This document shows, in pieces, positions 1 to 64,000 of a stretch of DNA of 64,000 bases; position 1 is the stretch's first letter, and every line of letters begins with the position of its first letter. Source of the stretch: Mantamonas sphyraenae STR306 (taxonomy: Eukaryota > Protista > CRuMs); the NCBI GenBank assembly GCA_026936335.1, contig JAPMXV010000010.1, positions 1 through 64,000 on the forward strand, given 5' to 3'. The position numbers were made by a program, and so were the translations under genes. Under the pieces are notes generated by a model. It worked only from the letters and a program-made list of their open reading frames with translations. It was not told the origin of the DNA and made no database searches.

Positions 1-15
1 ACCCTAACCCTAACC

Positions 16-56
<41 letters not shown>

Positions 57-188
57 CCCTAACCCTAACCCTAACCCTAACCCTAACCCTAACCCTAACC
101 CTAACCCTAACCCTAACCCCTAACCCTAACCCTAACCCTAACCCTAACCCTAACCCTAACCCTAACCCTAACCCTAACCCTAACCCTA
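1..188. repeat. Telomeric repeat array (CCCTAA)n = TTAGGG type; chromosome end
   Basis: About 31 tandem CCCTAA units from base 1, with two 1-nt variants (CCCTAAA near 32-38, CCCCTAA near 117-123), ending abruptly at ...ccctattcgtg. Confidence 0.99.
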
Positions 189-453
189 TTCGTGTTCTAT
201 CGTTGATATGATGAGTCCGGTCTAGGTCAAGTGAGTTGTGCTTGTGTCTGCTGGCGAGGTGGCTGAGTTGGGTGGTGACATGGGGCAGTGGGCAATGGGT
301 GGGAGAGGAAATGTCGCTGGTGAGTGGCCGTCGTCCTGCAACGCCGCGCAGTCAGCGATGCCCATCCGCCTTCAACGAAATATCACCAACACCCACAACA
401 TCCTCCACCAGTCCAACACAATCCACATACACTCCAGTACCACCACCACCACC

Positions 454-2902
454 ATGGACAACGACTACTCAAGCACTCCGAAGCAACAACACACTCCCAA
501 CACCTACCCAGCGTGCGTTCTGCCTTCCACTCCGTTTTCTGACTGCCCGCTTCTCCCGCTTCCTTGCCTTCTCCATGCCTCTGTCGCTTCTCTCCACTCC
601 TCCCCTGCATCTTCACTTCCCCATCACCCCCGCTGCTGCCTTCACCGCTCTTCTCCGATCCCCTCTCCCCTGTCACTGCCCTCCCCGTTGCCAGTTTCCC
701 GGTCTGCCAATCTCCTCCGTTTTCCCCTCTTTGCTCGTTCCGGCCTCCCTTCACCCCCGCTTCTGCCCTGACGGCGTCCATCCCGCCTTCCGCTCACCGT
801 TCCTACCCTGCGCTGCCCCTCCCCGTCTCCCACACAGCTACGGGTACATGGTCCCTCCCATGGCTGCCCACCCGTTTCCGAACATGCTGCCCGCCTCTGG
901 CGTACAAAACCCGTACCAGCACCCGCAACCACCCATCATCTGGGTCCCTGTCAACACCCACCCGCAGCAACACCACGCATATGCTCATCAGGGCCAACCA
1001 TACTACGTCTATCCTCCTCCGCCGCCTCCTCAGCCGCGACAAACTGCCCAGATGCACTTCGCTCAGCCTGCGTTGCACCCTCCGCCTGCTCAACCCACCA
1101 CAAACCACAACTGCGTCCCCAAACGCATCAGCCCTGCCTTTGTCGGAATCACACGGACCACATCCACTACCACATCGTCGTCCTCCTCTCACCAGGGCAC
1201 ACGGCAGACTGGAGACAGCGACGACGACGACGCAGAACAGGACACACACACACATGACACCGGCGACGTGGAGGACCTGATGTTCCTGAACTTTGGCCAC
1301 CGTGAACCACGGTCAATCTCCAGCAACTCAGAGTGGATGACCAGCTCATGGATGGAGGCGTACGAAGAAGACGGCGAGGCAAACGACGCACCTCAGCAGC
1401 ACGTGGACGACGAGTTGGAAACTCAGGACACACTCAGCATTGCAGGCACTGGTGAGGCCATGGATGAGGAGTATATGCCGCATGACGACACCGACGACGA
1501 CACAGACGACATGGAACAGGAGGACACGGACGATTGGCAGCCGAGACGCACAAGCAGCAGCCGCACACGACGTCGCAGAAGCCACAACAGCCGACGCACT
1601 GGTACACAAAAGATGAAAGGCAGCGGACAGCGCAGGCTCAGGGTCACGGCTGACAGTGGCACAGAGACAGGAACGTCGAGCACACGGGCAAGGAGGGCCA
1701 AGAACGGAGACAACGGCGCACGGAAGAAAGCAGGCGTGGACAAGACGAACAAGTTGCCAGATGGTGTTGTGCGCAAGGGCTGGGCAAAGGGACCCAGTGA
1801 CGAGCGCAGCCACAGCAACAAGAAGGAGCACACGGCACTGCTGAAGCACATGCACACTCTGGCCAACGAGCATCCCATTGACGACATCCCCGAGCTCATG
1901 ACACTGCAGGCGCGTGTTGTGGTATGCCATGGCACCCAGTTGACGCTTGTCCGACAGATTCAGCTCGCTCTGGGCAACATTCCCGTTTCCCAGGGCGACA
2001 TGGCCTTCTGCCTCACCCTTCTCGGCCGTGACATGGATCAAAAGGCGTGCAGCCATGCCATCCGCGACGCTGGTCTGGCCGTGGGTGTGACAAAGGCTGG
2101 GTTGAAGGTGTGCTGGCTGGAGGAGCCACACGACCACGGTGACCCCAACTACGCCCTCCTCCACCTGCTCATGACAGAGATGGACACACTCGGCGACAGG
2201 CCCCATCCCACCAGCTGGAAGGAGCACAAGCAGACCCAGCTGTGGCTGCAGAAAGCACGACGCCCTGCTGACAACGACAGCGACCCACACTGGACACAAT
2301 GCGACTACGACCACCACCTCACCACAAACAATGTGAGAAAATGGCATCCTGAGTCTGTGCGCAGTGGCTGGGCAAAGTACAGTCCCAGCGACGAGCGCGG
2401 CAGCTGCACGGAGCGGGAGTTCCAGACGCTGCTGGCGCACATGAAGGCACGCGCAGCCCAGCACCCTCGCCATCAGCACGCACACGAGCTCCAGGCACTG
2501 CGTGAACTGATCAACAACGGCAGCCTGATGTCCCTGGTGCGACACATCATCCTTGCGTTGGGCAACGTTGGCGTGCCGCCTGTCGACCTGGCCTTCTTTG
2601 TCCGTCTCCTCAGGCCACACGTCACCTGCAGGCAGGTGCAAATTGCCATCAGCAAAACCCTCAGCCGCGGTGTCACCTCCCTCTCCCTCAAGATCGCCTG
2701 GCTCGACAACCCCCGACCCAGCGACGCCACACTGCACATCCTCCTCCACAACCTCATCGACCGCATCACACCCCACATCATCACACGTCCCACCACCCCC
2801 GCACTCGTCAACGCCTACCCCATCCCCTCCTTCACCCTCGCCAAGCGCAAAGACCCTTCCTCCTCCTCCTCCTCCTCCTCCAAACGCCAGCGCCTCGAAT
2901 GA
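454..2902 (+). CDS. Subtelomeric family protein, copy 1 (Pro/Gln/Tyr-rich N-term, acidic tract, 2 repeats of an unrecognised domain, C-terminal bipartite NLS)
   Basis: ATG 454 (MDNDYSS). GT-AG intron 513-837 (gtgcgt...ctcac...cacacag) joins in frame to the 236..2902 ORF. The same structure is conserved in the paralogue. Confidence 0.8.
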
Positions 2903-3201
2903 ACCACCCCTTCATTCCCACACCCTTACCACTCACCCTCTCCTCCGCACCCAATCACCCTCTCTATCACCTCATCTGGCAGTGTCACCCACCCTCCCCA
3001 CACTCTCTCCTCCACATACTCCTCCATCCCACCACACCCAAACATTGCCTCCCCCTCCTCCCCATTCATCACCAACCCGTCTCTTTAGCCTCGTACACCT
3101 GTGCACCCCACCCATCCGCCTTCAACCAAAGTGTCACCAACACCCACAACTCCCTCCACCAGTCCAACACAATCCGCATACACTCCAGTACCACCACCAC
3201 C

Positions 3202-6200
3202 ATGGACAAAGACTACTCAAGCACTCCGAAGCAACAACACCCACCCAACACCTACCTAGCGTGCGTTCTGCCTTCCACTCCGTTTTCTGACTGCCCGCTT
3301 CTTCCGCTTCCTTGCCTCCTCCATGCCTCCGTCGCTTCCCTGCACTCCTCACCTGCATCTTCACTTCCCCATCACCACCGCTGCTGTCTCCTCCGCTCTT
3401 CTCCGATTCCCTTTATCCTGTCACTGCCCTCCCCGTTGCCAGTTTCCCGGTCGGCCAACCTCCTCCGTTTTTCCCTCTCTGCTCGTTCCAGCCTATTTTC
3501 ACCCCCGCTTCTGTTCTACCGGCGTCAATTCCGCCTTCCGCTCACCGTTCCCACTCCATCTTCCCCCTCCCGTCTTCCCCACAGCTATGCGTACATGGTC
3601 CCTCCCATGGCTGCCCAGCCGTTTCCGAACATGCTGCCCGTCTCTGGCGTACAAAGCCCGTACCAGCACCCACAACCACCCATCATCTGGGTCCCTGTCA
3701 ACACCCCCTTCCAGCAGCACACCGCATATGCTCATCAGAGTCACCCATACTACGCCTACCCTCCTCCGCCGCCTCCTCAGCCGCGACAAACCGCGCAGGT
3801 GCACGTCGCTCAGCCTCCGTCGCACCCTCCGCCTGCTCAACCCACCACAAACCACAATCGCGTCCGCAAACGCGTCAGCCCTGCCTTTGTTGGCATCACA
3901 CGGACCACATCCACCACCACATCGTCGTCCTCCTCCCACCAGGCCACACGGCAGACTGGAGACAGCGACGACGACGACGCAGACCAGGACACACCCACAC
4001 AAGACACCGGCGACGTGGAGGACCTGATGTTCCTGAACTTTGGCCACCGTGAACCACGGTCAATCTCCAGCAACTCAGAGTGGATGACCAGTTCATGGAT
4101 GGAGGCGTATGAAGAAAACGGCGAGGCAAACGACGCAACCCAGCAGCACGTGGAAGACCAATTGGAAACTCATGGCCCGCTCAGTTTTGCAGACACAGGT
4201 GATACTATGGATGAGGAGTACATGCCGCAAGAAGACAGCGATGACGACGCAGACGACATAGAGCAGGAGGGCACGGACGAGTGGCAACCGAGACGCACAA
4301 GTGGAGGCCACAGACGAGGCAGAGACCACAACAGCCGACGTTCTGGTCCACAGAAGATGAAAGGCAGCGGACAGAGCAGGCTCAGGGTCACGGCTGGCAG
4401 TCGCACCGAGACAGGAACGTCGAGCACACGGGCAAGGAGGGCCAAGAACGGAGACAACGGCGCACGGAAGAAATCAAGCGAAGACAAGACGAACAAGTTG
4501 CCACATGGAGTTGTGCGCAAAGGGTGGTCAGTGGGACACAGCGACGAACGCAGCCACAGCAACAAGGAGGAGCACGCAGCACTGCTGATCCACATGCACA
4601 CCCTGGCCAACGAGCATCCCATCGACGACATCCCCGACCTCATGACCCTGCAGGCGCGTGTTGTGGTCTGCCATGGCACCCTGTTGACGCTGGTCCGACA
4701 GATTCTGCTCGCTCTGGGCAACATTCCCCTCTCCCAGGGCGACATGGCCTTCTGTCTCACCCTTCTCGGCCGTGACGTGGGTCACAACGAGTGCAGACTC
4801 GCCATCCTCAAAGCTGGTCTGGCCATGGGTGTGACAAAGGCTGGGTTGAAGGTGTGCTGGCTGGAGGAGCCACACGACCACGGCAACCCCAACTACGCCC
4901 TCCTCCACCTGCTCATGACAGAAATGGACACCCTCGGCGACAGGCCCCATCCCACCACCTGGAAGGAGCACGAGCAGACCCAGCTGTTGCTGCAGAAAGC
5001 ACGACGCCCTGCTGACAACGACAGCGACCCACACTGGACACAATGCGAGTACGACCACCACCTCACCACCACCAACGTGGACAAGTGGCATCCTGAGTCT
5101 GTGCGCAGTGGCTGGTGCATCACTCCGTACAACGACGAGCGTGGCAGTTGCACGGCGCGGGAGTTCCAGACGCTGCTGGCACACATGAAGGCACGCGCAG
5201 CCAAGTACCCTCGCCATCAGCACTCACACGAGTACCAGTCACTTCGTGAGCTGATCAACAACGGCAGCCTGCTGTCCCTGCTGCGACACATCATCCTTGC
5301 GCTGGGCAACGTTGGCGTCCCGCCTGTCGACCTGGCCTTCTTCGTCCGCCTCCTTAGGCCACATCTCACCTACAAGCATGTGAATGGTGCCATCAGCGCC
5401 ACCCTCACCCGTGGCGTCACCCCCCTCTCCCTCAAGATCGCCTGGCTCGACAACCCCAAACCCAGCGACGCCACACTGCACACCCTCCTCCACACCCTCA
5501 TCGACCGCATCACACCCCACATCAACACACGCCCCACCACTTTCGCACTCGTCAACGCTCTCCGCATTCCCGAGCTTGTCCTTCCTGAGCCAACAGAGGA
5601 AGAGATGATGGCCGTGGACGATGGACTGCCAGATGGCGTTGTGCGAAGTGGCTGGACAAAGTGGCGCAAGAGCGAGCGCAGCCGCAGCAATAGGAAAGAG
5701 CACACGGCACTGCTGAACCACATGCGCACCCTGGCCAACGAGCATCCCATTGACCGCATCACGGACCTCATGACCCTACAAGCGCGTGTTGTGGTCTGCC
5801 ATGGCACCCTGAACACGCTGGTCCGACAGATTCAGCTCGCTCTGGGCAGCATTTCCCTTTCCCAGGGCGACATGGCCTTCTTTCTCACCCTTCTCGGCCG
5901 AGATGTGGATCAAGAAGCGTGCAGACTCGCCATCCACGACGCCGGTCTGGCCATGGGTGTGACAAAGGATGGGTTGAAGGTGTGCTGGCTGGAGGAGCCA
6001 CACGACCACGGCAACCCCAACTACGCCCTTCTCCACCTCATCATGACAGAGATGGACACTCTTGGCGACAGGCCCCATCCCACCACCTGGAAGGAGCACA
6101 AGCAGACCCAGCTGTTGCTGCAGAAAGCACGACGCCCTGCTGACAACGACAGCGACCCACACTGGACACAATGCGAGTACGACCACCACCTCACCACCAC

Positions 6201-6792
6201 CAACGTGGACAAGTGGCATCCTGAGTCTGTGCGCAGTGGCTGGTGCATCACTCCGTACAACGACGAGCGTGGCAGTTGCACGGCGCGGGAGTTCCAGACG
6301 CTGCTGGCACACATGAAGGCACGCGCAGCCAAGTACCCTCGCCATCAGCACTCACACGAGTACCAGTCACTTCGTGAGCTGATCAACAACGGCAGCCTGC
6401 TGTCCCTGCTGCGACACATCATCCTTGCGCTGGGCAACGTTGGCGTCCCGCCTGTCGACCTGGCCTTCTTCGTCCGCCTCCTTAGGCCACATCTCACCTA
6501 CAAGCATGTGAATGGTGCCATCAGCGCCACCCTCACCCGTGGCGTCACCCCCCTCTCCCTCAAGATCGCCTGGCTCGACAACCCCAAACCCAGCGACGCC
6601 ACACTGCACACCCTCCTCCACACACTCATCGACCGCATCACACCGCACATCACCACCCGCCCTACCACCACCGCACTGGTCAACGCCTACCCCATCCCCT
6701 CCTTCACCCTGCCCAAGCGCAAAGACCCTTCCTCCTCCTCCTCCTCCTCCTCCTCCTCCTCCTCCTCCTCCAAACGCCAACGCCTCGAATGA
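3202..6792 (+). CDS. Subtelomeric family protein, copy 2 (4 repeats of the same domain)
   Basis: ATG 3202 (MDKDYSS), homologous intron 3261-3584, ORF to 6792; contains an internal 1128-bp duplication. Confidence 0.8.
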   Translation: MDKDYSSTPKQQHPPNTYLACVLPSTPFSDCPLLPLPCLLHASVASLHSSPASSLPHHHRCCLLRSSPIPFILSLPSPLPVSRSANLLRFSLSARSSLFSPPLLFYRRQFRLPLTVPTPSSPSRLPHSYAYMVPPMAAQPFPNMLPVSGVQSPYQHPQPPIIWVPVNTPFQQHTAYAHQSHPYYAYPPPPPPQPRQTAQVHVAQPPSHPPPAQPTTNHNRVRKRVSPAFVGITRTTSTTTSSSSSHQATRQTGDSDDDDADQDTPTQDTGDVEDLMFLNFGHREPRSISSNSEWMTSSWMEAYEENGEANDATQQHVEDQLETHGPLSFADTGDTMDEEYMPQEDSDDDADDIEQEGTDEWQPRRTSGGHRRGRDHNSRRSGPQKMKGSGQSRLRVTAGSRTETGTSSTRARRAKNGDNGARKKSSEDKTNKLPHGVVRKGWSVGHSDERSHSNKEEHAALLIHMHTLANEHPIDDIPDLMTLQARVVVCHGTLLTLVRQILLALGNIPLSQGDMAFCLTLLGRDVGHNECRLAILKAGLAMGVTKAGLKVCWLEEPHDHGNPNYALLHLLMTEMDTLGDRPHPTTWKEHEQTQLLLQKARRPADNDSDPHWTQCEYDHHLTTTNVDKWHPESVRSGWCITPYNDERGSCTAREFQTLLAHMKARAAKYPRHQHSHEYQSLRELINNGSLLSLLRHIILALGNVGVPPVDLAFFVRLLRPHLTYKHVNGAISATLTRGVTPLSLKIAWLDNPKPSDATLHTLLHTLIDRITPHINTRPTTFALVNALRIPELVLPEPTEEEMMAVDDGLPDGVVRSGWTKWRKSERSRSNRKEHTALLNHMRTLANEHPIDRITDLMTLQARVVVCHGTLNTLVRQIQLALGSISLSQGDMAFFLTLLGRDVDQEACRLAIHDAGLAMGVTKDGLKVCWLEEPHDHGNPNYALLHLIMTEMDTLGDRPHPTTWKEHKQTQLLLQKARRPADNDSDPHWTQCEYDHHLTTTNVDKWHPESVRSGWCITPYNDERGSCTAREFQTLLAHMKARAAKYPRHQHSHEYQSLRELINNGSLLSLLRHIILALGNVGVPPVDLAFFVRLLRPHLTYKHVNGAISATLTRGVTPLSLKIAWLDNPKPSDATLHTLLHTLIDRITPHITTRPTTTALVNAYPIPSFTLPKRKDPSSSSSSSSSSSSSSKRQRLE
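4498..6673 (+). repeat. Intragenic direct repeat with 1128-bp (376-aa) period
   Basis: For example 5041 caatgcgagtacgaccacc recurs at 6169. Antisense ORFs 4893..5204 and 6021..6332 are near-identical at offset 1128. Confidence 0.95.
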
Positions 6793-6822
6793 ACCACCCC
6801 TTCATTCCCACACCCTCCCCAC

Positions 6823-8438
6823 TCACTCTCCCCTCCCCACCCACCCAATCACCCTCTCCATCACCTCATCTGGCAGTGTCACCCACCCATCCCACCCTCC
6901 CCGCTCCACATACCCCTCCATCCCACCACACTCAAACATCACCTCCCTCTCCTCACCATTCATCACCAACGCCACCTCCATCGCCTCATCCACCTCCTTC
7001 CCACACTTCACCCAATGCCACTCTCTCCTCCATACCTTCTCCCTGATGATCCCCATGGACGTCCTGCGCACTCGAGCTCCCCAAGCCCGCAACAGCCCAA
7101 CAGCTGCGTCCCTTTCCTCACCGAGCGCCGAGTCCAGTGCGCTCACCTGCCTCGGACACGCGTTTACGTTTACGCCCCACACCTTGAGCATCGCCATCAC
7201 CTCCACATCTCCTGTCCCTGCTGCCGCCACGAAAGCTTCAGCTTTCGCACGATTCTCCCTTTGCGTCGCCTGTGCCTTTGAACTTGTCACCCCTTTCAGC
7301 TTCCAGCATGTCCGATTCCTCTTCATAGCTTCCTCCAACGCGGTCTCTCCGACAGACGTCGACTGGTTCCTCCCCACGTCAAGCACACAAATGCTTTGGA
7401 TTCCCTTTGCCATTGCTGCCAGCCCCACATCTCCAATCCGATTCCCGTACACGCTCAGTTCCTCGATTGTGCTGCTCTCTCCCATTCCTCTTCCCAGCGA
7501 AGCAGCTCCATCATCTCCAATGCCGTTGCTCGCCAGTGAAAGTTTTGCCAGACGCGCACCTTTCCCCAGGGCCCTCCCAAACTCAGCTGCCCCATCATCC
7601 CCCACCGCGTTGTTGTCCAGATACAGCGACTCCAGATACTCGTTGCTAACCAGTGCATGCGCCAACGCCTCTGCTGCCTTGTTCCCCAGGCGGTTCGACC
7701 GCAGCGTGAGAGTTCGCAAGCGAGATCCCTCCAGTCCCAGCGCCAACTCTACGCCCACGCCATCCTCGATCTGATTGTAGTCCAAGTGCAAGACTTCCAG
7801 GTGTCGGTTCTCCTTCAGGTCCTGGCCCAGCACGCCCGCGCCTTCCTTGACAAAGTTGTTTTGCAGGCTGAGGTGCTGCAGCGACGAATTCACCGCCAGG
7901 GCCCTCCCAATCGCCTCGCCTCCCTTCGCCCCAATATTGTTGTGGTCCAAAAACAGCAGCTGCAGCGCGCTGTCCCCCTGCAGGAGCATTGCCAAGGCCC
8001 CTGTGCCCGAGTCGCCGATACCGTTGTGGCTCAAGCTCAGCCCCTGAAGCACACAGTTCCCCACCAACCCGTTGCACAACACATCCACCTCTGTATCGCC
8101 TAAGCAATTGTTATCCAACGTGAGCACCTGCAATGTCCAACCAACCGCAGCCTTGGCCAACGAGACCATCCCTCCTCCCTCCCCGAGTCCGCACCGAGAC
8201 GCGTGCATCCTCCTCACCGACGTAGTGCGCATCAACGCCTTTCCCAACACCTCCCACCCCTGTTCTCCGAGATGCAATCCACTCACTTTCACGTCCTGGC
8301 CCCCCTGTTAGTCCACACCCTCTCTCCAGCTCTCCCACCCCAACGTACCTCCCCGGCCTCAGCCAAAGCTTTCTCCACCTCCCCATCATCCCGCTCCAAC
8401 AATTCCTTCCACTTGGTCACTCCTCTACCGCTATTCAT
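6823..8438 (-). CDS. RI-like leucine-rich repeat protein with ankyrin repeats and a C-terminal F-box-like motif
   Basis: About ten 28-aa LxxLxLxxNxIGDxGAxxLAxAL repeats, then AAAGTGDVEVMAMLKVWGVNVNA (ANK), ending WVTLPDEVMERVIGW. ATG 8438; a 44-nt intron 8348-8305 (GTACGT...ACTAACAG) restores the frame. Confidence 0.8.
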
Positions 8439-8531
8439 GCCACTTGCCAAGTGCGATTCGATTGAACTAGCGCCTGTATGCGGCGCGAGGTGTTTTGAAA
8501 AATACAATTCACTTGCCCCCGCCCGCGCAAC

Positions 8532-11500
8532 CTACACCCCCCCGTTCACCACAAAGTCCCCGCTCATCATCAACGGATACCCCAGCGGCGGCTGACCCGC
8601 CTCAATCACCATGTTCTTCAACAACATCCGGTTGCTCTGAATCGCATACCGCTCCTCGTCGTCTGCCGCCAGAAACATCAGCTCCACCCCCATCCACCCC
8701 CACCCGCCACGCACTGCCTCGTACTCCACCCGCCCCACCTCCACCTGTTGCTCGCTCATCGTCAGCATTTCTGCCTCAAACACCCCCATCTCGTCCGCTG
8801 CCTGCCCCACCCGCCACAGCTTCTCCGTGTGCCGCCCCAGCGCGCGCGCCCACTCCTCCTCTTCACCCGCTACACCCACAAACAACTCCTTATCATACTC
8901 TTCCAGCTGTTCCTCCACCTCGTCCTCTGTCTCCCACCCGCCGTACACCAGGCCGTCCACCGCAAGCTTGAACGCGTACCGATAGGCCTTGACGCACGCC
9001 CGACGCACACGCTCGCTCTCCAGCACACGGCCCAGCCCTATCGACGGCGGAAAGTTTCCCTGCAGACAATTCCACACGTGGCCCTTGCCCGCCACCCCGG
9101 CTTTGAACCCCAGCGGAAACGGCTCCCGGTGCGTCAACACAAACAAGCTCGCCGCCATCTTGGCAATCCCATCACGCCTCCCCTCCTCCGCTTTGTCCAC
9201 CATCTGCTTCGGCATCTGCTCCGCGGTCCTTCCCGCGTACTCCACAGCTGCTTCCTCCGAAAGCCGCACCAACTCCTGTTCGCCACCGTCTTTGCGTAGC
9301 ACATACACCAACGCCTGCAAGAACCGTTCCGGGATCTCCTCAAGCACCTCGGGGCTGTCGATGATCCCTGTCAGCACCATCTTGCTCTGTGAGTAGGTCC
9401 TCAGCGTGATTTGCGTTCGCGCACGCAACACTGACCAGAAAAACTGGTTCCGCGTCGAGTAGAATCCGTTGTTCCCTGCCCGTGCATCCTCTCCGTCCCC
9501 CGTCCGCTTCGCAGACGCATGCTCAAACACGTCGTCCACACGCCCAGCTTCCACTGCGTGGCATGACGTCTGCTGAAGTTCCAGACCCTTTACCACAAGC
9601 ACATACGCCTCATGGTGCCTCTCCAGCACCTGCACCCATAGAATACGTGTTTGGTGCCTCAGCAGCAGCGTACACCCCGGCTGCACGTCCCCCGCCGCTC
9701 CGCTACGCAGCTTCGACACAAGTCGCGGCACAAGCTGCGGCAGCAGATGCAGGTAGAACGACGCATCCTCCCCGCTGCTTTCCTCGCCGTTCCCTTCCGC
9801 CCAGTGCCGCACCGGCCGTGCAAACCCCACCAGGAACAGCGGCAGGCCAAACACAGGCAGCAACGGTGCGTCCAAAGCGGCACCAATCAAAATCACCAGG
9901 GCTGTCACCGGCGCAGCCGCATACACTCGCTTCAGCATCCCGGACGTGTTGCGCACACGCGCCTTTGGTTCGTGCGCCAGAGAGTGTCCCGCAAGCACCA
10001 CAAAGAACGTCTTGTGCACTATCTGCGACCCACGGTGCAGCGCGAGGCCAACCAAACACAACCACACTTCGAGCTCCACACTCACCGCCGCCTGTGTCAG
10101 CAACGCCACCCCAACCTCCATCCCGGCCCACGTGCTCGCGTGCCACGGCCAACGAACCGCGCGGCACACGAGCAGCACCTGCCACCACGTAGACGCCCTG
10201 CGCACCTCCAGGCTAACCACAACCACGCATAGCACCGCGGTCACCTTGTCCAGCACACGGTACACCTTGCCCAGCGTCTCTCGCTGCCCCCGTTTCACGA
10301 CCCCATTTCGCCACAGACCGCCCACCACGAATGGCTGCTGCAGGTGTTCGCTTGCCCACTGCACACACGTCACACACAGCACCACAATCCCTTCCACCTG
10401 TGCGTCGTGCCAAGCCACAAGCTGGCCGAGAACCCCGCTCACAACTCCCAGCAGTATTGCCACGCACACGTGCAGCCCCGCCGCCTTGAACCTCTCTGCA
10501 GGCGTGCTACGCATTGCCACCAGCACACTGTGCGCCGTCGCACTGCCGTACCCATCCACGGCCGCAACTGTGTTGCCGTTGCCCGTCGTCGTGCTCACCG
10601 TCAGCAGACCACCGCCCCACGCTGCATTGCTCGCCAAAAGGTACGATGTACACACGCACACAGGCACCGTCAACGCGCCCAGCACGCCAGACAGCTGCCA
10701 CAGCACTACCACGCTGCCGCCTCCAACCGCAAGCATCGCCGCTTGACGCGCATTCGTTGCCGCCGCCGTTCCTCCCAGCACACGCACATTCACCTGCTCG
10801 CATGCCCACGCCATCAACGCGTCGGCCTGTGGCAGCATCCCTGCCACGTACAGCACCGGCACAGCCGCTGCCACCCACAATGCTGCCTCGCTTGTCCCAC
10901 TCACAAACGCCCCGATACCCGCAATAATGATATGATACACAGCCCGCGAGAACCGCGACACCTGTAGCCGCCCTGCAGCATTGTACACGTTTGCATCCAC
11001 GGGCTCTCGCCCCACCAGACCCCACGTCGAGCTCGCCACTGCCAGCCACGCAAGCACCACTCCCGCCACGTGCCAGTCCAGCGCAAACATGCTTGCCAGC
11101 AGCACCATCCCCGCATGCATCAAAAACCCAAACACGCAGCTTGCCACCACAACCCACCACGCACGCGCTTCCCCCAGCGCAAAGTCCCACGCCGACGATC
11201 CAAATTCCCCGCCAAACGCCCACACCGCCTCGTCCGATATCACTGCTTGCAGCGACTCCACCTCTCCAACCTTGGCACCTGCCCCGCGCGGACGCACAGC
11301 CTCCACGGCAAGCACAAGCAGCAACGCAACCCCTGCGGCACACAGCACACAGCCCGCCTCGTCAGTAACGGCTTTGCATCACACCTCCCCACACTCCCCA
11401 CCACTCACCTCCGCCCACCAGCGACCCTTCCACGCGTCCAAGCACGCCCAGCTGTACCAGAAGCGTGCACACCACTCCGCTCACAAACGGAACCCCCTGC

Positions 11501-11865
11501 AACACCACAATCAGCGCATACAGAGCCCACGGCGCTTCCTGATCCGCTCGCGGCCACCGCGCCCCGCCCAGCCACGATGCAACCAACCGCTCTCGCAGCA
11601 GGCCCCACTTGCCATACAGCGGCGCCACGTCTCGCTCCTGCCTATGAACAGGCGCCAGGTTGTTCTTCCGTGGCGCACGTGGCCCGGCCTCCTCCGTTTC
11701 CTCATCCGAGTCGCTGGACGTGTTTGCAAACACGTGTTCCCCAATGTCCTTTGGCTCCTTCTCCTCTTCTCGCTTCTCTTTCGCCATTGCCGCCGCCGCA
11801 GACCCGCGCACCAGCACATCGTCGTCATCCGAGTCCGAGTCCGAATACACAAATGCCTCGATCAT
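8532..11865 (-). CDS. Pecanex-like multi-pass membrane protein (PCNX4-like)
   Basis: Many TM segments, a KGLELQQTSCH motif and C-terminal DDEERYAIQ...LKNM...QPPLGYP pecanex signature. Intron 11408-11333 (GTGAGT...ACTGAC...GCAG) links ORFs 11362..11865 and 8532..11348. Confidence 0.85.
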
Positions 11866-11879
11866 CTGCGCTGCACCGT

Positions 11880-13168
11880 CTATTGCTCTTCTTTCTCTTG
11901 CCTCTCCCGCCGCTGCAGCACAAACACACTACACACCATCCCGCCCATGCACACTGCCTGCATGTCCTCCAGCAAAAGGCCCTCGCCGCACTCTCCCAAC
12001 GCAGCAAACATCGCCCGACGCTTCGTCGTCATCAGCACCACCCGCGCCCCGTCTGCACACACGCGCACGCACTCCCTCACCAGCGGCCCAAACAGCGCTC
12101 GGATGCTGTACTTGTTGCCCACACGGTGGCCGTTTGGCAGATCGCTCACCACCACGTTCACTGTCCCGTCCTCCACCTCGCTCAGCTTCTCCGTGCAAAG
12201 ATCATGCTCCAGCACCTCCACATCCACGCCCCACACCTTTGCATTCGCACGTGTCATCTCCAGCGCCTCATCGTAAACGTCGTTCCCCACCAGCCGCACC
12301 TTGCCCCCGGCCGCTGCCGCCGCCTCCATCAGCGTCATTGCTCCGCCCACACATGGATCCAGCACCACGTCACCTTCCTTTACACCCGCCAAACGTGCCA
12401 ACCCATACGCCACGGGCCCCTGCAGGCTCACCCGGCCTTTTACGTGCTGAGCCCGCTCCGCGATCGTCACACGTTCCGTTTCCAGGTACGCCAGCATGTG
12501 TGCATTGTGCACACGCAGACGCATCGTCGCCGTCGCCTCGTTGCTCAGGTCCACTTGCAGCTGCCTCCCCAGCACATCCTCCATGGCACCCGCATGCCCC
12601 TCCGCAAATTCCCGCGCCGCTTGCTGGCTCGTGAAGAGGTGCAGACCCAGCCTTTCGCACAACACCCGGTATCTTGCCGCCTCGCCCAACTCCAGCAACA
12701 CCTTTGACACAGCTTCCCCTCCGTCCCAGCACGCCTTCCCGAACGCCTCCAGCTGACCCTTCCACTCCTCGCTCTTGTTCTCCCGCTTTGCTTTCTTGCT
12801 CGCAGACTCTGTCAGCAGATGCAATGCATCCACGGCTGCCTTGCCCCGCCTTTCCCACACCCCACAAACGGTTCCTCCACTTTCAGGCTGTGATCCCGCG
12901 CTCCCTTTCCAAACACACTCTCCACACCGCTGTCCACCTCTCCCTCGCCTGCCAGCAGTCCAGCGTGGTCCACCATGCGCAACCCCTCCACGTCGGGCCT
13001 CCCCACCTGTCCTCTCAACACCAGCACTCCGTGCGTCGCCACTTCCAGCCCCACCAACCCCTTCACCTCCTCCAGTTCCTTCACCGCAATTTCCTCCATG
13101 CCCATCGGCACCGCATACACCCAATCCACCTTTACATCCCCACTGCTGGCAATCTCGCGAACGCTCAT
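11880..13168 (-). CDS. THUMP-domain RNA methyltransferase (THUMPD2/3, Trm14-like); frame break near 12860
   Basis: N-term VPMGMEEIAVKEL; SAM motif VVLDPCVGG; motif IV VVSDLPNG. N- and C-terminal halves lie in different frames. Confidence 0.75.
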
Positions 13169-13214
13169 CCCTTTGTTCGTCGTTTTCCTTCCCACTCCCG
13201 CGCACACCAACCCC

Positions 13215-15616
13215 TCACATCGACCTCTCGATCTTCTCCAACACCTCCACCGCCGCACTTGGCAGACGCGTTCCGGGGCCAAAGATCGCAGACACGCCCG
13301 TCTCGTACAAAAACTCGTAGTCCTGGTGCGGGATCACTCCACCGCACACCACAAGGATGTCGTCCGCACCCTCTGCCTTCAGCGCTTCAATAAGCTGAGG
13401 CACAAGCGTTCGGTGTCCTGCCGCCTGCGAGCTCACGCCCACCACGTGCACGTCTGCATCGATTGCTTGGCGCGCCACCTCGGCCGGCGTTTGGAACAGC
13501 GGTCCCACATCCACATCGAAGCCCAGGTCTGCAAAGCCCGTCGCAATCACCTTGGCTCCACGGTCGTGCCCATCCTGGCCCATCTTTGCCACCATGATGC
13601 GCGGACGACGCCCGTGCTCCTCCTCAAACCGCGTCACCGCTGCCATCGTCTCTGCAAACTCGGCGTCCGTGTCTTGGTACTCTGTCGAGTACACGCCGCT
13701 CACAAGGTCGCCCGTGCCCTGGTATCTACCAAACGCCTTTTCGATGGCCAGTGAGATCTCTCCCACCGTTGCCCGCTCTCGGCTTGCCTTCACCGCCAGA
13801 TCGAGCAAGTTGCCCGTTCCGTTCGTCGCCGCCTCCTCAATCGCCTCCAGCGCTCCTCGCACCGCTTCGATGTCCCGGCTCGAGCGGATGCGTTCCAGAC
13901 GCTCCATCTGCGCCTGCAGCACCTTGCTGTTGTCGATGCTCAGCACGTCGATCGGATCCTCCTTCTCCAGCCGGTACTTGTTCACTCCCACAATCACGTC
14001 GTGACCACTGTCGATGCGCGCCTGCTTCCTTGCCGCGCTCTCCTCAATGCGCAGCTTCGGCATCCCGCTCTCCACCGCCTTGGACATCCCGCCCATTTCC
14101 TCCACCTCTGCAATCACGGCCCCGGCCTTGGCCACAAGCTCCTCCGTCAGCGCCTCCATCATGTACGACCCTCCCCACGGGTCGATCACCTCCGTGATCC
14201 CGGTTTCCTCCTGCAGGATCAGCTGAGTGTTTCGCGCCACACGCGCGCTCGTTTCTGTCGGCAGGCCGATGGCTTCGTCAAATGCGTTTGTGTGCAACGA
14301 CTGCGTGCCGCCCATCACTGCCGCCATGGCCTCCACCGTCGTGCGGATGATGTTGTTGTACGGATCCTGCTCCGTCAGCGACCACCCGCTCGTCTGACAA
14401 TGCGTGCGCAGCAGCAGCGACTTGTCGTTCTCTGGCGCAAACTTCTCCTTCATCAGTGTGCTCCACAGCTTGCGTGCCGCGCGCAGCTTCGCCACCTCCA
14501 TGTAAAAGTTCATCCCGATGCCAAAGAAGAACGAGAACCGCGGCGCAATCTGGTCCACCGTCGAGCCTGCCTTGATGCCCGTGCGCACGTACTCCAGACC
14601 GTCCGCAATCGTAAACGCAAGCTCCAGTGCTGCGTCCGCACCGGCCTCCTGCATGTGGTAGCCGCTGATCGAGATCGAGTTGTACAGCGGCATGTTCTTT
14701 GCCGTGTACGCCATGATGTCTCCTACAATGCGCATCGACCCTTCCGGCTTGTAGATGTACGTGTTGCGCACCATAAACTCCTTCAGAATGTCGTTCTGGA
14801 TCGTCCCGGCCAACTTGTCTGCGCTCACCCCCTGCTCCTCCGCAGCCACAATGTACATGGCCAGCACGGGGATCACTGCCCCGTTCATCGTCATCGACAC
14901 GCTCATTTTGTCCAGCGGGATCCCGTCAAACAGGATCTTCATGTCCTCCACCGAGTCCACGGCCACGCCGGCCATCCCCACGTCCCCTCGCACGCGCTCG
15001 TGGTCCGAATCGTACCCTCGGTGCGTCGCAAGATCAAACGCAACGCTCAATCCCTTCTGCCCGGCCGCCAAGTTCTTCTTGTAGAACCGGTTCGACTCCT
15101 CTGCCGTCGAAAACCCGGCGTACTGCCGAATCGTCCACGGCCTGTGCGTGTACATCGTCGCGTACGGCCCCCGTGTGTACGGAAACTCTGCCGACGTCAT
15201 GTCTCCCTTGTGGCCTTCCGGCAGGTCCGACTCCAGGTACAGCGGCTTCATCGTAATCCCCTGTTTTGCCGTGTCACCAGACCCCAACTCCCCGTGTCAG
15301 CCCGGAGCTTTTCCCAAACCATTTCCCTCTTCCACTTCCCGCTCTGCCCCGACACCTCTGCGGCCCGCAACCACGCCTACCCCCCACACACACCGCCTTC
15401 TTTTTCTCCCTTGCCCCACCCACTCACTTCGGGCTTCTCCACAAACAGGCTATCCAGACTGTTGCCTCGAAGTTCCTTGCTCGCCTGCTTCTCCCAATGC
15501 TCCGGAAACCTGCTCTCCCCACGCAACGACGCCTGCGTCGCCAGCCCGCGCTGCGCCACCGCAGACACCGCCTCCTTGGCCGCCACAACCTGATGCTTTG
15601 ACACTCGCGCAAACAT
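13215..15616 (-). CDS. MMUT: Methylmalonyl-CoA mutase, mitochondrial (adenosylcobalamin-dependent)
   Basis: [31 protein letters not shown]-type motif and B12-binding [12 protein letters not shown]. Exon 1 (ATG 15616, transit-peptide-like, WEKQASKEL) joined by intron 15427-15261. Confidence 0.97.
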
Positions 15617-15724
15617 CTTCTTCTTCTTCTCTGCTCTTGTTCTTTCAGGTGCACACACTCCGCGCGCTTGACCCGCCGCCCCATCCACGCCAAACCCTCC
15701 CGTCTTTCCCACCCCTCAACCTCC

Positions 15725-18536
15725 ATGACCACATCCTCATCCTCATTCCGCGTCAACCCCATCACCGACGACCTCCTCGCTCTCCACAACGGCAAGTGTT
15801 CCCCCGGCCCCAACCCCCCCCACCTCCGTCCCAACTAACCCGCCGCTCCTCTCCACCCACAGAGCTTCAGTCCTTGGGAGGAGGAGGTTCAGCCACAGTG
15901 GCCCCATCCCACGTCTCCATCCGCATCAAGCCCGAGTTTGCCTCACAAGCAGGCGAGTTTTTCAAACTCAAAACCGACGACTACATCGTCTGTGACGGAA
16001 ACGATATTGTCATCCGGTACGCCCATCCCCCCTAAGCCACCCATCCTTCCCCTTCCCCCCACCCGCCCTTTCCCTGCAGCCCCGCTCCCCGCAAACGGCT
16101 TTGCGCGCCACTCACCCACTGTCCTCCCGCAGGGATCCGCGCTGCGCCCAAAACACCCCGCTCAGCCAGGCTGTCAAACGTATGCCCTTTCAGCTTGCCA
16201 TGGATGCCTCCTTCAACCAGCAAGACGTCTACGACGCACTGGGCGCCGACCTCCTCGATCGTGTCTGGCAAGAGTACAACGTCACTCTCCTCGCCCTCGG
16301 TGCACAGGGCACGGGCAAGTCACACACCCTGTTCGGCCGCAACACTCCGTACACAGACACTCCCGACGACCTCGACGACACAGACGGCCTCCTCACCCTC
16401 CTCCTCCGCGACATCTTTGCCCAGCTCCGCCGCAAGAACGCAGACTCCCTCGTCCTCCTCTCGGCCTGGGAAATCGACGCTGACGGCTCCTACGACCTCC
16501 TCTCTGGTGCTTCCACTGCCACGCGCGTCACCAGCCCCGACGACATCCGCCACGTCCAGGCTCGTGACTTTGCCGAAGCTCTCCAGCTCCTCACCGCCTC
16601 ACGCCTCAAGAGCAAGAACTGGGCCGGCAACCTGCACGACCTTGCCCATGTACAAAACAGCGCCCACGCCTTTGTCCGCATCCTCATCTACGACGCCTCC
16701 CGCGAAGTCGGCACTCGCCTTTGCCTTGTCGATCTCGCCGGCTCGGGCTCTCTCTCCCTTTCTGGCGAGCCCAGCTCCTCCCAGCTCGATCCATCCCTCG
16801 AGCGCCAACTCCACACCCAGCTCCACACTGTACACAAGATGATCAACGACATGGCCGAGGTCAACGAATCCGGCAAGCCCCGCACCCTCGGCTCCGCTCG
16901 CGAATCCATCCTCTCTCGCGCCCTCATGCCTCTCCTCGGTGACAACGTCCACCAATACGTCCTCGGCACCCTCAGCGCCCATCCCGACCACTATCTCGAC
17001 TCTCTCAACTCCCTCCGCGTCTGCCAACGCGCAGCTCGCATCAACAACGCTTGCTGGCGCTATCCCAAGGCCGCTCCCCAAGTTGTCGAGATCTTCCAGG
17101 CCGAAAGTGCCATCCCTGTTGGCATGAACCTCGATGCCATCGATCTTGACTCCTTTGGCACACACTCCTCCTCTCTCCGCAACTCCACCGTCCGCCAGAA
17201 CGCCACCACTGTCGCTCTCGTCGGCACCAGCTCCGACCACCACCCACCGCTCCGCCCCTCCTCCTCCTCCTACCTCAAGTCACGCTCCAATCCCCAACCC
17301 AAGCCCTCCTCCCACTCCTCCTCTCTCCGCGACGAGATCAACCGCCTCATGCAGAGTATCTCCTCCTCTTCCACAACCACAACCACCTCCTCCTCCTCCT
17401 CCACAACCACAATGCGCCTCCAAGACCTCGCCTCCCGCCAACCCCGCCAATCCCACCCCAAATCCCCCCCACCATCCCAACCCTCCCCACAACAACCCTC
17501 GCCCCAACCCAACCCCCTCTCCCTCACCGACTTTGAACGAGAACTCGAAACCGTTAGCACCCACTACGAAATCAAACTCGAGGAGCAGCGTCTCGAAAAC
17601 GTCCAACTCCGTGCCAAACTTCGCCATCTCGAACAACACAGCCAGCACGCGGACGTCATCCAGGCCTACCGCACGGAAACAGAGCAGGCAAAGGCTGAGA
17701 TCGACCAACTCAAAACAGAACGCTTCAAACTCATGATGTCCCAGCTCGACGACAGCGCCCAGAAGCTTCAGCGCCAGTCCCGCCTCAACAAATCCTCAAA
17801 GGGCCTCACTTCCCACGCCATGCTCTCCAAAACAGCCTCCCAGCTCGATCAGGTGCGCGAAGAGAAACGCGACCTCGAGCGCAAGCTCCGCCGCTCTCAG
17901 TCCCAACTCCACGCATACAAGGAGACCATGGAACGTGCACGTGCTCTCGAACAGCTCGTCGACAAGAAAGAGCAAGTCGTCGCCATGCTCCAGAACCGCC
18001 TCGCCGAAAATGCTCAGAGCCTGCACGACTGGCAATCCGAGCGCGACCAGCTCCTCTACCGTGCCCGTGAACACGAGTTTGCCAATCAACGCGCTCGTGA
18101 AACCCTCTCCCAGGTCGTCGACGCCCTTCGCGAGTACACACAACGCAAGGAGCAGCGCCTCAACGACCTCGAATCCGCCTCTCTCACACTCTCTTCCTCC
18201 ACCACCTCGTCATCCTCCTCCCACCCAGACACAGACTCCCCCACCCTCTCCGACACCCTCTCCCTGTCCCACCAGCTCGTCCTGCGCCTCGAAAACCAGG
18301 TCGCTCAGGACAAACCCACCCTCGGCAAACTCGTACGCCAGCTGAAAAAGACCATCAACAAGGCCATCGGCCTCGACGACCAAAGCCTCAACTCTCTCCA
18401 CCAGCACGACCACTGGATGCCCAAGGTCGTCTCCCAGATGAAGGACGAAATGACCGATCTCGACAACCTCTTCCAGCACCTCCACCGTGCCATCTGGGCC
18501 TCCGACGACGCAGACGTCCACCCTTCCACACAGTAA
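15725..18536 (+). CDS. Divergent kinesin-like protein (N-terminal motor, C-terminal coiled coil)
   Basis: VSIRIKP, YNVTLLALGAQGTGKSHTLFG (P-loop), LVDLAGSG, RESILSRALMPLLG. Introns 15792-15862 (GC-AG) and 16017-16132. Confidence 0.8.
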
Positions 18537-18571
18537 ACCCCTTGCTCTCCACCCTTGCCTCACCAACACAA

Positions 18572-21500
18572 ATGGCCACCATCACCTCCACCGGCGAGCG
18601 CGTCTCCTCCACCTTTGTCACCGACGAGGAGATCCTCCAGGATGTCGAGAGCAAGCTCAACCACGCCAAAAAGGAGCTCATGACCCTCTTCATGACCACA
18701 GATTCCCTCTACGAGTCCATGGCCGCCAACGTCGACGAGCAAATCGAAGCCCAACGGCCGCCTCAACAAGAAACAAGGCCCTACTCCGCACGCTCCACCT
18801 CCAGCGCCTCTTCCTCCTCTACAACCTCCACCGTCGTCAGCGACAACATGCACAGTGACTACTACAGCTCTGTCGTCGACGCTGGCCTTGGCTACAGCTT
18901 CGGCTACCTCAACGCCAATCCCAATGCCCGCCCCACCTCTGCATCCTCCACATCCACCACTTCCTCCACTTCCACAGATGCCACAGATGTCTCCTCCTCC
19001 TCCGCTTTCAACTCCCGCGACTATCAGGCCCTCTCCTCTGCCCTCAAGCGACCCACAAGCGCAACCTCCCGCCTCGCACAAAACGTCCGCATGGCCTTTC
19101 TCGAAGACACCACCGCCCATTCCAGCGTCGCCAAGTTTTCTGCGCAGCCCACTTTCTCCGGCGGTGCCAGTGGCAAAAAGGCCATCGACATTGACTTTCG
19201 CCAAAAAGTCCAGCAGATCCGCGCCGAGAACGAGGAGCTCCTCGCCAGCCTCACCTACACACACACAGACCTCGACAACCCGCTCCTCCCCATCCAGAAG
19301 CGCATGTCTCTCGATGAGCACGACGAATCCAAAGACATGCGCCAGTTCCGTGCACGCGTTGACCTCATCCTCGACCGCTTTGCAGAAGAGGTGAGTTACG
19401 CGCCGAATGTCTCGCAACGGTCACCTTTTCACGCGCACCCCGCCCCATCACACCCTCACACACTTCCCCGCACCCCCAACCCCGCCTTCTCCTGCCTCCT
19501 CTCCCACACATCCCCCACAGCTCTTCAACGACATCCGCCTAGCCAACCAGAACATGGCCGACAAGCTCGAACATCGCGGCGTTGTCTTTGATCACAGCGA
19601 GGAGCTCAAGGGCATGCGCCAAGAGCTTGCCACTGCACAAACTGCACTCCGCGTACGTCTCGCATCCCCTTCCTCCCCTTTCCCCCCTCCCCCTCCCTCT
19701 CCCGCAATTGCTCACCCACCTTCCCTCCACAGAAATCAGAGGATCGCGTCAACAAGCTCAACCTCGAGAATCAGGTCCTCAAGGGCCACCTTCTCCGACG
19801 CACCGAGGAGATCAACACCCAACGCAATACCTTTTACAAAGAGCTCTTCACCCTCAAGGAGCAGCTGTACCAAAAAACAAAGCTCGGCCGCACTCAGGAA
19901 CTCGATCCAAACTACGGCAACGTGTTTGAAACCATCATGGACATGGAAAACAAACTCGACGAACGCAACCTCGCCAAGAAGCACGCCCGCGACGAAAACG
20001 GCGACCCCAAGGAGCCCCGCGGCCTGTACCATTCAAACTCCCAAGCCTCCCTCTACTCCAACAGCGAAGGCGACCGCGACGACCACTCCGACACAGAAAG
20101 CGTGGCCTCTTCTGCTTCCCAACGCAGGCGCAGACGCTCCTCCTCAGAGCGAGGCAAGGGCAGGAAAAAGGCCATCCGTGCCCTTCGCCGCCAGCGTTCT
20201 CGCGATCACATGAACGACAGCGACTCTGAAGGAGGCGACTCCGACAGCATCTCTGCACGCTCCATTGGCGACGAGGACTACGCAAACATGAAGGTCGAGA
20301 AGCTCAAGCGTGCATTCGAGGCCGAAAAGGCAGAGATCATCACTCGCCACGAACGCGAACTCCAGCTCAAGGACCTTGAGCTCGACCTCATGAAGCGTGA
20401 AATCGACCATGAGATCCGTGTGCGTGAGGAGGAGTCCCGTGAGCAGCTCGAACTCATGCGACGTGAAGCTGAGAACAAGATCCGCCTCGAACGCAAGCTC
20501 CGCCTGAAAAACAAACTCGGCGACGACGACTCCTCCGACGGCAGCGAATCTCAACGCCCACAACGACGTGGCTCCCTCATTCGCCGCTCCTCAAAGTCCC
20601 GTGCCTCCGACTCATCCTCGCCTGTCTCCCCCACCGACGACGCAGCTGCTTCCCGACAGCGCTCCGCCTCCTTCTCTGTCCAGGCTCGCCAAAGCATCGA
20701 AAACCACAACAAAGAGAAACTCAAGCAGCTGTATGCAAAGGACAACCACGACGACATTGCAGGCGACAGCGACACCAGCGACGACAGCGACAACGACGAC
20801 CGCCAAACCTCGGCTTCGACTGCCTCTGCCGACCTGGACACCCAGCCCTTCACCCCTTCTCCCACGGGTGCCACTTTGGGCACGTCTGCCTCCTCCCTTA
20901 CGCTCAACACAGCTGCAGCCAACGCAGAAGGAGACGGCGACGACCCCAAGCGCGTCCTCCGCCATGCTCGATCTACTCACTCCAAGCATGACGGCATGGC
21001 AAACGCCGGTTCCACGTCCGCAAGCAAGCCTGCACCTCCCAAGGAAGCCAGCGTCCTCGACACTGAGTACCAGAGCGAGCGTGCGACCGTGAACCTCATC
21101 CAGGAAAACTGGAAGGAACGCATGGAAGACATGAAGCGCGAACACGCACGCACCATTGACAAGCTCAAGAAAGACTTTGCCGATGAGAACGCCCAGCTGC
21201 GCGCTCTGCTCAAGAAGAACCTCGAAGAAGAGCAGCAGACCGATCTCGACTCCTTGTCCCGCGTCGCCGACAAACTTGGCAAGGATCTCCGCGAAACGGG
21301 CACAATGATCATGCACGAGGCACAGTCCATGAACGAAGGCCGCGAAGACAGTCCCCACGAAGCAAGCAAACGCAAGCAGCGTCTCATTGCCCTCGAAGAG
21401 CGCCTCCAGCAGGCCATGAACGAGATGCTCAACATCAAAAAGACCTTTACCAAGGCCCGCGAATTCCGTGAGACTCTCGAAGCCAAGATCGATGCCCAGG

Positions 21501-24392
21501 AGCTCGAACTCACCGCTCTCGGCAAGAGCGTGGCCGAACGCGACGAGCACGTCTTTCGCCACAAGGAGGAGCTCAACAAGCTGCGCAACCAGGTGCGCAG
21601 CCTCAATACCCAGCTGCAGATTGACAAGAAGGAGATGGGCAACCAGAACGCAAACCTCGAGCACGCACGCGAACTCAACGTCAAGCTCACAGCCCAGAAA
21701 GAGGAGCTCGAACAGCAGCTGCTCGTACAGCAGGCTCGCATCACAAAGATGAAGTACGAGACCGAAAGCAAACTGGAACAGATGTACAAAGCCGCTGCCG
21801 CCTCGGCCAAAGGCAACGCCGACGCAAGCATAGATATGCCCGTGTTCACTGCCCCCACGCCCGTGCCTACACACACCCAAGGATGCAACACAGACATCAG
21901 CATCGAGCCAAACATGGTTGGTGATGCCGTCATGGAAATGATCACCGCCGACGTGACCAGGGACACATCCCGCCACGCCTCGCGCACCAAATCCCGCCGC
22001 TCTTCAACCTCTTCCACAGGCAGCCACGCACGCCCTCGCACGCGCAGCGACGTCTCCGAGCCAGGCATCATCGAAGTGGTCGTCGACCCGGCCGCAACCT
22101 CTGCCTCGGGCGGACGCAGAAGCGCACGCAGGTACCGTCCTGGCAGTGCCGCGTCACAACGATCTGCCGCCCCACACGACGTCGAGCAGCACTCGGGCTC
22201 TCGTTCGCCTGTTGTCCGGCTGCCTGGAGGTGGCGACGCCGCAGAGGCGTCTTCTCCGAGCAGCACCACACGCAGTGGACGCAGTGGACGCAGCGCACGC
22301 CATTCGCGCTCTCGTTCCCGTTCCCGTTCCCGCTCCCGTTCCCGCCGTTCCAGATCGCCCACTGTGTACCGTGAAGCCTCGCCCCTTGACCGCCTCAGTG
22401 TGTCCCCCGCCCCAGTCAGCGGCGGACGCAGCCCCAGTCCGCGCGATGTCAGGTCTCGTGGCGGATTCTCTGCCTCCCGAGCCTCGCCCAACGTCCAACG
22501 ACAACGCCGCGGACGCACCTCTTCTCAGTCCTCCAAACACTCGGACAACGAATACGGCGTGTTGCCCACTCTGGACACCACCGCCGACCGTGGCCGCAGC
22601 GGCATGTCTGGCGCCCGTCCCCGCTCCGCCGGCAAACGACCCTCTTCGGCCTCGTCCAGGCGATCCCGCTCGCGTAGTGCACACCGCTCGCCAGCTTCGT
22701 CGCCTCACAAGAAGCAAGGTACCACCACAGACGCGGCCGCCCTGTTTGATCACGCCATGGACAACGCGACCGTCTCCCTACGCCACGAGCACCACCACCA
22801 CCACCATCATCATCACCATCACCACAAACACGGGCGTGGATCCTCGCACCGTGGCTCGACACGCACACACGATGACATGGACGACGATCTCGACACGTAC
22901 AGCCAACCACGACGACGATGACGAGGGCATGCTCTTTTACGAAGACGACGAAGGCGAGGGTGACGACAATGACGCCTACACTGGTGTCACTGGTGTCGAC
23001 CACGCCGTGGACAACCTGCAACGCGTTCAGGTGGCCATGGATCACCACGATGCCGGCGACGTACACGCTCCCGCTGCACAGGGGCGTGATTGGGACCTCT
23101 TTGAGGAAGGTGCCATCCGCATGCAGCACAGCCAGTACGGACGCCAGGTGGCAGTCACCAACGACGAGACGCTACGTCGCATCAGTGAGGCGGCCGGCAG
23201 GCGAGACGACACAGACGACCAGGGCACCCCCGACGGCGATCAGTATGCACAGCAGGGCTTGGGCGACGATATGGAGTACGCAGAACTCGAGAACGAGTGG
23301 CAACGCAACAAAGACGGCGCCACAGAGGTGGAGGAGCGTATGCTCACGCTCGTCGAACAACGCGAGCTTGCGCGCAAACAAGCTGCAGCCCAGCAGAAAC
23401 TGCACAAGCAGGGACGCCTGCGTGGCCCCAACTACCATCCAGACAGCGAGTACAATGACACCACCCTGGGCAACCAGGAAGGGCCGCAGCCACACCAGCA
23501 TCCCCCGGAAGGTGTTCCCACAATGCACCCGTACCGCATCCTCCAAAGCCAGCGCGCAAACCAAGAGATGCGCTACGCCATGCAGCAGTCCCAAGGCACC
23601 AGCTTGTACGGCGAACGTGCCCAGGACGCAAACGTCACCCTCACCCCTGGTGGCGCACAATGGGAACGCTCCACCGAGCACGGCACGGGCTACCAGCCCC
23701 GATCCATCGGCAACAAGCAGATGTACGGTGGCACAAGTGCGCAGGGACGCTCCGCAGGGCGTCCACAGACCTCCAACGACGCCACCATGACAGCCGGCGG
23801 TGTCGAATGGCGTCTCGCACACCGAAGCAACGATGGCCGCGAAGAAGAATACGTCGTGCAAGGAGACGACCACCTGCAAGACGACAACACAGGCAACCGC
23901 AACACTCGTGTACGGCCCCAGCGGCCCAGCAGCGCCACAGTCAACGACGCAACCTCGTGGCGAGCGCAGCTTGAGCGACAAAACGCAATCGGTCGCCGAG
24001 CACGCCCGCTGTCCGCTCACCCAAGCAGCCGCACTTCCGCCTCTGGCTCCAAGGGCAACGTTGCTTCATTCACCATCCCTACCCTGCAGGAGGTGGAGCA
24101 GAAGGACCGCGAGACAGAGGCCGACGAGATCGAAGAGGCCAAACGAAGCACCACACGCACCCTCCGTGCCTCTCGCCCGGCCACGGCCTCTGCCGCCGGC
24201 CGCCGACACTGGGCCGGTGTGCGACAGACAAGCAGTGACGCCACCGTCCAGGTCCGTCCCAAGAGCGCCGTCAAACGTGTCGGCTTCCAAGGCAGCGGCC
24301 TCGCCGCCGAGATTGTTGTTCAAGGAGAGAAAGCGAAGCCGAATGAACACACGACGAACTGCATTGCATTGCACACGCTCACAGCTGCGTGA
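18572..24392 (+). CDS. Large coiled-coil/low-complexity protein of unknown function (frame break or intron near 22719-22902)
   Basis: Phase-0 introns 19391-19520 and 19653-19732 join ORFs 18542, 19407 and 19922. Long heptad coiled coil plus RS-rich and poly-His tracts; continues in the 22146..24392 frame after about 22900. Confidence 0.65.
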
Positions 24393-25986
24393 TAAACTCC
24401 TTCATCGCACTGTGGCCACTCGGTCGGCACAGCAACATCCTCGCATGCGGATTCTCAAACAGTAAACAGTGCAGATCACGTGCGTACGCCACTGCCTTGC
24501 TAAACTGCTCCGTACTTGCAAACCCCCTGTACATCACGGCCTTTTCGTGTCCGATGCGGTTGCGCTCGCGTTCCCACAGGTTGATCTGCGTCTTGACTGC
24601 CACTGGCACCTTTGACTTGCGCTTGTGCGTGCGTGGGTGCGACCGTTCTGTCAGATAGTTGATGATATGCCGTGCCTCGATGCCGTTGCGCAGTGCCTGC
24701 GTCACGCTGTCCCGAGTCAAGATCCCAACCAGCATGTTCGGAAGCGAATACTGCACAAACACAAACAGCTGCAGCACCACGCGGTCGATGTCTGTGCAAT
24801 CGTACGCGAAAACCTTGTAGTTCGACTCCACAATGATGTTGCCCAGTCCTGCACGCTGGGTCAGCACCGTTTGCGACCCTCCTTGCTTGGCACTTGCGCT
24901 CGCCATGTAGATTGCTAGTTGAGTCGGATAAAACTCGGCCAGTCCCATGCTCGGCGGGCGCGTACACAATGCCAATCGAGTTGAGGTCCGCCAACATCGC
25001 CTGCTGCGTGCTTGTCAGAAACGTCGCCGAGTACGCCTTGCCGAGCGTCATAAATGACAGCTGGAACAGGAACGAAATGATGTCCGACGGCTCCAGCCCT
25101 CGTTCACGTGCCGTTTCTATGTACACCACCATGAACCGCCAGATCTGGCTGTACGGGTTCTGCAGCAGGAACCGAGCCCCGGCACCCGTGATGCTCGCCT
25201 TTCCCGAACGATTCTGCTTCATCAGGCCCGTGCTCACCAGCAAATTCTGCATGTCTGCGTTGATCTCACCGCTTCCCTGTGTCGCGTCCCCAACAATAAA
25301 GTGCAGGATGTTGTCCCACCCGTTCCTGGCGTGCTCCTCCAACCTCTGCACATCCACCTTTTCCTCCGCCTGCGACTTGATCGGCTCCAGGCCAGTGATG
25401 CCCCTGTCCGTAACGCCCCGTCCGCGTTAGTTTCCCACCTCCATCCCCTCATCTCCCCCTCTTCCACCATTCTCGTCGCCGTCTGCCACAACCTACCGAC
25501 CACACAACGCATCAGCCAGATTTCCCTGGAACGTCGGGTCCAGAATCAGCATCGGATCGCCCGCCACATCCAATGACGACGACGACGACGACGACGAAGA
25601 CGACGACGAAGCCTCTGTGTTCTCTCCTGCCTTGAGCATGATGCGCAAGTCGTACAGCGCGCGCATGGCCTTTTCATGATAATACACCGCCACGTTGGAC
25701 GCCTTGACCCACGTCATTAGCGTCGAAGCAGCCACAGGTTTCCTCACAAACAGCAACCGCATAACCACTTGCTTTGCCAGCGGGGGCAGATTCCTGTGTC
25801 ATCGTCGCCACGTGCGCGTACCGCGTGTCAACACTCACACCACCGCGCACGGTGCTCGAGCACAACCCACTTCCACCCATCCACATACCGAAAGACTGCC
25901 TGACAAGTCCATGGACTCTCATAGTACGCCTTCAACGTCACCTGTGGCAGTGCCCCAAGATACTCAAAAACGTCACCGGAATCCAT
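24379..25986 (-). CDS. GTF2H4: TFIIH core subunit p52/Tfb2
   Basis: TCQAVFR|NLPPLAKQ, WDNILHFIVG, FYPTQLA, IIVESNYKVFAY, QINLWERERNR. Two GT-AG introns; +1 frame break near 24935-24960. Confidence 0.92.
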
Positions 25987-26039
25987 TGCCTCGCTCGTCG
26001 CTCGTCGCGGCTCGCCACTCCACTCCACTCCATCACCCG

Positions 26040-29000
26040 TCACCCCTTGCTTCCCGAACGCACACTCATCGAACGCAAAATCCCACCACTCGAACTGCCT
26101 CCTTCCGGCTCCTGCTCGTACTTCTTGCTGCGCAACACCAGGTATTCGTCGTCCAGCACCTTTGTCGCCCGGATGTACACCTGGATGCTCGTCACGTGCA
26201 CCAGGTTGAACGGCACCTGCTGCACCTGCTGGATCTGTCGAATCACACGTGCAATCGACGTGTACTTGTCAAAGTTGATCACGCCCCCATCCAGCGTGCT
26301 CGGTTCGTTGTCGTTGATGGCCAGCAGGTCGTCCAGCGCAATCCAAATCACAGGCAGCACAGGCGGCAAGTGCATACCCAACTCTCGACGGTACACCGCA
26401 TAGTCGTTGTCTGGCCGTGTCAACTGCTTCACATTCGCCAGCAGAGCGCGCGATTTTTTCGGCAGGCCGCCCCACGATGCCTTCATCGACTCCAAAGCTG
26501 GGTGTTCAAACGCTGCCACAATGTTGAACAGTCCGCTGTAGTTCTTCAGCTCCATGCACGTCGCCGCAACAGACACAAAGAACGCGAGCATGGCTGCACG
26601 CTCTTTCACGTTGTCACACCGCACCACCTCGCTTGCCACCCACCGCGTCATAAACTCGCGCCACTGCATGCAATCAATCACATGCGGCGACAGCTCTGCG
26701 TCCCCTCGCTCCGCCTCGTGGTTGATGTACAGAAACTCACGCGACTCAATCTTCTTGAACACCGCATACTCCATCAACGTCAACTGCCGTGCAACCTCCT
26801 CCGGGTGCAAATCCCGCAGCGTAAACGAGCTCGACGTCGGTGCGTGCGGCTTCGGCGGAATCACATAGTTCTCCATCGCAATGTCGCTGTTCAGAAAGCG
26901 GAACAACACCTCCGAGTTGCGAAACACCTTGTGAAGCGTCACTGACCGCATAAACTCCTCCAGGCCCTTGCGTCGCTGTTCCACAAAGTCCTTCTTGAAT
27001 CGTCCAAACGCCTTCTTCTCCGGCAGTGGCGGCACCGTCGAATCCGGGTACGTCACAAGCAGCTCCTGGTACAGGGCATCAAACTCGTTGTACCTGCGCC
27101 GCACGTTGATCACCTCGCTCGGGTAGGTCGGAATCGTCGTGCGCCCAGACACTTCGTATGTGATGTACGGCCGCACTCCGTCGTCCGTCTTTTGAGGATC
27201 CGCAACCACAATGCTCAGGAAGCGTCCGTCGGGCTCTTCCTCCACGCTGTTTTCATACTCCAGCGTCTTCTTGCGCACCACCTGCAGGATGGCCTGTGAC
27301 GGCGCTTCGCCCATCGTGTCCACCATCCTTTCCGTCACAAACGCGTTCAGCGCCTGCATCAGCGACTTGTCCTCAGCAAAGTCGTAAAAGTACTTTTCCA
27401 CCCACACTTTCAGCACCTCCACCACCTTTTGACGGATCACTCGACGCGTCTGCAGGAACGCCTCCACGTCCGACGCCGTCGCTGTCTCCATTTGGAAGCC
27501 TGCCTCGAAGCGGTCCAGCATCTTTTGCAAGAAAACCGCCGGGGTGGTAAACGCGCGGAAGGTCACCAGCAGCGCCAGCACAAAGTCTGGATCGGTGTGT
27601 GTCGTCGTCGTTGCAATGGCGATCAGCTTGTCGATGTGGTCCAGAGAGTCCTCTCCCTCGTCACTCGAGCTCGAGCTCGTTGAGCTGGGAATCAGCAGCG
27701 ACTTGCGCGCTCCTCCGTCCTCCCCAAAGCTGAGGTTGTTTGTGGCCGGCATGAACGCTCCGTGCACGCCCTCCAGACCTGACAGCACACCGCCGGGGCT
27801 GGTCACGCGTTGCTTGCCTGCCCTGCGCTTCGCCGCCGTCGTGCCACGCCCTTGCGCAATGTTGAACGTCTGGTACTGCGGCTCGTCGGAGCCCATTGCG
27901 CTGTCCTCGTCCAGATTCTGGATGCGCAGGAGACGTTGAAGCACCGTGTCAAACCCTGGTCGCTCGCTCGGCTCGTAGGCCATGCACGACACCGCCAGGT
28001 TGATCACAGCCGACGGGCAGTCTTGCGGCGCGGCGTCGCGCAGCGTGTTGATGTTCAGCACACGCTGCGAGTCTTCCTTGTTGCCAATAAAGAGGGAGTC
28101 GGTGACCACCGTGCGCAGGATGCTCTCCAGGATGATCAGTCCAAACGCGTACACGTCCACCTCCTTCGTCTTTGCCGCCTTGCCTTGCAGCACCTCTGGC
28201 GCCACGTAGCACGAGTTCAGCGGCTGCGTGGCCAGGGCGCTGTGCAAGCCCAGGTTGGCCAGTTTGATGCGTTTCGACTTGTCGATGCGTACGCAGCTGC
28301 TGTTCAGCTGGCCGTGGGCAATGTCCAGCGCGTGCAGGTAGGCAAAGGTGCGTGCAATAATCGTCAGGATGCGTACCAGACTTGTCCATGTCGCGTAGTC
28401 CTCTGGGTTATACCGCACCGAGGCCTCTGTGTCCACCATGCTGCTTTCCACTGCGTCCTCCTTGTCGTCCGTCGACGCCGACGTCTCGTTCTCCTTTGCG
28501 GTCGTCGACGACCCGGCTCCCGTGCGCAGCAGCACCGCACGCAGCGTCAGCCGTGGCATGTCCTCTGTGACAATGTACAGGCCCGTGCTGTGTTTGCACG
28601 CGCCCATAAACTGCAATACCCCGGCGTGGCGGATCCGCGCAAGCGTGTTGATCTCCGTTTCCAGAAACTCCAGCATGCTTGCCTCGCTGTAGTTCAGCAG
28701 CTTGCGCACACACACGTTTGTCCCAAAGTACACGCCTCGCCACAGCTGCGTTACCTTGCGCGTCACCTTTTTCTTGGCCGCCTTGAGCGCTCCAGCTGAA
28801 GGCGACGAGCCCTCCGCCTGTGCTCCTTCTCCGGCCTCCTCCACAGAGTCACCCTTCTCCTCTCCACCCTCCGCTTCGCCTTCCTTTGCGCTGCTACTTC
28901 CTGTTTCCTCACTGATGCCTGCCTCCTCCTCGCTGCTGCTGCTGCTGCTGCTGCCGCTGCTGCTGCTTCCAGCGCTGCCATTGTTCGTGCCCTCCGCTGC

Positions 29001-30161
29001 TTGTTCTTGTTCCTCCGTTGTTGTTTCTGCCTCGCTGTTCTCGCCCAACGATTCGTATGGTACCAGGTGCTGCAAGTCATTGAAATCAATCATGGACAAC
29101 GAGTATGCTGCAATGTTGCGCTTGATCGCAAGGTCTCCGTGCTTGCCGCTGCTCACGCCAGCCATCGTCTTGCGCTTGTCCTTGCGCTCCGCACGCTCCA
29201 CCGCACGCATCACCTTCTTCAGCGCCGTCAGCAGCGCCGGAAACGTAGGTCTGTACCATAACGCGCCTTGTGTGTAAGTATGTGTGCTCACGCACCCCCG
29301 GTATCTGTGCAAACAGGTGCGTTGTGCCTCCACCTCCCAAAAAAAGCGGTCTGCTCACACCGCTCCAACTTACCGCTTCTCAGGCTCTTCGTGGAAGCAC
29401 TCGAGCACCAGCGTGATCAACTCCTCGTTGCAACCGTCGTCGACAATCTCCTCCAGCTGTGCACGTGTGATGGCAGCGTTCTCTGCGTTCGTAAAGTCGC
29501 GCTTAAAGTCCCAGGGTTGGCCTGAGATGACCTCGACGGCCACGACACCAAACGCGTACACATCGGTTGCAGTCGTGAACTGGTTGCGCATGATTTCTGG
29601 CGCAATGCTGGCGTCGCTCACGTGCTGCACCGAGATCATGCGGTCGCTTCCGCCACTGCTGCTCTTGCTGAACCCAAAGTTGGCCAGCTTGATGCCAAGC
29701 GAGTTGTCCAGCATGACGTTGGCTGACGTCAGGTCGCGGTGCAGGATGTTCAAAGAGTGCAGATACGCCATTGCCTTTGTGATTTCACACAGCATGCGCA
29801 CACGCTGCGACCACACAAGTTGCAGGTGTGCCTGTTCCAACATCCCTCGCAGCGTCCCGCCTGCCACGTACTCCATCACAATGTACACGCCTGACGAGTG
29901 TGTCGACGTGCCCATAAACTGGATGATGTTTACGTGCCGTGCACGCATCAGATTTTGCACCTCACGGCTCAGCGCAGACCGCAAGTCACGCACATTCGGC
30001 AGCTCCAGCTTCTTCACCGTCACGTCCGACCCAAAGTACGACCCCTTGTACAGCTTGCCGTACGCGCCCTGCTCGAATTCAGACACCAGTTGCAGGTCGT
30101 CAAAGTCGATGCCCCACGACTCGTGCAGGATGCCATCCTCGGCGTAGTTGTCGTTTGACAT
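26040..30161 (-). CDS. Tandem TKL-like (pseudo)kinase - REM - PX - RasGEF(CDC25) protein
   Basis: Kinase 1 (HRDLTSAN, ANFG), kinase 2 (HGQLNS), REM (TFRAFTTP...VLKVWVEKYFYDF), PX (VRRRYNEFDALY...VPPLPEK), CDC25 (EVARQLTL, INFDK). Intron about 29373-29251. Confidence 0.88.
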
Positions 30162-30352
30162 CGCTCAGTTTTGCCTCTGCCTGCGCACCAGCTCCTGCCC
30201 ACACCAGACCACTTCGCCCCCTCCCGTCTTCTCTCTCCTATCCATGCACACGCAGCTCTGACCCTGCCTCATCCTTCCAAGTGGCTCTTCCCCCTTGCTC
30301 AGCTCCGCTCGCTCCGACCTGCTCGTTCTCCCCCAGCCCATCCATCTCCGGA

Positions 30353-31183
30353 ATGATCCGCGCCGTGCTCATTATCAACAACCAAGGTGAGGTGTTCACA
30401 CACACCGTCCCACCGCCACCTTCCCTGTGCTCAAATCACCTTGCACCCCTCATGCGACCCGCCGCCCCGGCACACTGACCCACCGTCGCCTTCCCGTGCT
30501 TCCCTCCTTGTGCCCATCACCTCTCCATCCACGTCGACGCAGGCAAACCACGTCTGGACAAGTTTTACGAAGAGGGTCTCGTACGTTTCTCAACCGCGCT
30601 GCCACACGACCGTGCCCCGCTGCCAAACACGCACCCTGGCTCCGGCCAGAATGCCCTCCCGTCTCCCCGCCCGCCCCCCGCCGCTCCTTTCCGCTCTCCG
30701 CATACCGGCTCACACCTGCCGCCTCCCGCACCACACATCCCACTCGCACCATGCGCAATGTCACAGAGCGACGACGTGCGGCAGCAGATCATTGCAGAGA
30801 CGTACAAGCTGGTCGCCAAGCGGCCCGACCATGTGTGCAACTTCCTCGACGGCGGCGCCTCCTGGGACGAGGACACAAAGCTTATCTACCGCCACTACGC
30901 CACTCTGTATTTCATTTTCTGCGTCGACAGCTCCGAAAGCGAGCTCGGTATCCTCGACCTCTGCCAGGTCTTTGTCGAAGCCCTCGACAAGAGCTTTGAG
31001 AACGTTTGCGAGCTCGACCTCATTTTCCACAGCGACAAGGTGCACCAGATCATAGACGAGATTGTCATGGGTGGCCTTGTCCTCGAAACCAACCTCGGTG
31101 AAGTCATGGACAGCTTCTCTGGCGCCAAGAAAGAAGAAGAGTCCGATCCCATCAAGACCGGCTTTGGCCTCAAGCTTGGCTGA
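30353..31183 (+). CDS. AP3S: AP-3 complex sigma subunit
   Basis: MIRAVLIINNQG|KPRLDKFY...VCNFLDGG...LIYRHYATLYF...ESELGILDL...NVCELDLIFH. Introns 30387-30542 and 30581-30766. Confidence 0.93.
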
Positions 31184-31313
31184 TCAGATCAGATCGATCA
31201 TCCGCAAGGCCTCTCTCCCCTCCAAACCCCCCCTTTTGCACAAAGAAGAAAACAAGAACACACACACACAGAGCGCGTCCACTCCTTTCAAATCTCCTCC
31301 ATTCCTCATTCCC

Positions 31314-34003
31314 TCATTCCTCAAAATCATTCACGATTGTCACGCCACCCACAGAAAACTGCTCGTCGTCGCCTGCGTCATCACCCTCAAACCCGTCCAG
31401 TTCCACAGGGTGCTCCAACTCGCTCTCCAGCGCCGTCTTGAGCGAGTCGAAAAAGTCGGCAAACTCAAACTGGTCGCCGCCATCGCAACGTGCCTCGAGC
31501 ACGCGCGTGTCGTCCTTGCCCTTCAGGATGTGCAGCACAACCTGCAGCGACTCGTCACGGTCTTCCACGTGCTCGTCCTCGTCGGCCTCGTCCTCGTCCG
31601 ACGTCTCGTCGCCCACAGTCATCTGCAGCTCATACGCGTTCTTGTTCAGCGCATAGTTTGTTGTCCCCTTTGCATCTGCGTTCTTCTTGTCCTCCAGGTG
31701 CATCACCGTTGCCTCAAACATCTCCACAGCGCTCGCCTTGCTGGTCATGCGGAAAGGGTTGTCCACGTTGTCCACCACGGAAAACAGCTGCACCATGCCT
31801 GCGCTGTGCAGCTCGCTGCCCAGCGACTGCTCCAGCTCGCTCGGCAGGCCGCGGTACGCAATCTCGTCGTCGTCAAACCCGTCCACCGCAATCATGTCGT
31901 CCTCCAAGCGGTCGCCGCTCTCTGCAGTCACCTCCACCGCGTTCGGCTTCAGCGGGTCAAACGGCAGGCCTCGGAACACACCGCCATCCTCCTCGTCAAA
32001 CACAATCTTGCCGTCCTCGTCCAGCTGGAACTCAAACGCCGTGTCGCCGCCCTGCGCATATGTCGATGCCTTTTGTGCCTCGGCGTTGAACTCCTTCACC
32101 TTGTCGCCGCCGGTCGACTCGGTGCTGCCGTCCTCTGTGCTCTCGCCTGCCGTCGAGGACGAACGGGACGATGACGCTCCCTGGCGCACCGCCGTCGAAA
32201 CGGGCGCCATCGACGATGACGTGCTGCCCTTGGATGCGTCGCGGTGCACCTCGCTGCCCGAGCTGCTTGCTTCCTTCATCGACACGCCCGACGTCTCCTC
32301 CTCGTCCTCCTTTGCCGACGAGCTGCTGCTCATCTGCTCCTCCACCAGATTGCCTGCCAGGTAGTCCACCATCTGCTCGTGCGTGTAGCGCATCCACGGG
32401 TGATTCTTGATCTCGTCAAACGTCGCGCGGTTCGCCGGGTCCGGGTCCATCATGCGCGCCAGCAGGTCTGTCACGCCCGTGTAGCGTCGTTCCAGATCCT
32501 TAGGCCACGGGAACTCCCCCTTGGCCATCAACGGCCAGTTCGGGTCTTTCTCCAGGTTCGGCTTGAACGGGTAGTCGCACGCGAGCGTCACGTACAGAAG
32601 CACACCCAGCGAAAAGATGTCCGATGCAAACCCGTTGTAGCTCGCACGGCTCTGCATCCACCCAAACACCTCCGGCGCCATGTACTTGCGCGTGCCGCAG
32701 AAGCCCTTGATCGTCGCCTCGTCGTCCTCCACCTTGGTCGACAAACCGAAATCGCACAGCTTCAGGTTCCCCTCCTCGTCCAGCAGGATGTTCTCCAGCT
32801 TCAGATCGCGGTGCACCACCTTGGCCTGGTGGCAGTGCTCAAGGCCCGACATCAGCTGCCTGAAGCAGCTCTTGGCCACCTCGTTGTCGAAGCGGCGTCG
32901 GCGACGCTTGTTGTCGTTCACCTTGGAAAAGAACGCTCCGCCCTTGCACAGTTCAATCACAAGGTAAAAGTTCTTGCTGTCCGACATCACGTCCAGCAGG
33001 TTCACCACATTCTTGTGGCGCAACAGACTCATGTTGTAGATCTGCCCCCCCGCCAGCGGCCAGCGTTGTGTCAGTCTTAGTTCTCCTTGCGCCACCGCAT
33101 TGCCTCCTCACCACATTCTCTTCCGCCCACCTCCCTCTTCTCTCTCTCGTCTCCTCGTCCACTGCCTCCCACACCACACACCCCACCCTGGCCCGCCCGT
33201 TCCCACCCTTCCCACACGCCGCGGAGGCTATCTCTCGGGAATTCATCACGAGAATTCCCACCTCACCCGAACTGCACTCACCTCCTTCGTCACGTATTTC
33301 TCGTTCGCGCTCTTGTCCAGGACCTTGATGGCCACCTCCTTGCCTGTGCGCACATGCTTTGCAGGCACCACCATGCCGTATGCACCTGTATGTCCCCTAT
33401 TGCGTCAGCTACGCCCCTCCTGCGCACCTTGCCAAAAAGCTCCTGCTCGCTTCTCAATTCCCCTTCCAAAAAACTCACCCTTGCCGAGAGCACGCACTCC
33501 GTACTTGCCTGTGCCCGTTGGTATGTGTTGCGTGTGAACCCACACACCCGTTGCCGTGTCAGCAATCTCCCTCCCTTCCTCGCCCAGCCGCTACGACCGC
33601 TGCCCTCCACCCCCAAACCGCGTTTGATCTTTCGCCCCTCTTTTCCTGCGCGCACCGCCTGCCCGGCTCAAACGCGGCCTTGACACTTCCCAAACCCGCT
33701 ACCCATCGCCTCCTCACACTTTCATGCACATGTGTACACCAGTTGCACACACATACACCCTTTGCGCCACCAAAGCTGTGCCACGCTCGCAAACATCATC
33801 TTCGCAAACACACCGCTCCCGAACGCCGAAGCGTATCTCCTACTCCACCACGCTTCCAACCCTTCTGCTCACTCACCAGAGGCTGTCTCCAGAATGTCGT
33901 TCGAGTTGTGCTTGGGCTTGACGCTGTATGACCCGATGCGCACCATGTTGTCTTTCTTTGTCTGGTCGAGTTGGCGAGACGGGGGCCTCCCCATCTCGCC
34001 CAT
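31314..34003 (-). CDS. CAMK-group (SNF1/CIPK-like) Ser/Thr kinase with KA1-like C-terminal domain
   Basis: Spliced N-term LGKGAYG...VAIKVL, HRDLKLENILL, DFG, CGTRKYMAPE; C-term ARCDGGDQFEFADFF. Three upstream GTGAGT introns join in frame from ATG 34003. Confidence 0.88.
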
Positions 34004-34064
34004 CTGAAATCAACCAACCACTTCTGCATCCTGCAGTTCTGATCTTCACCACCCCGTACTCAAC

Positions 34065-37000
34065 ATGTCACCGCGTGCTCGACCCTCCGGGCTCGCCACC
34101 CCTGTCCTTCTTGTCATCTTGTGCTTCTGCATGAATTCTGTGCACACAATTTTCTCAACCCCTCTGGCCGGAGAACCGGTCATCCAGGTCACTGGCGACA
34201 ACAATGTCACCTTTACCAATGTCTATTTTCGCACCTCCGTGACTCCCAACACATGGATGGTCACAGGCACCACCAAGGCTAGCGAAGTGTTCGGCAGCAA
34301 CACGAAAGGCGCCACCGACTTTTTCCTGCGTGAGTACTCCCAGAACGCGCAGCCTATTGGCACTGCCGTACTGCAGGGAGGCACTGGAGACGATGTTGCA
34401 AACGGTGCAGACTATTACACCAGCGCACACATGGCCTCCGGCTACACCGGCACCGGCAACTTTGGTGGATCTTCGCGAACCCACGACGAACCCTTTGTCG
34501 TGCGCTACGACACCAACACGGACCTGCAGTTCACTCGCGTCATGCAGACTACGGCAGATACACGCTACCTCGCTGCACACGAACGCATTGGCTACTGGGC
34601 TGTCGGATGGACCCGTGGCAACTTTACGGGCCACACCAACGTTCACAAAGGCGGCATGGACCTCGTTCTCGCCAAGCACGGCAGCTCAAACACAGCCCCG
34701 AACCTGTACACCTTTGGAGACGCAAACGACGAGGTCGCCACCTGCATCACAGGCCATTTCAACCTCGCCGTAGGTGGCTGGACCACGGGTGCATTTGGGC
34801 ACAACAACACGAAACCAAACGCAGGCGGAAAGGACGCCCTCCTTCTGCGCATCGATGTCGACAACGGCAACGAACTGTGGCGCACCCAATTTGGCGGAAC
34901 TGGCGACGACATCGTCACCAGCGTTCACATGGCTGGTTCCAACGCAGAGCGCACCGTCGTGTGCGGCACCACAACTGCTGCCGTCGATCCCTCCACATCC
35001 TACGCTGGTGGTCCCCGCGATATTTTTGTGGCTGTCTATGACCTCGGCCTCAACCATGTCCGCAAGTTCATCCGCCACCTCGGCACCTCTGGCGACGACT
35101 GGGATCCCGTCTGTTACCAGCACCCGGGCAACACCTACGTCTATGTTGTCGGCAAGACCACCGGAAACATTCTTCCCAGCAATGACAACGTTGCCGGAAG
35201 TCCCAACACCTTTATCATTGCCCTCAACAGCCAGACCGGCGAAGCAGTCCTCCAGCGCTACCTTACCAAGGGCTTCGCCGCAGACATCCGCTCCATCACC
35301 AGCAACAGCACCCACCTCATGCTTGCTGGCGCCACCACAAACTCCATGGATGGGGTTGAACGCACCTTTACCCAAACCGCAGGTGTGCTCACCGTCATCA
35401 GCAAAGATCTCTTCCCGGCCGTTGCCACCCCGACGCCAACCCCGACGCCCCAGAGCAACGACCCCACCCCGACCCCGACCTTCAGCCCCTCCAATGATCA
35501 TCCTTCCCCGACCCCGCTGCCGTTTGCATGCTACCGCTTTCAGAATTGCAGCTCCTGCACCGCGCAGACCATCTGCGGATGGTGCGAGTCCAACAGCGAA
35601 TGCTACGAAGGCACACGTGCCGGTCCCAAGAGCCACCACGACGGAGACGCCCCTCCCACTTGCGATGTATGGCGCTATGACGTTTGCGACGACGGCGGAG
35701 CCGTTGTTGCTGGCATCGTCACCGGCGTCGTTGTCACAGGCGCTGCTCTCGGTGTAGCCAGTGCCAGCTCTGCCTCGTCTTCTGCTGGCAGCGCCAGTGG
35801 CTCTGGTGGAGGCGGCGGAGGCGCAGGAGGCGCAGGCGGAGGTCCCGCCGGCTCGGCCGCTCCGGCCACCCAGCCGGCCCCAGGCCCAGCTGTCGTCCTC
35901 TGGCTCTTGCTGGAACGGCTACAGTTTGTGGCCATCCTGCCCTTCCTCTCGGTCACCCTGCCCGAGGTCCTTGTCGGCTTTTCCAACACCTTTGCATGGA
36001 CAAACCTGGGCTTCCAGGTGCCCTGGCCCTGCCCGTCCACAGCCTCGGGCTCGGCGGCAAACACTGCTGCCGCACGTCGTCTCCTTGACATCGGTCAGTA
36101 TGCAAAGAGCACCGGATGCCCGCCCGAAGACCTTTTCGGCAGTTCCATCTTCTTCTTTGCCCTCTTTCAGACTTTGATCGCTGTCCTCGGCGCTCTGGTC
36201 TCCTTTGTCCTTCGTCTCGAGCAATTTGGCAAGCGTGATCAGCTTGCCAACAAGATCAAGCGCAAGGCACGTGGTTTCCAGATCCGCTTCAGCGCTGTCA
36301 CCTTTTTCGGTCTCACCGTCACCACCTGCTACCAGATGGCCTTTGCCGGCCCCTCTCCCGAGCAACAAGCCTCTCTTGCATTTGCAGTCATCAACTTCCT
36401 CCTTTTCTGCATCGGATTCCCTCTCTTTGTGGCCCGAGTTCTCCTGCGGGACGGCAAGGAAGTGTCCGCGCGTGCCGAGGAGAGCTTTGTTGACATCTAC
36501 GGATGCCTCTACCTGGACTTTTCCAAGGACAACTGGTTCTACGGCGTCCTCTTTGTCGTGCGACGTCTGCTCATGGCCATGACGCTCGGTTTTGGTGCAC
36601 GCTCACCCGAAGGCCAGTTTGCCGTGCTCATCATTGCCCAGGTGGTCTTTGTCGCTGCCGTCTTGCGCAAACCCTATCAAGACAAGATCCACAACTACGT
36701 GCGCATCGGTGGCTCCTTCATCGACCTGCTCTCCGTCCTCATTCTGACACACTATCTGGACCCTGCCAACGCGGGCCAGCCAGGAGCTGGCACCGCCGTC
36801 GTCGTCTTCCAGGCACTCACTCTGCTGGCCAAGCTGGCCGTATACGCCTCTGTCATGCGCATGAAGCTGCGCGCACTCTTTGTGGCCGTCTGGGAGAAGC
36901 TGCGATCCCTGTTCAAGCGTGGCGAGGCCCAAACCAGCGACGCTGAAGCAGACAACATGGAGAGCAACAAGCAGACTGACAAAGAGCAGGTGCACATCGA

Positions 37001-37492
37001 TGTGGCCGACTCTGGTGACAAGACCAGCGCCGACGAACTCGATGAGGAGGAGCCTGTCAAGCCTAGCGCGAAGGGCGACCATGCTGCGCCACCTGCTGCC
37101 AAGAGCCCTGCCAAGAAAGGCAGCAAGGCAAAGGCAAAGGCGGACAGCAAGGAGGAAGAAGAGCCGGAGGAGGAGGAGGAAGAGGATGAGGACGAGGAGG
37201 AGGACGAGAAGCAGCCTGCCAAGAAGTCGTCTCAGCTCAAGGCCAAGCCGCGCGGCAGCATGGACAAGGCCCGCAAGAGCGTGACAAGCCCCGCGGCAGC
37301 ATGGACAAGGCCCGCAAGAGCGTTGACAAGCCCCGCGGCAGCATGGACAAGGCCCGCAAGAGCGTCGACAAGCCCCGTGGCAGCATGGACAAGGCCCGCA
37401 AGAGCGTCGACAAGCCCCGTGGCAGCATGGACAAGTCCCGCAAGAGCGTCGACAAGCCCCGTGCCTCCGTTGACGAGCAGACCACCGAATGA
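34065..37492 (+). CDS. Cell-surface protein: signal peptide, SBBP-like beta-propeller repeats, PT linker, PSI domain, multi-TM (TRP/Flc-like) region, repetitive tail
   Basis: Repeats of GGTGDDVA...YVVGxT; CSSCTAQTICGWC PSI motif; multiple TM helices with YGCLYLDF and KPYQDK. 1-nt frame break at about 37282 in the tail repeat. Confidence 0.75.
37245..37475 (+). repeat. 42-bp coding minisatellite, about 5.5 copies (KPRGSMDKARKSVD)
   Basis: AAGCCCCGYGGCAGCATGGACAAGGCCCGCAAGAGCGTYGAC tandem units; the first copy is 41 bp (gagcgtgac). Confidence 0.95.
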
Positions 37493-37577
37493 GTAAACTC
37501 TGCGAGTGCAATCAATCACCCTGACATGAACCACCTCCACACCACACAACAAAACTCCGCTCCGCTCCGGTCAAAAG

Positions 37578-40500
37578 ATGGCAGAAGACGTCGAGGAAAC
37601 CCAATGGGACGACCTGGACGACTCCTCTGTTATCTCCGACCTGCTGGAGCGCTATATTAGCTCCAACATGTCCAACTCCACAGGCATCACCGTTCTGGAA
37701 ACTCGGCGGCCGCACAGCAAACGTCGATCGGCTCGCCGCAAGACCCGCAGTCGCCAGCACCAGAGTGCATCGCGTAACAACCTCGAAGAATCGCTTACTA
37801 CACTCACCGGGATCACAGGAACTCAGATGCGGCCCATCATCGACGCACGATACGCCGCTCTGACCCGACCGAAAACCAGCAACGGCCTCCTTCGTCTCGG
37901 CAAGCCCCGCAACAGCCCACGCACCCCGCGTGCATCCTCACGCGCCACCCACCACGACTCCCCTGTACACTATGTCGATATTCAAGTCACTCCACTCAGC
38001 CCGCGTCCAGGTACCTCCGCCTCCAGCAGCCGCACGTTACCCAAGCTCACCCACCCGGGTCTGCACACTCCACTGGCCCCGACGCCACCTCGTGCCTCCA
38101 CTGCCCATCCCTCGCCCCGTGTACATACATCATTGGCGCGCCAGACTCTGCCCAAACCTCCTGCTGCCTTGCGCAAGGACCGCTCTCCCCGCAAACGCAT
38201 CACCCTCGACGATTTGGGTCTCCAAACCGCCGGAGCACGCCTCCACTCACCCAGAAACCCCACGTCGTCCAACGTAGTTGCATCGGCCTCTTCGTCCGCA
38301 TCCCACGTTCTCGCATCACCCAGCAGCCATAGCGAGCAGGACCGGCAGAGTTTGACCCTGGACGCGGACGACGACAACGACGACAACGACAACAAAGACG
38401 ACGACGATGATGACATGCTCATGCCTTTGCAGCAGCCAATGCCCATGGACAATATGGCTGCTCCCAGTCAGCCAGACACGGTGGCCATCCAGGTGCCCTA
38501 CCTCGTCGCAAAGGCCGTCGATTCCCACGCTGACGACGGCGACGTCCTCTACCTACCCATCTTCTTCAACGTGGCTGGAAAATCGCGCGGTGGCACATTC
38601 AACCAGCCTCGTGACCCTTCCATGCCCCAACTCTCTCTCCCCGTCCACATGGGCGTGAAAACAGGTGCTTGGAACCAGGATGTTCGCCGTTGGATGCCCT
38701 ACCTCCTCGACCAGCTCGGCCTGCCCACCACAGAGGGCAACGTGCGCCGATACCGCATGTTTGCCCCATTTCAGGGTTGCGTCATACGTTCAGTCCACCA
38801 GATCCAGGGGATGGAAGGCTGGCGTCGCGTCTTTGTTCTCACCTTTCTGCGCACCTTTTCCGTGGCCCCCTCTCGCTCTCAATCCAAGCAGGTGTCACCA
38901 AGCGCGTCGGGCACAGTCACACCCAAGCACATGCCTCTTTCACGCGGCGCTCGCCAGCTCCAAGCGGCCCGCCGCGAAGAGGAGCTTCGCCAAGCGCTCA
39001 ATCGCATCAACGGCGTCTTGGACGAAGGCGACGTGGGATCCGACGAACTTGCGCACTTGGCCAACGAAGAAGAGGCTCAGGCCGTTGTGGATGAAGACAA
39101 CGCAGGCAATGACACAGACGGCAACATGATCGCTGCCTTTGACTACAACTCGTTCCTGACGCTGGACGAGCAGCAAAGAGCCGTGCGTCGCTGTATACAC
39201 TGCGACGCCATGTTTTCTCAGCAGAGTCTGCACACAGACCCGAGTCAGGCACACTGCTCCTGGCACCCGGGCCGTTTCATGTTTGGCCGCTGGACCTGTT
39301 GCAAGAGCTTCAAACGCAACGATCCCAGCGAGCACTGCGAGCACGGCACGCACACAGGTCTCTATATTGTGCCTGTACGCATGCATGCTCACCAGCACGT
39401 GGCCGAGCTCGAGGACAAGCTGGACAAGGCTTCCATCCATCTCAACTCCATCTCCAACGCAGACATGACCATCCTCGCCGAGCAGGCTGCCGAACAGCTG
39501 CAAACGCAGCACGCTCTCGACGATGATCAACACATTGCCTCGTCCATCCCTCTGTCCAAGCAGCAGCCAGGCGTGTCAGGCTCGGCGCACCCCGCTCGAC
39601 GTCAGCGAAGACCGCGTGCCCTCCTTCGCATTTTCTTCAACCACACCAGCCAAGGCCACCGTGGAGGCCTTCACGTGGATAGCCCGTCGCCTCCCACCCT
39701 GAGCATGTCCGTCCATGTCGACGGCAAAAATGGCACCGACACACGGCGCGTCGTGAAGCGCATCACCAAGAAGCTGGGCATGCCTGCTGATCGTGCACGC
39801 TCTCTCGTTCTTTATTCCCCTTGGTACGGCATTCTCATCGACGATGTGCGCCTGCTCCACGCCTTGTCCAACGAGAACAAACAAGACGTCGTTCTGGTCT
39901 CCACCTCGTCGCTGCAGCAGCACGACGACAGCGCACAGCCCACAACCACGCCCAACACACCCAAGGACGGCCCTGTTACGCCCAAGGGCCCTCTGGCACG
40001 GCGTGGTCGTGAAATCCAGTTGATGCGAGAGCACAGCTTCATGTCGCAATCCAGCACCGCGGAGTCGGACTTTGGTTCAACCACAATGCCAATGAGTCCC
40101 CTATCTCCTCGTCGTATGCCGCTGGCCAGGCCCATGGTCAAGCAGTACTCCATGCCCTTGGGCCCTGGCTCTGTGGCAAGCGACGCCGGCAGCGAGGACA
40201 CCACACATACAAACACCTCCGACCTGTCCCCGGCTGAGCTGCTAGCCTTGTGCAACCAAAACAGGCGACACAACCACCTGTTGCCTCCCAAGTCCCAAGA
40301 GAGCGAGGCATCTGATGACAACCCCGACTCGGACGACGCCGCACCGCAGGTTCCCGAGGTGACCAATGTGCTCGAGGACGACTTTGCACAGGTTGCACAG
40401 GACGACACATCCGCCACTGCCGCTGTTGCCACACAGGACGATGCTTCAGAGGATCGTGTCGAGTCCCTCGAGACCTTGTCCCGGCGCATGCTGGACACCC

Positions 40501-41867
40501 ACGAGCGCACGTCTTTTGCCGAGCGCTTCGACTACACGCTGTTCCTCACCAGCGCCGAGCAGGAAAGGGTGTGGCGCAAGTGCACCGATTGTGGGAACGA
40601 TCAGGTGAGTGTGGCATCGCGCATGGAATCCAGTTGCACGCGACACGTTGGCCAGTTCCGATTCGGCCGCTGGACGTGTTGCCAGAGCATGGTGCGCAAA
40701 GACAAGGGTTGTGTCGAGTCGCACCATCGCATGCAAAACACACGCTTGGTCGTGCCCATCCAGATGGACGTCACTCTGGACTTGTCTGAGCTCTCGCTGG
40801 ACGGGATGACCCTGGGCGACGGCACAACTACAGGCATCACAGGTCCGCGAGAGCTGGGCGAGCGCATGGGCGCTGAAGATCTTTATCCCGAACAGAACGA
40901 GCTGTTTGTGGTCGATTCCGAGGGTCTGCTCAAGATGAAGGAGGCGCTGTCAGAGACGCCTGACAAGCTCGAGGTCGAGCCAAGCCCGCTGGATGCCATC
41001 AGTGCCACCACGGGGGCCAGTTCCATGGCCATGCCCTGGGCCACCGAGGACCCTCTCGGCCTGTTTACCACCGAGACGGTGCAGCTGGAGCAGGGACATG
41101 ACGTCACCCTCATCAACGACGTTCGCTTCACTGGTACAGCCTGGATGCAGATGCACGCCGTCATGCCCAACCTCTACGAAAACGCATCTAACGAAGGCGA
41201 CGGCGACGGCGACATGGATGCCGTGCGCACTCGTCGCAAGCTCTTGCGCACAACATCGAGCGACGCCTTTGATCGCAACGCCCTTTCCAGTGCGCTCTCC
41301 AAGCAGATCCAGCGTCCACGCAGCATCAGCGTCAACAGTCCGCTGCAACCGCGCACGAGCCCACCACGCAACAAGATGGTCCGCAAGGCGAGCATTCACG
41401 ACCATCGCCGTGAAGCCGTGGCTGCCGTCCATGCGCTCTCGCTCGCCAACCAATCCGACGGTGACGACAGAGACATACCAAGCGCACTGCCAGGTCACTT
41501 GGCCTTTGAGCAGGGGATCTTTGAGCAGGACATGTGGCGTCCCAACACCGTGGTGGATTCTGCCACTCAAGTGGAGCTTGTCTTTACGACCGACGAGGAT
41601 GCCCACTACGGAGAATTCAATGTGTTTGTCCCCGACGTGCGCCGTGAAGGCCAGTCGATCAACGCCGCAGTACGTTCTCAAGCTGCTCAGCATGCAAGCA
41701 GGCACCTGTACACATCGCAACAGATGTACGCCCACGCCATCCGCTCGTTGCTGGCGCACGACGCACGAAACTCCCCGTTCATCCTCAGCCACCCTGTGAG
41801 TGAGTGGGTCTTTGGTACGGATGGCATGTTTTGCACCACCGACGAATGGGAGGAGGGCATGGAATGA
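37578..41867 (+). CDS. 1429-aa protein of unknown function with two Cys/His zinc-binding (BTK/CHORD-like) motifs
   Basis: Single long ORF with two CxxC...CxxHxGxFxFGRWTCC...C...H motifs. Confidence 0.8.
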   Translation: MAEDVEETQWDDLDDSSVISDLLERYISSNMSNSTGITVLETRRPHSKRRSARRKTRSRQHQSASRNNLEESLTTLTGITGTQMRPIIDARYAALTRPKTSNGLLRLGKPRNSPRTPRASSRATHHDSPVHYVDIQVTPLSPRPGTSASSSRTLPKLTHPGLHTPLAPTPPRASTAHPSPRVHTSLARQTLPKPPAALRKDRSPRKRITLDDLGLQTAGARLHSPRNPTSSNVVASASSSASHVLASPSSHSEQDRQSLTLDADDDNDDNDNKDDDDDDMLMPLQQPMPMDNMAAPSQPDTVAIQVPYLVAKAVDSHADDGDVLYLPIFFNVAGKSRGGTFNQPRDPSMPQLSLPVHMGVKTGAWNQDVRRWMPYLLDQLGLPTTEGNVRRYRMFAPFQGCVIRSVHQIQGMEGWRRVFVLTFLRTFSVAPSRSQSKQVSPSASGTVTPKHMPLSRGARQLQAARREEELRQALNRINGVLDEGDVGSDELAHLANEEEAQAVVDEDNAGNDTDGNMIAAFDYNSFLTLDEQQRAVRRCIHCDAMFSQQSLHTDPSQAHCSWHPGRFMFGRWTCCKSFKRNDPSEHCEHGTHTGLYIVPVRMHAHQHVAELEDKLDKASIHLNSISNADMTILAEQAAEQLQTQHALDDDQHIASSIPLSKQQPGVSGSAHPARRQRRPRALLRIFFNHTSQGHRGGLHVDSPSPPTLSMSVHVDGKNGTDTRRVVKRITKKLGMPADRARSLVLYSPWYGILIDDVRLLHALSNENKQDVVLVSTSSLQQHDDSAQPTTTPNTPKDGPVTPKGPLARRGREIQLMREHSFMSQSSTAESDFGSTTMPMSPLSPRRMPLARPMVKQYSMPLGPGSVASDAGSEDTTHTNTSDLSPAELLALCNQNRRHNHLLPPKSQESEASDDNPDSDDAAPQVPEVTNVLEDDFAQVAQDDTSATAAVATQDDASEDRVESLETLSRRMLDTHERTSFAERFDYTLFLTSAEQERVWRKCTDCGNDQVSVASRMESSCTRHVGQFRFGRWTCCQSMVRKDKGCVESHHRMQNTRLVVPIQMDVTLDLSELSLDGMTLGDGTTTGITGPRELGERMGAEDLYPEQNELFVVDSEGLLKMKEALSETPDKLEVEPSPLDAISATTGASSMAMPWATEDPLGLFTTETVQLEQGHDVTLINDVRFTGTAWMQMHAVMPNLYENASNEGDGDGDMDAVRTRRKLLRTTSSDAFDRNALSSALSKQIQRPRSISVNSPLQPRTSPPRNKMVRKASIHDHRREAVAAVHALSLANQSDGDDRDIPSALPGHLAFEQGIFEQDMWRPNTVVDSATQVELVFTTDEDAHYGEFNVFVPDVRREGQSINAAVRSQAAQHASRHLYTSQQMYAHAIRSLLAHDARNSPFILSHPVSEWVFGTDGMFCTTDEWEEGME

Positions 41868-41911
41868 AACGAAGAACCGCGCTCGCTGCGCGCGCCCCGG
41901 TCCAAGGACAC

Positions 41912-42826
41912 ATGGAGGACGAGTACGGATCTCAACAGGGGAGGGAGGCCGGCAAGGCCCAGACTCCGTCCCATGGGCGACGGGCGCGTAACGTGCCCGT
42001 CACCTCGTCGTGGGGTGACTCGAACAGTGTGGACGAAAGCGGTCCGGAACAGGAAACCACCCAGGCTTCACCTGCTGCTGCCCCACCCAGGAGGGAAAAG
42101 GTTGCCCAGGGCTGGGGATCTCCATCAGCATCGTCCAGGTACGTGCTCCATGCGCATCACACCCACCGGCCGGCGTTGCGTCGATTTGCGCGCGCTCACA
42201 CCGTTTCCCAATTCCCTGCCCGCTTCTGCATCCCCCAGCGGTGGAGGCGGCGGCTTTGCAGGACGCACAGATGATGTCGACCGATTTGACACAGATGCCG
42301 GCTCGTCGTCGGGCTCTGGTAGGGGCAGAGTCCTGGACGACGAAGACAATGGTGAGCTCCAGCCGTTTTGCCAGCACTTCTTTGCGCCGCGCACTCTTCT
42401 CACGCATTCCACACAAACGCACACATTCGTCGTTTGCACTTGCTCGCACACCACTTGCCACGCTCAGACGTCATCCAGATCATTCCCGACCTCGAAGAGG
42501 CTGCCGAGGAAGACTTTACACAACAAGTGGCCGACGCCCCCCAGGTGGACACGCTGCGCGTCCAGTCCCTGAACGAACTGGAGGCCCAGAGCAATGTACG
42601 TTTGCCCAGCAGCGTCGACACAGCCATCGACATGGGCTTGCTCCGCTCCGTCCTCTCACCGCCCGAACAGGTCGTCGAGAACGACGAGACTTGGGAGTAC
42701 GACCGCTTGCTTTTCCAGGTCACCTCGGAGATCCGCAACGAACGCGAGGCCCAGGATAAAGAGGCCAACGGCGAGACGGGCGATGACTTTGACGCATTGT
42801 TTGCCATGGCAGAGGGTGATGAGTGA
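41912..42826 (+). CDS. IFT43: Intraflagellar transport protein 43
   Basis: IIPDLEE...QVADAP...VQSLNELE...IDMGLL...WEYDRLLFQVTSEI; GW motifs in the N-term; two introns. Confidence 0.88.
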
Positions 42827-42924
42827 TGGTTCGCCAGCAATTTGACTTTGTTCGAGATCCTTGTCGTTCTCTCTCTCTCTCTCTCTCTCTCTGTCGTCAT
42901 CACCACACCCACACACTCGCATGA

Positions 42925-45332
42925 TCAGTACACGTCTTCCAGATCCCACATGATGATGCAGCCCTCCGATGAAACGGATACGAGCTTGCTTTGGTCAGGC
43001 GTGATCTTGATCTTGTGCACCTCGCCGCTGTGACCAAGCCCCACGGCCGTGCAAATGCCCTCGTCGTACTTGTAGACCTTGACCAACTTGTCTGCACCCG
43101 CGGTGTAAAAGTGTTCGCCGTCCTCGCTGATGTCCAGCGAGTTGATGGGACCAGCCAGCGAGCCCTCAATCTCCCGGATGGCGCTGCCGTCAAAGTTGTC
43201 CCAAAACGTCAGCTTGCGGTCTGTGCCTGTCGTAAGGATCTGCGTTTCGTCCGGGTGGTACACCACCGACTTGAAGAAGGTCGACGCAAACATGCACTTG
43301 TTGCGCACGTGGCGTTCCAGATCCCACAGGATCGTAGAGCCGTCCGCAGATGACGAGACACACTCCATACCGTCGGAACGCACACGAATGCTCGACACCT
43401 CACCCTTGTGCTCCTTCATCGACGCCTCCATCGTCTGCGACTGCTTGGAAATGCGCCACACGCGCACCGCGCCCTTGGAGCCACCCGAGATGATGCGCTT
43501 GCTGTCGTCTGTGCTGGCAATTGCCGTCACGCCGTCCACATGTGCGTCGTGGATCACATACATCAGGCGGCCGCTCTCCGGGTAAAAAGCGCGAATCTTG
43601 CCGTCAGCCCAACCCGAAATGATGCTCTTGCCGTCCTTCATGAAGCCCACGCAGTTGCACTCCACGTTGTTCGTCACCTGGATGCGCAACAGCTCCTCGC
43701 ACGTCTTTGCGTTCCACAAGCGGATGTCGCCCACGGAACAGGTGGCAAACAGCGCCGAGTACGCATACGGGAAGGCCACGTCGTTGATGCGTCCCGGGTG
43801 GCACGTGCTCACAAGCTCACCCTCGAACGAGCGTGCGTTCATCACGTACTGGTTGCTGCGGTCTGTGCCCACAAAGAACGACGACGAGCTGCCGACCATG
43901 TTGATCGACGTCACTGCGCCGTCAAACTCTGTGTCCCGATCCATGATTTTCAGCGTGTCCTTCTTCAGCATGGCACATCGACCCGTGCCTGTGCCCACAA
44001 TGATGTTGCCATCGGGCTCCTGCGCAATGGCCAGGATGCCCGACGCAAATGGAGCCTTCTTGGGACCCAGATGCTTGAACAGAGCCGTGCGCAGGGAGAC
44101 CTTGAGCACGTCGCCTGTGGACGTACCACAGTACACAAACTCGTCTTCCTGGTCCACCAGCATGCACTGCACGATGCGCTTCATGTTGCCCAGGCTGCAG
44201 TCCGTCGGACGCAGTTTGCGGTTCTTTCGGTCGATGTCCCAGATGGCCAGGTTGAATTCGCCACCAGACACAAGCTGCTCGTCAGTGTTGTTAAGGAACG
44301 AGATGCAGTTGGCCTCGCCTGCGCTGTCCTTGGTAGCAGGCGTGCCACACACTGCCTTGCCCGTGTCCAGGTCCCACACCACCAGTGTGTTGTCGTCAGG
44401 GCCACCCAGCGATGCCAGGTACGTCTCCGAAGGGGAGAACGACAGCGCCTTCACCATCACCTTGTGGATCGTCAGGCGGTGCACCATCTCACGCGCTTCG
44501 AAATCCCACACCACAATGTCGGCCTGTGCGTACGTATGCGAGACGGGCATGGAGTGCATACGCGGTCCAGTGCGTGGTAGTCATGGCATGCGTGTCAGTT
44601 GAGGGGTGCGGATCTGGTCACAATCACTCACACACGCTGTAACGGTGTCCAACGCGCACAAGCAACGCCAACGGCTAGAAACGACGTGGCCCCCGTACGG
44701 CACAACCAGGGCAAGTGCAGTTCCACTGGATGTGGGACACGCTACATCGATGCCAGTACAGCCTTCAGTGCAGCGGACTATGCTGTTGACTGTCATCCAG
44801 GATCCCGGAGCGACTGCAAAGGCGAGTCGTGGCGCGCAAAAAGCAACCGCAACTGGCCCAAACGCAGGCTGCACAGGCAAGGGAGACATGTTCAGGGATG
44901 GTTGGACGCACGGGAGGCTGGCCATAGGTGGCTGCAGGACAACTCACATCAAAACCCATGTGTGTGCGGTGGCCTGAGGCCACATAGCGGCCAGAGGGCG
45001 AAACGACGATGCAGGAAACGTCGTTCGTTTCGCCGTCGAGGAACTCCTGCTCGCCCGTGCTGATGTTCTTGATGACCACCGTGGCACCGAGCGCATACAT
45101 GATGTGCTCACCGTACGGATGCACCTGCAGTCCGTCAGGGACGTCGCCTGTGCATCCAGGACCCGTCGCAAACGGCAGAAGCAAAAGAGGGCGTCAGCGT
45201 CGCGCTCGTGTGGACGCCCCAGGACTCCATATCCGTCTGACCCAACCCAGTCGCATGCCCGTGTCACCTACCTCCAAACCCAATGGTGTTGACAATCGGC
45301 AGCATCTGCTGCTCAGACGAAGACGAAGACAT
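42925..45332 (-). CDS. CFAP52: Cilia- and flagella-associated protein 52 (WDR16), WD40 protein
   Basis: NTIGFG|GDVPDGL...HMGFD|ADIVVWDF, SLGGPDD, DIRLWN...ELLRI, GHSGEV. Two introns. Confidence 0.92.
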
Positions 45333-45401
45333 GGGAAACGCGGTTTTGTTGGCTGTTGTTGCGCAATGCTGTCCACGTTCATTGACCACGCGACACGACA
45401 C

Positions 45402-46550
45402 TCACTCACAAGCACACAGCACACTCTTTTCAGTTTTGGCCTCATTGGTGACCAGCTTGTGCAGGGCCTGAGCCATGGTGCCGACCACGGCGGTGATGGC
45501 GCACTGCACGCCAAAAATCGACCAGGTCGAGTAGCCCAGGTGTTGCAGCACAGCCGTGGCCACGGAAAACGCAGGGTACAGCAGCATGACGGCCATAAGC
45601 AGGCGTGCGTGCATGTTGCTGATGCGCTTAAAGTTGTACAACACGACAAGAGTTGTGAACGCGAGCTGGTACGCAATGGACACGTTCGACTCCAGCGCCA
45701 TGATCACATAGTCCCACGAGAACTGCAACGAGCGTGCTCCCATCCACAGCGGTGCCAGACGTGCCAGAAGCGATTCCGTGAACGCCCAGCCCAGCGTCAC
45801 GCCCAGGATCTTCACCTCGGCGCTGCCACGAACCCAGTACGACACAAGGTGTGCCAGACCCAGCAGGTCGATGTACATAGCGGCACCCTTCATCAACTCC
45901 TGTTCTCACACGCACCCACGCACACCAAGCGCGTTAGTTGGACTTTGCCCGCAGCAAGTGGTTGGTTTCCACAGCCGCCCATAACGGCGTGCGCAGCTCT
46001 CACCCCTCCGAGCCCTGGTCAAGTGTCTGCGTCGATGCGTACACACATGCCTGCATCGCCGACCACGGCCTGTGCCTGCATCATGCACCGCCCACGTTGA
46101 GCTGTGCACATGCACGACTCCACACGCCTCGCCACACCCATGCAATGCACACAGTCTGCTGTTCAAACCTACGTCCGTCAAATCAAACGAATCTGCCTCC
46201 ACCAGCGCCGGAAGGAACGTGGCAATCACCATCATCTGTGACGAGGGGACCTTGTGAGCGCTGCCCGCGTTTCTACCTCCCTCAAACCAGCTCTGTGCAA
46301 CCACCTCCCACCCACCTTGGCAAATTGTGTGACAATGTATCCTGCACCCGAGTAGAACATCATCCAAGTCGCAGAAAAGTCCGAGCTGCGAGCGTCACGG
46401 CCAGCACAAAGGTGTGTGTCAGCAACAATCCCGGCGCGCTCGCTTCCCGCGCCCGCGTTCATCAACCACTCACATCTTGGACGAGTAGTACAGCACAAAA
46501 TACGGTGCATAGCACAGCGTCAGCGTATTGACAAGATGCAGGTAGCCCAT
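45402..46550 (-). CDS. TMEM147: Transmembrane protein 147 (BOS complex)
   Basis: MGYLHLVNTL...APY, YIVTQFAK|MMVIATF, LGWAFTE...RLAPLWMGARSLQFSWDY; multi-exon. Confidence 0.88.
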
Positions 46551-46563
46551 TTTGTTTCTGTGA

Positions 46564-49090
46564 TCACAGTTGCTCCAACTCGCGCTCAGAGTCGCCCATC
46601 ATCGCGCCCAGCACGTCGCTGTCGTTTCCCACCAGAATCGACTGCTCTGCCAACCTGGAATCCACTGTATCGTCCAGCACCTCGTCTGCACGTCCTGGCG
46701 TCCGCGGCTGCCTGTGTTTGCCCAGTTGCACCACAATTTCCTCGTCCTCTGCAAACAGGTCACTTTCCTGACCCACGTCCGAGCCGCTAACTGTGCTGGC
46801 CAGACTCGTGTCCTGCGTAGTTTCACTGGCTGCCAACTGAGCCGCACGCCCCTGCATGGGCGTCCGCACAGGCGTCCGCGGCAGCTGTTTGCCCGTCTGG
46901 AATGCCACCGACTCGTCCAGCCACATCATCGCTCCACTGTCCAGATCTAAGCTCACACTGTCACTTCCTTCCTGTGACAGCCTCTTGCTTCCGCCCACCA
47001 TCCCTGCAGCCACGCGTTCAGCCAGCGCATCCAAACCCCCTCCTGCTCCTCCCTTGCCTCCCTTGGCTGACCCCCGAGGCCGCATTGTCTTGCGCATCAT
47101 GTCCACTTCCTCCTCTGGTTCACTTTCCTCCTCGTCGTTTTGCGTTTCCTCGTCCTCCTCCTGCGCGTCCAGAGACTCGTCGTCAAACAAGATGGCCTTG
47201 CGTACGTTGACTCGCTGCGTGGCTCCGGGTTGGAACGGCGTCGACTCGCCCATGGGCGTCATATTCACACTTGCGTCGCTCATTGCCGTGCGTTCCAGCA
47301 GCGTGGTGGCGCTGTTCTTGTCCCTCGCCAGACCCGTCGCTTTCCGCACACTGTGTGCCAGCTTGTCAACCACATACGGCGTGTCTCCTCCTTGCGTTGC
47401 CATAGTGCCCGACATCCCTGCGGGCGAGTCCATGTCACTGCTAGCTCCGTCCTCTGTATCGTACATACGCACAAGATCCGCCGCTGGCGTGGGCGGCACC
47501 AAACCCATGTTCTGCAGATACGAGCCTCCTTCTCCTCTGCGACCATGCATCGCAGGCGAGTCAAAGTGCACGTGGCGCTCGCTCTGGTTACCTCGCGCTC
47601 GCTTCTTGGCTGCCTTGCGCTCCGCAGCCTGTTCCTCGCGCACTTCCTCCCCACGCTTTTCCAGCTTCTCGATACATGTCTCCAGCGCGGGGATCATGTC
47701 CAGCAACGACGAAGACACTGCTCGCACGTTGGACACGTAATGGCTGTGCGCCTGCACGTGCCTCTCAATCTTTTCCTGGTTGGCCAGCATCTTCAGCCCG
47801 CGCTGCGCCTTCATCAGCCGCTTCAGCGTCTCCAGCTGCACCTTTAGACTCTCATTCCACAGCATCACCACCGTGGTCACATCTACAGCAGCTTCGCGCT
47901 TGGCCTTGGCCGATTTGGCCTTGGATTTGCCCCCCTGCGTGGCGACACTGGATGTTGAGCTGTTCAACACACTGCTGCTGCTGCCAGCGCTGGTTCCTGC
48001 CACGCCCAAGCCACTCTGTTCCTTTTCTGCATCCTCCTCCACCTTGGCCATGTCCATCTCAAACTCGTTCAACCTCTTGCGTAGGCCGTCGTTCTCCCTC
48101 CCTTTCAGGGGCAGTATCGAGCTTGCAGGCTGCACAAACATCACGTCTGTGTGGTCCACGTGCACTGTGTTTGCCTGACGCTGCACCACCTGTGCCAGGC
48201 CTTCCCGTGCGTTGCGCTGCGTCTCCACGTGCGCCTCCAACGTTGCCCACGTTTGCCGAATGCTCGCCACCTGCTCTTCCAGCTCCTGTGGCAGCACAAA
48301 CAGCTCTTCCGCACCCCCCATCTCGGGTAGGCTCTCCAACAGTGCGCCGTACTCGTCGTCCAGCTGCTGGCGTTCATACCGCACCCTACCCATCTCCTGC
48401 TGTACTTGTTCTGCGTACGCCTTCCAGCGCGCTTCTGCCTCCAACCTCCGCTGCGCAAGCGCCACAAATCTCCTGCTTTGGTGGATACGGTGCACTTTGG
48501 ACGCACGCAAGGCTGCCTCCTGCTGCTCTGTGCTCAGCGCGCTGACCTCGCTGGCGCTGGGCATGGACGGCAAAACCACACCCAGCTGCTTCTGTTTGCT
48601 CTGCATAACACATTGCATGACGTGGATCGACAGGTGCCACATCAGGTTGAAGAATCTAACGGGATCCGTGCGCTGTGGGTCAGTCTCTGTGCCCACGCTG
48701 GGAAAAGCAAGCAAGCCACAGAAATATGGCGCCAAAGACTCTCGCGACGCACCTTTCACCACCACACGTCTGCAGCATGGACATGCGCACACTGTTGGCC
48801 TTCAGATGGCCATCTTTCTCCAGTTGCGACAGAAGACGGAACGCCACGGTCTTGAACTCGCGCGCTTGCGTGCGCTCCAGCACAGGCCACACATCACGGA
48901 ACGCTTCCTTGCTTGACTGTGGGTCCAGGGCGGTAAAAAGAAAATGCACCACAACCTGCATGCCCTTTACGTTTCCCTGTCGAAACATGTCCGGTGCAAA
49001 CGGGATGCGATGGCGCGACTCCTCCTGGATGGCGTCAAAGCCCAGCAGGAGTAAGTTGTCAAAGAACAGCTGCTCGGCTTCCTCGCTCAT
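46564..49090 (-). CDS. HAUS6: HAUS augmin-like complex subunit 6
   Basis: FFDNLLLLGFD...MFRQGNVKG...FLF..LDP...WP...REFK...CGGER|F; coiled coil followed by a disordered tail; one intron about 48753-48656. Confidence 0.85.
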
Positions 49091-49136
49091 GTTGACGTTG
49101 CGTTGGCGCAGGCAGCGCAAAGAACGCAGGAGCAGC

Positions 49137-51047
49137 ATGGAGCAGGAAGAGGCCCCCGTGCAGGACGACGGGTCTGTAGATAGCAAGGAGAGTGATCACA
49201 AGCATCGCAAGCACCATCAGCACAAGCACAAGCACAGGCATCATCACCACCACCACCACAGACACCGCGAAGACGACGAAAACGGAGACGAGAGCACGAA
49301 ACACTCGCACAGACACAAACACAAGCATCACAAGCACAAGCACAAGCACAGACATCGTGAGGAGAAGGATGCAGAGGCAGATAGCCAACCGCCGGAACCT
49401 GAGCGCGCGCCCTCGCGCTTCAAGTCGCCCCAAGTGGCGTCCACAAACAAGTATCTGGCATCCAGTGCTTCTTCCACACGTCACAGTGACACGCCTCTCA
49501 CGGCCTCCAGTGAGCAATGGAAACAACGGCTGTTGAGCAGGATGGGCTCAGCTGGTTCGATGAGTTCCTTCGGCGCCACCCCCACGCAGAGCACGACGTC
49601 ATCCACCACCCCGGTGGCCTCGTCCCTCACAAAGAACCTTTCGTGGAACTTTTCCCAGGCTGCCTCTCGCACTGCACAAGAGGCGCCCATTGCAGGGACC
49701 AACGACGCTGAGAGCAGCAGCAGCTCCTCAAACAGCGTCCCTGCTCCGCCTCCAGTCCAACCCCAGACCTCTCAACAACACACAATGGGCGTATCTGCCA
49801 ATAAGCTGGCTGCGCAGGCCATGAAAGCCAAGGTTAAGGGCAACATGGAAGAGTACGCGCGACTGATGGCTCAGGTCGAGCAACTTCGCGGCTCTTCTTC
49901 ATCCTCCGCCTCCTCATCCTCCTCCAACAAGGAAAGCTCAAGTGCAGCGTCGCAGCTGGAAGCCTCTCCTCGTGTGCAGGCCATTCCGGAGCTTGCGGCA
50001 CTGCAGCAGCGCGAAAAGAGGCAACGCGAGTCGGACCGCGAACAGGCGCCGTACAAGAGGCAACGCTTGGTGGAAGAAGGCGTGGGCGGAGAGCGCCAAG
50101 CGTACTTCAAGGACGACAACGCCAGTCTGGATGCCCTTGTGGCTCGGGAACGCATGCAAAAGGCAGGGCAGTACGACGACAACTATGCGCGCAACATCAT
50201 GAACAGGGCGCGATGGGTGCAGAACAACAAGGAGCTGGACGATGAGGAATTGAACCCAGAAGTGTTTGAACGCAAGATGGGCAAGCGTACGGAACGTGAC
50301 CCAGAGGCACAGGCCAAGCGTGATCGCGAACGCATGATCCAGGAGCACCGACGCGTCTCCAGCATCCACGAGAACTGCGCAGATTGCGTGGCCAACGGCA
50401 AAGTGCCAGATCACCTCGTGTTGGCTGTGGGCGTGCGTGTCTACCTTCGCCTTGTGTCGCGCGCACGCCTCACACGTGGCCACTGCCAAATCGTGCCCAT
50501 CGAACACCACGTGTGCACAACGCGCGTCGACGAGGACATCTACGAAGAGATGCGTCTTTTCCAACGCTGCCTCCAGGCCATGTTCAAGCGCCAGGAGAGG
50601 GACATTGTCGTGATGGAAACCGCCGTCAACCTCAACGCTCAGCGCCACATGGTATGGGACGTCGTGCCGCTCCCGGCCGACGTGGCGTTCGACATGCCCA
50701 TCTACTTCCAAAAGGCCCTCATGGAGTGCGAGGGGGAGTGGGCCCAACACAAGAAGGTCATCGACACAAAGGCAAAAGGAGGCATCCGCAGGAGTGTTCC
50801 CGAGCAGTTTGCCTACTTCCACGTCGAGTTTGGCACAGACGGCGGCTATGCACATGCCATTGAGAACGAACGTGACTGGTCCTGGCACTTTGGCCACGAA
50901 ATCATCGGCGGAGTGCTCGATCTTGCACCGGGCATCTGGCGCAAGCCCAAACGCGCACCCCTCAACGAGGAAACGGAACAGGTGCAGGCGTTCCGCCGCG
51001 CATGGGAGCCGTTTGACTTTACCAAGCGCATTCCAGGCAGGAGTTAG
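49137..51047 (+). CDS. CWF19L2: CWF19-like protein 2 (CwfJ C-terminal domains; splicing)
   Basis: NKLAAQAMKA, CADC, GHCQIVPIEH, VVMET, PIYFQKAL.E...EWAQH, YFHVEFG...GGYAHAIE, FDFTK. Confidence 0.92.
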   Translation: MEQEEAPVQDDGSVDSKESDHKHRKHHQHKHKHRHHHHHHHRHREDDENGDESTKHSHRHKHKHHKHKHKHRHREEKDAEADSQPPEPERAPSRFKSPQVASTNKYLASSASSTRHSDTPLTASSEQWKQRLLSRMGSAGSMSSFGATPTQSTTSSTTPVASSLTKNLSWNFSQAASRTAQEAPIAGTNDAESSSSSSNSVPAPPPVQPQTSQQHTMGVSANKLAAQAMKAKVKGNMEEYARLMAQVEQLRGSSSSSASSSSSNKESSSAASQLEASPRVQAIPELAALQQREKRQRESDREQAPYKRQRLVEEGVGGERQAYFKDDNASLDALVARERMQKAGQYDDNYARNIMNRARWVQNNKELDDEELNPEVFERKMGKRTERDPEAQAKRDRERMIQEHRRVSSIHENCADCVANGKVPDHLVLAVGVRVYLRLVSRARLTRGHCQIVPIEHHVCTTRVDEDIYEEMRLFQRCLQAMFKRQERDIVVMETAVNLNAQRHMVWDVVPLPADVAFDMPIYFQKALMECEGEWAQHKKVIDTKAKGGIRRSVPEQFAYFHVEFGTDGGYAHAIENERDWSWHFGHEIIGGVLDLAPGIWRKPKRAPLNEETEQVQAFRRAWEPFDFTKRIPGRS

Positions 51048-51086
51048 TTGGTTGGAATGGAAGCATGAATGTGTGTTGTGCAATGT

Positions 51087-54000
51087 TCATTGATCTGCGC
51101 GCTGCGGCGACACGGCCCAGCAAGCGTCGTCCAGGTCCATCAACGCGTGCAACTGTTGCCATTTGGCGTCGTTGCTGTTGCTCTTGCTTTTCTCCAACAA
51201 CTGGATGGCAGATGACGCACGGAACGCATCTGCAAACACCATCACCAGGTTCCAATTGGCCCGTTCGACACGTGCGCCCGTGGGCAGTTCGCTTGAGCGA
51301 CGGCCGTCAATTTCCACTTCACCCGACGACACGCGCCGTGTGTTGCCCGCACCACCATTGCTGCTGCTGTAATTGCTGTTACTCGGCACGTCTGCGGATA
51401 CTACAGCGTCCTGTTCCATGGCTCGGTTGACCACGTGCACAATGCGTGGGTCTGTGCGACTGCCAATGATCTCCGAGTGCCGCAGCGGCACGAGCCAGCG
51501 CACCGTCGCCCAGCCCATACGGCCCTTTTCGGGCTCCACCAACACCATAAACCCCGAGCGGTTGACCAGCAGGTAGCGCACAAGGTGCTGGTCGTTGTGA
51601 TCGATCACTGTGCACCTCAACAAGTCCTTGTTGGCCATGTTGAGCACATCTCCGATGGCTGCAGGCGCACGCGCTGCCTGCAGAGGTAACATGCGCTCGG
51701 CTGCATGATGCACATCCAGGTACAGTGTGCGCAGCAGCAAAAACGCCTGAATAACCTTTCGCGTCGTTTCCACCTCCCCGCACGGCATGCGCTTGTGCAA
51801 CGCGATTCCAGACAGCGGTGTCACACTCACCGGCAGCAACATCGTGCTGTCCATAATCATGTCCTGAAACTTGGCCCGCTTCTTTGCCCGCTTGAACTCG
51901 TCCTCAAACAGATCGAGGAAAAAGTCCCCCAGCGAACCATCCACTCGCGTGCTCAGCAGCTGAGCCACACCTGCACAAGCGTGACGCAGCATCGACTTAT
52001 GCTCTTCTTCCATGTACAAAATCCTGCTTGCTTGGCTCCCCACCTGCAGCATTTCCCGCAGCAGGATGCACACAAGCTGCAGCGTCACCTGCCGCAGCTC
52101 GTCAATCCTCTGCAGTTGTTCCAGCAAGAGTCCCACAAACGCACGTGGATAGTGTTCTGCGTATGTGTCCTCCATCTCCAGCTCCGGCACGATCGCAGCC
52201 ACCTCCTCCTCGCTCAACATGGTATCCAGCTGCAGATCCTTCTCCTCCTCTGGCACGCCTCCTTGCCCAACATCCTCATGCTCATCCGCTTTCGTCTCCT
52301 CTTCATCCTCTACCTTCTGCCCGCTTTGCTCTCCGGCCGTCCTTCTCCTCTCTCGCTTCGAGTCGTGCTCCCGTGTCTTTGCCACCTTTGTATCCCCCAG
52401 CGGCTCGGTATCCCGCAGCTCGGTGTCGTGCAGGGGCTCCAAAGTACCACTGCGCGATCCCGTGCGTTTCATGTCTTTGGTCGACGTCATGGCTGCAGCT
52501 GACGTGGCGCTGCTCATGCCCGAGCTCTGGCTTCGAGTGCTCCTACTCGACGCTCCCGACCGCGACGACGAAGATTCTGCTCGATCTCGTGGCGATGTTG
52601 GCGGCGATGACGTCAGAGCCATCAACAGCATTGTCTCGCGCTGGTACTTCAATGGCAGCATCCGGCGGTTCTGCAGCAGGCTCCTGCCCGTCGCCGGATT
52701 CTTCACCATCGTATACAGCACACACAGCGCCCCAAACGTTTCCCGGTCGTCCTGTGAGCTTACACAGTCCAGCAGAGTCTGCAGGTACTTGTTTGTGCCG
52801 TCCTCCGTGGTGATGGAGAACTCATTGTCATCGTCATCGCCGTCGGCCTCGGCATCGACTTTCTCATCCTCCTCCGCTTTGTTCTCTTCCTCGTTTTCTT
52901 CTGTTTCCTCATCCTCCCTCTTCTCTTCACTTTCCACGACAACCTCCAGGGCCAGCTCGTCCAATTCCTCCCCGATTGAGTCTTGGGTGGGCAACGAGCC
53001 GCGACACAGAGTCTGGATAGCACGCTGCGTCGCTCCCCCTGGAGAGAGGGGCAGCAACGAAGCCAGCGGATTTGGATGCATCACACTAGTGACCAGTGTG
53101 TTCACCAACGGATGGTCGGTGAAAATGTCCAGCACCTGGGCGAGCAGAAACATGGCGCAGCTCGGGTGCAAGTGTCGCACCCCAGCGGTCTTGTTCAGAT
53201 TGCCAGAATCATTCTCATCGCTGCTGCTGCTACTGCTACTGCTACTGCTGTTGCTGCTGTTGTGAGCATCCGAGTTGCGCAGAAGAATGCCACGCACGCA
53301 CAGAGGGAGCAGCAGTTTGCTGAGCAGCGAGGATGTGAGCACAGTGTTGAGGTCTTCAATGCCCAGTGTGTAGATGTCCTGCAGATAGTACAGATTGTCC
53401 AGCCACTCTGCAAGAGCAGACGAGAGTCCTGGCACGGTGTTGCCCTCCTGCGCCTGCACCACCATGGTGTTGATCTGCAGCACCTGATCTCGCAGGAACC
53501 ACACCAGGTTGGGAAAGTATGGAGCCACTTGTGGATCCAAAATAAAGTTGCGTGTGGCGTCGTTCTCCACACGATATACATTCAGAGTCAGTGTGCGCAC
53601 AGCAATGCGCACCATGCTCTCAGGGTGGTTGAAAAACTTGATGGCCTCTGTGTACAGAGGAAAATCATGCTTTTGCTGCGTGCGTGTGCGAATGGCCACA
53701 ATGGATGTGGTTTGTGTGAGCGACGACACGGCACAGCCCTCGCACAGCTTCTCACACGTACCTGGTCGTAGAAGAACTGCACAACGTTGTTGTCCAGCTG
53801 CAGCGACAGCGTTTTCAGAAAGGAGATGTAGTACGAGAGCACCTCCTCGTTGCTAAAGTCAAACTCGGCCACAATAAAGTCGTTGATGTGGTTGTTGGAC
53901 ATGAGATAGACTGAAGTACGGGGCAGAGCATGTGTGGGAGATGTCAGCCGCAACGTAGCTGGGTGTGAGGACCACACGCCTGCGTGTACAACCTACAGAT

Positions 54001-54462
54001 GGATGTCTTGTCCTTGAGATTCTCCAGAAGGATGCTCAATGTCTGGATGACTCGTGTAAGTACGGTGGGGCGTGTTTTGTTCTTGAGAATCGCAAAGAAG
54101 TAGGAAAGCACGTTGTGCTCCAGAAAATAGCTGCCGTAGGCGTAATGGGGAGCGCAGATAGCACGCAAGTGTCAGTCACGATGCACTGGTGTATGGTGGT
54201 GCGTGGAAACTGGTCGCCTACGGGGCATGCCCGGGTTCGCAGCAGGAGGGGCGCTGGTGAAAGCGTACTCAAAGTAGTTTTCTCCGTTCTGGTCCGCCCA
54301 CACCAGAAGCTCAGCAATCTCACGGAGAGTGTCCATCACGAGATCCTCGTTGCTGTCGTCGATGTCCTTGTTCCTCTCCAGCACCATGTGCAGGTGTTGC
54401 AGTTGCTCCCGCGAGAACTTGCTTCGGCCTTGGAACCACCGCAGCATCGTTTGGCTTGCCAT
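51087..54462 (-). CDS. CLEC16A: CLEC16A/FPL-domain protein (TT9/gop-1 family)
   Basis: LREIAELLVWADQN, FLEHN, QTLSILLEN, YLMSNNHIN, EEVLSYYISFLKTLS, FPLYTEAIKFFNHPESMVRIAVRTLTLNVY; several introns. Confidence 0.92.
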
Positions 54463-54621
54463 CGATGCCGCAGGTTTCAACACCCATCCCCACACTGCAT
54501 TCCATGCGGTGTGGCCATGTCACCAGTGCCCCTGGTCCAAGCTGTAGCCCTTGTCTCATCTGCATGGCAACCTGCGCCGCCGCAACCAGAATCCACCCCC
54601 CCACCTCTTTCAGGGCCCGCC

Positions 54622-56562
54622 ATGAGTTGCTGCAACACCGCTACGCCTGAGGAACAGGCGGCCAAGGAGCGCTCCAAGCAGATCAACCGCGATCTTGCGG
54701 AAACGGAGAAGCACATGCACGAGGAGATCAAGCTGCTGCTGCTCGGTACGTGTTTGCCAACACCTCGCTGCCCTTTTGCTCCTCTCTTTTTGGATCCTTG
54801 TCCGCCCCGCCGTCCATGCCCCAGCACACAGACGTCCACCCTCGCATTGTTCCATACAAGGCGTGTGCCACACGCCTTGTCGACCCATGCGTGGCCCTGC
54901 GATGTGGCTGGCGTCATGTGCGGTCGTGATAGGCCGTGCGCCGAGTGGGCCCAAACGCGAATTCGTGCTTCCCTGCCTTTCCCGGCCCCGTCTGGCCTCG
55001 CATCGCACGCGCATCCGCCTTGCACGGTGCCAACAAGCCGCGTGCAGACTGGTTGGTAGTGTGGTAACTCCGTGGGAGGGCTGCGACGTCGGGTGGGCGC
55101 AGGAGAAGGCGTCGGGCTGTGCGGCAAATCCCAGATTTACTCGTGGCTGAGTGCGAGCCTGTTGAAAATCAGCCCCGCTTTCCGCACACGGTCGCTCACA
55201 CTCCCGCTCATTCACAGGCACGGGACAGTCGGGCAAGAGCACCATCCTCAAACAGATGAAGCTCATCTACATGGACGGCTTCTCCGATTCGGAGCGCATG
55301 GACCAGCGCATGAACGTGTTTTCCAACGTGGTCCAGAACATGCAAACCATCCTCAAGGCCTGCGAGAAGTTCAACATTGAGTACGACAGCTCTCTGGCGG
55401 TAAGTTAACGTCCCATGCCACCTGCTGGGCCGCTTGTCAACCACTGTGGGCCCATGGTGCCCGCTCTGCGCTGCCCGAATGGACGCTGACACCCGAAGAT
55501 CCCTCTCCCACTTCCGCTTTCTCGCAGGCTGGCGCCGAAGACGTCAACGCCACCGAGTGCTGGCCCCTCGAAGAGCTGTCGCCTTCATTGGCACAGACCA
55601 TCAAGGCTCTGTGGGCAGATGACGGCATCCAGGAGTGCTACAGCCGCCGCTCCGAGTACCAGCTCAACGACACCGCAACCTAGTACGCTTTTTCCCCTCC
55701 GAACCAAACTCGCCGCACCCGCGCCCCTCCCACGCCCCGCACGCACACACCACGGCCCCTCGTGGCCGCTTGCATTCGTCTGCACGCACATCCGTGCGCA
55801 CGGCACAAGTCTCCATGCCTCCCACGCCATCCATGGGCCCCCCGGGAAGCTGACGCGTCGTTTTCGATCTTTCTCTCTCCCACAGCTTCTTTGAGAACAT
55901 CGACAAGTTTGTGGAGCCTGACTATGTGCCCAATGACAAAGATCTGCTGCAGGTGCGCCAGCGCACCACAGGCATTGTCGAAACCGTCTTTTCGCTGGAC
56001 GGCTACAAGTTCCGGTAGGTTTTCGCCACTGCGCAGCACCGTTCCCCGTGCCACCAGCCCGCTCACCCAAGGAACCCCATTCCCACACAGCGTCATGGAT
56101 GTGGGAGGCCAGCGCAACCAGCGCTCCAAGTGGATCCACTGCTTCGAGGCCGTGACGGCCGTCATCTTTGTCGTCGGCATGTCCGAGTACGACCAGGTGC
56201 TCTTTGAGGATCCCGACACAAACCGCATGCACGAGTCGCTGCAGCTGTTCAGCGAGATCTGCAACTGCATTTGGTTCCAGCAGTCCTCCATGATCCTCTT
56301 CCTGAACAAGAAGGATCTGTTTGAGGAAAAGATCCCCGACGTGCCTCTCACCGTTTGTTTCCCCAACTACGCGGGCCAAAACAACTGGGACGACGCCTCC
56401 AAGTTTATTCTGGGCGAGTTCAAGGCCCTCAACAAGAGCGACCAGAAGTCCGTGTTTCCCCACTTCACCTGCGCCACAGACACCGAGAGCATCTCCTTTG
56501 TCCTTGCCAGCGTCAAGGACACCATCCTCTCCAGAGCCATGGAGGACGCCGGCTTTGCATGA
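54622..56562 (+). CDS. Heterotrimeric G-protein alpha subunit
   Basis: IKLLLLG|[39 protein letters not shown]; four introns; N-term MSCC. Confidence 0.96.
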
Positions 56563-56711
56563 TTGCACTGCCTTTGTTCTCCTTGTCACCCACTCAAAAA
56601 CCAAACCCCCCTCACAACAACCCAACACCGTCCTCCTCCTCCCGTTTTTTGCACTCCGCCCTACAGAACAAAGATTCGTTTTCAGCTCTCATTTGCACAA
56701 CGCCTGCACTC

Positions 56712-56829
56712 TCAAAGGTACGCAGGCGCCCTTGACTCCTCTTCCTCTTCCTCCACATACGCCACAGAGTCGCTTTCTTCCACACTCACCGTGGCTGGCG
56801 ACCCGTTGTTGCTGCTGCTCGTTGTCGTT

Positions 56830-56867
<38 letters not shown>

Positions 56868-58280
56868 TGACGACTGTCCCCTGTCTGTCCCATTCCCATT
56901 CCCGTTCACGCGGCGTGTCGGCTTGCCCGACTTGGTCGTCACGATTTGCAGCGTGCTCAGATCCGCCAGGTCGTCGTCGTCATCCCCTGCTGCGCTTTCG
57001 TCCACATCTTTGATCTGAAGCAACGACTGCACCGTCGCACGGCAGATGGGGCACTTGTTTGTCTGAAAGCGCAGTGCCTCGGCACACGTGTGGCACAGAC
57101 ACATGTGCCTGCACGGCAGCACCGTCGTGTCCGTCGCATTCGTGTAGCAGATCACACACTCTTCGCCCTCCACCTCCTCCCCGTCCTCTGCGTCTCCGTC
57201 CCCGCTCAGCCCGTAGATCTCCTGTAGGTCGTACGGGATGCCGTCGATCAGGATGCGTTGGCCCAGGCTTCGTGCGTCGTACACCTCCACAACCTCCACC
57301 GGCCCGTCCTCTTCCTCCTCCACCTCATGCTCCTCGTCTCCATCTCCATTTCCGCCCGATGCTTGTTTGTTTGACGACGTCGACTGCGTCACCGTAAACG
57401 TTGCCAACAGCGTTTCCGACTGAATCTGCTGCGGCGCCTCTTCCCCGTCCACAGCCACGCTCTGTGTGCCGCTTGCTCGCGTCCCATCTGTGTACCCACC
57501 CCCGTGTGCGTCCTTGTGTCAGCTTGTTGGCTTGGCCTCTCTTTTCACCGCCCCCCGCCACAGCTCGTCGAAGGAAACAAAGGGCGCTTTCTCACCGGCC
57601 GATTCCAGCACAATCACAAGCGGGTACGTCAGCGAGTCTTCCGTGTACTCCAGCGCCTCCTTGCTGTAGTTGGACACGTCGATCGACTCGGGCGACTCGT
57701 ACTTTTGGCCCAGGCCTGCTCCGTGCCTGCTGCTCCACACGAGGCCTCCCGAAGCGACCTCAAACGAGCAACCCAGATTGTTTTCGTCCAGCTGCTCCGT
57801 GGCCATCACATACACTGTGATCTGGCACTCGCACAGCGCATCAAACGTAAACTCCACACTGTACATCGTTGCCTGCAGCTCGTCCTTCTTCAGCTTCAAC
57901 GTCTCCTTGTGCACGTGGAAATCGGCTCCCAGCGTCGCTGTCCGCTGCACCTCTGGCAACGGCTGTGCTGCATTGCCTTGTTGCTGCGTCCCTCATCGTC
58001 CACCGCAAGTGATCCCATGCCACAGTCTCTCTATGGGTCAGCCATGGTTTCCCCTCACCCTCCACGCCACACACACCGTTCCCGCCGCACCACCACCACC
58101 ACCTACGTTGCCCGGAAACAAATTGGGTAGCCCAAACATCCCGCCCCCCGCACCTCCATCGAACCGGTCCGCCGTCGCAAACGTCTGTCCATGCTCCGTA
58201 AACGATGCGCCATAGTACAGCTGTGGCCCATTGTCTGCGTGCACACCACCCCCACCCTGCTGGCTCTGTGAGTTTCCCAT
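56712..58280 (-). CDS. MGRN1/RNF157/LOG2-like RING E3 ubiquitin ligase
   Basis: MGNSQS myristoylation motif, FTFDA, YDLQEIYG, CVIC...LPCRHMCLC..CA..LRFQTNKCPICR; two introns. Confidence 0.9.
56819..56868. repeat. (GTC)n trinucleotide microsatellite encoding poly-Thr; similar GAC/GTC tracts at 25573-25608 and 61371-61411
   Basis: Direct observation of the tandem triplets. Confidence 0.9.
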
Positions 58281-58356
58281 CCGGCCGAGCTGTTCTTTTC
58301 TTGCCTCCGCCTCCGCGTACATCCCAAATCCCACCCATTGACCACACACCCCACCC

Positions 58357-58899
58357 ATGGGCAAACGTCGCCGTGCCTCTTCTGCATCCTCCACCTCCAC
58401 CTCGGCCTCTGTCGCCGCCTCCCTCGCCAAGCAGCTGCACACCTCGGCTGCACGCAACCGCACGCTCGTCCGCAAGGTTCTGGCCAAGCCCAGCGCAGCC
58501 AGCCAAAGCCTCGTCGTCCAGCTCGGATCGAATGAGCCAGAAGATGCCCAGGAGCACGATGACGACGACGTGGCCTCCCGCAAACGCTCTGCAGGCGCCA
58601 AGAAGCGTCCCAACAAGAACTCCATCGCCCAGCTCCGGGCCGAGCAGCGCAAGCAGCGCAAACGCAAGCGCACCCTCAAAAAGCAGGTGCGACAGCTCAT
58701 CCAGCAACAGAAGGACAAGAAGAACGCCATCGAAAGGCTATCCGAATCCCAGGACAAACACCGCAACCGCATTGTCGCCTTCAACACCGCCTACTATCGC
58801 ACCTCGGCCCTAAACGCCTCCACTGCTTCCACAACAGATGCACAACGTGCCTTTAACGCCGTCCTCAACGCACGCCAGTCCTCTCGCAAGCGCAGGTGA
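58357..58899 (+). CDS. Small basic coiled-coil protein of unknown function (possibly nucleolar)
   Basis: 180-aa ATG-initiated K/R-rich ORF filling the gap between two minus-strand genes. Confidence 0.6.
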   Translation: MGKRRRASSASSTSTSASVAASLAKQLHTSAARNRTLVRKVLAKPSAASQSLVVQLGSNEPEDAQEHDDDDVASRKRSAGAKKRPNKNSIAQLRAEQRKQRKRKRTLKKQVRQLIQQQKDKKNAIERLSESQDKHRNRIVAFNTAYYRTSALNASTASTTDAQRAFNAVLNARQSSRKRR

Positions 58900-59026
58900 G
58901 CCATGCCGTCCGTCCGCATGCTCGGCTCAGCAGCCCAAAATCCGCCCGCCGCACAAACAAATTCTTCAAGCATTCTTCAAACCAATCATCCATCCTCCTT
59001 TTGTTTCTGTTTGTGTTTTGCCCTGT

Positions 59027-61379
59027 CTAGTGGCTCGAGCTGCTCGAGCTCGATTCGCCCCCAGACACGCCGCGGTACTTCAGCGGGTACATCGTCACTC
59101 GCTTCAGCACATTGAACTGTGCTGCCGTGCGATCCAGCTCACTCAGATCATACACCTCCCGTCCTGCAATCGAACTCAGCGCAGCCGCACTCGGGTCGGC
59201 CTCCAGCGCCTTGTTCAGCGCACTTTCCACCTCCTCCAGCCCGGCCTTGATCTTGCTCAGAGCAGACAGGTCCAGCTTGCTAGGAAACTCGCCGTTCACC
59301 TGGAAGCAGTCACGAAACGCACGCTGTTCGTCCAACAGGCACTCTCGCTCCAGCAGCAAGCCCTCCACGTCCATCTTTGACACCTCTGTGCCGCGGCCAG
59401 TGCGTGTGCGGTCCGTGCTCAGACGCCCAAACATAAAGTCCATCCAGTCCGACGAACGCGGCTTGTTGCGCAGGCTTCCTGCAAATTCCATGCGCCGCGA
59501 CACACGCGTGCTCGCCATCCGAAGGTGGAACGACGACGACTTCAGGAAGCTCGCAATCTGCCCTCCCAAATTGCTGTTGATCACACTGCAATTCTGCGCC
59601 GTGTACCAGCAGTTCGACACCGTCGTTGTGCTCCACAGCTGCAGCTCCTCGTCCGACCCGTTGATGTGACCCGCAAACATCTCAAACAGCTGGTCCAGCA
59701 GCACATTCTCCAGCGGCACGTTCATCGAGTGGATCGCCAGCGCTTTCACTGCCTGCCGGCTGATGTCGTCGTACTTGCTCTTCAGCAGACTCACCAGCGC
59801 CGGCGCACTCGTGTCCTTCACCTCTTTGTTCTCCTTCTTGTCATCCGACAGCAGCAACCGCAACAGCTCAGCCGCGGCCTCCTGCGTGGCTGGCACAGGC
59901 GTCACAATGCCCAGGTTCACCAGCAGGTTGCGCATGTCCGTTTTGCCCACCTGCTTGCGCACTTTGTCAGAGTCACTCATCTCCAGCAGGCACCGTGTCG
60001 CCTGCAGGCGCACAAGGTCGTTTTCGCTGCTCACCAGGTTGGCAAGCACATTCACTGCTCCGCAGTCCTTCACAAGCACCTTCATCTTGTTGTCGTCCGC
60101 TGCACACACGCTGCACAGTGCACGTGCACACTCTGCCTGCACCGCTGCACTTCCACTCTGCATCACCTCCACCATCAGATTCAGCAGGCCAGACTTTTTC
60201 ACCGTCTTCACCGCCTGCTCCTTGCCTGCCACAGATCCAAAGCAAAACGCTGCCGCACACACCACTCCGTCGTTCTCGCTGTTAAACAGACGCTCCAGAG
60301 ACGCAAAAATGTTCAGCTCGCGCAGCATCTCGCGCGTTCGCTTCTGCTGGCAGCACGAGCCCAGCGCCGTGGCCACCTTGTCCAACACGCCGTCTGTCTT
60401 GCTCTTTTCCAGCAGGTCCAGCATCAATTGCACGCCTTCCGTCACCAGGAAGGCGTCCATAAACAGCGAGCTCGGCGCAAACGTGCGAATCAGGTTGGCC
60501 ACCTGCTCCTGCAGGATGCCCGAACGGCCCTTCAACACAGAGTTCAGCACGGGGATGCCGTTCGAGTTGACCAGTTGGTTCGCCACGTACTTGTTCAGGC
60601 GTGACAGCGCAAGCAGGCTCTTCATGATTGTCTGCTGCAACTGGATGCTCGCACTCTCCAGCGACTCCAGGAACACGCCCAGCACGTCGCAATCCAAAAT
60701 CTGCTGCGCAATCTCAGAGTTGTCGCTGCGCAGCATGGCCTCGTACAGTTTGATTGTCTGTTCGCGGATCGCCATCGAGCGCTTCATCAGGCCGCCGCTC
60801 ACCATCTTCAGTCCTCCGTTGGCCACAAATGGCTTGCGCAGCTCAGGTGCAGATACACCCACAGTCAGAAGCGACAGCGCATTCAGCATCACCTGCTCGT
60901 CTGCGTGCGTGATCAGCGTCAACAACAGCTCGCTTCCGCCGGCCTCGTTGAACAGCAGCTTGTTCTCGTCCTTCACAAGCAGGTTCCTCAGCAGCGTCAG
61001 TGACGACACCATCAGCTCCACGTCCTGCTCTTCTTTGCCCTTCGAGTCCTCCTCGCCCTTGAGCATGTTTGTCACGGCGCCAATACCGTCGTACTCAGCG
61101 AGCGCGTTGCGCGACTTGCCGTGCAGAGCCATCATGCTAATCGTCTTCAACGCCATGTTACGGTACTCTGGAAGCGACAGCATGTGAATCAGCGGCTCCA
61201 GCGCACCCAGTTCCAGCAGCGTAGGTCGGATGATCTTGGACTCCACAAGTTTCTCCATCGCACCCAAAGCGCTCAACACCACCTCGGGCTGGATGTACAC
61301 CACCTCTTCTGCCTCCTCCTCATCTGCACCACTCGTCTCTGTCTCGGCGCTGCCGCTCGCAGACGAAGACGAAGACGAA

Positions 61380-61416
<37 letters not shown>

Positions 61417-64000
61417 CCGCCTCGGCGCTCACTTCCGCGTCATCACCCTCCTTTTCGCCACCCGTGCTGTTCTCCTCAGGAGGAGTTGGGTGAGATCGCA
61501 CATCGATAAAGGCCACCAGTGGCTTGGACAAGTCGGGGTCTTCGGCAAGGTACTCGGACGCATCCTGAGCATCGACAGCAAACAGCTCGCGCATCGCCTG
61601 CAGCACAACCACAATCAACTCCTGCTTTTCGGTGTGTGACAACAGTGCGGCCAGCGGGCGCACGTGGCCGTCTCCGACAAACGGCGCCGTGGCTTGCTTC
61701 TTGAACACCCGGAACACGTTGGCAAGAATGTGTGCACCCTGCTGCGCCTGCGTCAGCGATCCCGTCAGCTTGTGGAACAGCGTGTACTGGTACGCCTGGT
61801 TGGTGAGCAGCAGCATGCCAGGGTCGGTCGCAGCATCCGTGAAGCGATCCGACAGGTTTGCCACCGTGGCAGTGGCCAGCTCTCGGTTGATGGGGCGGTT
61901 GCTGCCCATCTGCTGGGCCAACACCTCCAACATGCCTGCCTCGAGCATCAGTGGGCAGTTGGTCTCCTTGTTTTCGGAGAGCTTGAGCACGTGCGACAGC
62001 ATGGGCGTGTGCACAGCTTCGTTGCCGCTGTTCAGGATCTTGATGGGGTCGGTCAGGTCGGCCACACTCTGCAGCACTTCGGGTTCGCTGTCGTCGCCCT
62101 CCTCGCCGCCCAGCATTGCTTCCAGTGCTTTGGACGACAGCTCCTCGATGGCGTTTTGCATCTTCTCCACAAACACCTTCTTCTGCTCCGGCTCGTCCAG
62201 CAGAACGGTGATCTCGTTCTGTGTGGGCCACTCCACCTTGAGCAGCTCGTCGCCCATGATGCCCGACTTTCCCAGATCCAGCAGACGCGAGGACATCAGT
62301 TCCACGCGTTCCAGGAACTGGTATTTGTCACGCTTCAGCGGCACCGCAAAGATGAGGATGTCGTTGAAGAGGAACAAGCTCACGGGCCGCCCTTCGTGGT
62401 CGCCTCCAATCTGTGTGGTGCTCAGCTCGTACAGGAACGTGCGGTACGCGTCCACAATTGGCTCAAACTCGCCCACCAGCGAGTCCTGCACTGCGATCAT
62501 CTTGATACGATCCTCAGAGCCCTTGATGGACTCGTTCATGGTGCGTCCCACCGCATCCATCTTTTCCGCCGCCTCGTTGAGGCCCTCGTAGTCCGGGTGC
62601 GAGGGGATGGTGGGTTTGATCAGGTCGCGCAGCAGCAGGTTGTACCTCGGAATGCGCTGCACGGGCATGATGAGGAATGAAGACAGGTCCAGGCCGTTGG
62701 CCTCGGGTTTGTTCTTGCACTCCAGCAGAAACTCGACAAACACGGGGTTTTCCCGCAGCTCGCCCACCTTGTCCGATGCAAGGTTGTAGTTTGCGTAGTA
62801 CGGCGCATACACGTCCAGCTCGTCCATCTGCACGCAAGAGTATGGTGTGTTGGCGGTTGTCAGTTACGTTTGCGCCGTTCACTCACAGCACAGTGCGTGC
62901 ACACAGACACAGACGCGCGAAAAAGGAAAGCGTGTGGCGGGAACGTAGCGTTTTGGCCGGTGTTTTCTCGCACACACGGGTTTGCGAAACGTCTGTTCAC
63001 ACACACGCCTGCACACAGGACGCACACACACACACACATGCACACACAACGTACCACATCCAGGAAAATGTCGGACATGTACTGCAGCGCAGACCACTTG
63101 CTGATGCGCTCTTCGAATCGCGCCAGCAGACGCGAGTTGACTTCGATGATGTCCTCCATGTTGGAGAACAGAAGCTCGACGTCTGATTTGCTCATCTTCA
63201 GCTCGTCCAAACGCGCCATCATAGGTTCTTTCAACACCTGCGCGCATGGTGCCATGCGTACGCCATCCACGTGCACGCCCCTACCGTGTCAGCGTCGCCC
63301 TCAGGACTCGCACACGCTCACACTGCCTTTTTGGGAGCCGACGGGAGGGTCGCCAGTCACATTGCCTCCTCTCTGCGCGAGCCTCTCGTTCGACCCCAGC
63401 CCACAGGGACTCACAACCCACCTTGATGGACGCCTTGAGCGAATTGACGTATGACCGTTCCGACGTCATGATCTCTGTGGCCGTCATGTTGCGCAGCTTG
63501 GCCTTTTTGACTGCGCAGTGGTTCCCGAACCAGCCCCCGCCAGTGCCGGTTCGTTTTTCGTGTTAGCGTTTTGGCCCTCCTCCACACCACCTGTCCCTCC
63601 TCACTCCCGCACATGCACACCCCCTCCTTTGCTCCCATCCCATCCAGACGTCGCCGTCTTGCCACCCGCGCCTTTGCGACATCCTCCCCTCGCCTGCCGC
63701 CGTTGTCCCATTGGGCATCCTTTGCCTCAAGAGGGCCGACGAAAACCTACAAGCCTTCTTGAACTTCTTGCGGTTGCGGAACGACACGTAGCATTTGCGG
63801 ATCGAGTTGGCTGCCTCGTGCACATCGTCCCACCGTTTCTGCGCCCACCGCGGGTCTGCAAACGGGTCGTCTTCGTCCAGGGCGTACGCGTCGTCTGCAA
63901 ACGCCGCGGGCGGCTTGGGCGGCGGCACCGCAAGCGCCCCGTCGCTCACGCCCTCGGGCTCCGAATGCGTAAACTTGGTGCCCTCCCGCTCCGCCTTGAC
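59027..64000 (-). CDS. RhoGEF: IQ-like, DH, PH and C-terminal armadillo repeats (5' end may lie beyond the window)
   Basis: EIMTSERSYV, LFSNMEDI, FLIMPVQRIPRYNLLL (DH); LFLFNDILIF (PH); many ARM-like repeats. Three introns between 62828 and 63750. Confidence 0.9.

Follow-up and report, generated by a model that had tools for sequence, protein, structure and literature searches.

Subtelomeric genes of Mantamonas sphyraenae form an orphan family of modular proteins with diversified, possibly helix-turn-helix-like modules

Two tandem genes beside a telomere

The window, the whole stretch of DNA that we analysed, spans 64,000 nucleotides of M. sphyraenae STR306 (contig JAPMXV010000010.1, positions 1 to 64,000, forward strand). 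It opens on telomere repeats, and two tandem genes follow. The distance between the repeats and the start of gene 1 is about 270 bp. The features are:

1–188: telomere repeat (CCCTAA)n, about 31 copies, opening the window (TRF: period 6, 31 copies, 97% matches)
189–453, + strand: conserved leader from telomere to ATG, common to 21/21 sampled left ends, mean pairwise identity 0.89
454–512, + strand: gene 1 exon 1, ATG at 454, 19 codons and 2 bases, mean pairwise identity 0.94 among the sampled ends
513–837, + strand: gene 1 intron, 325 nt, GTGCGT...polypyrimidine...CACAG, with a splice joint in run X4, conserved at the sampled ends
838–2902, + strand: gene 1 exon 2, stop codon included, an open reading frame
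839–1183, + strand: gene 1 low-complexity segment of 115 aa, rich in P/Q/Y/H and free of D and E (composition)
1184–1744, + strand: gene 1 Ser/Thr run, followed by an acidic tract with 44 D+E among 190 aa and by a basic R/K tract (composition)
1745–2335, + strand: gene 1 module A, 197 aa, pI 6.6 (VRxGW motif and HMM envelopes)
1784–1798, + strand: variable loop of gene 1 module A, after the invariant GW; omega about 5.5 at column 15
2033–2068, + strand: variable helix of gene 1 module A, corresponding by homology to helix 5 in the B model; hot at i, i+3, i+4, i+7 and i+8
2336–2839, + strand: gene 1 module B, 168 aa, pI about 10, the modelled sequence (VRxGW motif and HMM envelopes)
2372–2389, + strand: variable loop of gene 1 module B, after GW (module alignment, site counts)
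2618–2656, + strand: variable helix 5 of gene 1 module B, model residues 95–107 (alignment and model)
2840–2902, + strand: gene 1 C-terminal tail, basic cluster, (TCC)n-encoded Ser run, basic cluster and stop; bipartite-NLS-like
2903–3201, + strand: spacer, a copy of the 3’ flank of gene 2 followed by a second leader copy
3202–3260, + strand: exon 1 of gene 2, the tandem paralogue (homology with gene 1; X4 depth present in 3189–3388)
3261–3584, + strand: gene 2 intron, 324 nt, splice signals as in gene 1 (sequence and X4 depth)
3585–6792, + strand: gene 2 exon 2, stop included (sequence, motif, HMM envelopes)
4489–5079, 5080–5583, 5617–6207 and 6208–6711, + strand: gene 2 modules A, B, A and B (VRxGW motif and HMM envelopes)
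4973–5495 and 6101–6623, + strand: 523-nt tract in two copies, identical base for base
6712–6792, + strand: gene 2 tail, with a longer (TCC)14 run

Although out of frame with the long open reading frame of gene 1, the ATG at 454 is the true start, because the GT..AG intron at 513–837 joins the two frames. A splice joint from 512 to 838 was found at a depth of 2401 in the RNA-like run X4 only, and the depth inside the intron (589–788) was 0. The spliced signal bears out the expectation that these genes are expressed. The evidence concerns the family rather than this single copy, since the reads are contigs matched at 95% likeness. RNA-like contigs start near 382, with an adapter-like loose end at 382, and the X4 depth was 6.5 in 189–388 versus 2743 in 389–588. 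The leader probably contains the promoter and the 5’ UTR. In gene 2, the depth was 35 in the intron bin (3389–3588) versus 7350 in the bin after it. It was 13 in the spacer bin 2989–3188. The 3’ flanks of the two genes are about 82% identical, and the leader copy in the spacer is 89–94% identical. The 523-nt identical tract in gene 2 points to a recent gene conversion or unequal crossover inside the gene.

Both proteins share one plan: P/Q-rich, acidic and basic stretches, then at least one pair of all-helical A and B modules and a bipartite-NLS-like tail (KRK..(S)n..KRQR). A reading of the sequence that preceded our analysis (hereafter the sequence-only reading) had described gene 1 as AB and gene 2 as ABAB with a VRxGW pattern, and motif and HMM envelopes found both. 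It had also proposed that A and B are homologous. Indeed, the A profile matches B modules at 55–72 bits and the converse is also true, with 32–38% identity over about 155 aligned columns. The P/Q/Y-rich N-terminus, the acidic tract and the NLS it had listed are present by composition and sequence reading, the last as an NLS-like basic tail. The adjoining subtelomeric gene encodes a leucine-rich-repeat protein.

An orphan family at chromosome ends

The exon 2 translations of both genes were used as protein queries. Pfam contained no family matching either protein at E up to 1, including any reverse transcriptase, endonuclease or helicase domain of the kinds found in telomere-associated retroelements or Y’/TLH genes. 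No PDB sequence matched the family profile, and an HMM search of 1.84 billion representative proteins gave 0 matches. A word-indexed search with the AB profile and gene 1 residues 296–684 returned nothing from a collection that seems to lack the proteins of this genome. In a scan of JGI metagenome contigs, 83 pattern matches were found and 0 confirmed, and an AB query of a language-model atlas gave no usable match. The domain, which the sequence-only reading did not recognise, is thus without relatives by Pfam, PDB, word search, HMM search and metagenome scan. The two genes are tandem members of an orphan M. sphyraenae family.

We searched the genome (25,061,354 bases in 78 contigs) for this family. 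At least 108 AB matches were scored, from 410 candidates. All 56 matches on the + strand are within 12.8 kb of a contig start. The 52 on the − strand lie at high coordinates, 2.8–4 kb from the right end in the four contigs checked, with a single internal exception on contig C29. Frames are free of stops in 107/108 matches. The leader, exon 1 and intron are common to 21/21 sampled ends; the intron donor is present in 21/21 and the acceptor pattern in 19, with a mean pairwise identity of 0.91. At nearly every chromosome end, the gene next to the telomere therefore belongs to this family; it is read towards the chromosome interior and spliced once. This agrees with the proposal of a lineage-restricted modular family at chromosome ends. 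The M. sphyraenae genome paper does not mention a subtelomeric family.

The family shares with subtelomeric contingency families a large number of copies concentrated at chromosome ends, and also diversifying selection and recombination among the copies, as counted on one tree. New versions arise and spread via recombination and gene conversion between chromosome ends. As for a surface or secreted product such as var, VSG or MSG, neither a hydrophobic N-terminus nor a membrane segment was seen on reading the translations, and the tail resembles an NLS.

Variation and predicted fold of the modules

The analysis of variation covered 30 loci, with 57 A and 56 B modules. In A and B alike, substitutions concentrate in three patches. 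One is the loop that follows GW, another consists of two residues that open helix 3, and the third is a single face of helix 5, with positions i, i+3, i+4, i+7 and i+8. The sequence-only reading had placed clusters in the loop after GW and in the helix after the turn, which are both present, and had counted two patches instead of three. Six A sites and 13 B sites have omega values of 2.5–6.7, above the neutral expectation after Bonferroni correction; these are parsimony counts on a single tree with evident recombination, and the hot sites were picked after the variation had been seen. At hot codons dN is 0.71, compared to a scaffold dS of 0.18 and an intron distance of 0.10. Synonymous divergence is also higher at the hot codons, 0.48 versus 0.18.

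The module scaffold is under purifying selection (dN/dS 0.37–0.42). Replacement in the loop, at the two residues and on one face of the helix outpaces synonymous change, and the positions concerned coincide between A and B. Site-wise dN/dS thus shows the diversification at fixed positions that had been anticipated, including one face of the helix singled out beforehand. Across homologous A and B columns, nonsynonymous counts are correlated (rho 0.36, p 5e-6) and synonymous counts are not (rho 0.07), which rules out mutational hot spots as the sole cause. As a result of the fast replacement, almost every module is unique: the exposed variable helices are distinct in 49/57 A and 53/56 B modules. 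A small set of exchangeable cassettes is ruled out, as nearly every helix is unique. At hot sites S, K, N, R, T, Q and H are frequent, E is almost absent and Leu makes up 11–15%. B modules are basic (median pI 10.1) and A modules mildly acidic (6.2).

An AF2 model of a single module (gene 1 B) reached a pLDDT of 78 and a pTM of 0.77, from an alignment mixing A and B modules. The model of an AB pair made with paralogues only had a pLDDT of 48.7 and was left out of the fold search. With the module model, Foldseek found no match in PDB and BFVD, and neither did a shape search of the ESM-Atlas. In an exhaustive structural comparison, about 46 of the best 50 rows were winged-helix/HTH or CAP-like DNA-binding domains, at Z 3.2–4.9; according to the guide of the tool, Z below 8 (about 13 for helical proteins) may reflect a mere common arrangement. 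A second comparison was led by the same kinds of domains, at Z up to 4.2.

The winged-helix/HTH rows align to helices 3–5, model residues about 56–132, placing the variable helix at the position of the recognition helix. Winged-helix and CAP-like domains (MarR, PadR, CRP/FNR, forkhead, ORC/MCM WH) can be superposed on the three helices at the centre of the model, over 55–97 residues and with an rmsd of 1.7–8 Å. Unlike these, the model has no beta wing or profile match, and four to five extra helices surround the core. The variable helix is followed by a loop and a short helix at 115–121 (pLDDT 57–75), with no beta-hairpin wing in the model. The alternating hydrophobic pattern of this segment would still be compatible with a strand. 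Myb/SANT, homeodomain and psq/transposase-type HTH domains gave no Pfam match, and the structural rows are winged-helix types instead. The HTH proposed by the sequence-only reading is thus echoed by weak winged-helix/HTH rows at Z below 5, and a confident structural match was not found. Four findings that the same reading had named as contrary to it, namely a confident match to a known non-DNA-binding family, a fold without HTH, evenly spread substitutions and silent genes, were each looked for and none was seen.

Three internal relatives, at C29 and C69, have modules joined to a FEN1/XPG-like domain, which is in neither gene of the window. The closest language-model neighbours of this domain are PIN-like 5’ nucleases; the neighbours Asteroid, XPG, FAM120A, Pox_G5 and vhs score 0.86–0.88, which is rated as a lead only. 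Unlike FEN1, XPG and Asteroid, the domain has no match in Pfam (XPG_N, XPG_I, XPG_I_2), to PDB profiles or sequences, or in a word search. The C29 and C69 copies are 43% identical, and the WLVDCG, FTE, EAD and DSD motifs are invariant between them. Also invariant are D41, E93, E163/D165, D188/D190 and D236 (C29 numbering, alignment A3), with a spacing that resembles that of the acidic residues D34, D86, E158/E160, D179/D181 and D233 in FEN1. The fused domain as a FEN1/XPG/Asteroid-like nuclease is a lead from sequence patterns.

Candidate roles of the module arrays

We propose that the family encodes nuclear, helix-turn-helix-like nucleic-acid readers whose diversity is maintained, a reading to which we assign a probability of about 45%. 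The proteins would act in the nucleus, as the NLS-like tail in their sequence suggests. Each module would be a helix-turn-helix-like reader, with the variable helix and loop contacting nucleic acid, most likely DNA, and the array of modules would specify a composite target. DNA reading is a plausible candidate role. A diverse repertoire may be maintained, for instance, to counter mobile or foreign DNA or to control genes variably. The rare internal relatives would couple module arrays to a FEN1/XPG-like nuclease, which speaks for modules that direct an activity to nucleic acid. A further-reaching version, which we regard as doubtful, is a natural, re-targetable reader of a new structural type. 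Modules of 170–200 aa would read short sites through the variable helix and loop, and arrays would read longer ones. The C69/C29 fusions would cut, for genome defence or for a homing-like spread of the subtelomeric unit, and the hundreds of telomeric copies that lack the nuclease would serve as a diversifying set of binders or as a store of modules for the cutting form.

The modules could instead recognise proteins or ligands, as an immune-like repertoire of variable intracellular receptors or adaptors in which the HTH-like core is only a scaffold. Position-specific diversification and near-unique modules are typical of host-parasite recognition, hydrophobic residues are common at hot sites (Leu 11–15%), the subtelomeric neighbour is a leucine-rich-repeat protein, and the fold match is too weak to settle a DNA-binding role. 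However, the bipartite-NLS-like tail and the acidic-plus-basic plan resemble nuclear factors, the fused FEN1/XPG-like domain would act on nucleic acid, and the weak structural rows are nearly all DNA-binding winged helices. We consider receptors of this kind rather unlikely. It is less probable still that the genes are a selfish or near-neutral subtelomeric repeat of little organismal role, spread by break-induced replication and gene conversion, with hot spots as unconstrained surface. Such a repeat would fit the fixed orientation, the highly similar non-coding leader and intron at 21/21 ends, the tandem copies with the 523-nt identical tract, and the raised synonymous divergence at hot codons (0.48 versus 0.18). 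Against it, open frames are kept in 107/108 matches, transcripts are spliced and scaffold dN/dS is 0.37–0.42. Relaxation alone is insufficient to explain hot sites 2.5–6.7-fold above the synonymous rate, which A and B share while their synonymous counts are uncorrelated. Chromatin proteins that bind TTAGGG or the conserved leader to cap, silence or pair ends would match the short distance (about 270 bp) between gene and repeats at almost every end and the nuclear-type features of the proteins. However, a constant target needs no hundreds of unique recognition helices, Pfam found no Myb/telobox or other known telomere-binding domain, and the location of a gene is uninformative on where its product acts. 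This role appears highly improbable.

Several known systems share features with this family. In DUX4/D4Z4, a macrosatellite with double-homeobox genes of mammals, repeated subtelomeric units also carry an open reading frame for a nuclear protein with tandem helix-turn-helix domains (here predicted), and copies are spread and homogenised by recombination between ends. DUX proteins have recognisable homeodomains with conserved recognition helices and occupy few chromosome arms, whereas the Mantamonas family has an orphan domain with a hypervariable helix at nearly all ends. Yeast Y’ and fungal TLH elements are likewise ORF-bearing units at many ends, in fixed orientation and spread by recombination. 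However, they encode helicases with little diversification, and the Mantamonas genes have no helicase or any other Pfam domain.

TAL effectors of Xanthomonas are modular readers with tandem fixed-frame modules, hypervariable fixed positions, an NLS (here read from sequence) and an acidic region. Their repeats are 33–35 aa with a variable di-residue, each reading one base. In contrast, the Mantamonas modules, as putative readers, are 168–197 aa with about 10–15 variable residues in three patches, and have no sequence or fold relation to TALE repeats. The KRAB zinc-finger clusters of vertebrates also contain large, fast-evolving genes for array proteins, with positive selection at recognition-helix positions. 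These families are thought to follow mobile elements. They differ in their C2H2 fold, their repressor domain, of which none is recognised in the Mantamonas family, and their non-terminal clusters.

Mantamonas is a member of CRuMs, a deep eukaryotic branch that has hardly been studied. Almost all of its roughly 66 chromosomes have a gene of this single orphan family at both ends, and its variable positions behave as a recognition code would. Should the modules bind DNA or RNA, they would represent a new architecture for programmable recognition, independent of zinc fingers, TALEs and PPR/PUF repeats, with a putative natural nuclease-coupled form encoded by the same genome. Should they bind no nucleic acid, the family would still offer a clean model for the way in which protein diversity arises and persists at chromosome ends, here in a free-living protist that has no host immune system to evade.

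The gene pair and family transcripts

Two co-oriented + strand genes lie next to the telomere repeats, in long open frames at 236-2902 and 2899-6792. The features at this end of the window are:

1-188: telomere repeat CCCTAA, about 31 copies (TRF and sequence)
454-512 and 838-2902, + strand: exons 1 and 2 of gene 1
3202-3260 and 3585-6792, + strand: predicted exons of gene 2, by homology with gene 1
6823-8292, - strand: leucine-rich-repeat protein (LRR_6, E 3e-23), convergent with gene 2 and ending 31 bp from its stop
8532-11348, - strand: 938-aa ORF with a Pecanex C-terminal domain (E 3e-16)

Pecanex proteins are an animal-type family of membrane proteins; this ORF belongs to a CRuMs protist.

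The sequence-only reading placed the start of gene 1 at the ATG at 454. This start stands, by way of an intron. Translation of 454-2899 contains 14 stops because the ATG is out of frame with the first long ORF. Exons 1 and 2 join in frame, and the conflict is resolved by reads of run X4, which join 512 to 838. This joint has GT..AG ends and a depth of 2401, and is found only in X4 among the sequencing runs aligned to the window. X4 depth is zero in 589-788, within the intron, and near zero in 189-388, 2989-3188 and 3389-3588; runs X1 and X2 cover these bins. A loose end resembling an adapter lies at 382 in X4. The run behaves as RNA. Its contigs were placed at 95% likeness, and expression and splicing therefore hold for the family, not strictly for this copy.

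The published M. sphyraenae FALCON assembly comprises 25.06 Mb at 59.19% GC; of its 78 contigs, 59 carry TTAGGG at each end (PMC10492846). The window's own assembly totals 25,061,354 bases, also in 78 contigs. GC in the window is 0.56-0.64. GC skew is strongly negative across 1-20000 (-0.26 to -0.41; C-rich + strand) and weaker further inward. The word ‘subtelomeric’ is absent from the genome paper (PMC10492846), and a literature search combining it with Mantamonas returned one unrelated review only.

Copies at other chromosome ends

Copies at other telomeres, which the sequence-only reading had proposed to look for, are abundant. An AB query against the genome raised 410 first-look candidates. 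At least 108 of them are scored matches (82-87% identity), and of these 108, 107 have stop-free frames. All 56 + strand matches start no more than 12.8 kb from the contig start. The 52 - strand matches are at high coordinates, 2.8-4 kb from the right end on the four contigs for which this distance is known (C24, C46, C66 and C69). The sole internal match is on contig C29. The family genes are therefore always oriented away from the telomere, as recombinational copying of whole chromosome tips would produce.

The leader, exon 1 and intron are common to all 21 sampled left ends, after the telomere repeats. The ATG lies 270-335 bp past the repeats in 17 of them, those with the exact start string. 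Mean pairwise identity among these ends is 0.89 for the upstream leader, 0.94 for exon 1 and 0.91 for the intron (513-837 and its 20 counterparts), compared to 0.88-0.89 at the nucleotide level for the coding modules. At 0.10, the intron distance is smaller than the distance at synonymous sites of the module scaffold, 0.18. The 850 bp next to the telomere are either subject to more frequent homogenisation or under regulatory constraint. Within gene 2, the 523-nt tracts 4973-5495 and 6101-6623 are identical, whereas the A parts diverge by about 10%, a signature of gene conversion or unequal crossover.

Module architecture, predicted fold and diversification

By VRxGW motif and profile envelopes, gene 1 is AB and gene 2 is ABAB. 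The two unit types are mutually homologous, as had been read from the sequence: the A profile matches B modules at 55-72 bits, the B profile likewise matches A, and the types are 32-38% identical. N-terminal to the modules come 115 aa rich in P/Q/Y/H and free of acidic residues, followed by an acidic tract and a basic tract. The C-terminal tail consists of a basic cluster, a (TCC)n-encoded Ser run and a second basic cluster. This microsatellite has about 8 units in gene 1 (2843-2902) and about 14 in gene 2 (6730-6771); copies therefore differ in the spacer within their NLS-like motif.

All protein searches used exon 2 rather than the joined spliced protein. No module relatives were found in Pfam, in PDB sequences searched with the family profile, in two word-indexed protein searches, in an HMM search of 1.84 billion representative proteins, in a metagenome contig scan or in a language-model atlas; M. 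sphyraenae's own proteins are likewise absent from the results of these collections, and the negatives may not cover close kin (other Mantamonas species).

AF2 prediction of the AB pair was poor when paralogues alone were supplied (pLDDT 48.7). An alignment combining both module types gave gene 1 module B as eight helices (pLDDT 78, pTM 0.77). This model had no match by Foldseek against PDB and BFVD, or in an ESM-Atlas shape search. The best Z in an exhaustive VIA structural comparison was only 4.9. By our own count, about 46 of the 50 best VIA rows, all with Z of 4.9 or less, represent DNA-binding domains of winged-helix or CAP-like type (CRP/FNR, MarR, PadR, GntR, Rrf2, Fur, forkhead, and the WH domains of ORC, MCM, Hel308 and CED-4). 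These weak alignments cover model residues of about 56-132, with helices 4 and 5 aligned as a helix-turn-helix and the variable helix 5 as its recognition helix. A second comparison was led by MarR-DNA, Zur-DNA, the gyrase CAP-like domain and the CAF-1 WH domain, with Z up to 4.2; the tool cautions that Z at these levels can stem from a common arrangement. The model has no wing. Because of the low Z values and the missing wing, the helix-turn-helix proposed from the sequence is graded as consistent with the model but unproven.

Variation was analyzed across 30 loci and the window, in 57 A modules and 56 B modules. It is concentrated in three patches. Two had been noted from the sequence, after the invariant GW and in a helix, and the third is at the start of helix 3. 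On the module B model, the variable sites map to residues 13-18, a loop closed by a small bridge, to 63-65, where helix 3 begins (the patch itself being two residues), and to R99, Q102, I103, S106 and K107 on one face of helix 5, at i, i+3, i+4, i+7 and i+8. The variable helix takes 49 different forms in the 57 A modules and 53 in the 56 B modules.

Pairwise Nei-Gojobori estimates for the scaffold are dS 0.18, dN 0.07 and dN/dS 0.37-0.42. For the hot codons, defined post hoc from the observed variation, dN is 0.71 and dS 0.48. Site-wise counts, a check suggested by the sequence-only reading, place nonsynonymous changes at 2.5-6.7 times the neutral expectation at 6 A and 13 B sites (Bonferroni-corrected), by parsimony on one single tree despite evident recombination rather than by a likelihood site model. 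Omega is below 0.3 at more than half of all module sites. Nonsynonymous counts at homologous A and B columns correlate (rho 0.36, p 5e-6), with 6 of the top 12 in common (p 4e-5), independently of how hot sites were chosen. Synonymous counts do not (rho 0.07), which argues against plain mutational hot spots.

The biofilm metagenome runs X5 and X6 contain pieces of 61-229 nt that are 95-99% identical to the window genes (2070-2258 and other short stretches). In one metagenome contig, the similarity breaks off exactly upstream of 2070, where the variable helix of module A lies. That habitat therefore harbours a Mantamonas-like organism carrying other family versions.

Fused relatives and the reading of the family

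The modules are joined to an extra domain of ~450 aa at three places, one on contig C69 and two, one intact and one frameshifted, in the internal cluster on C29:

C29:76000-105999: internal family cluster on the longest contig, + strand genes at 76.0-85.9 kb facing - strand genes at 94.6-104.2 kb
C69:264175-270669, - strand: non-terminal fused gene of about 2100 aa with its own N-terminus, four divergent AB pairs and a putative C-terminal FEN1/XPG-like domain

The C29 cluster has the layout of a whole small chromosome minus its telomeres, which could make it a remnant of integration or fusion, or a join made in the assembly. A single open frame in it, 3224 aa, reads N-term-ABABAB-A'-nuclease-like-N-term'-ABAB. 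The C69 gene, whose tail has three KRQRVEE repeats, may represent the family in its ancestral form. Among its modules, the third A resembles a typical telomeric A (350 bits), which suggests gene conversion.

The extra domain is 43-44% identical between C69 and C29 copies and had no match in Pfam, a PDB profile search or a word search. By language model, it lies nearest to Asteroid, XPG_I_2, FAM120A, Pox_G5 and vhs (0.86-0.88), and 9 of the 10 best neighbours belong to one clan, a lead only by the tool's own rating. The C29 and C69 copies share WLVDCG, FTE, EAD, DSD and, further on, TD without change. The spacing of the acidic motifs presumably parallels that of the FEN1 acidic residues.

The family is thus expressed, spliced and orphan, sits at chromosome ends, and combines a constrained scaffold with position-specific diversification; it is spread and reshuffled by recombination. 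None of the four outcomes that the sequence-only reading had named as refuting it was observed. We favor, at a probability of about 0.45, the view that these are nuclear proteins built from helix-turn-helix-like modules, which read nucleic acid through a specificity surface that diversifies. The modules could instead recognize proteins or ligands, which we consider rather unlikely. A largely selfish subtelomeric repeat is improbable, and a role as telomere chromatin proteins is more improbable still. If the nuclease-like identity of the fused domain is true, the same module arrays would be aimed at nucleic acid in at least the C29 and C69 fusions.
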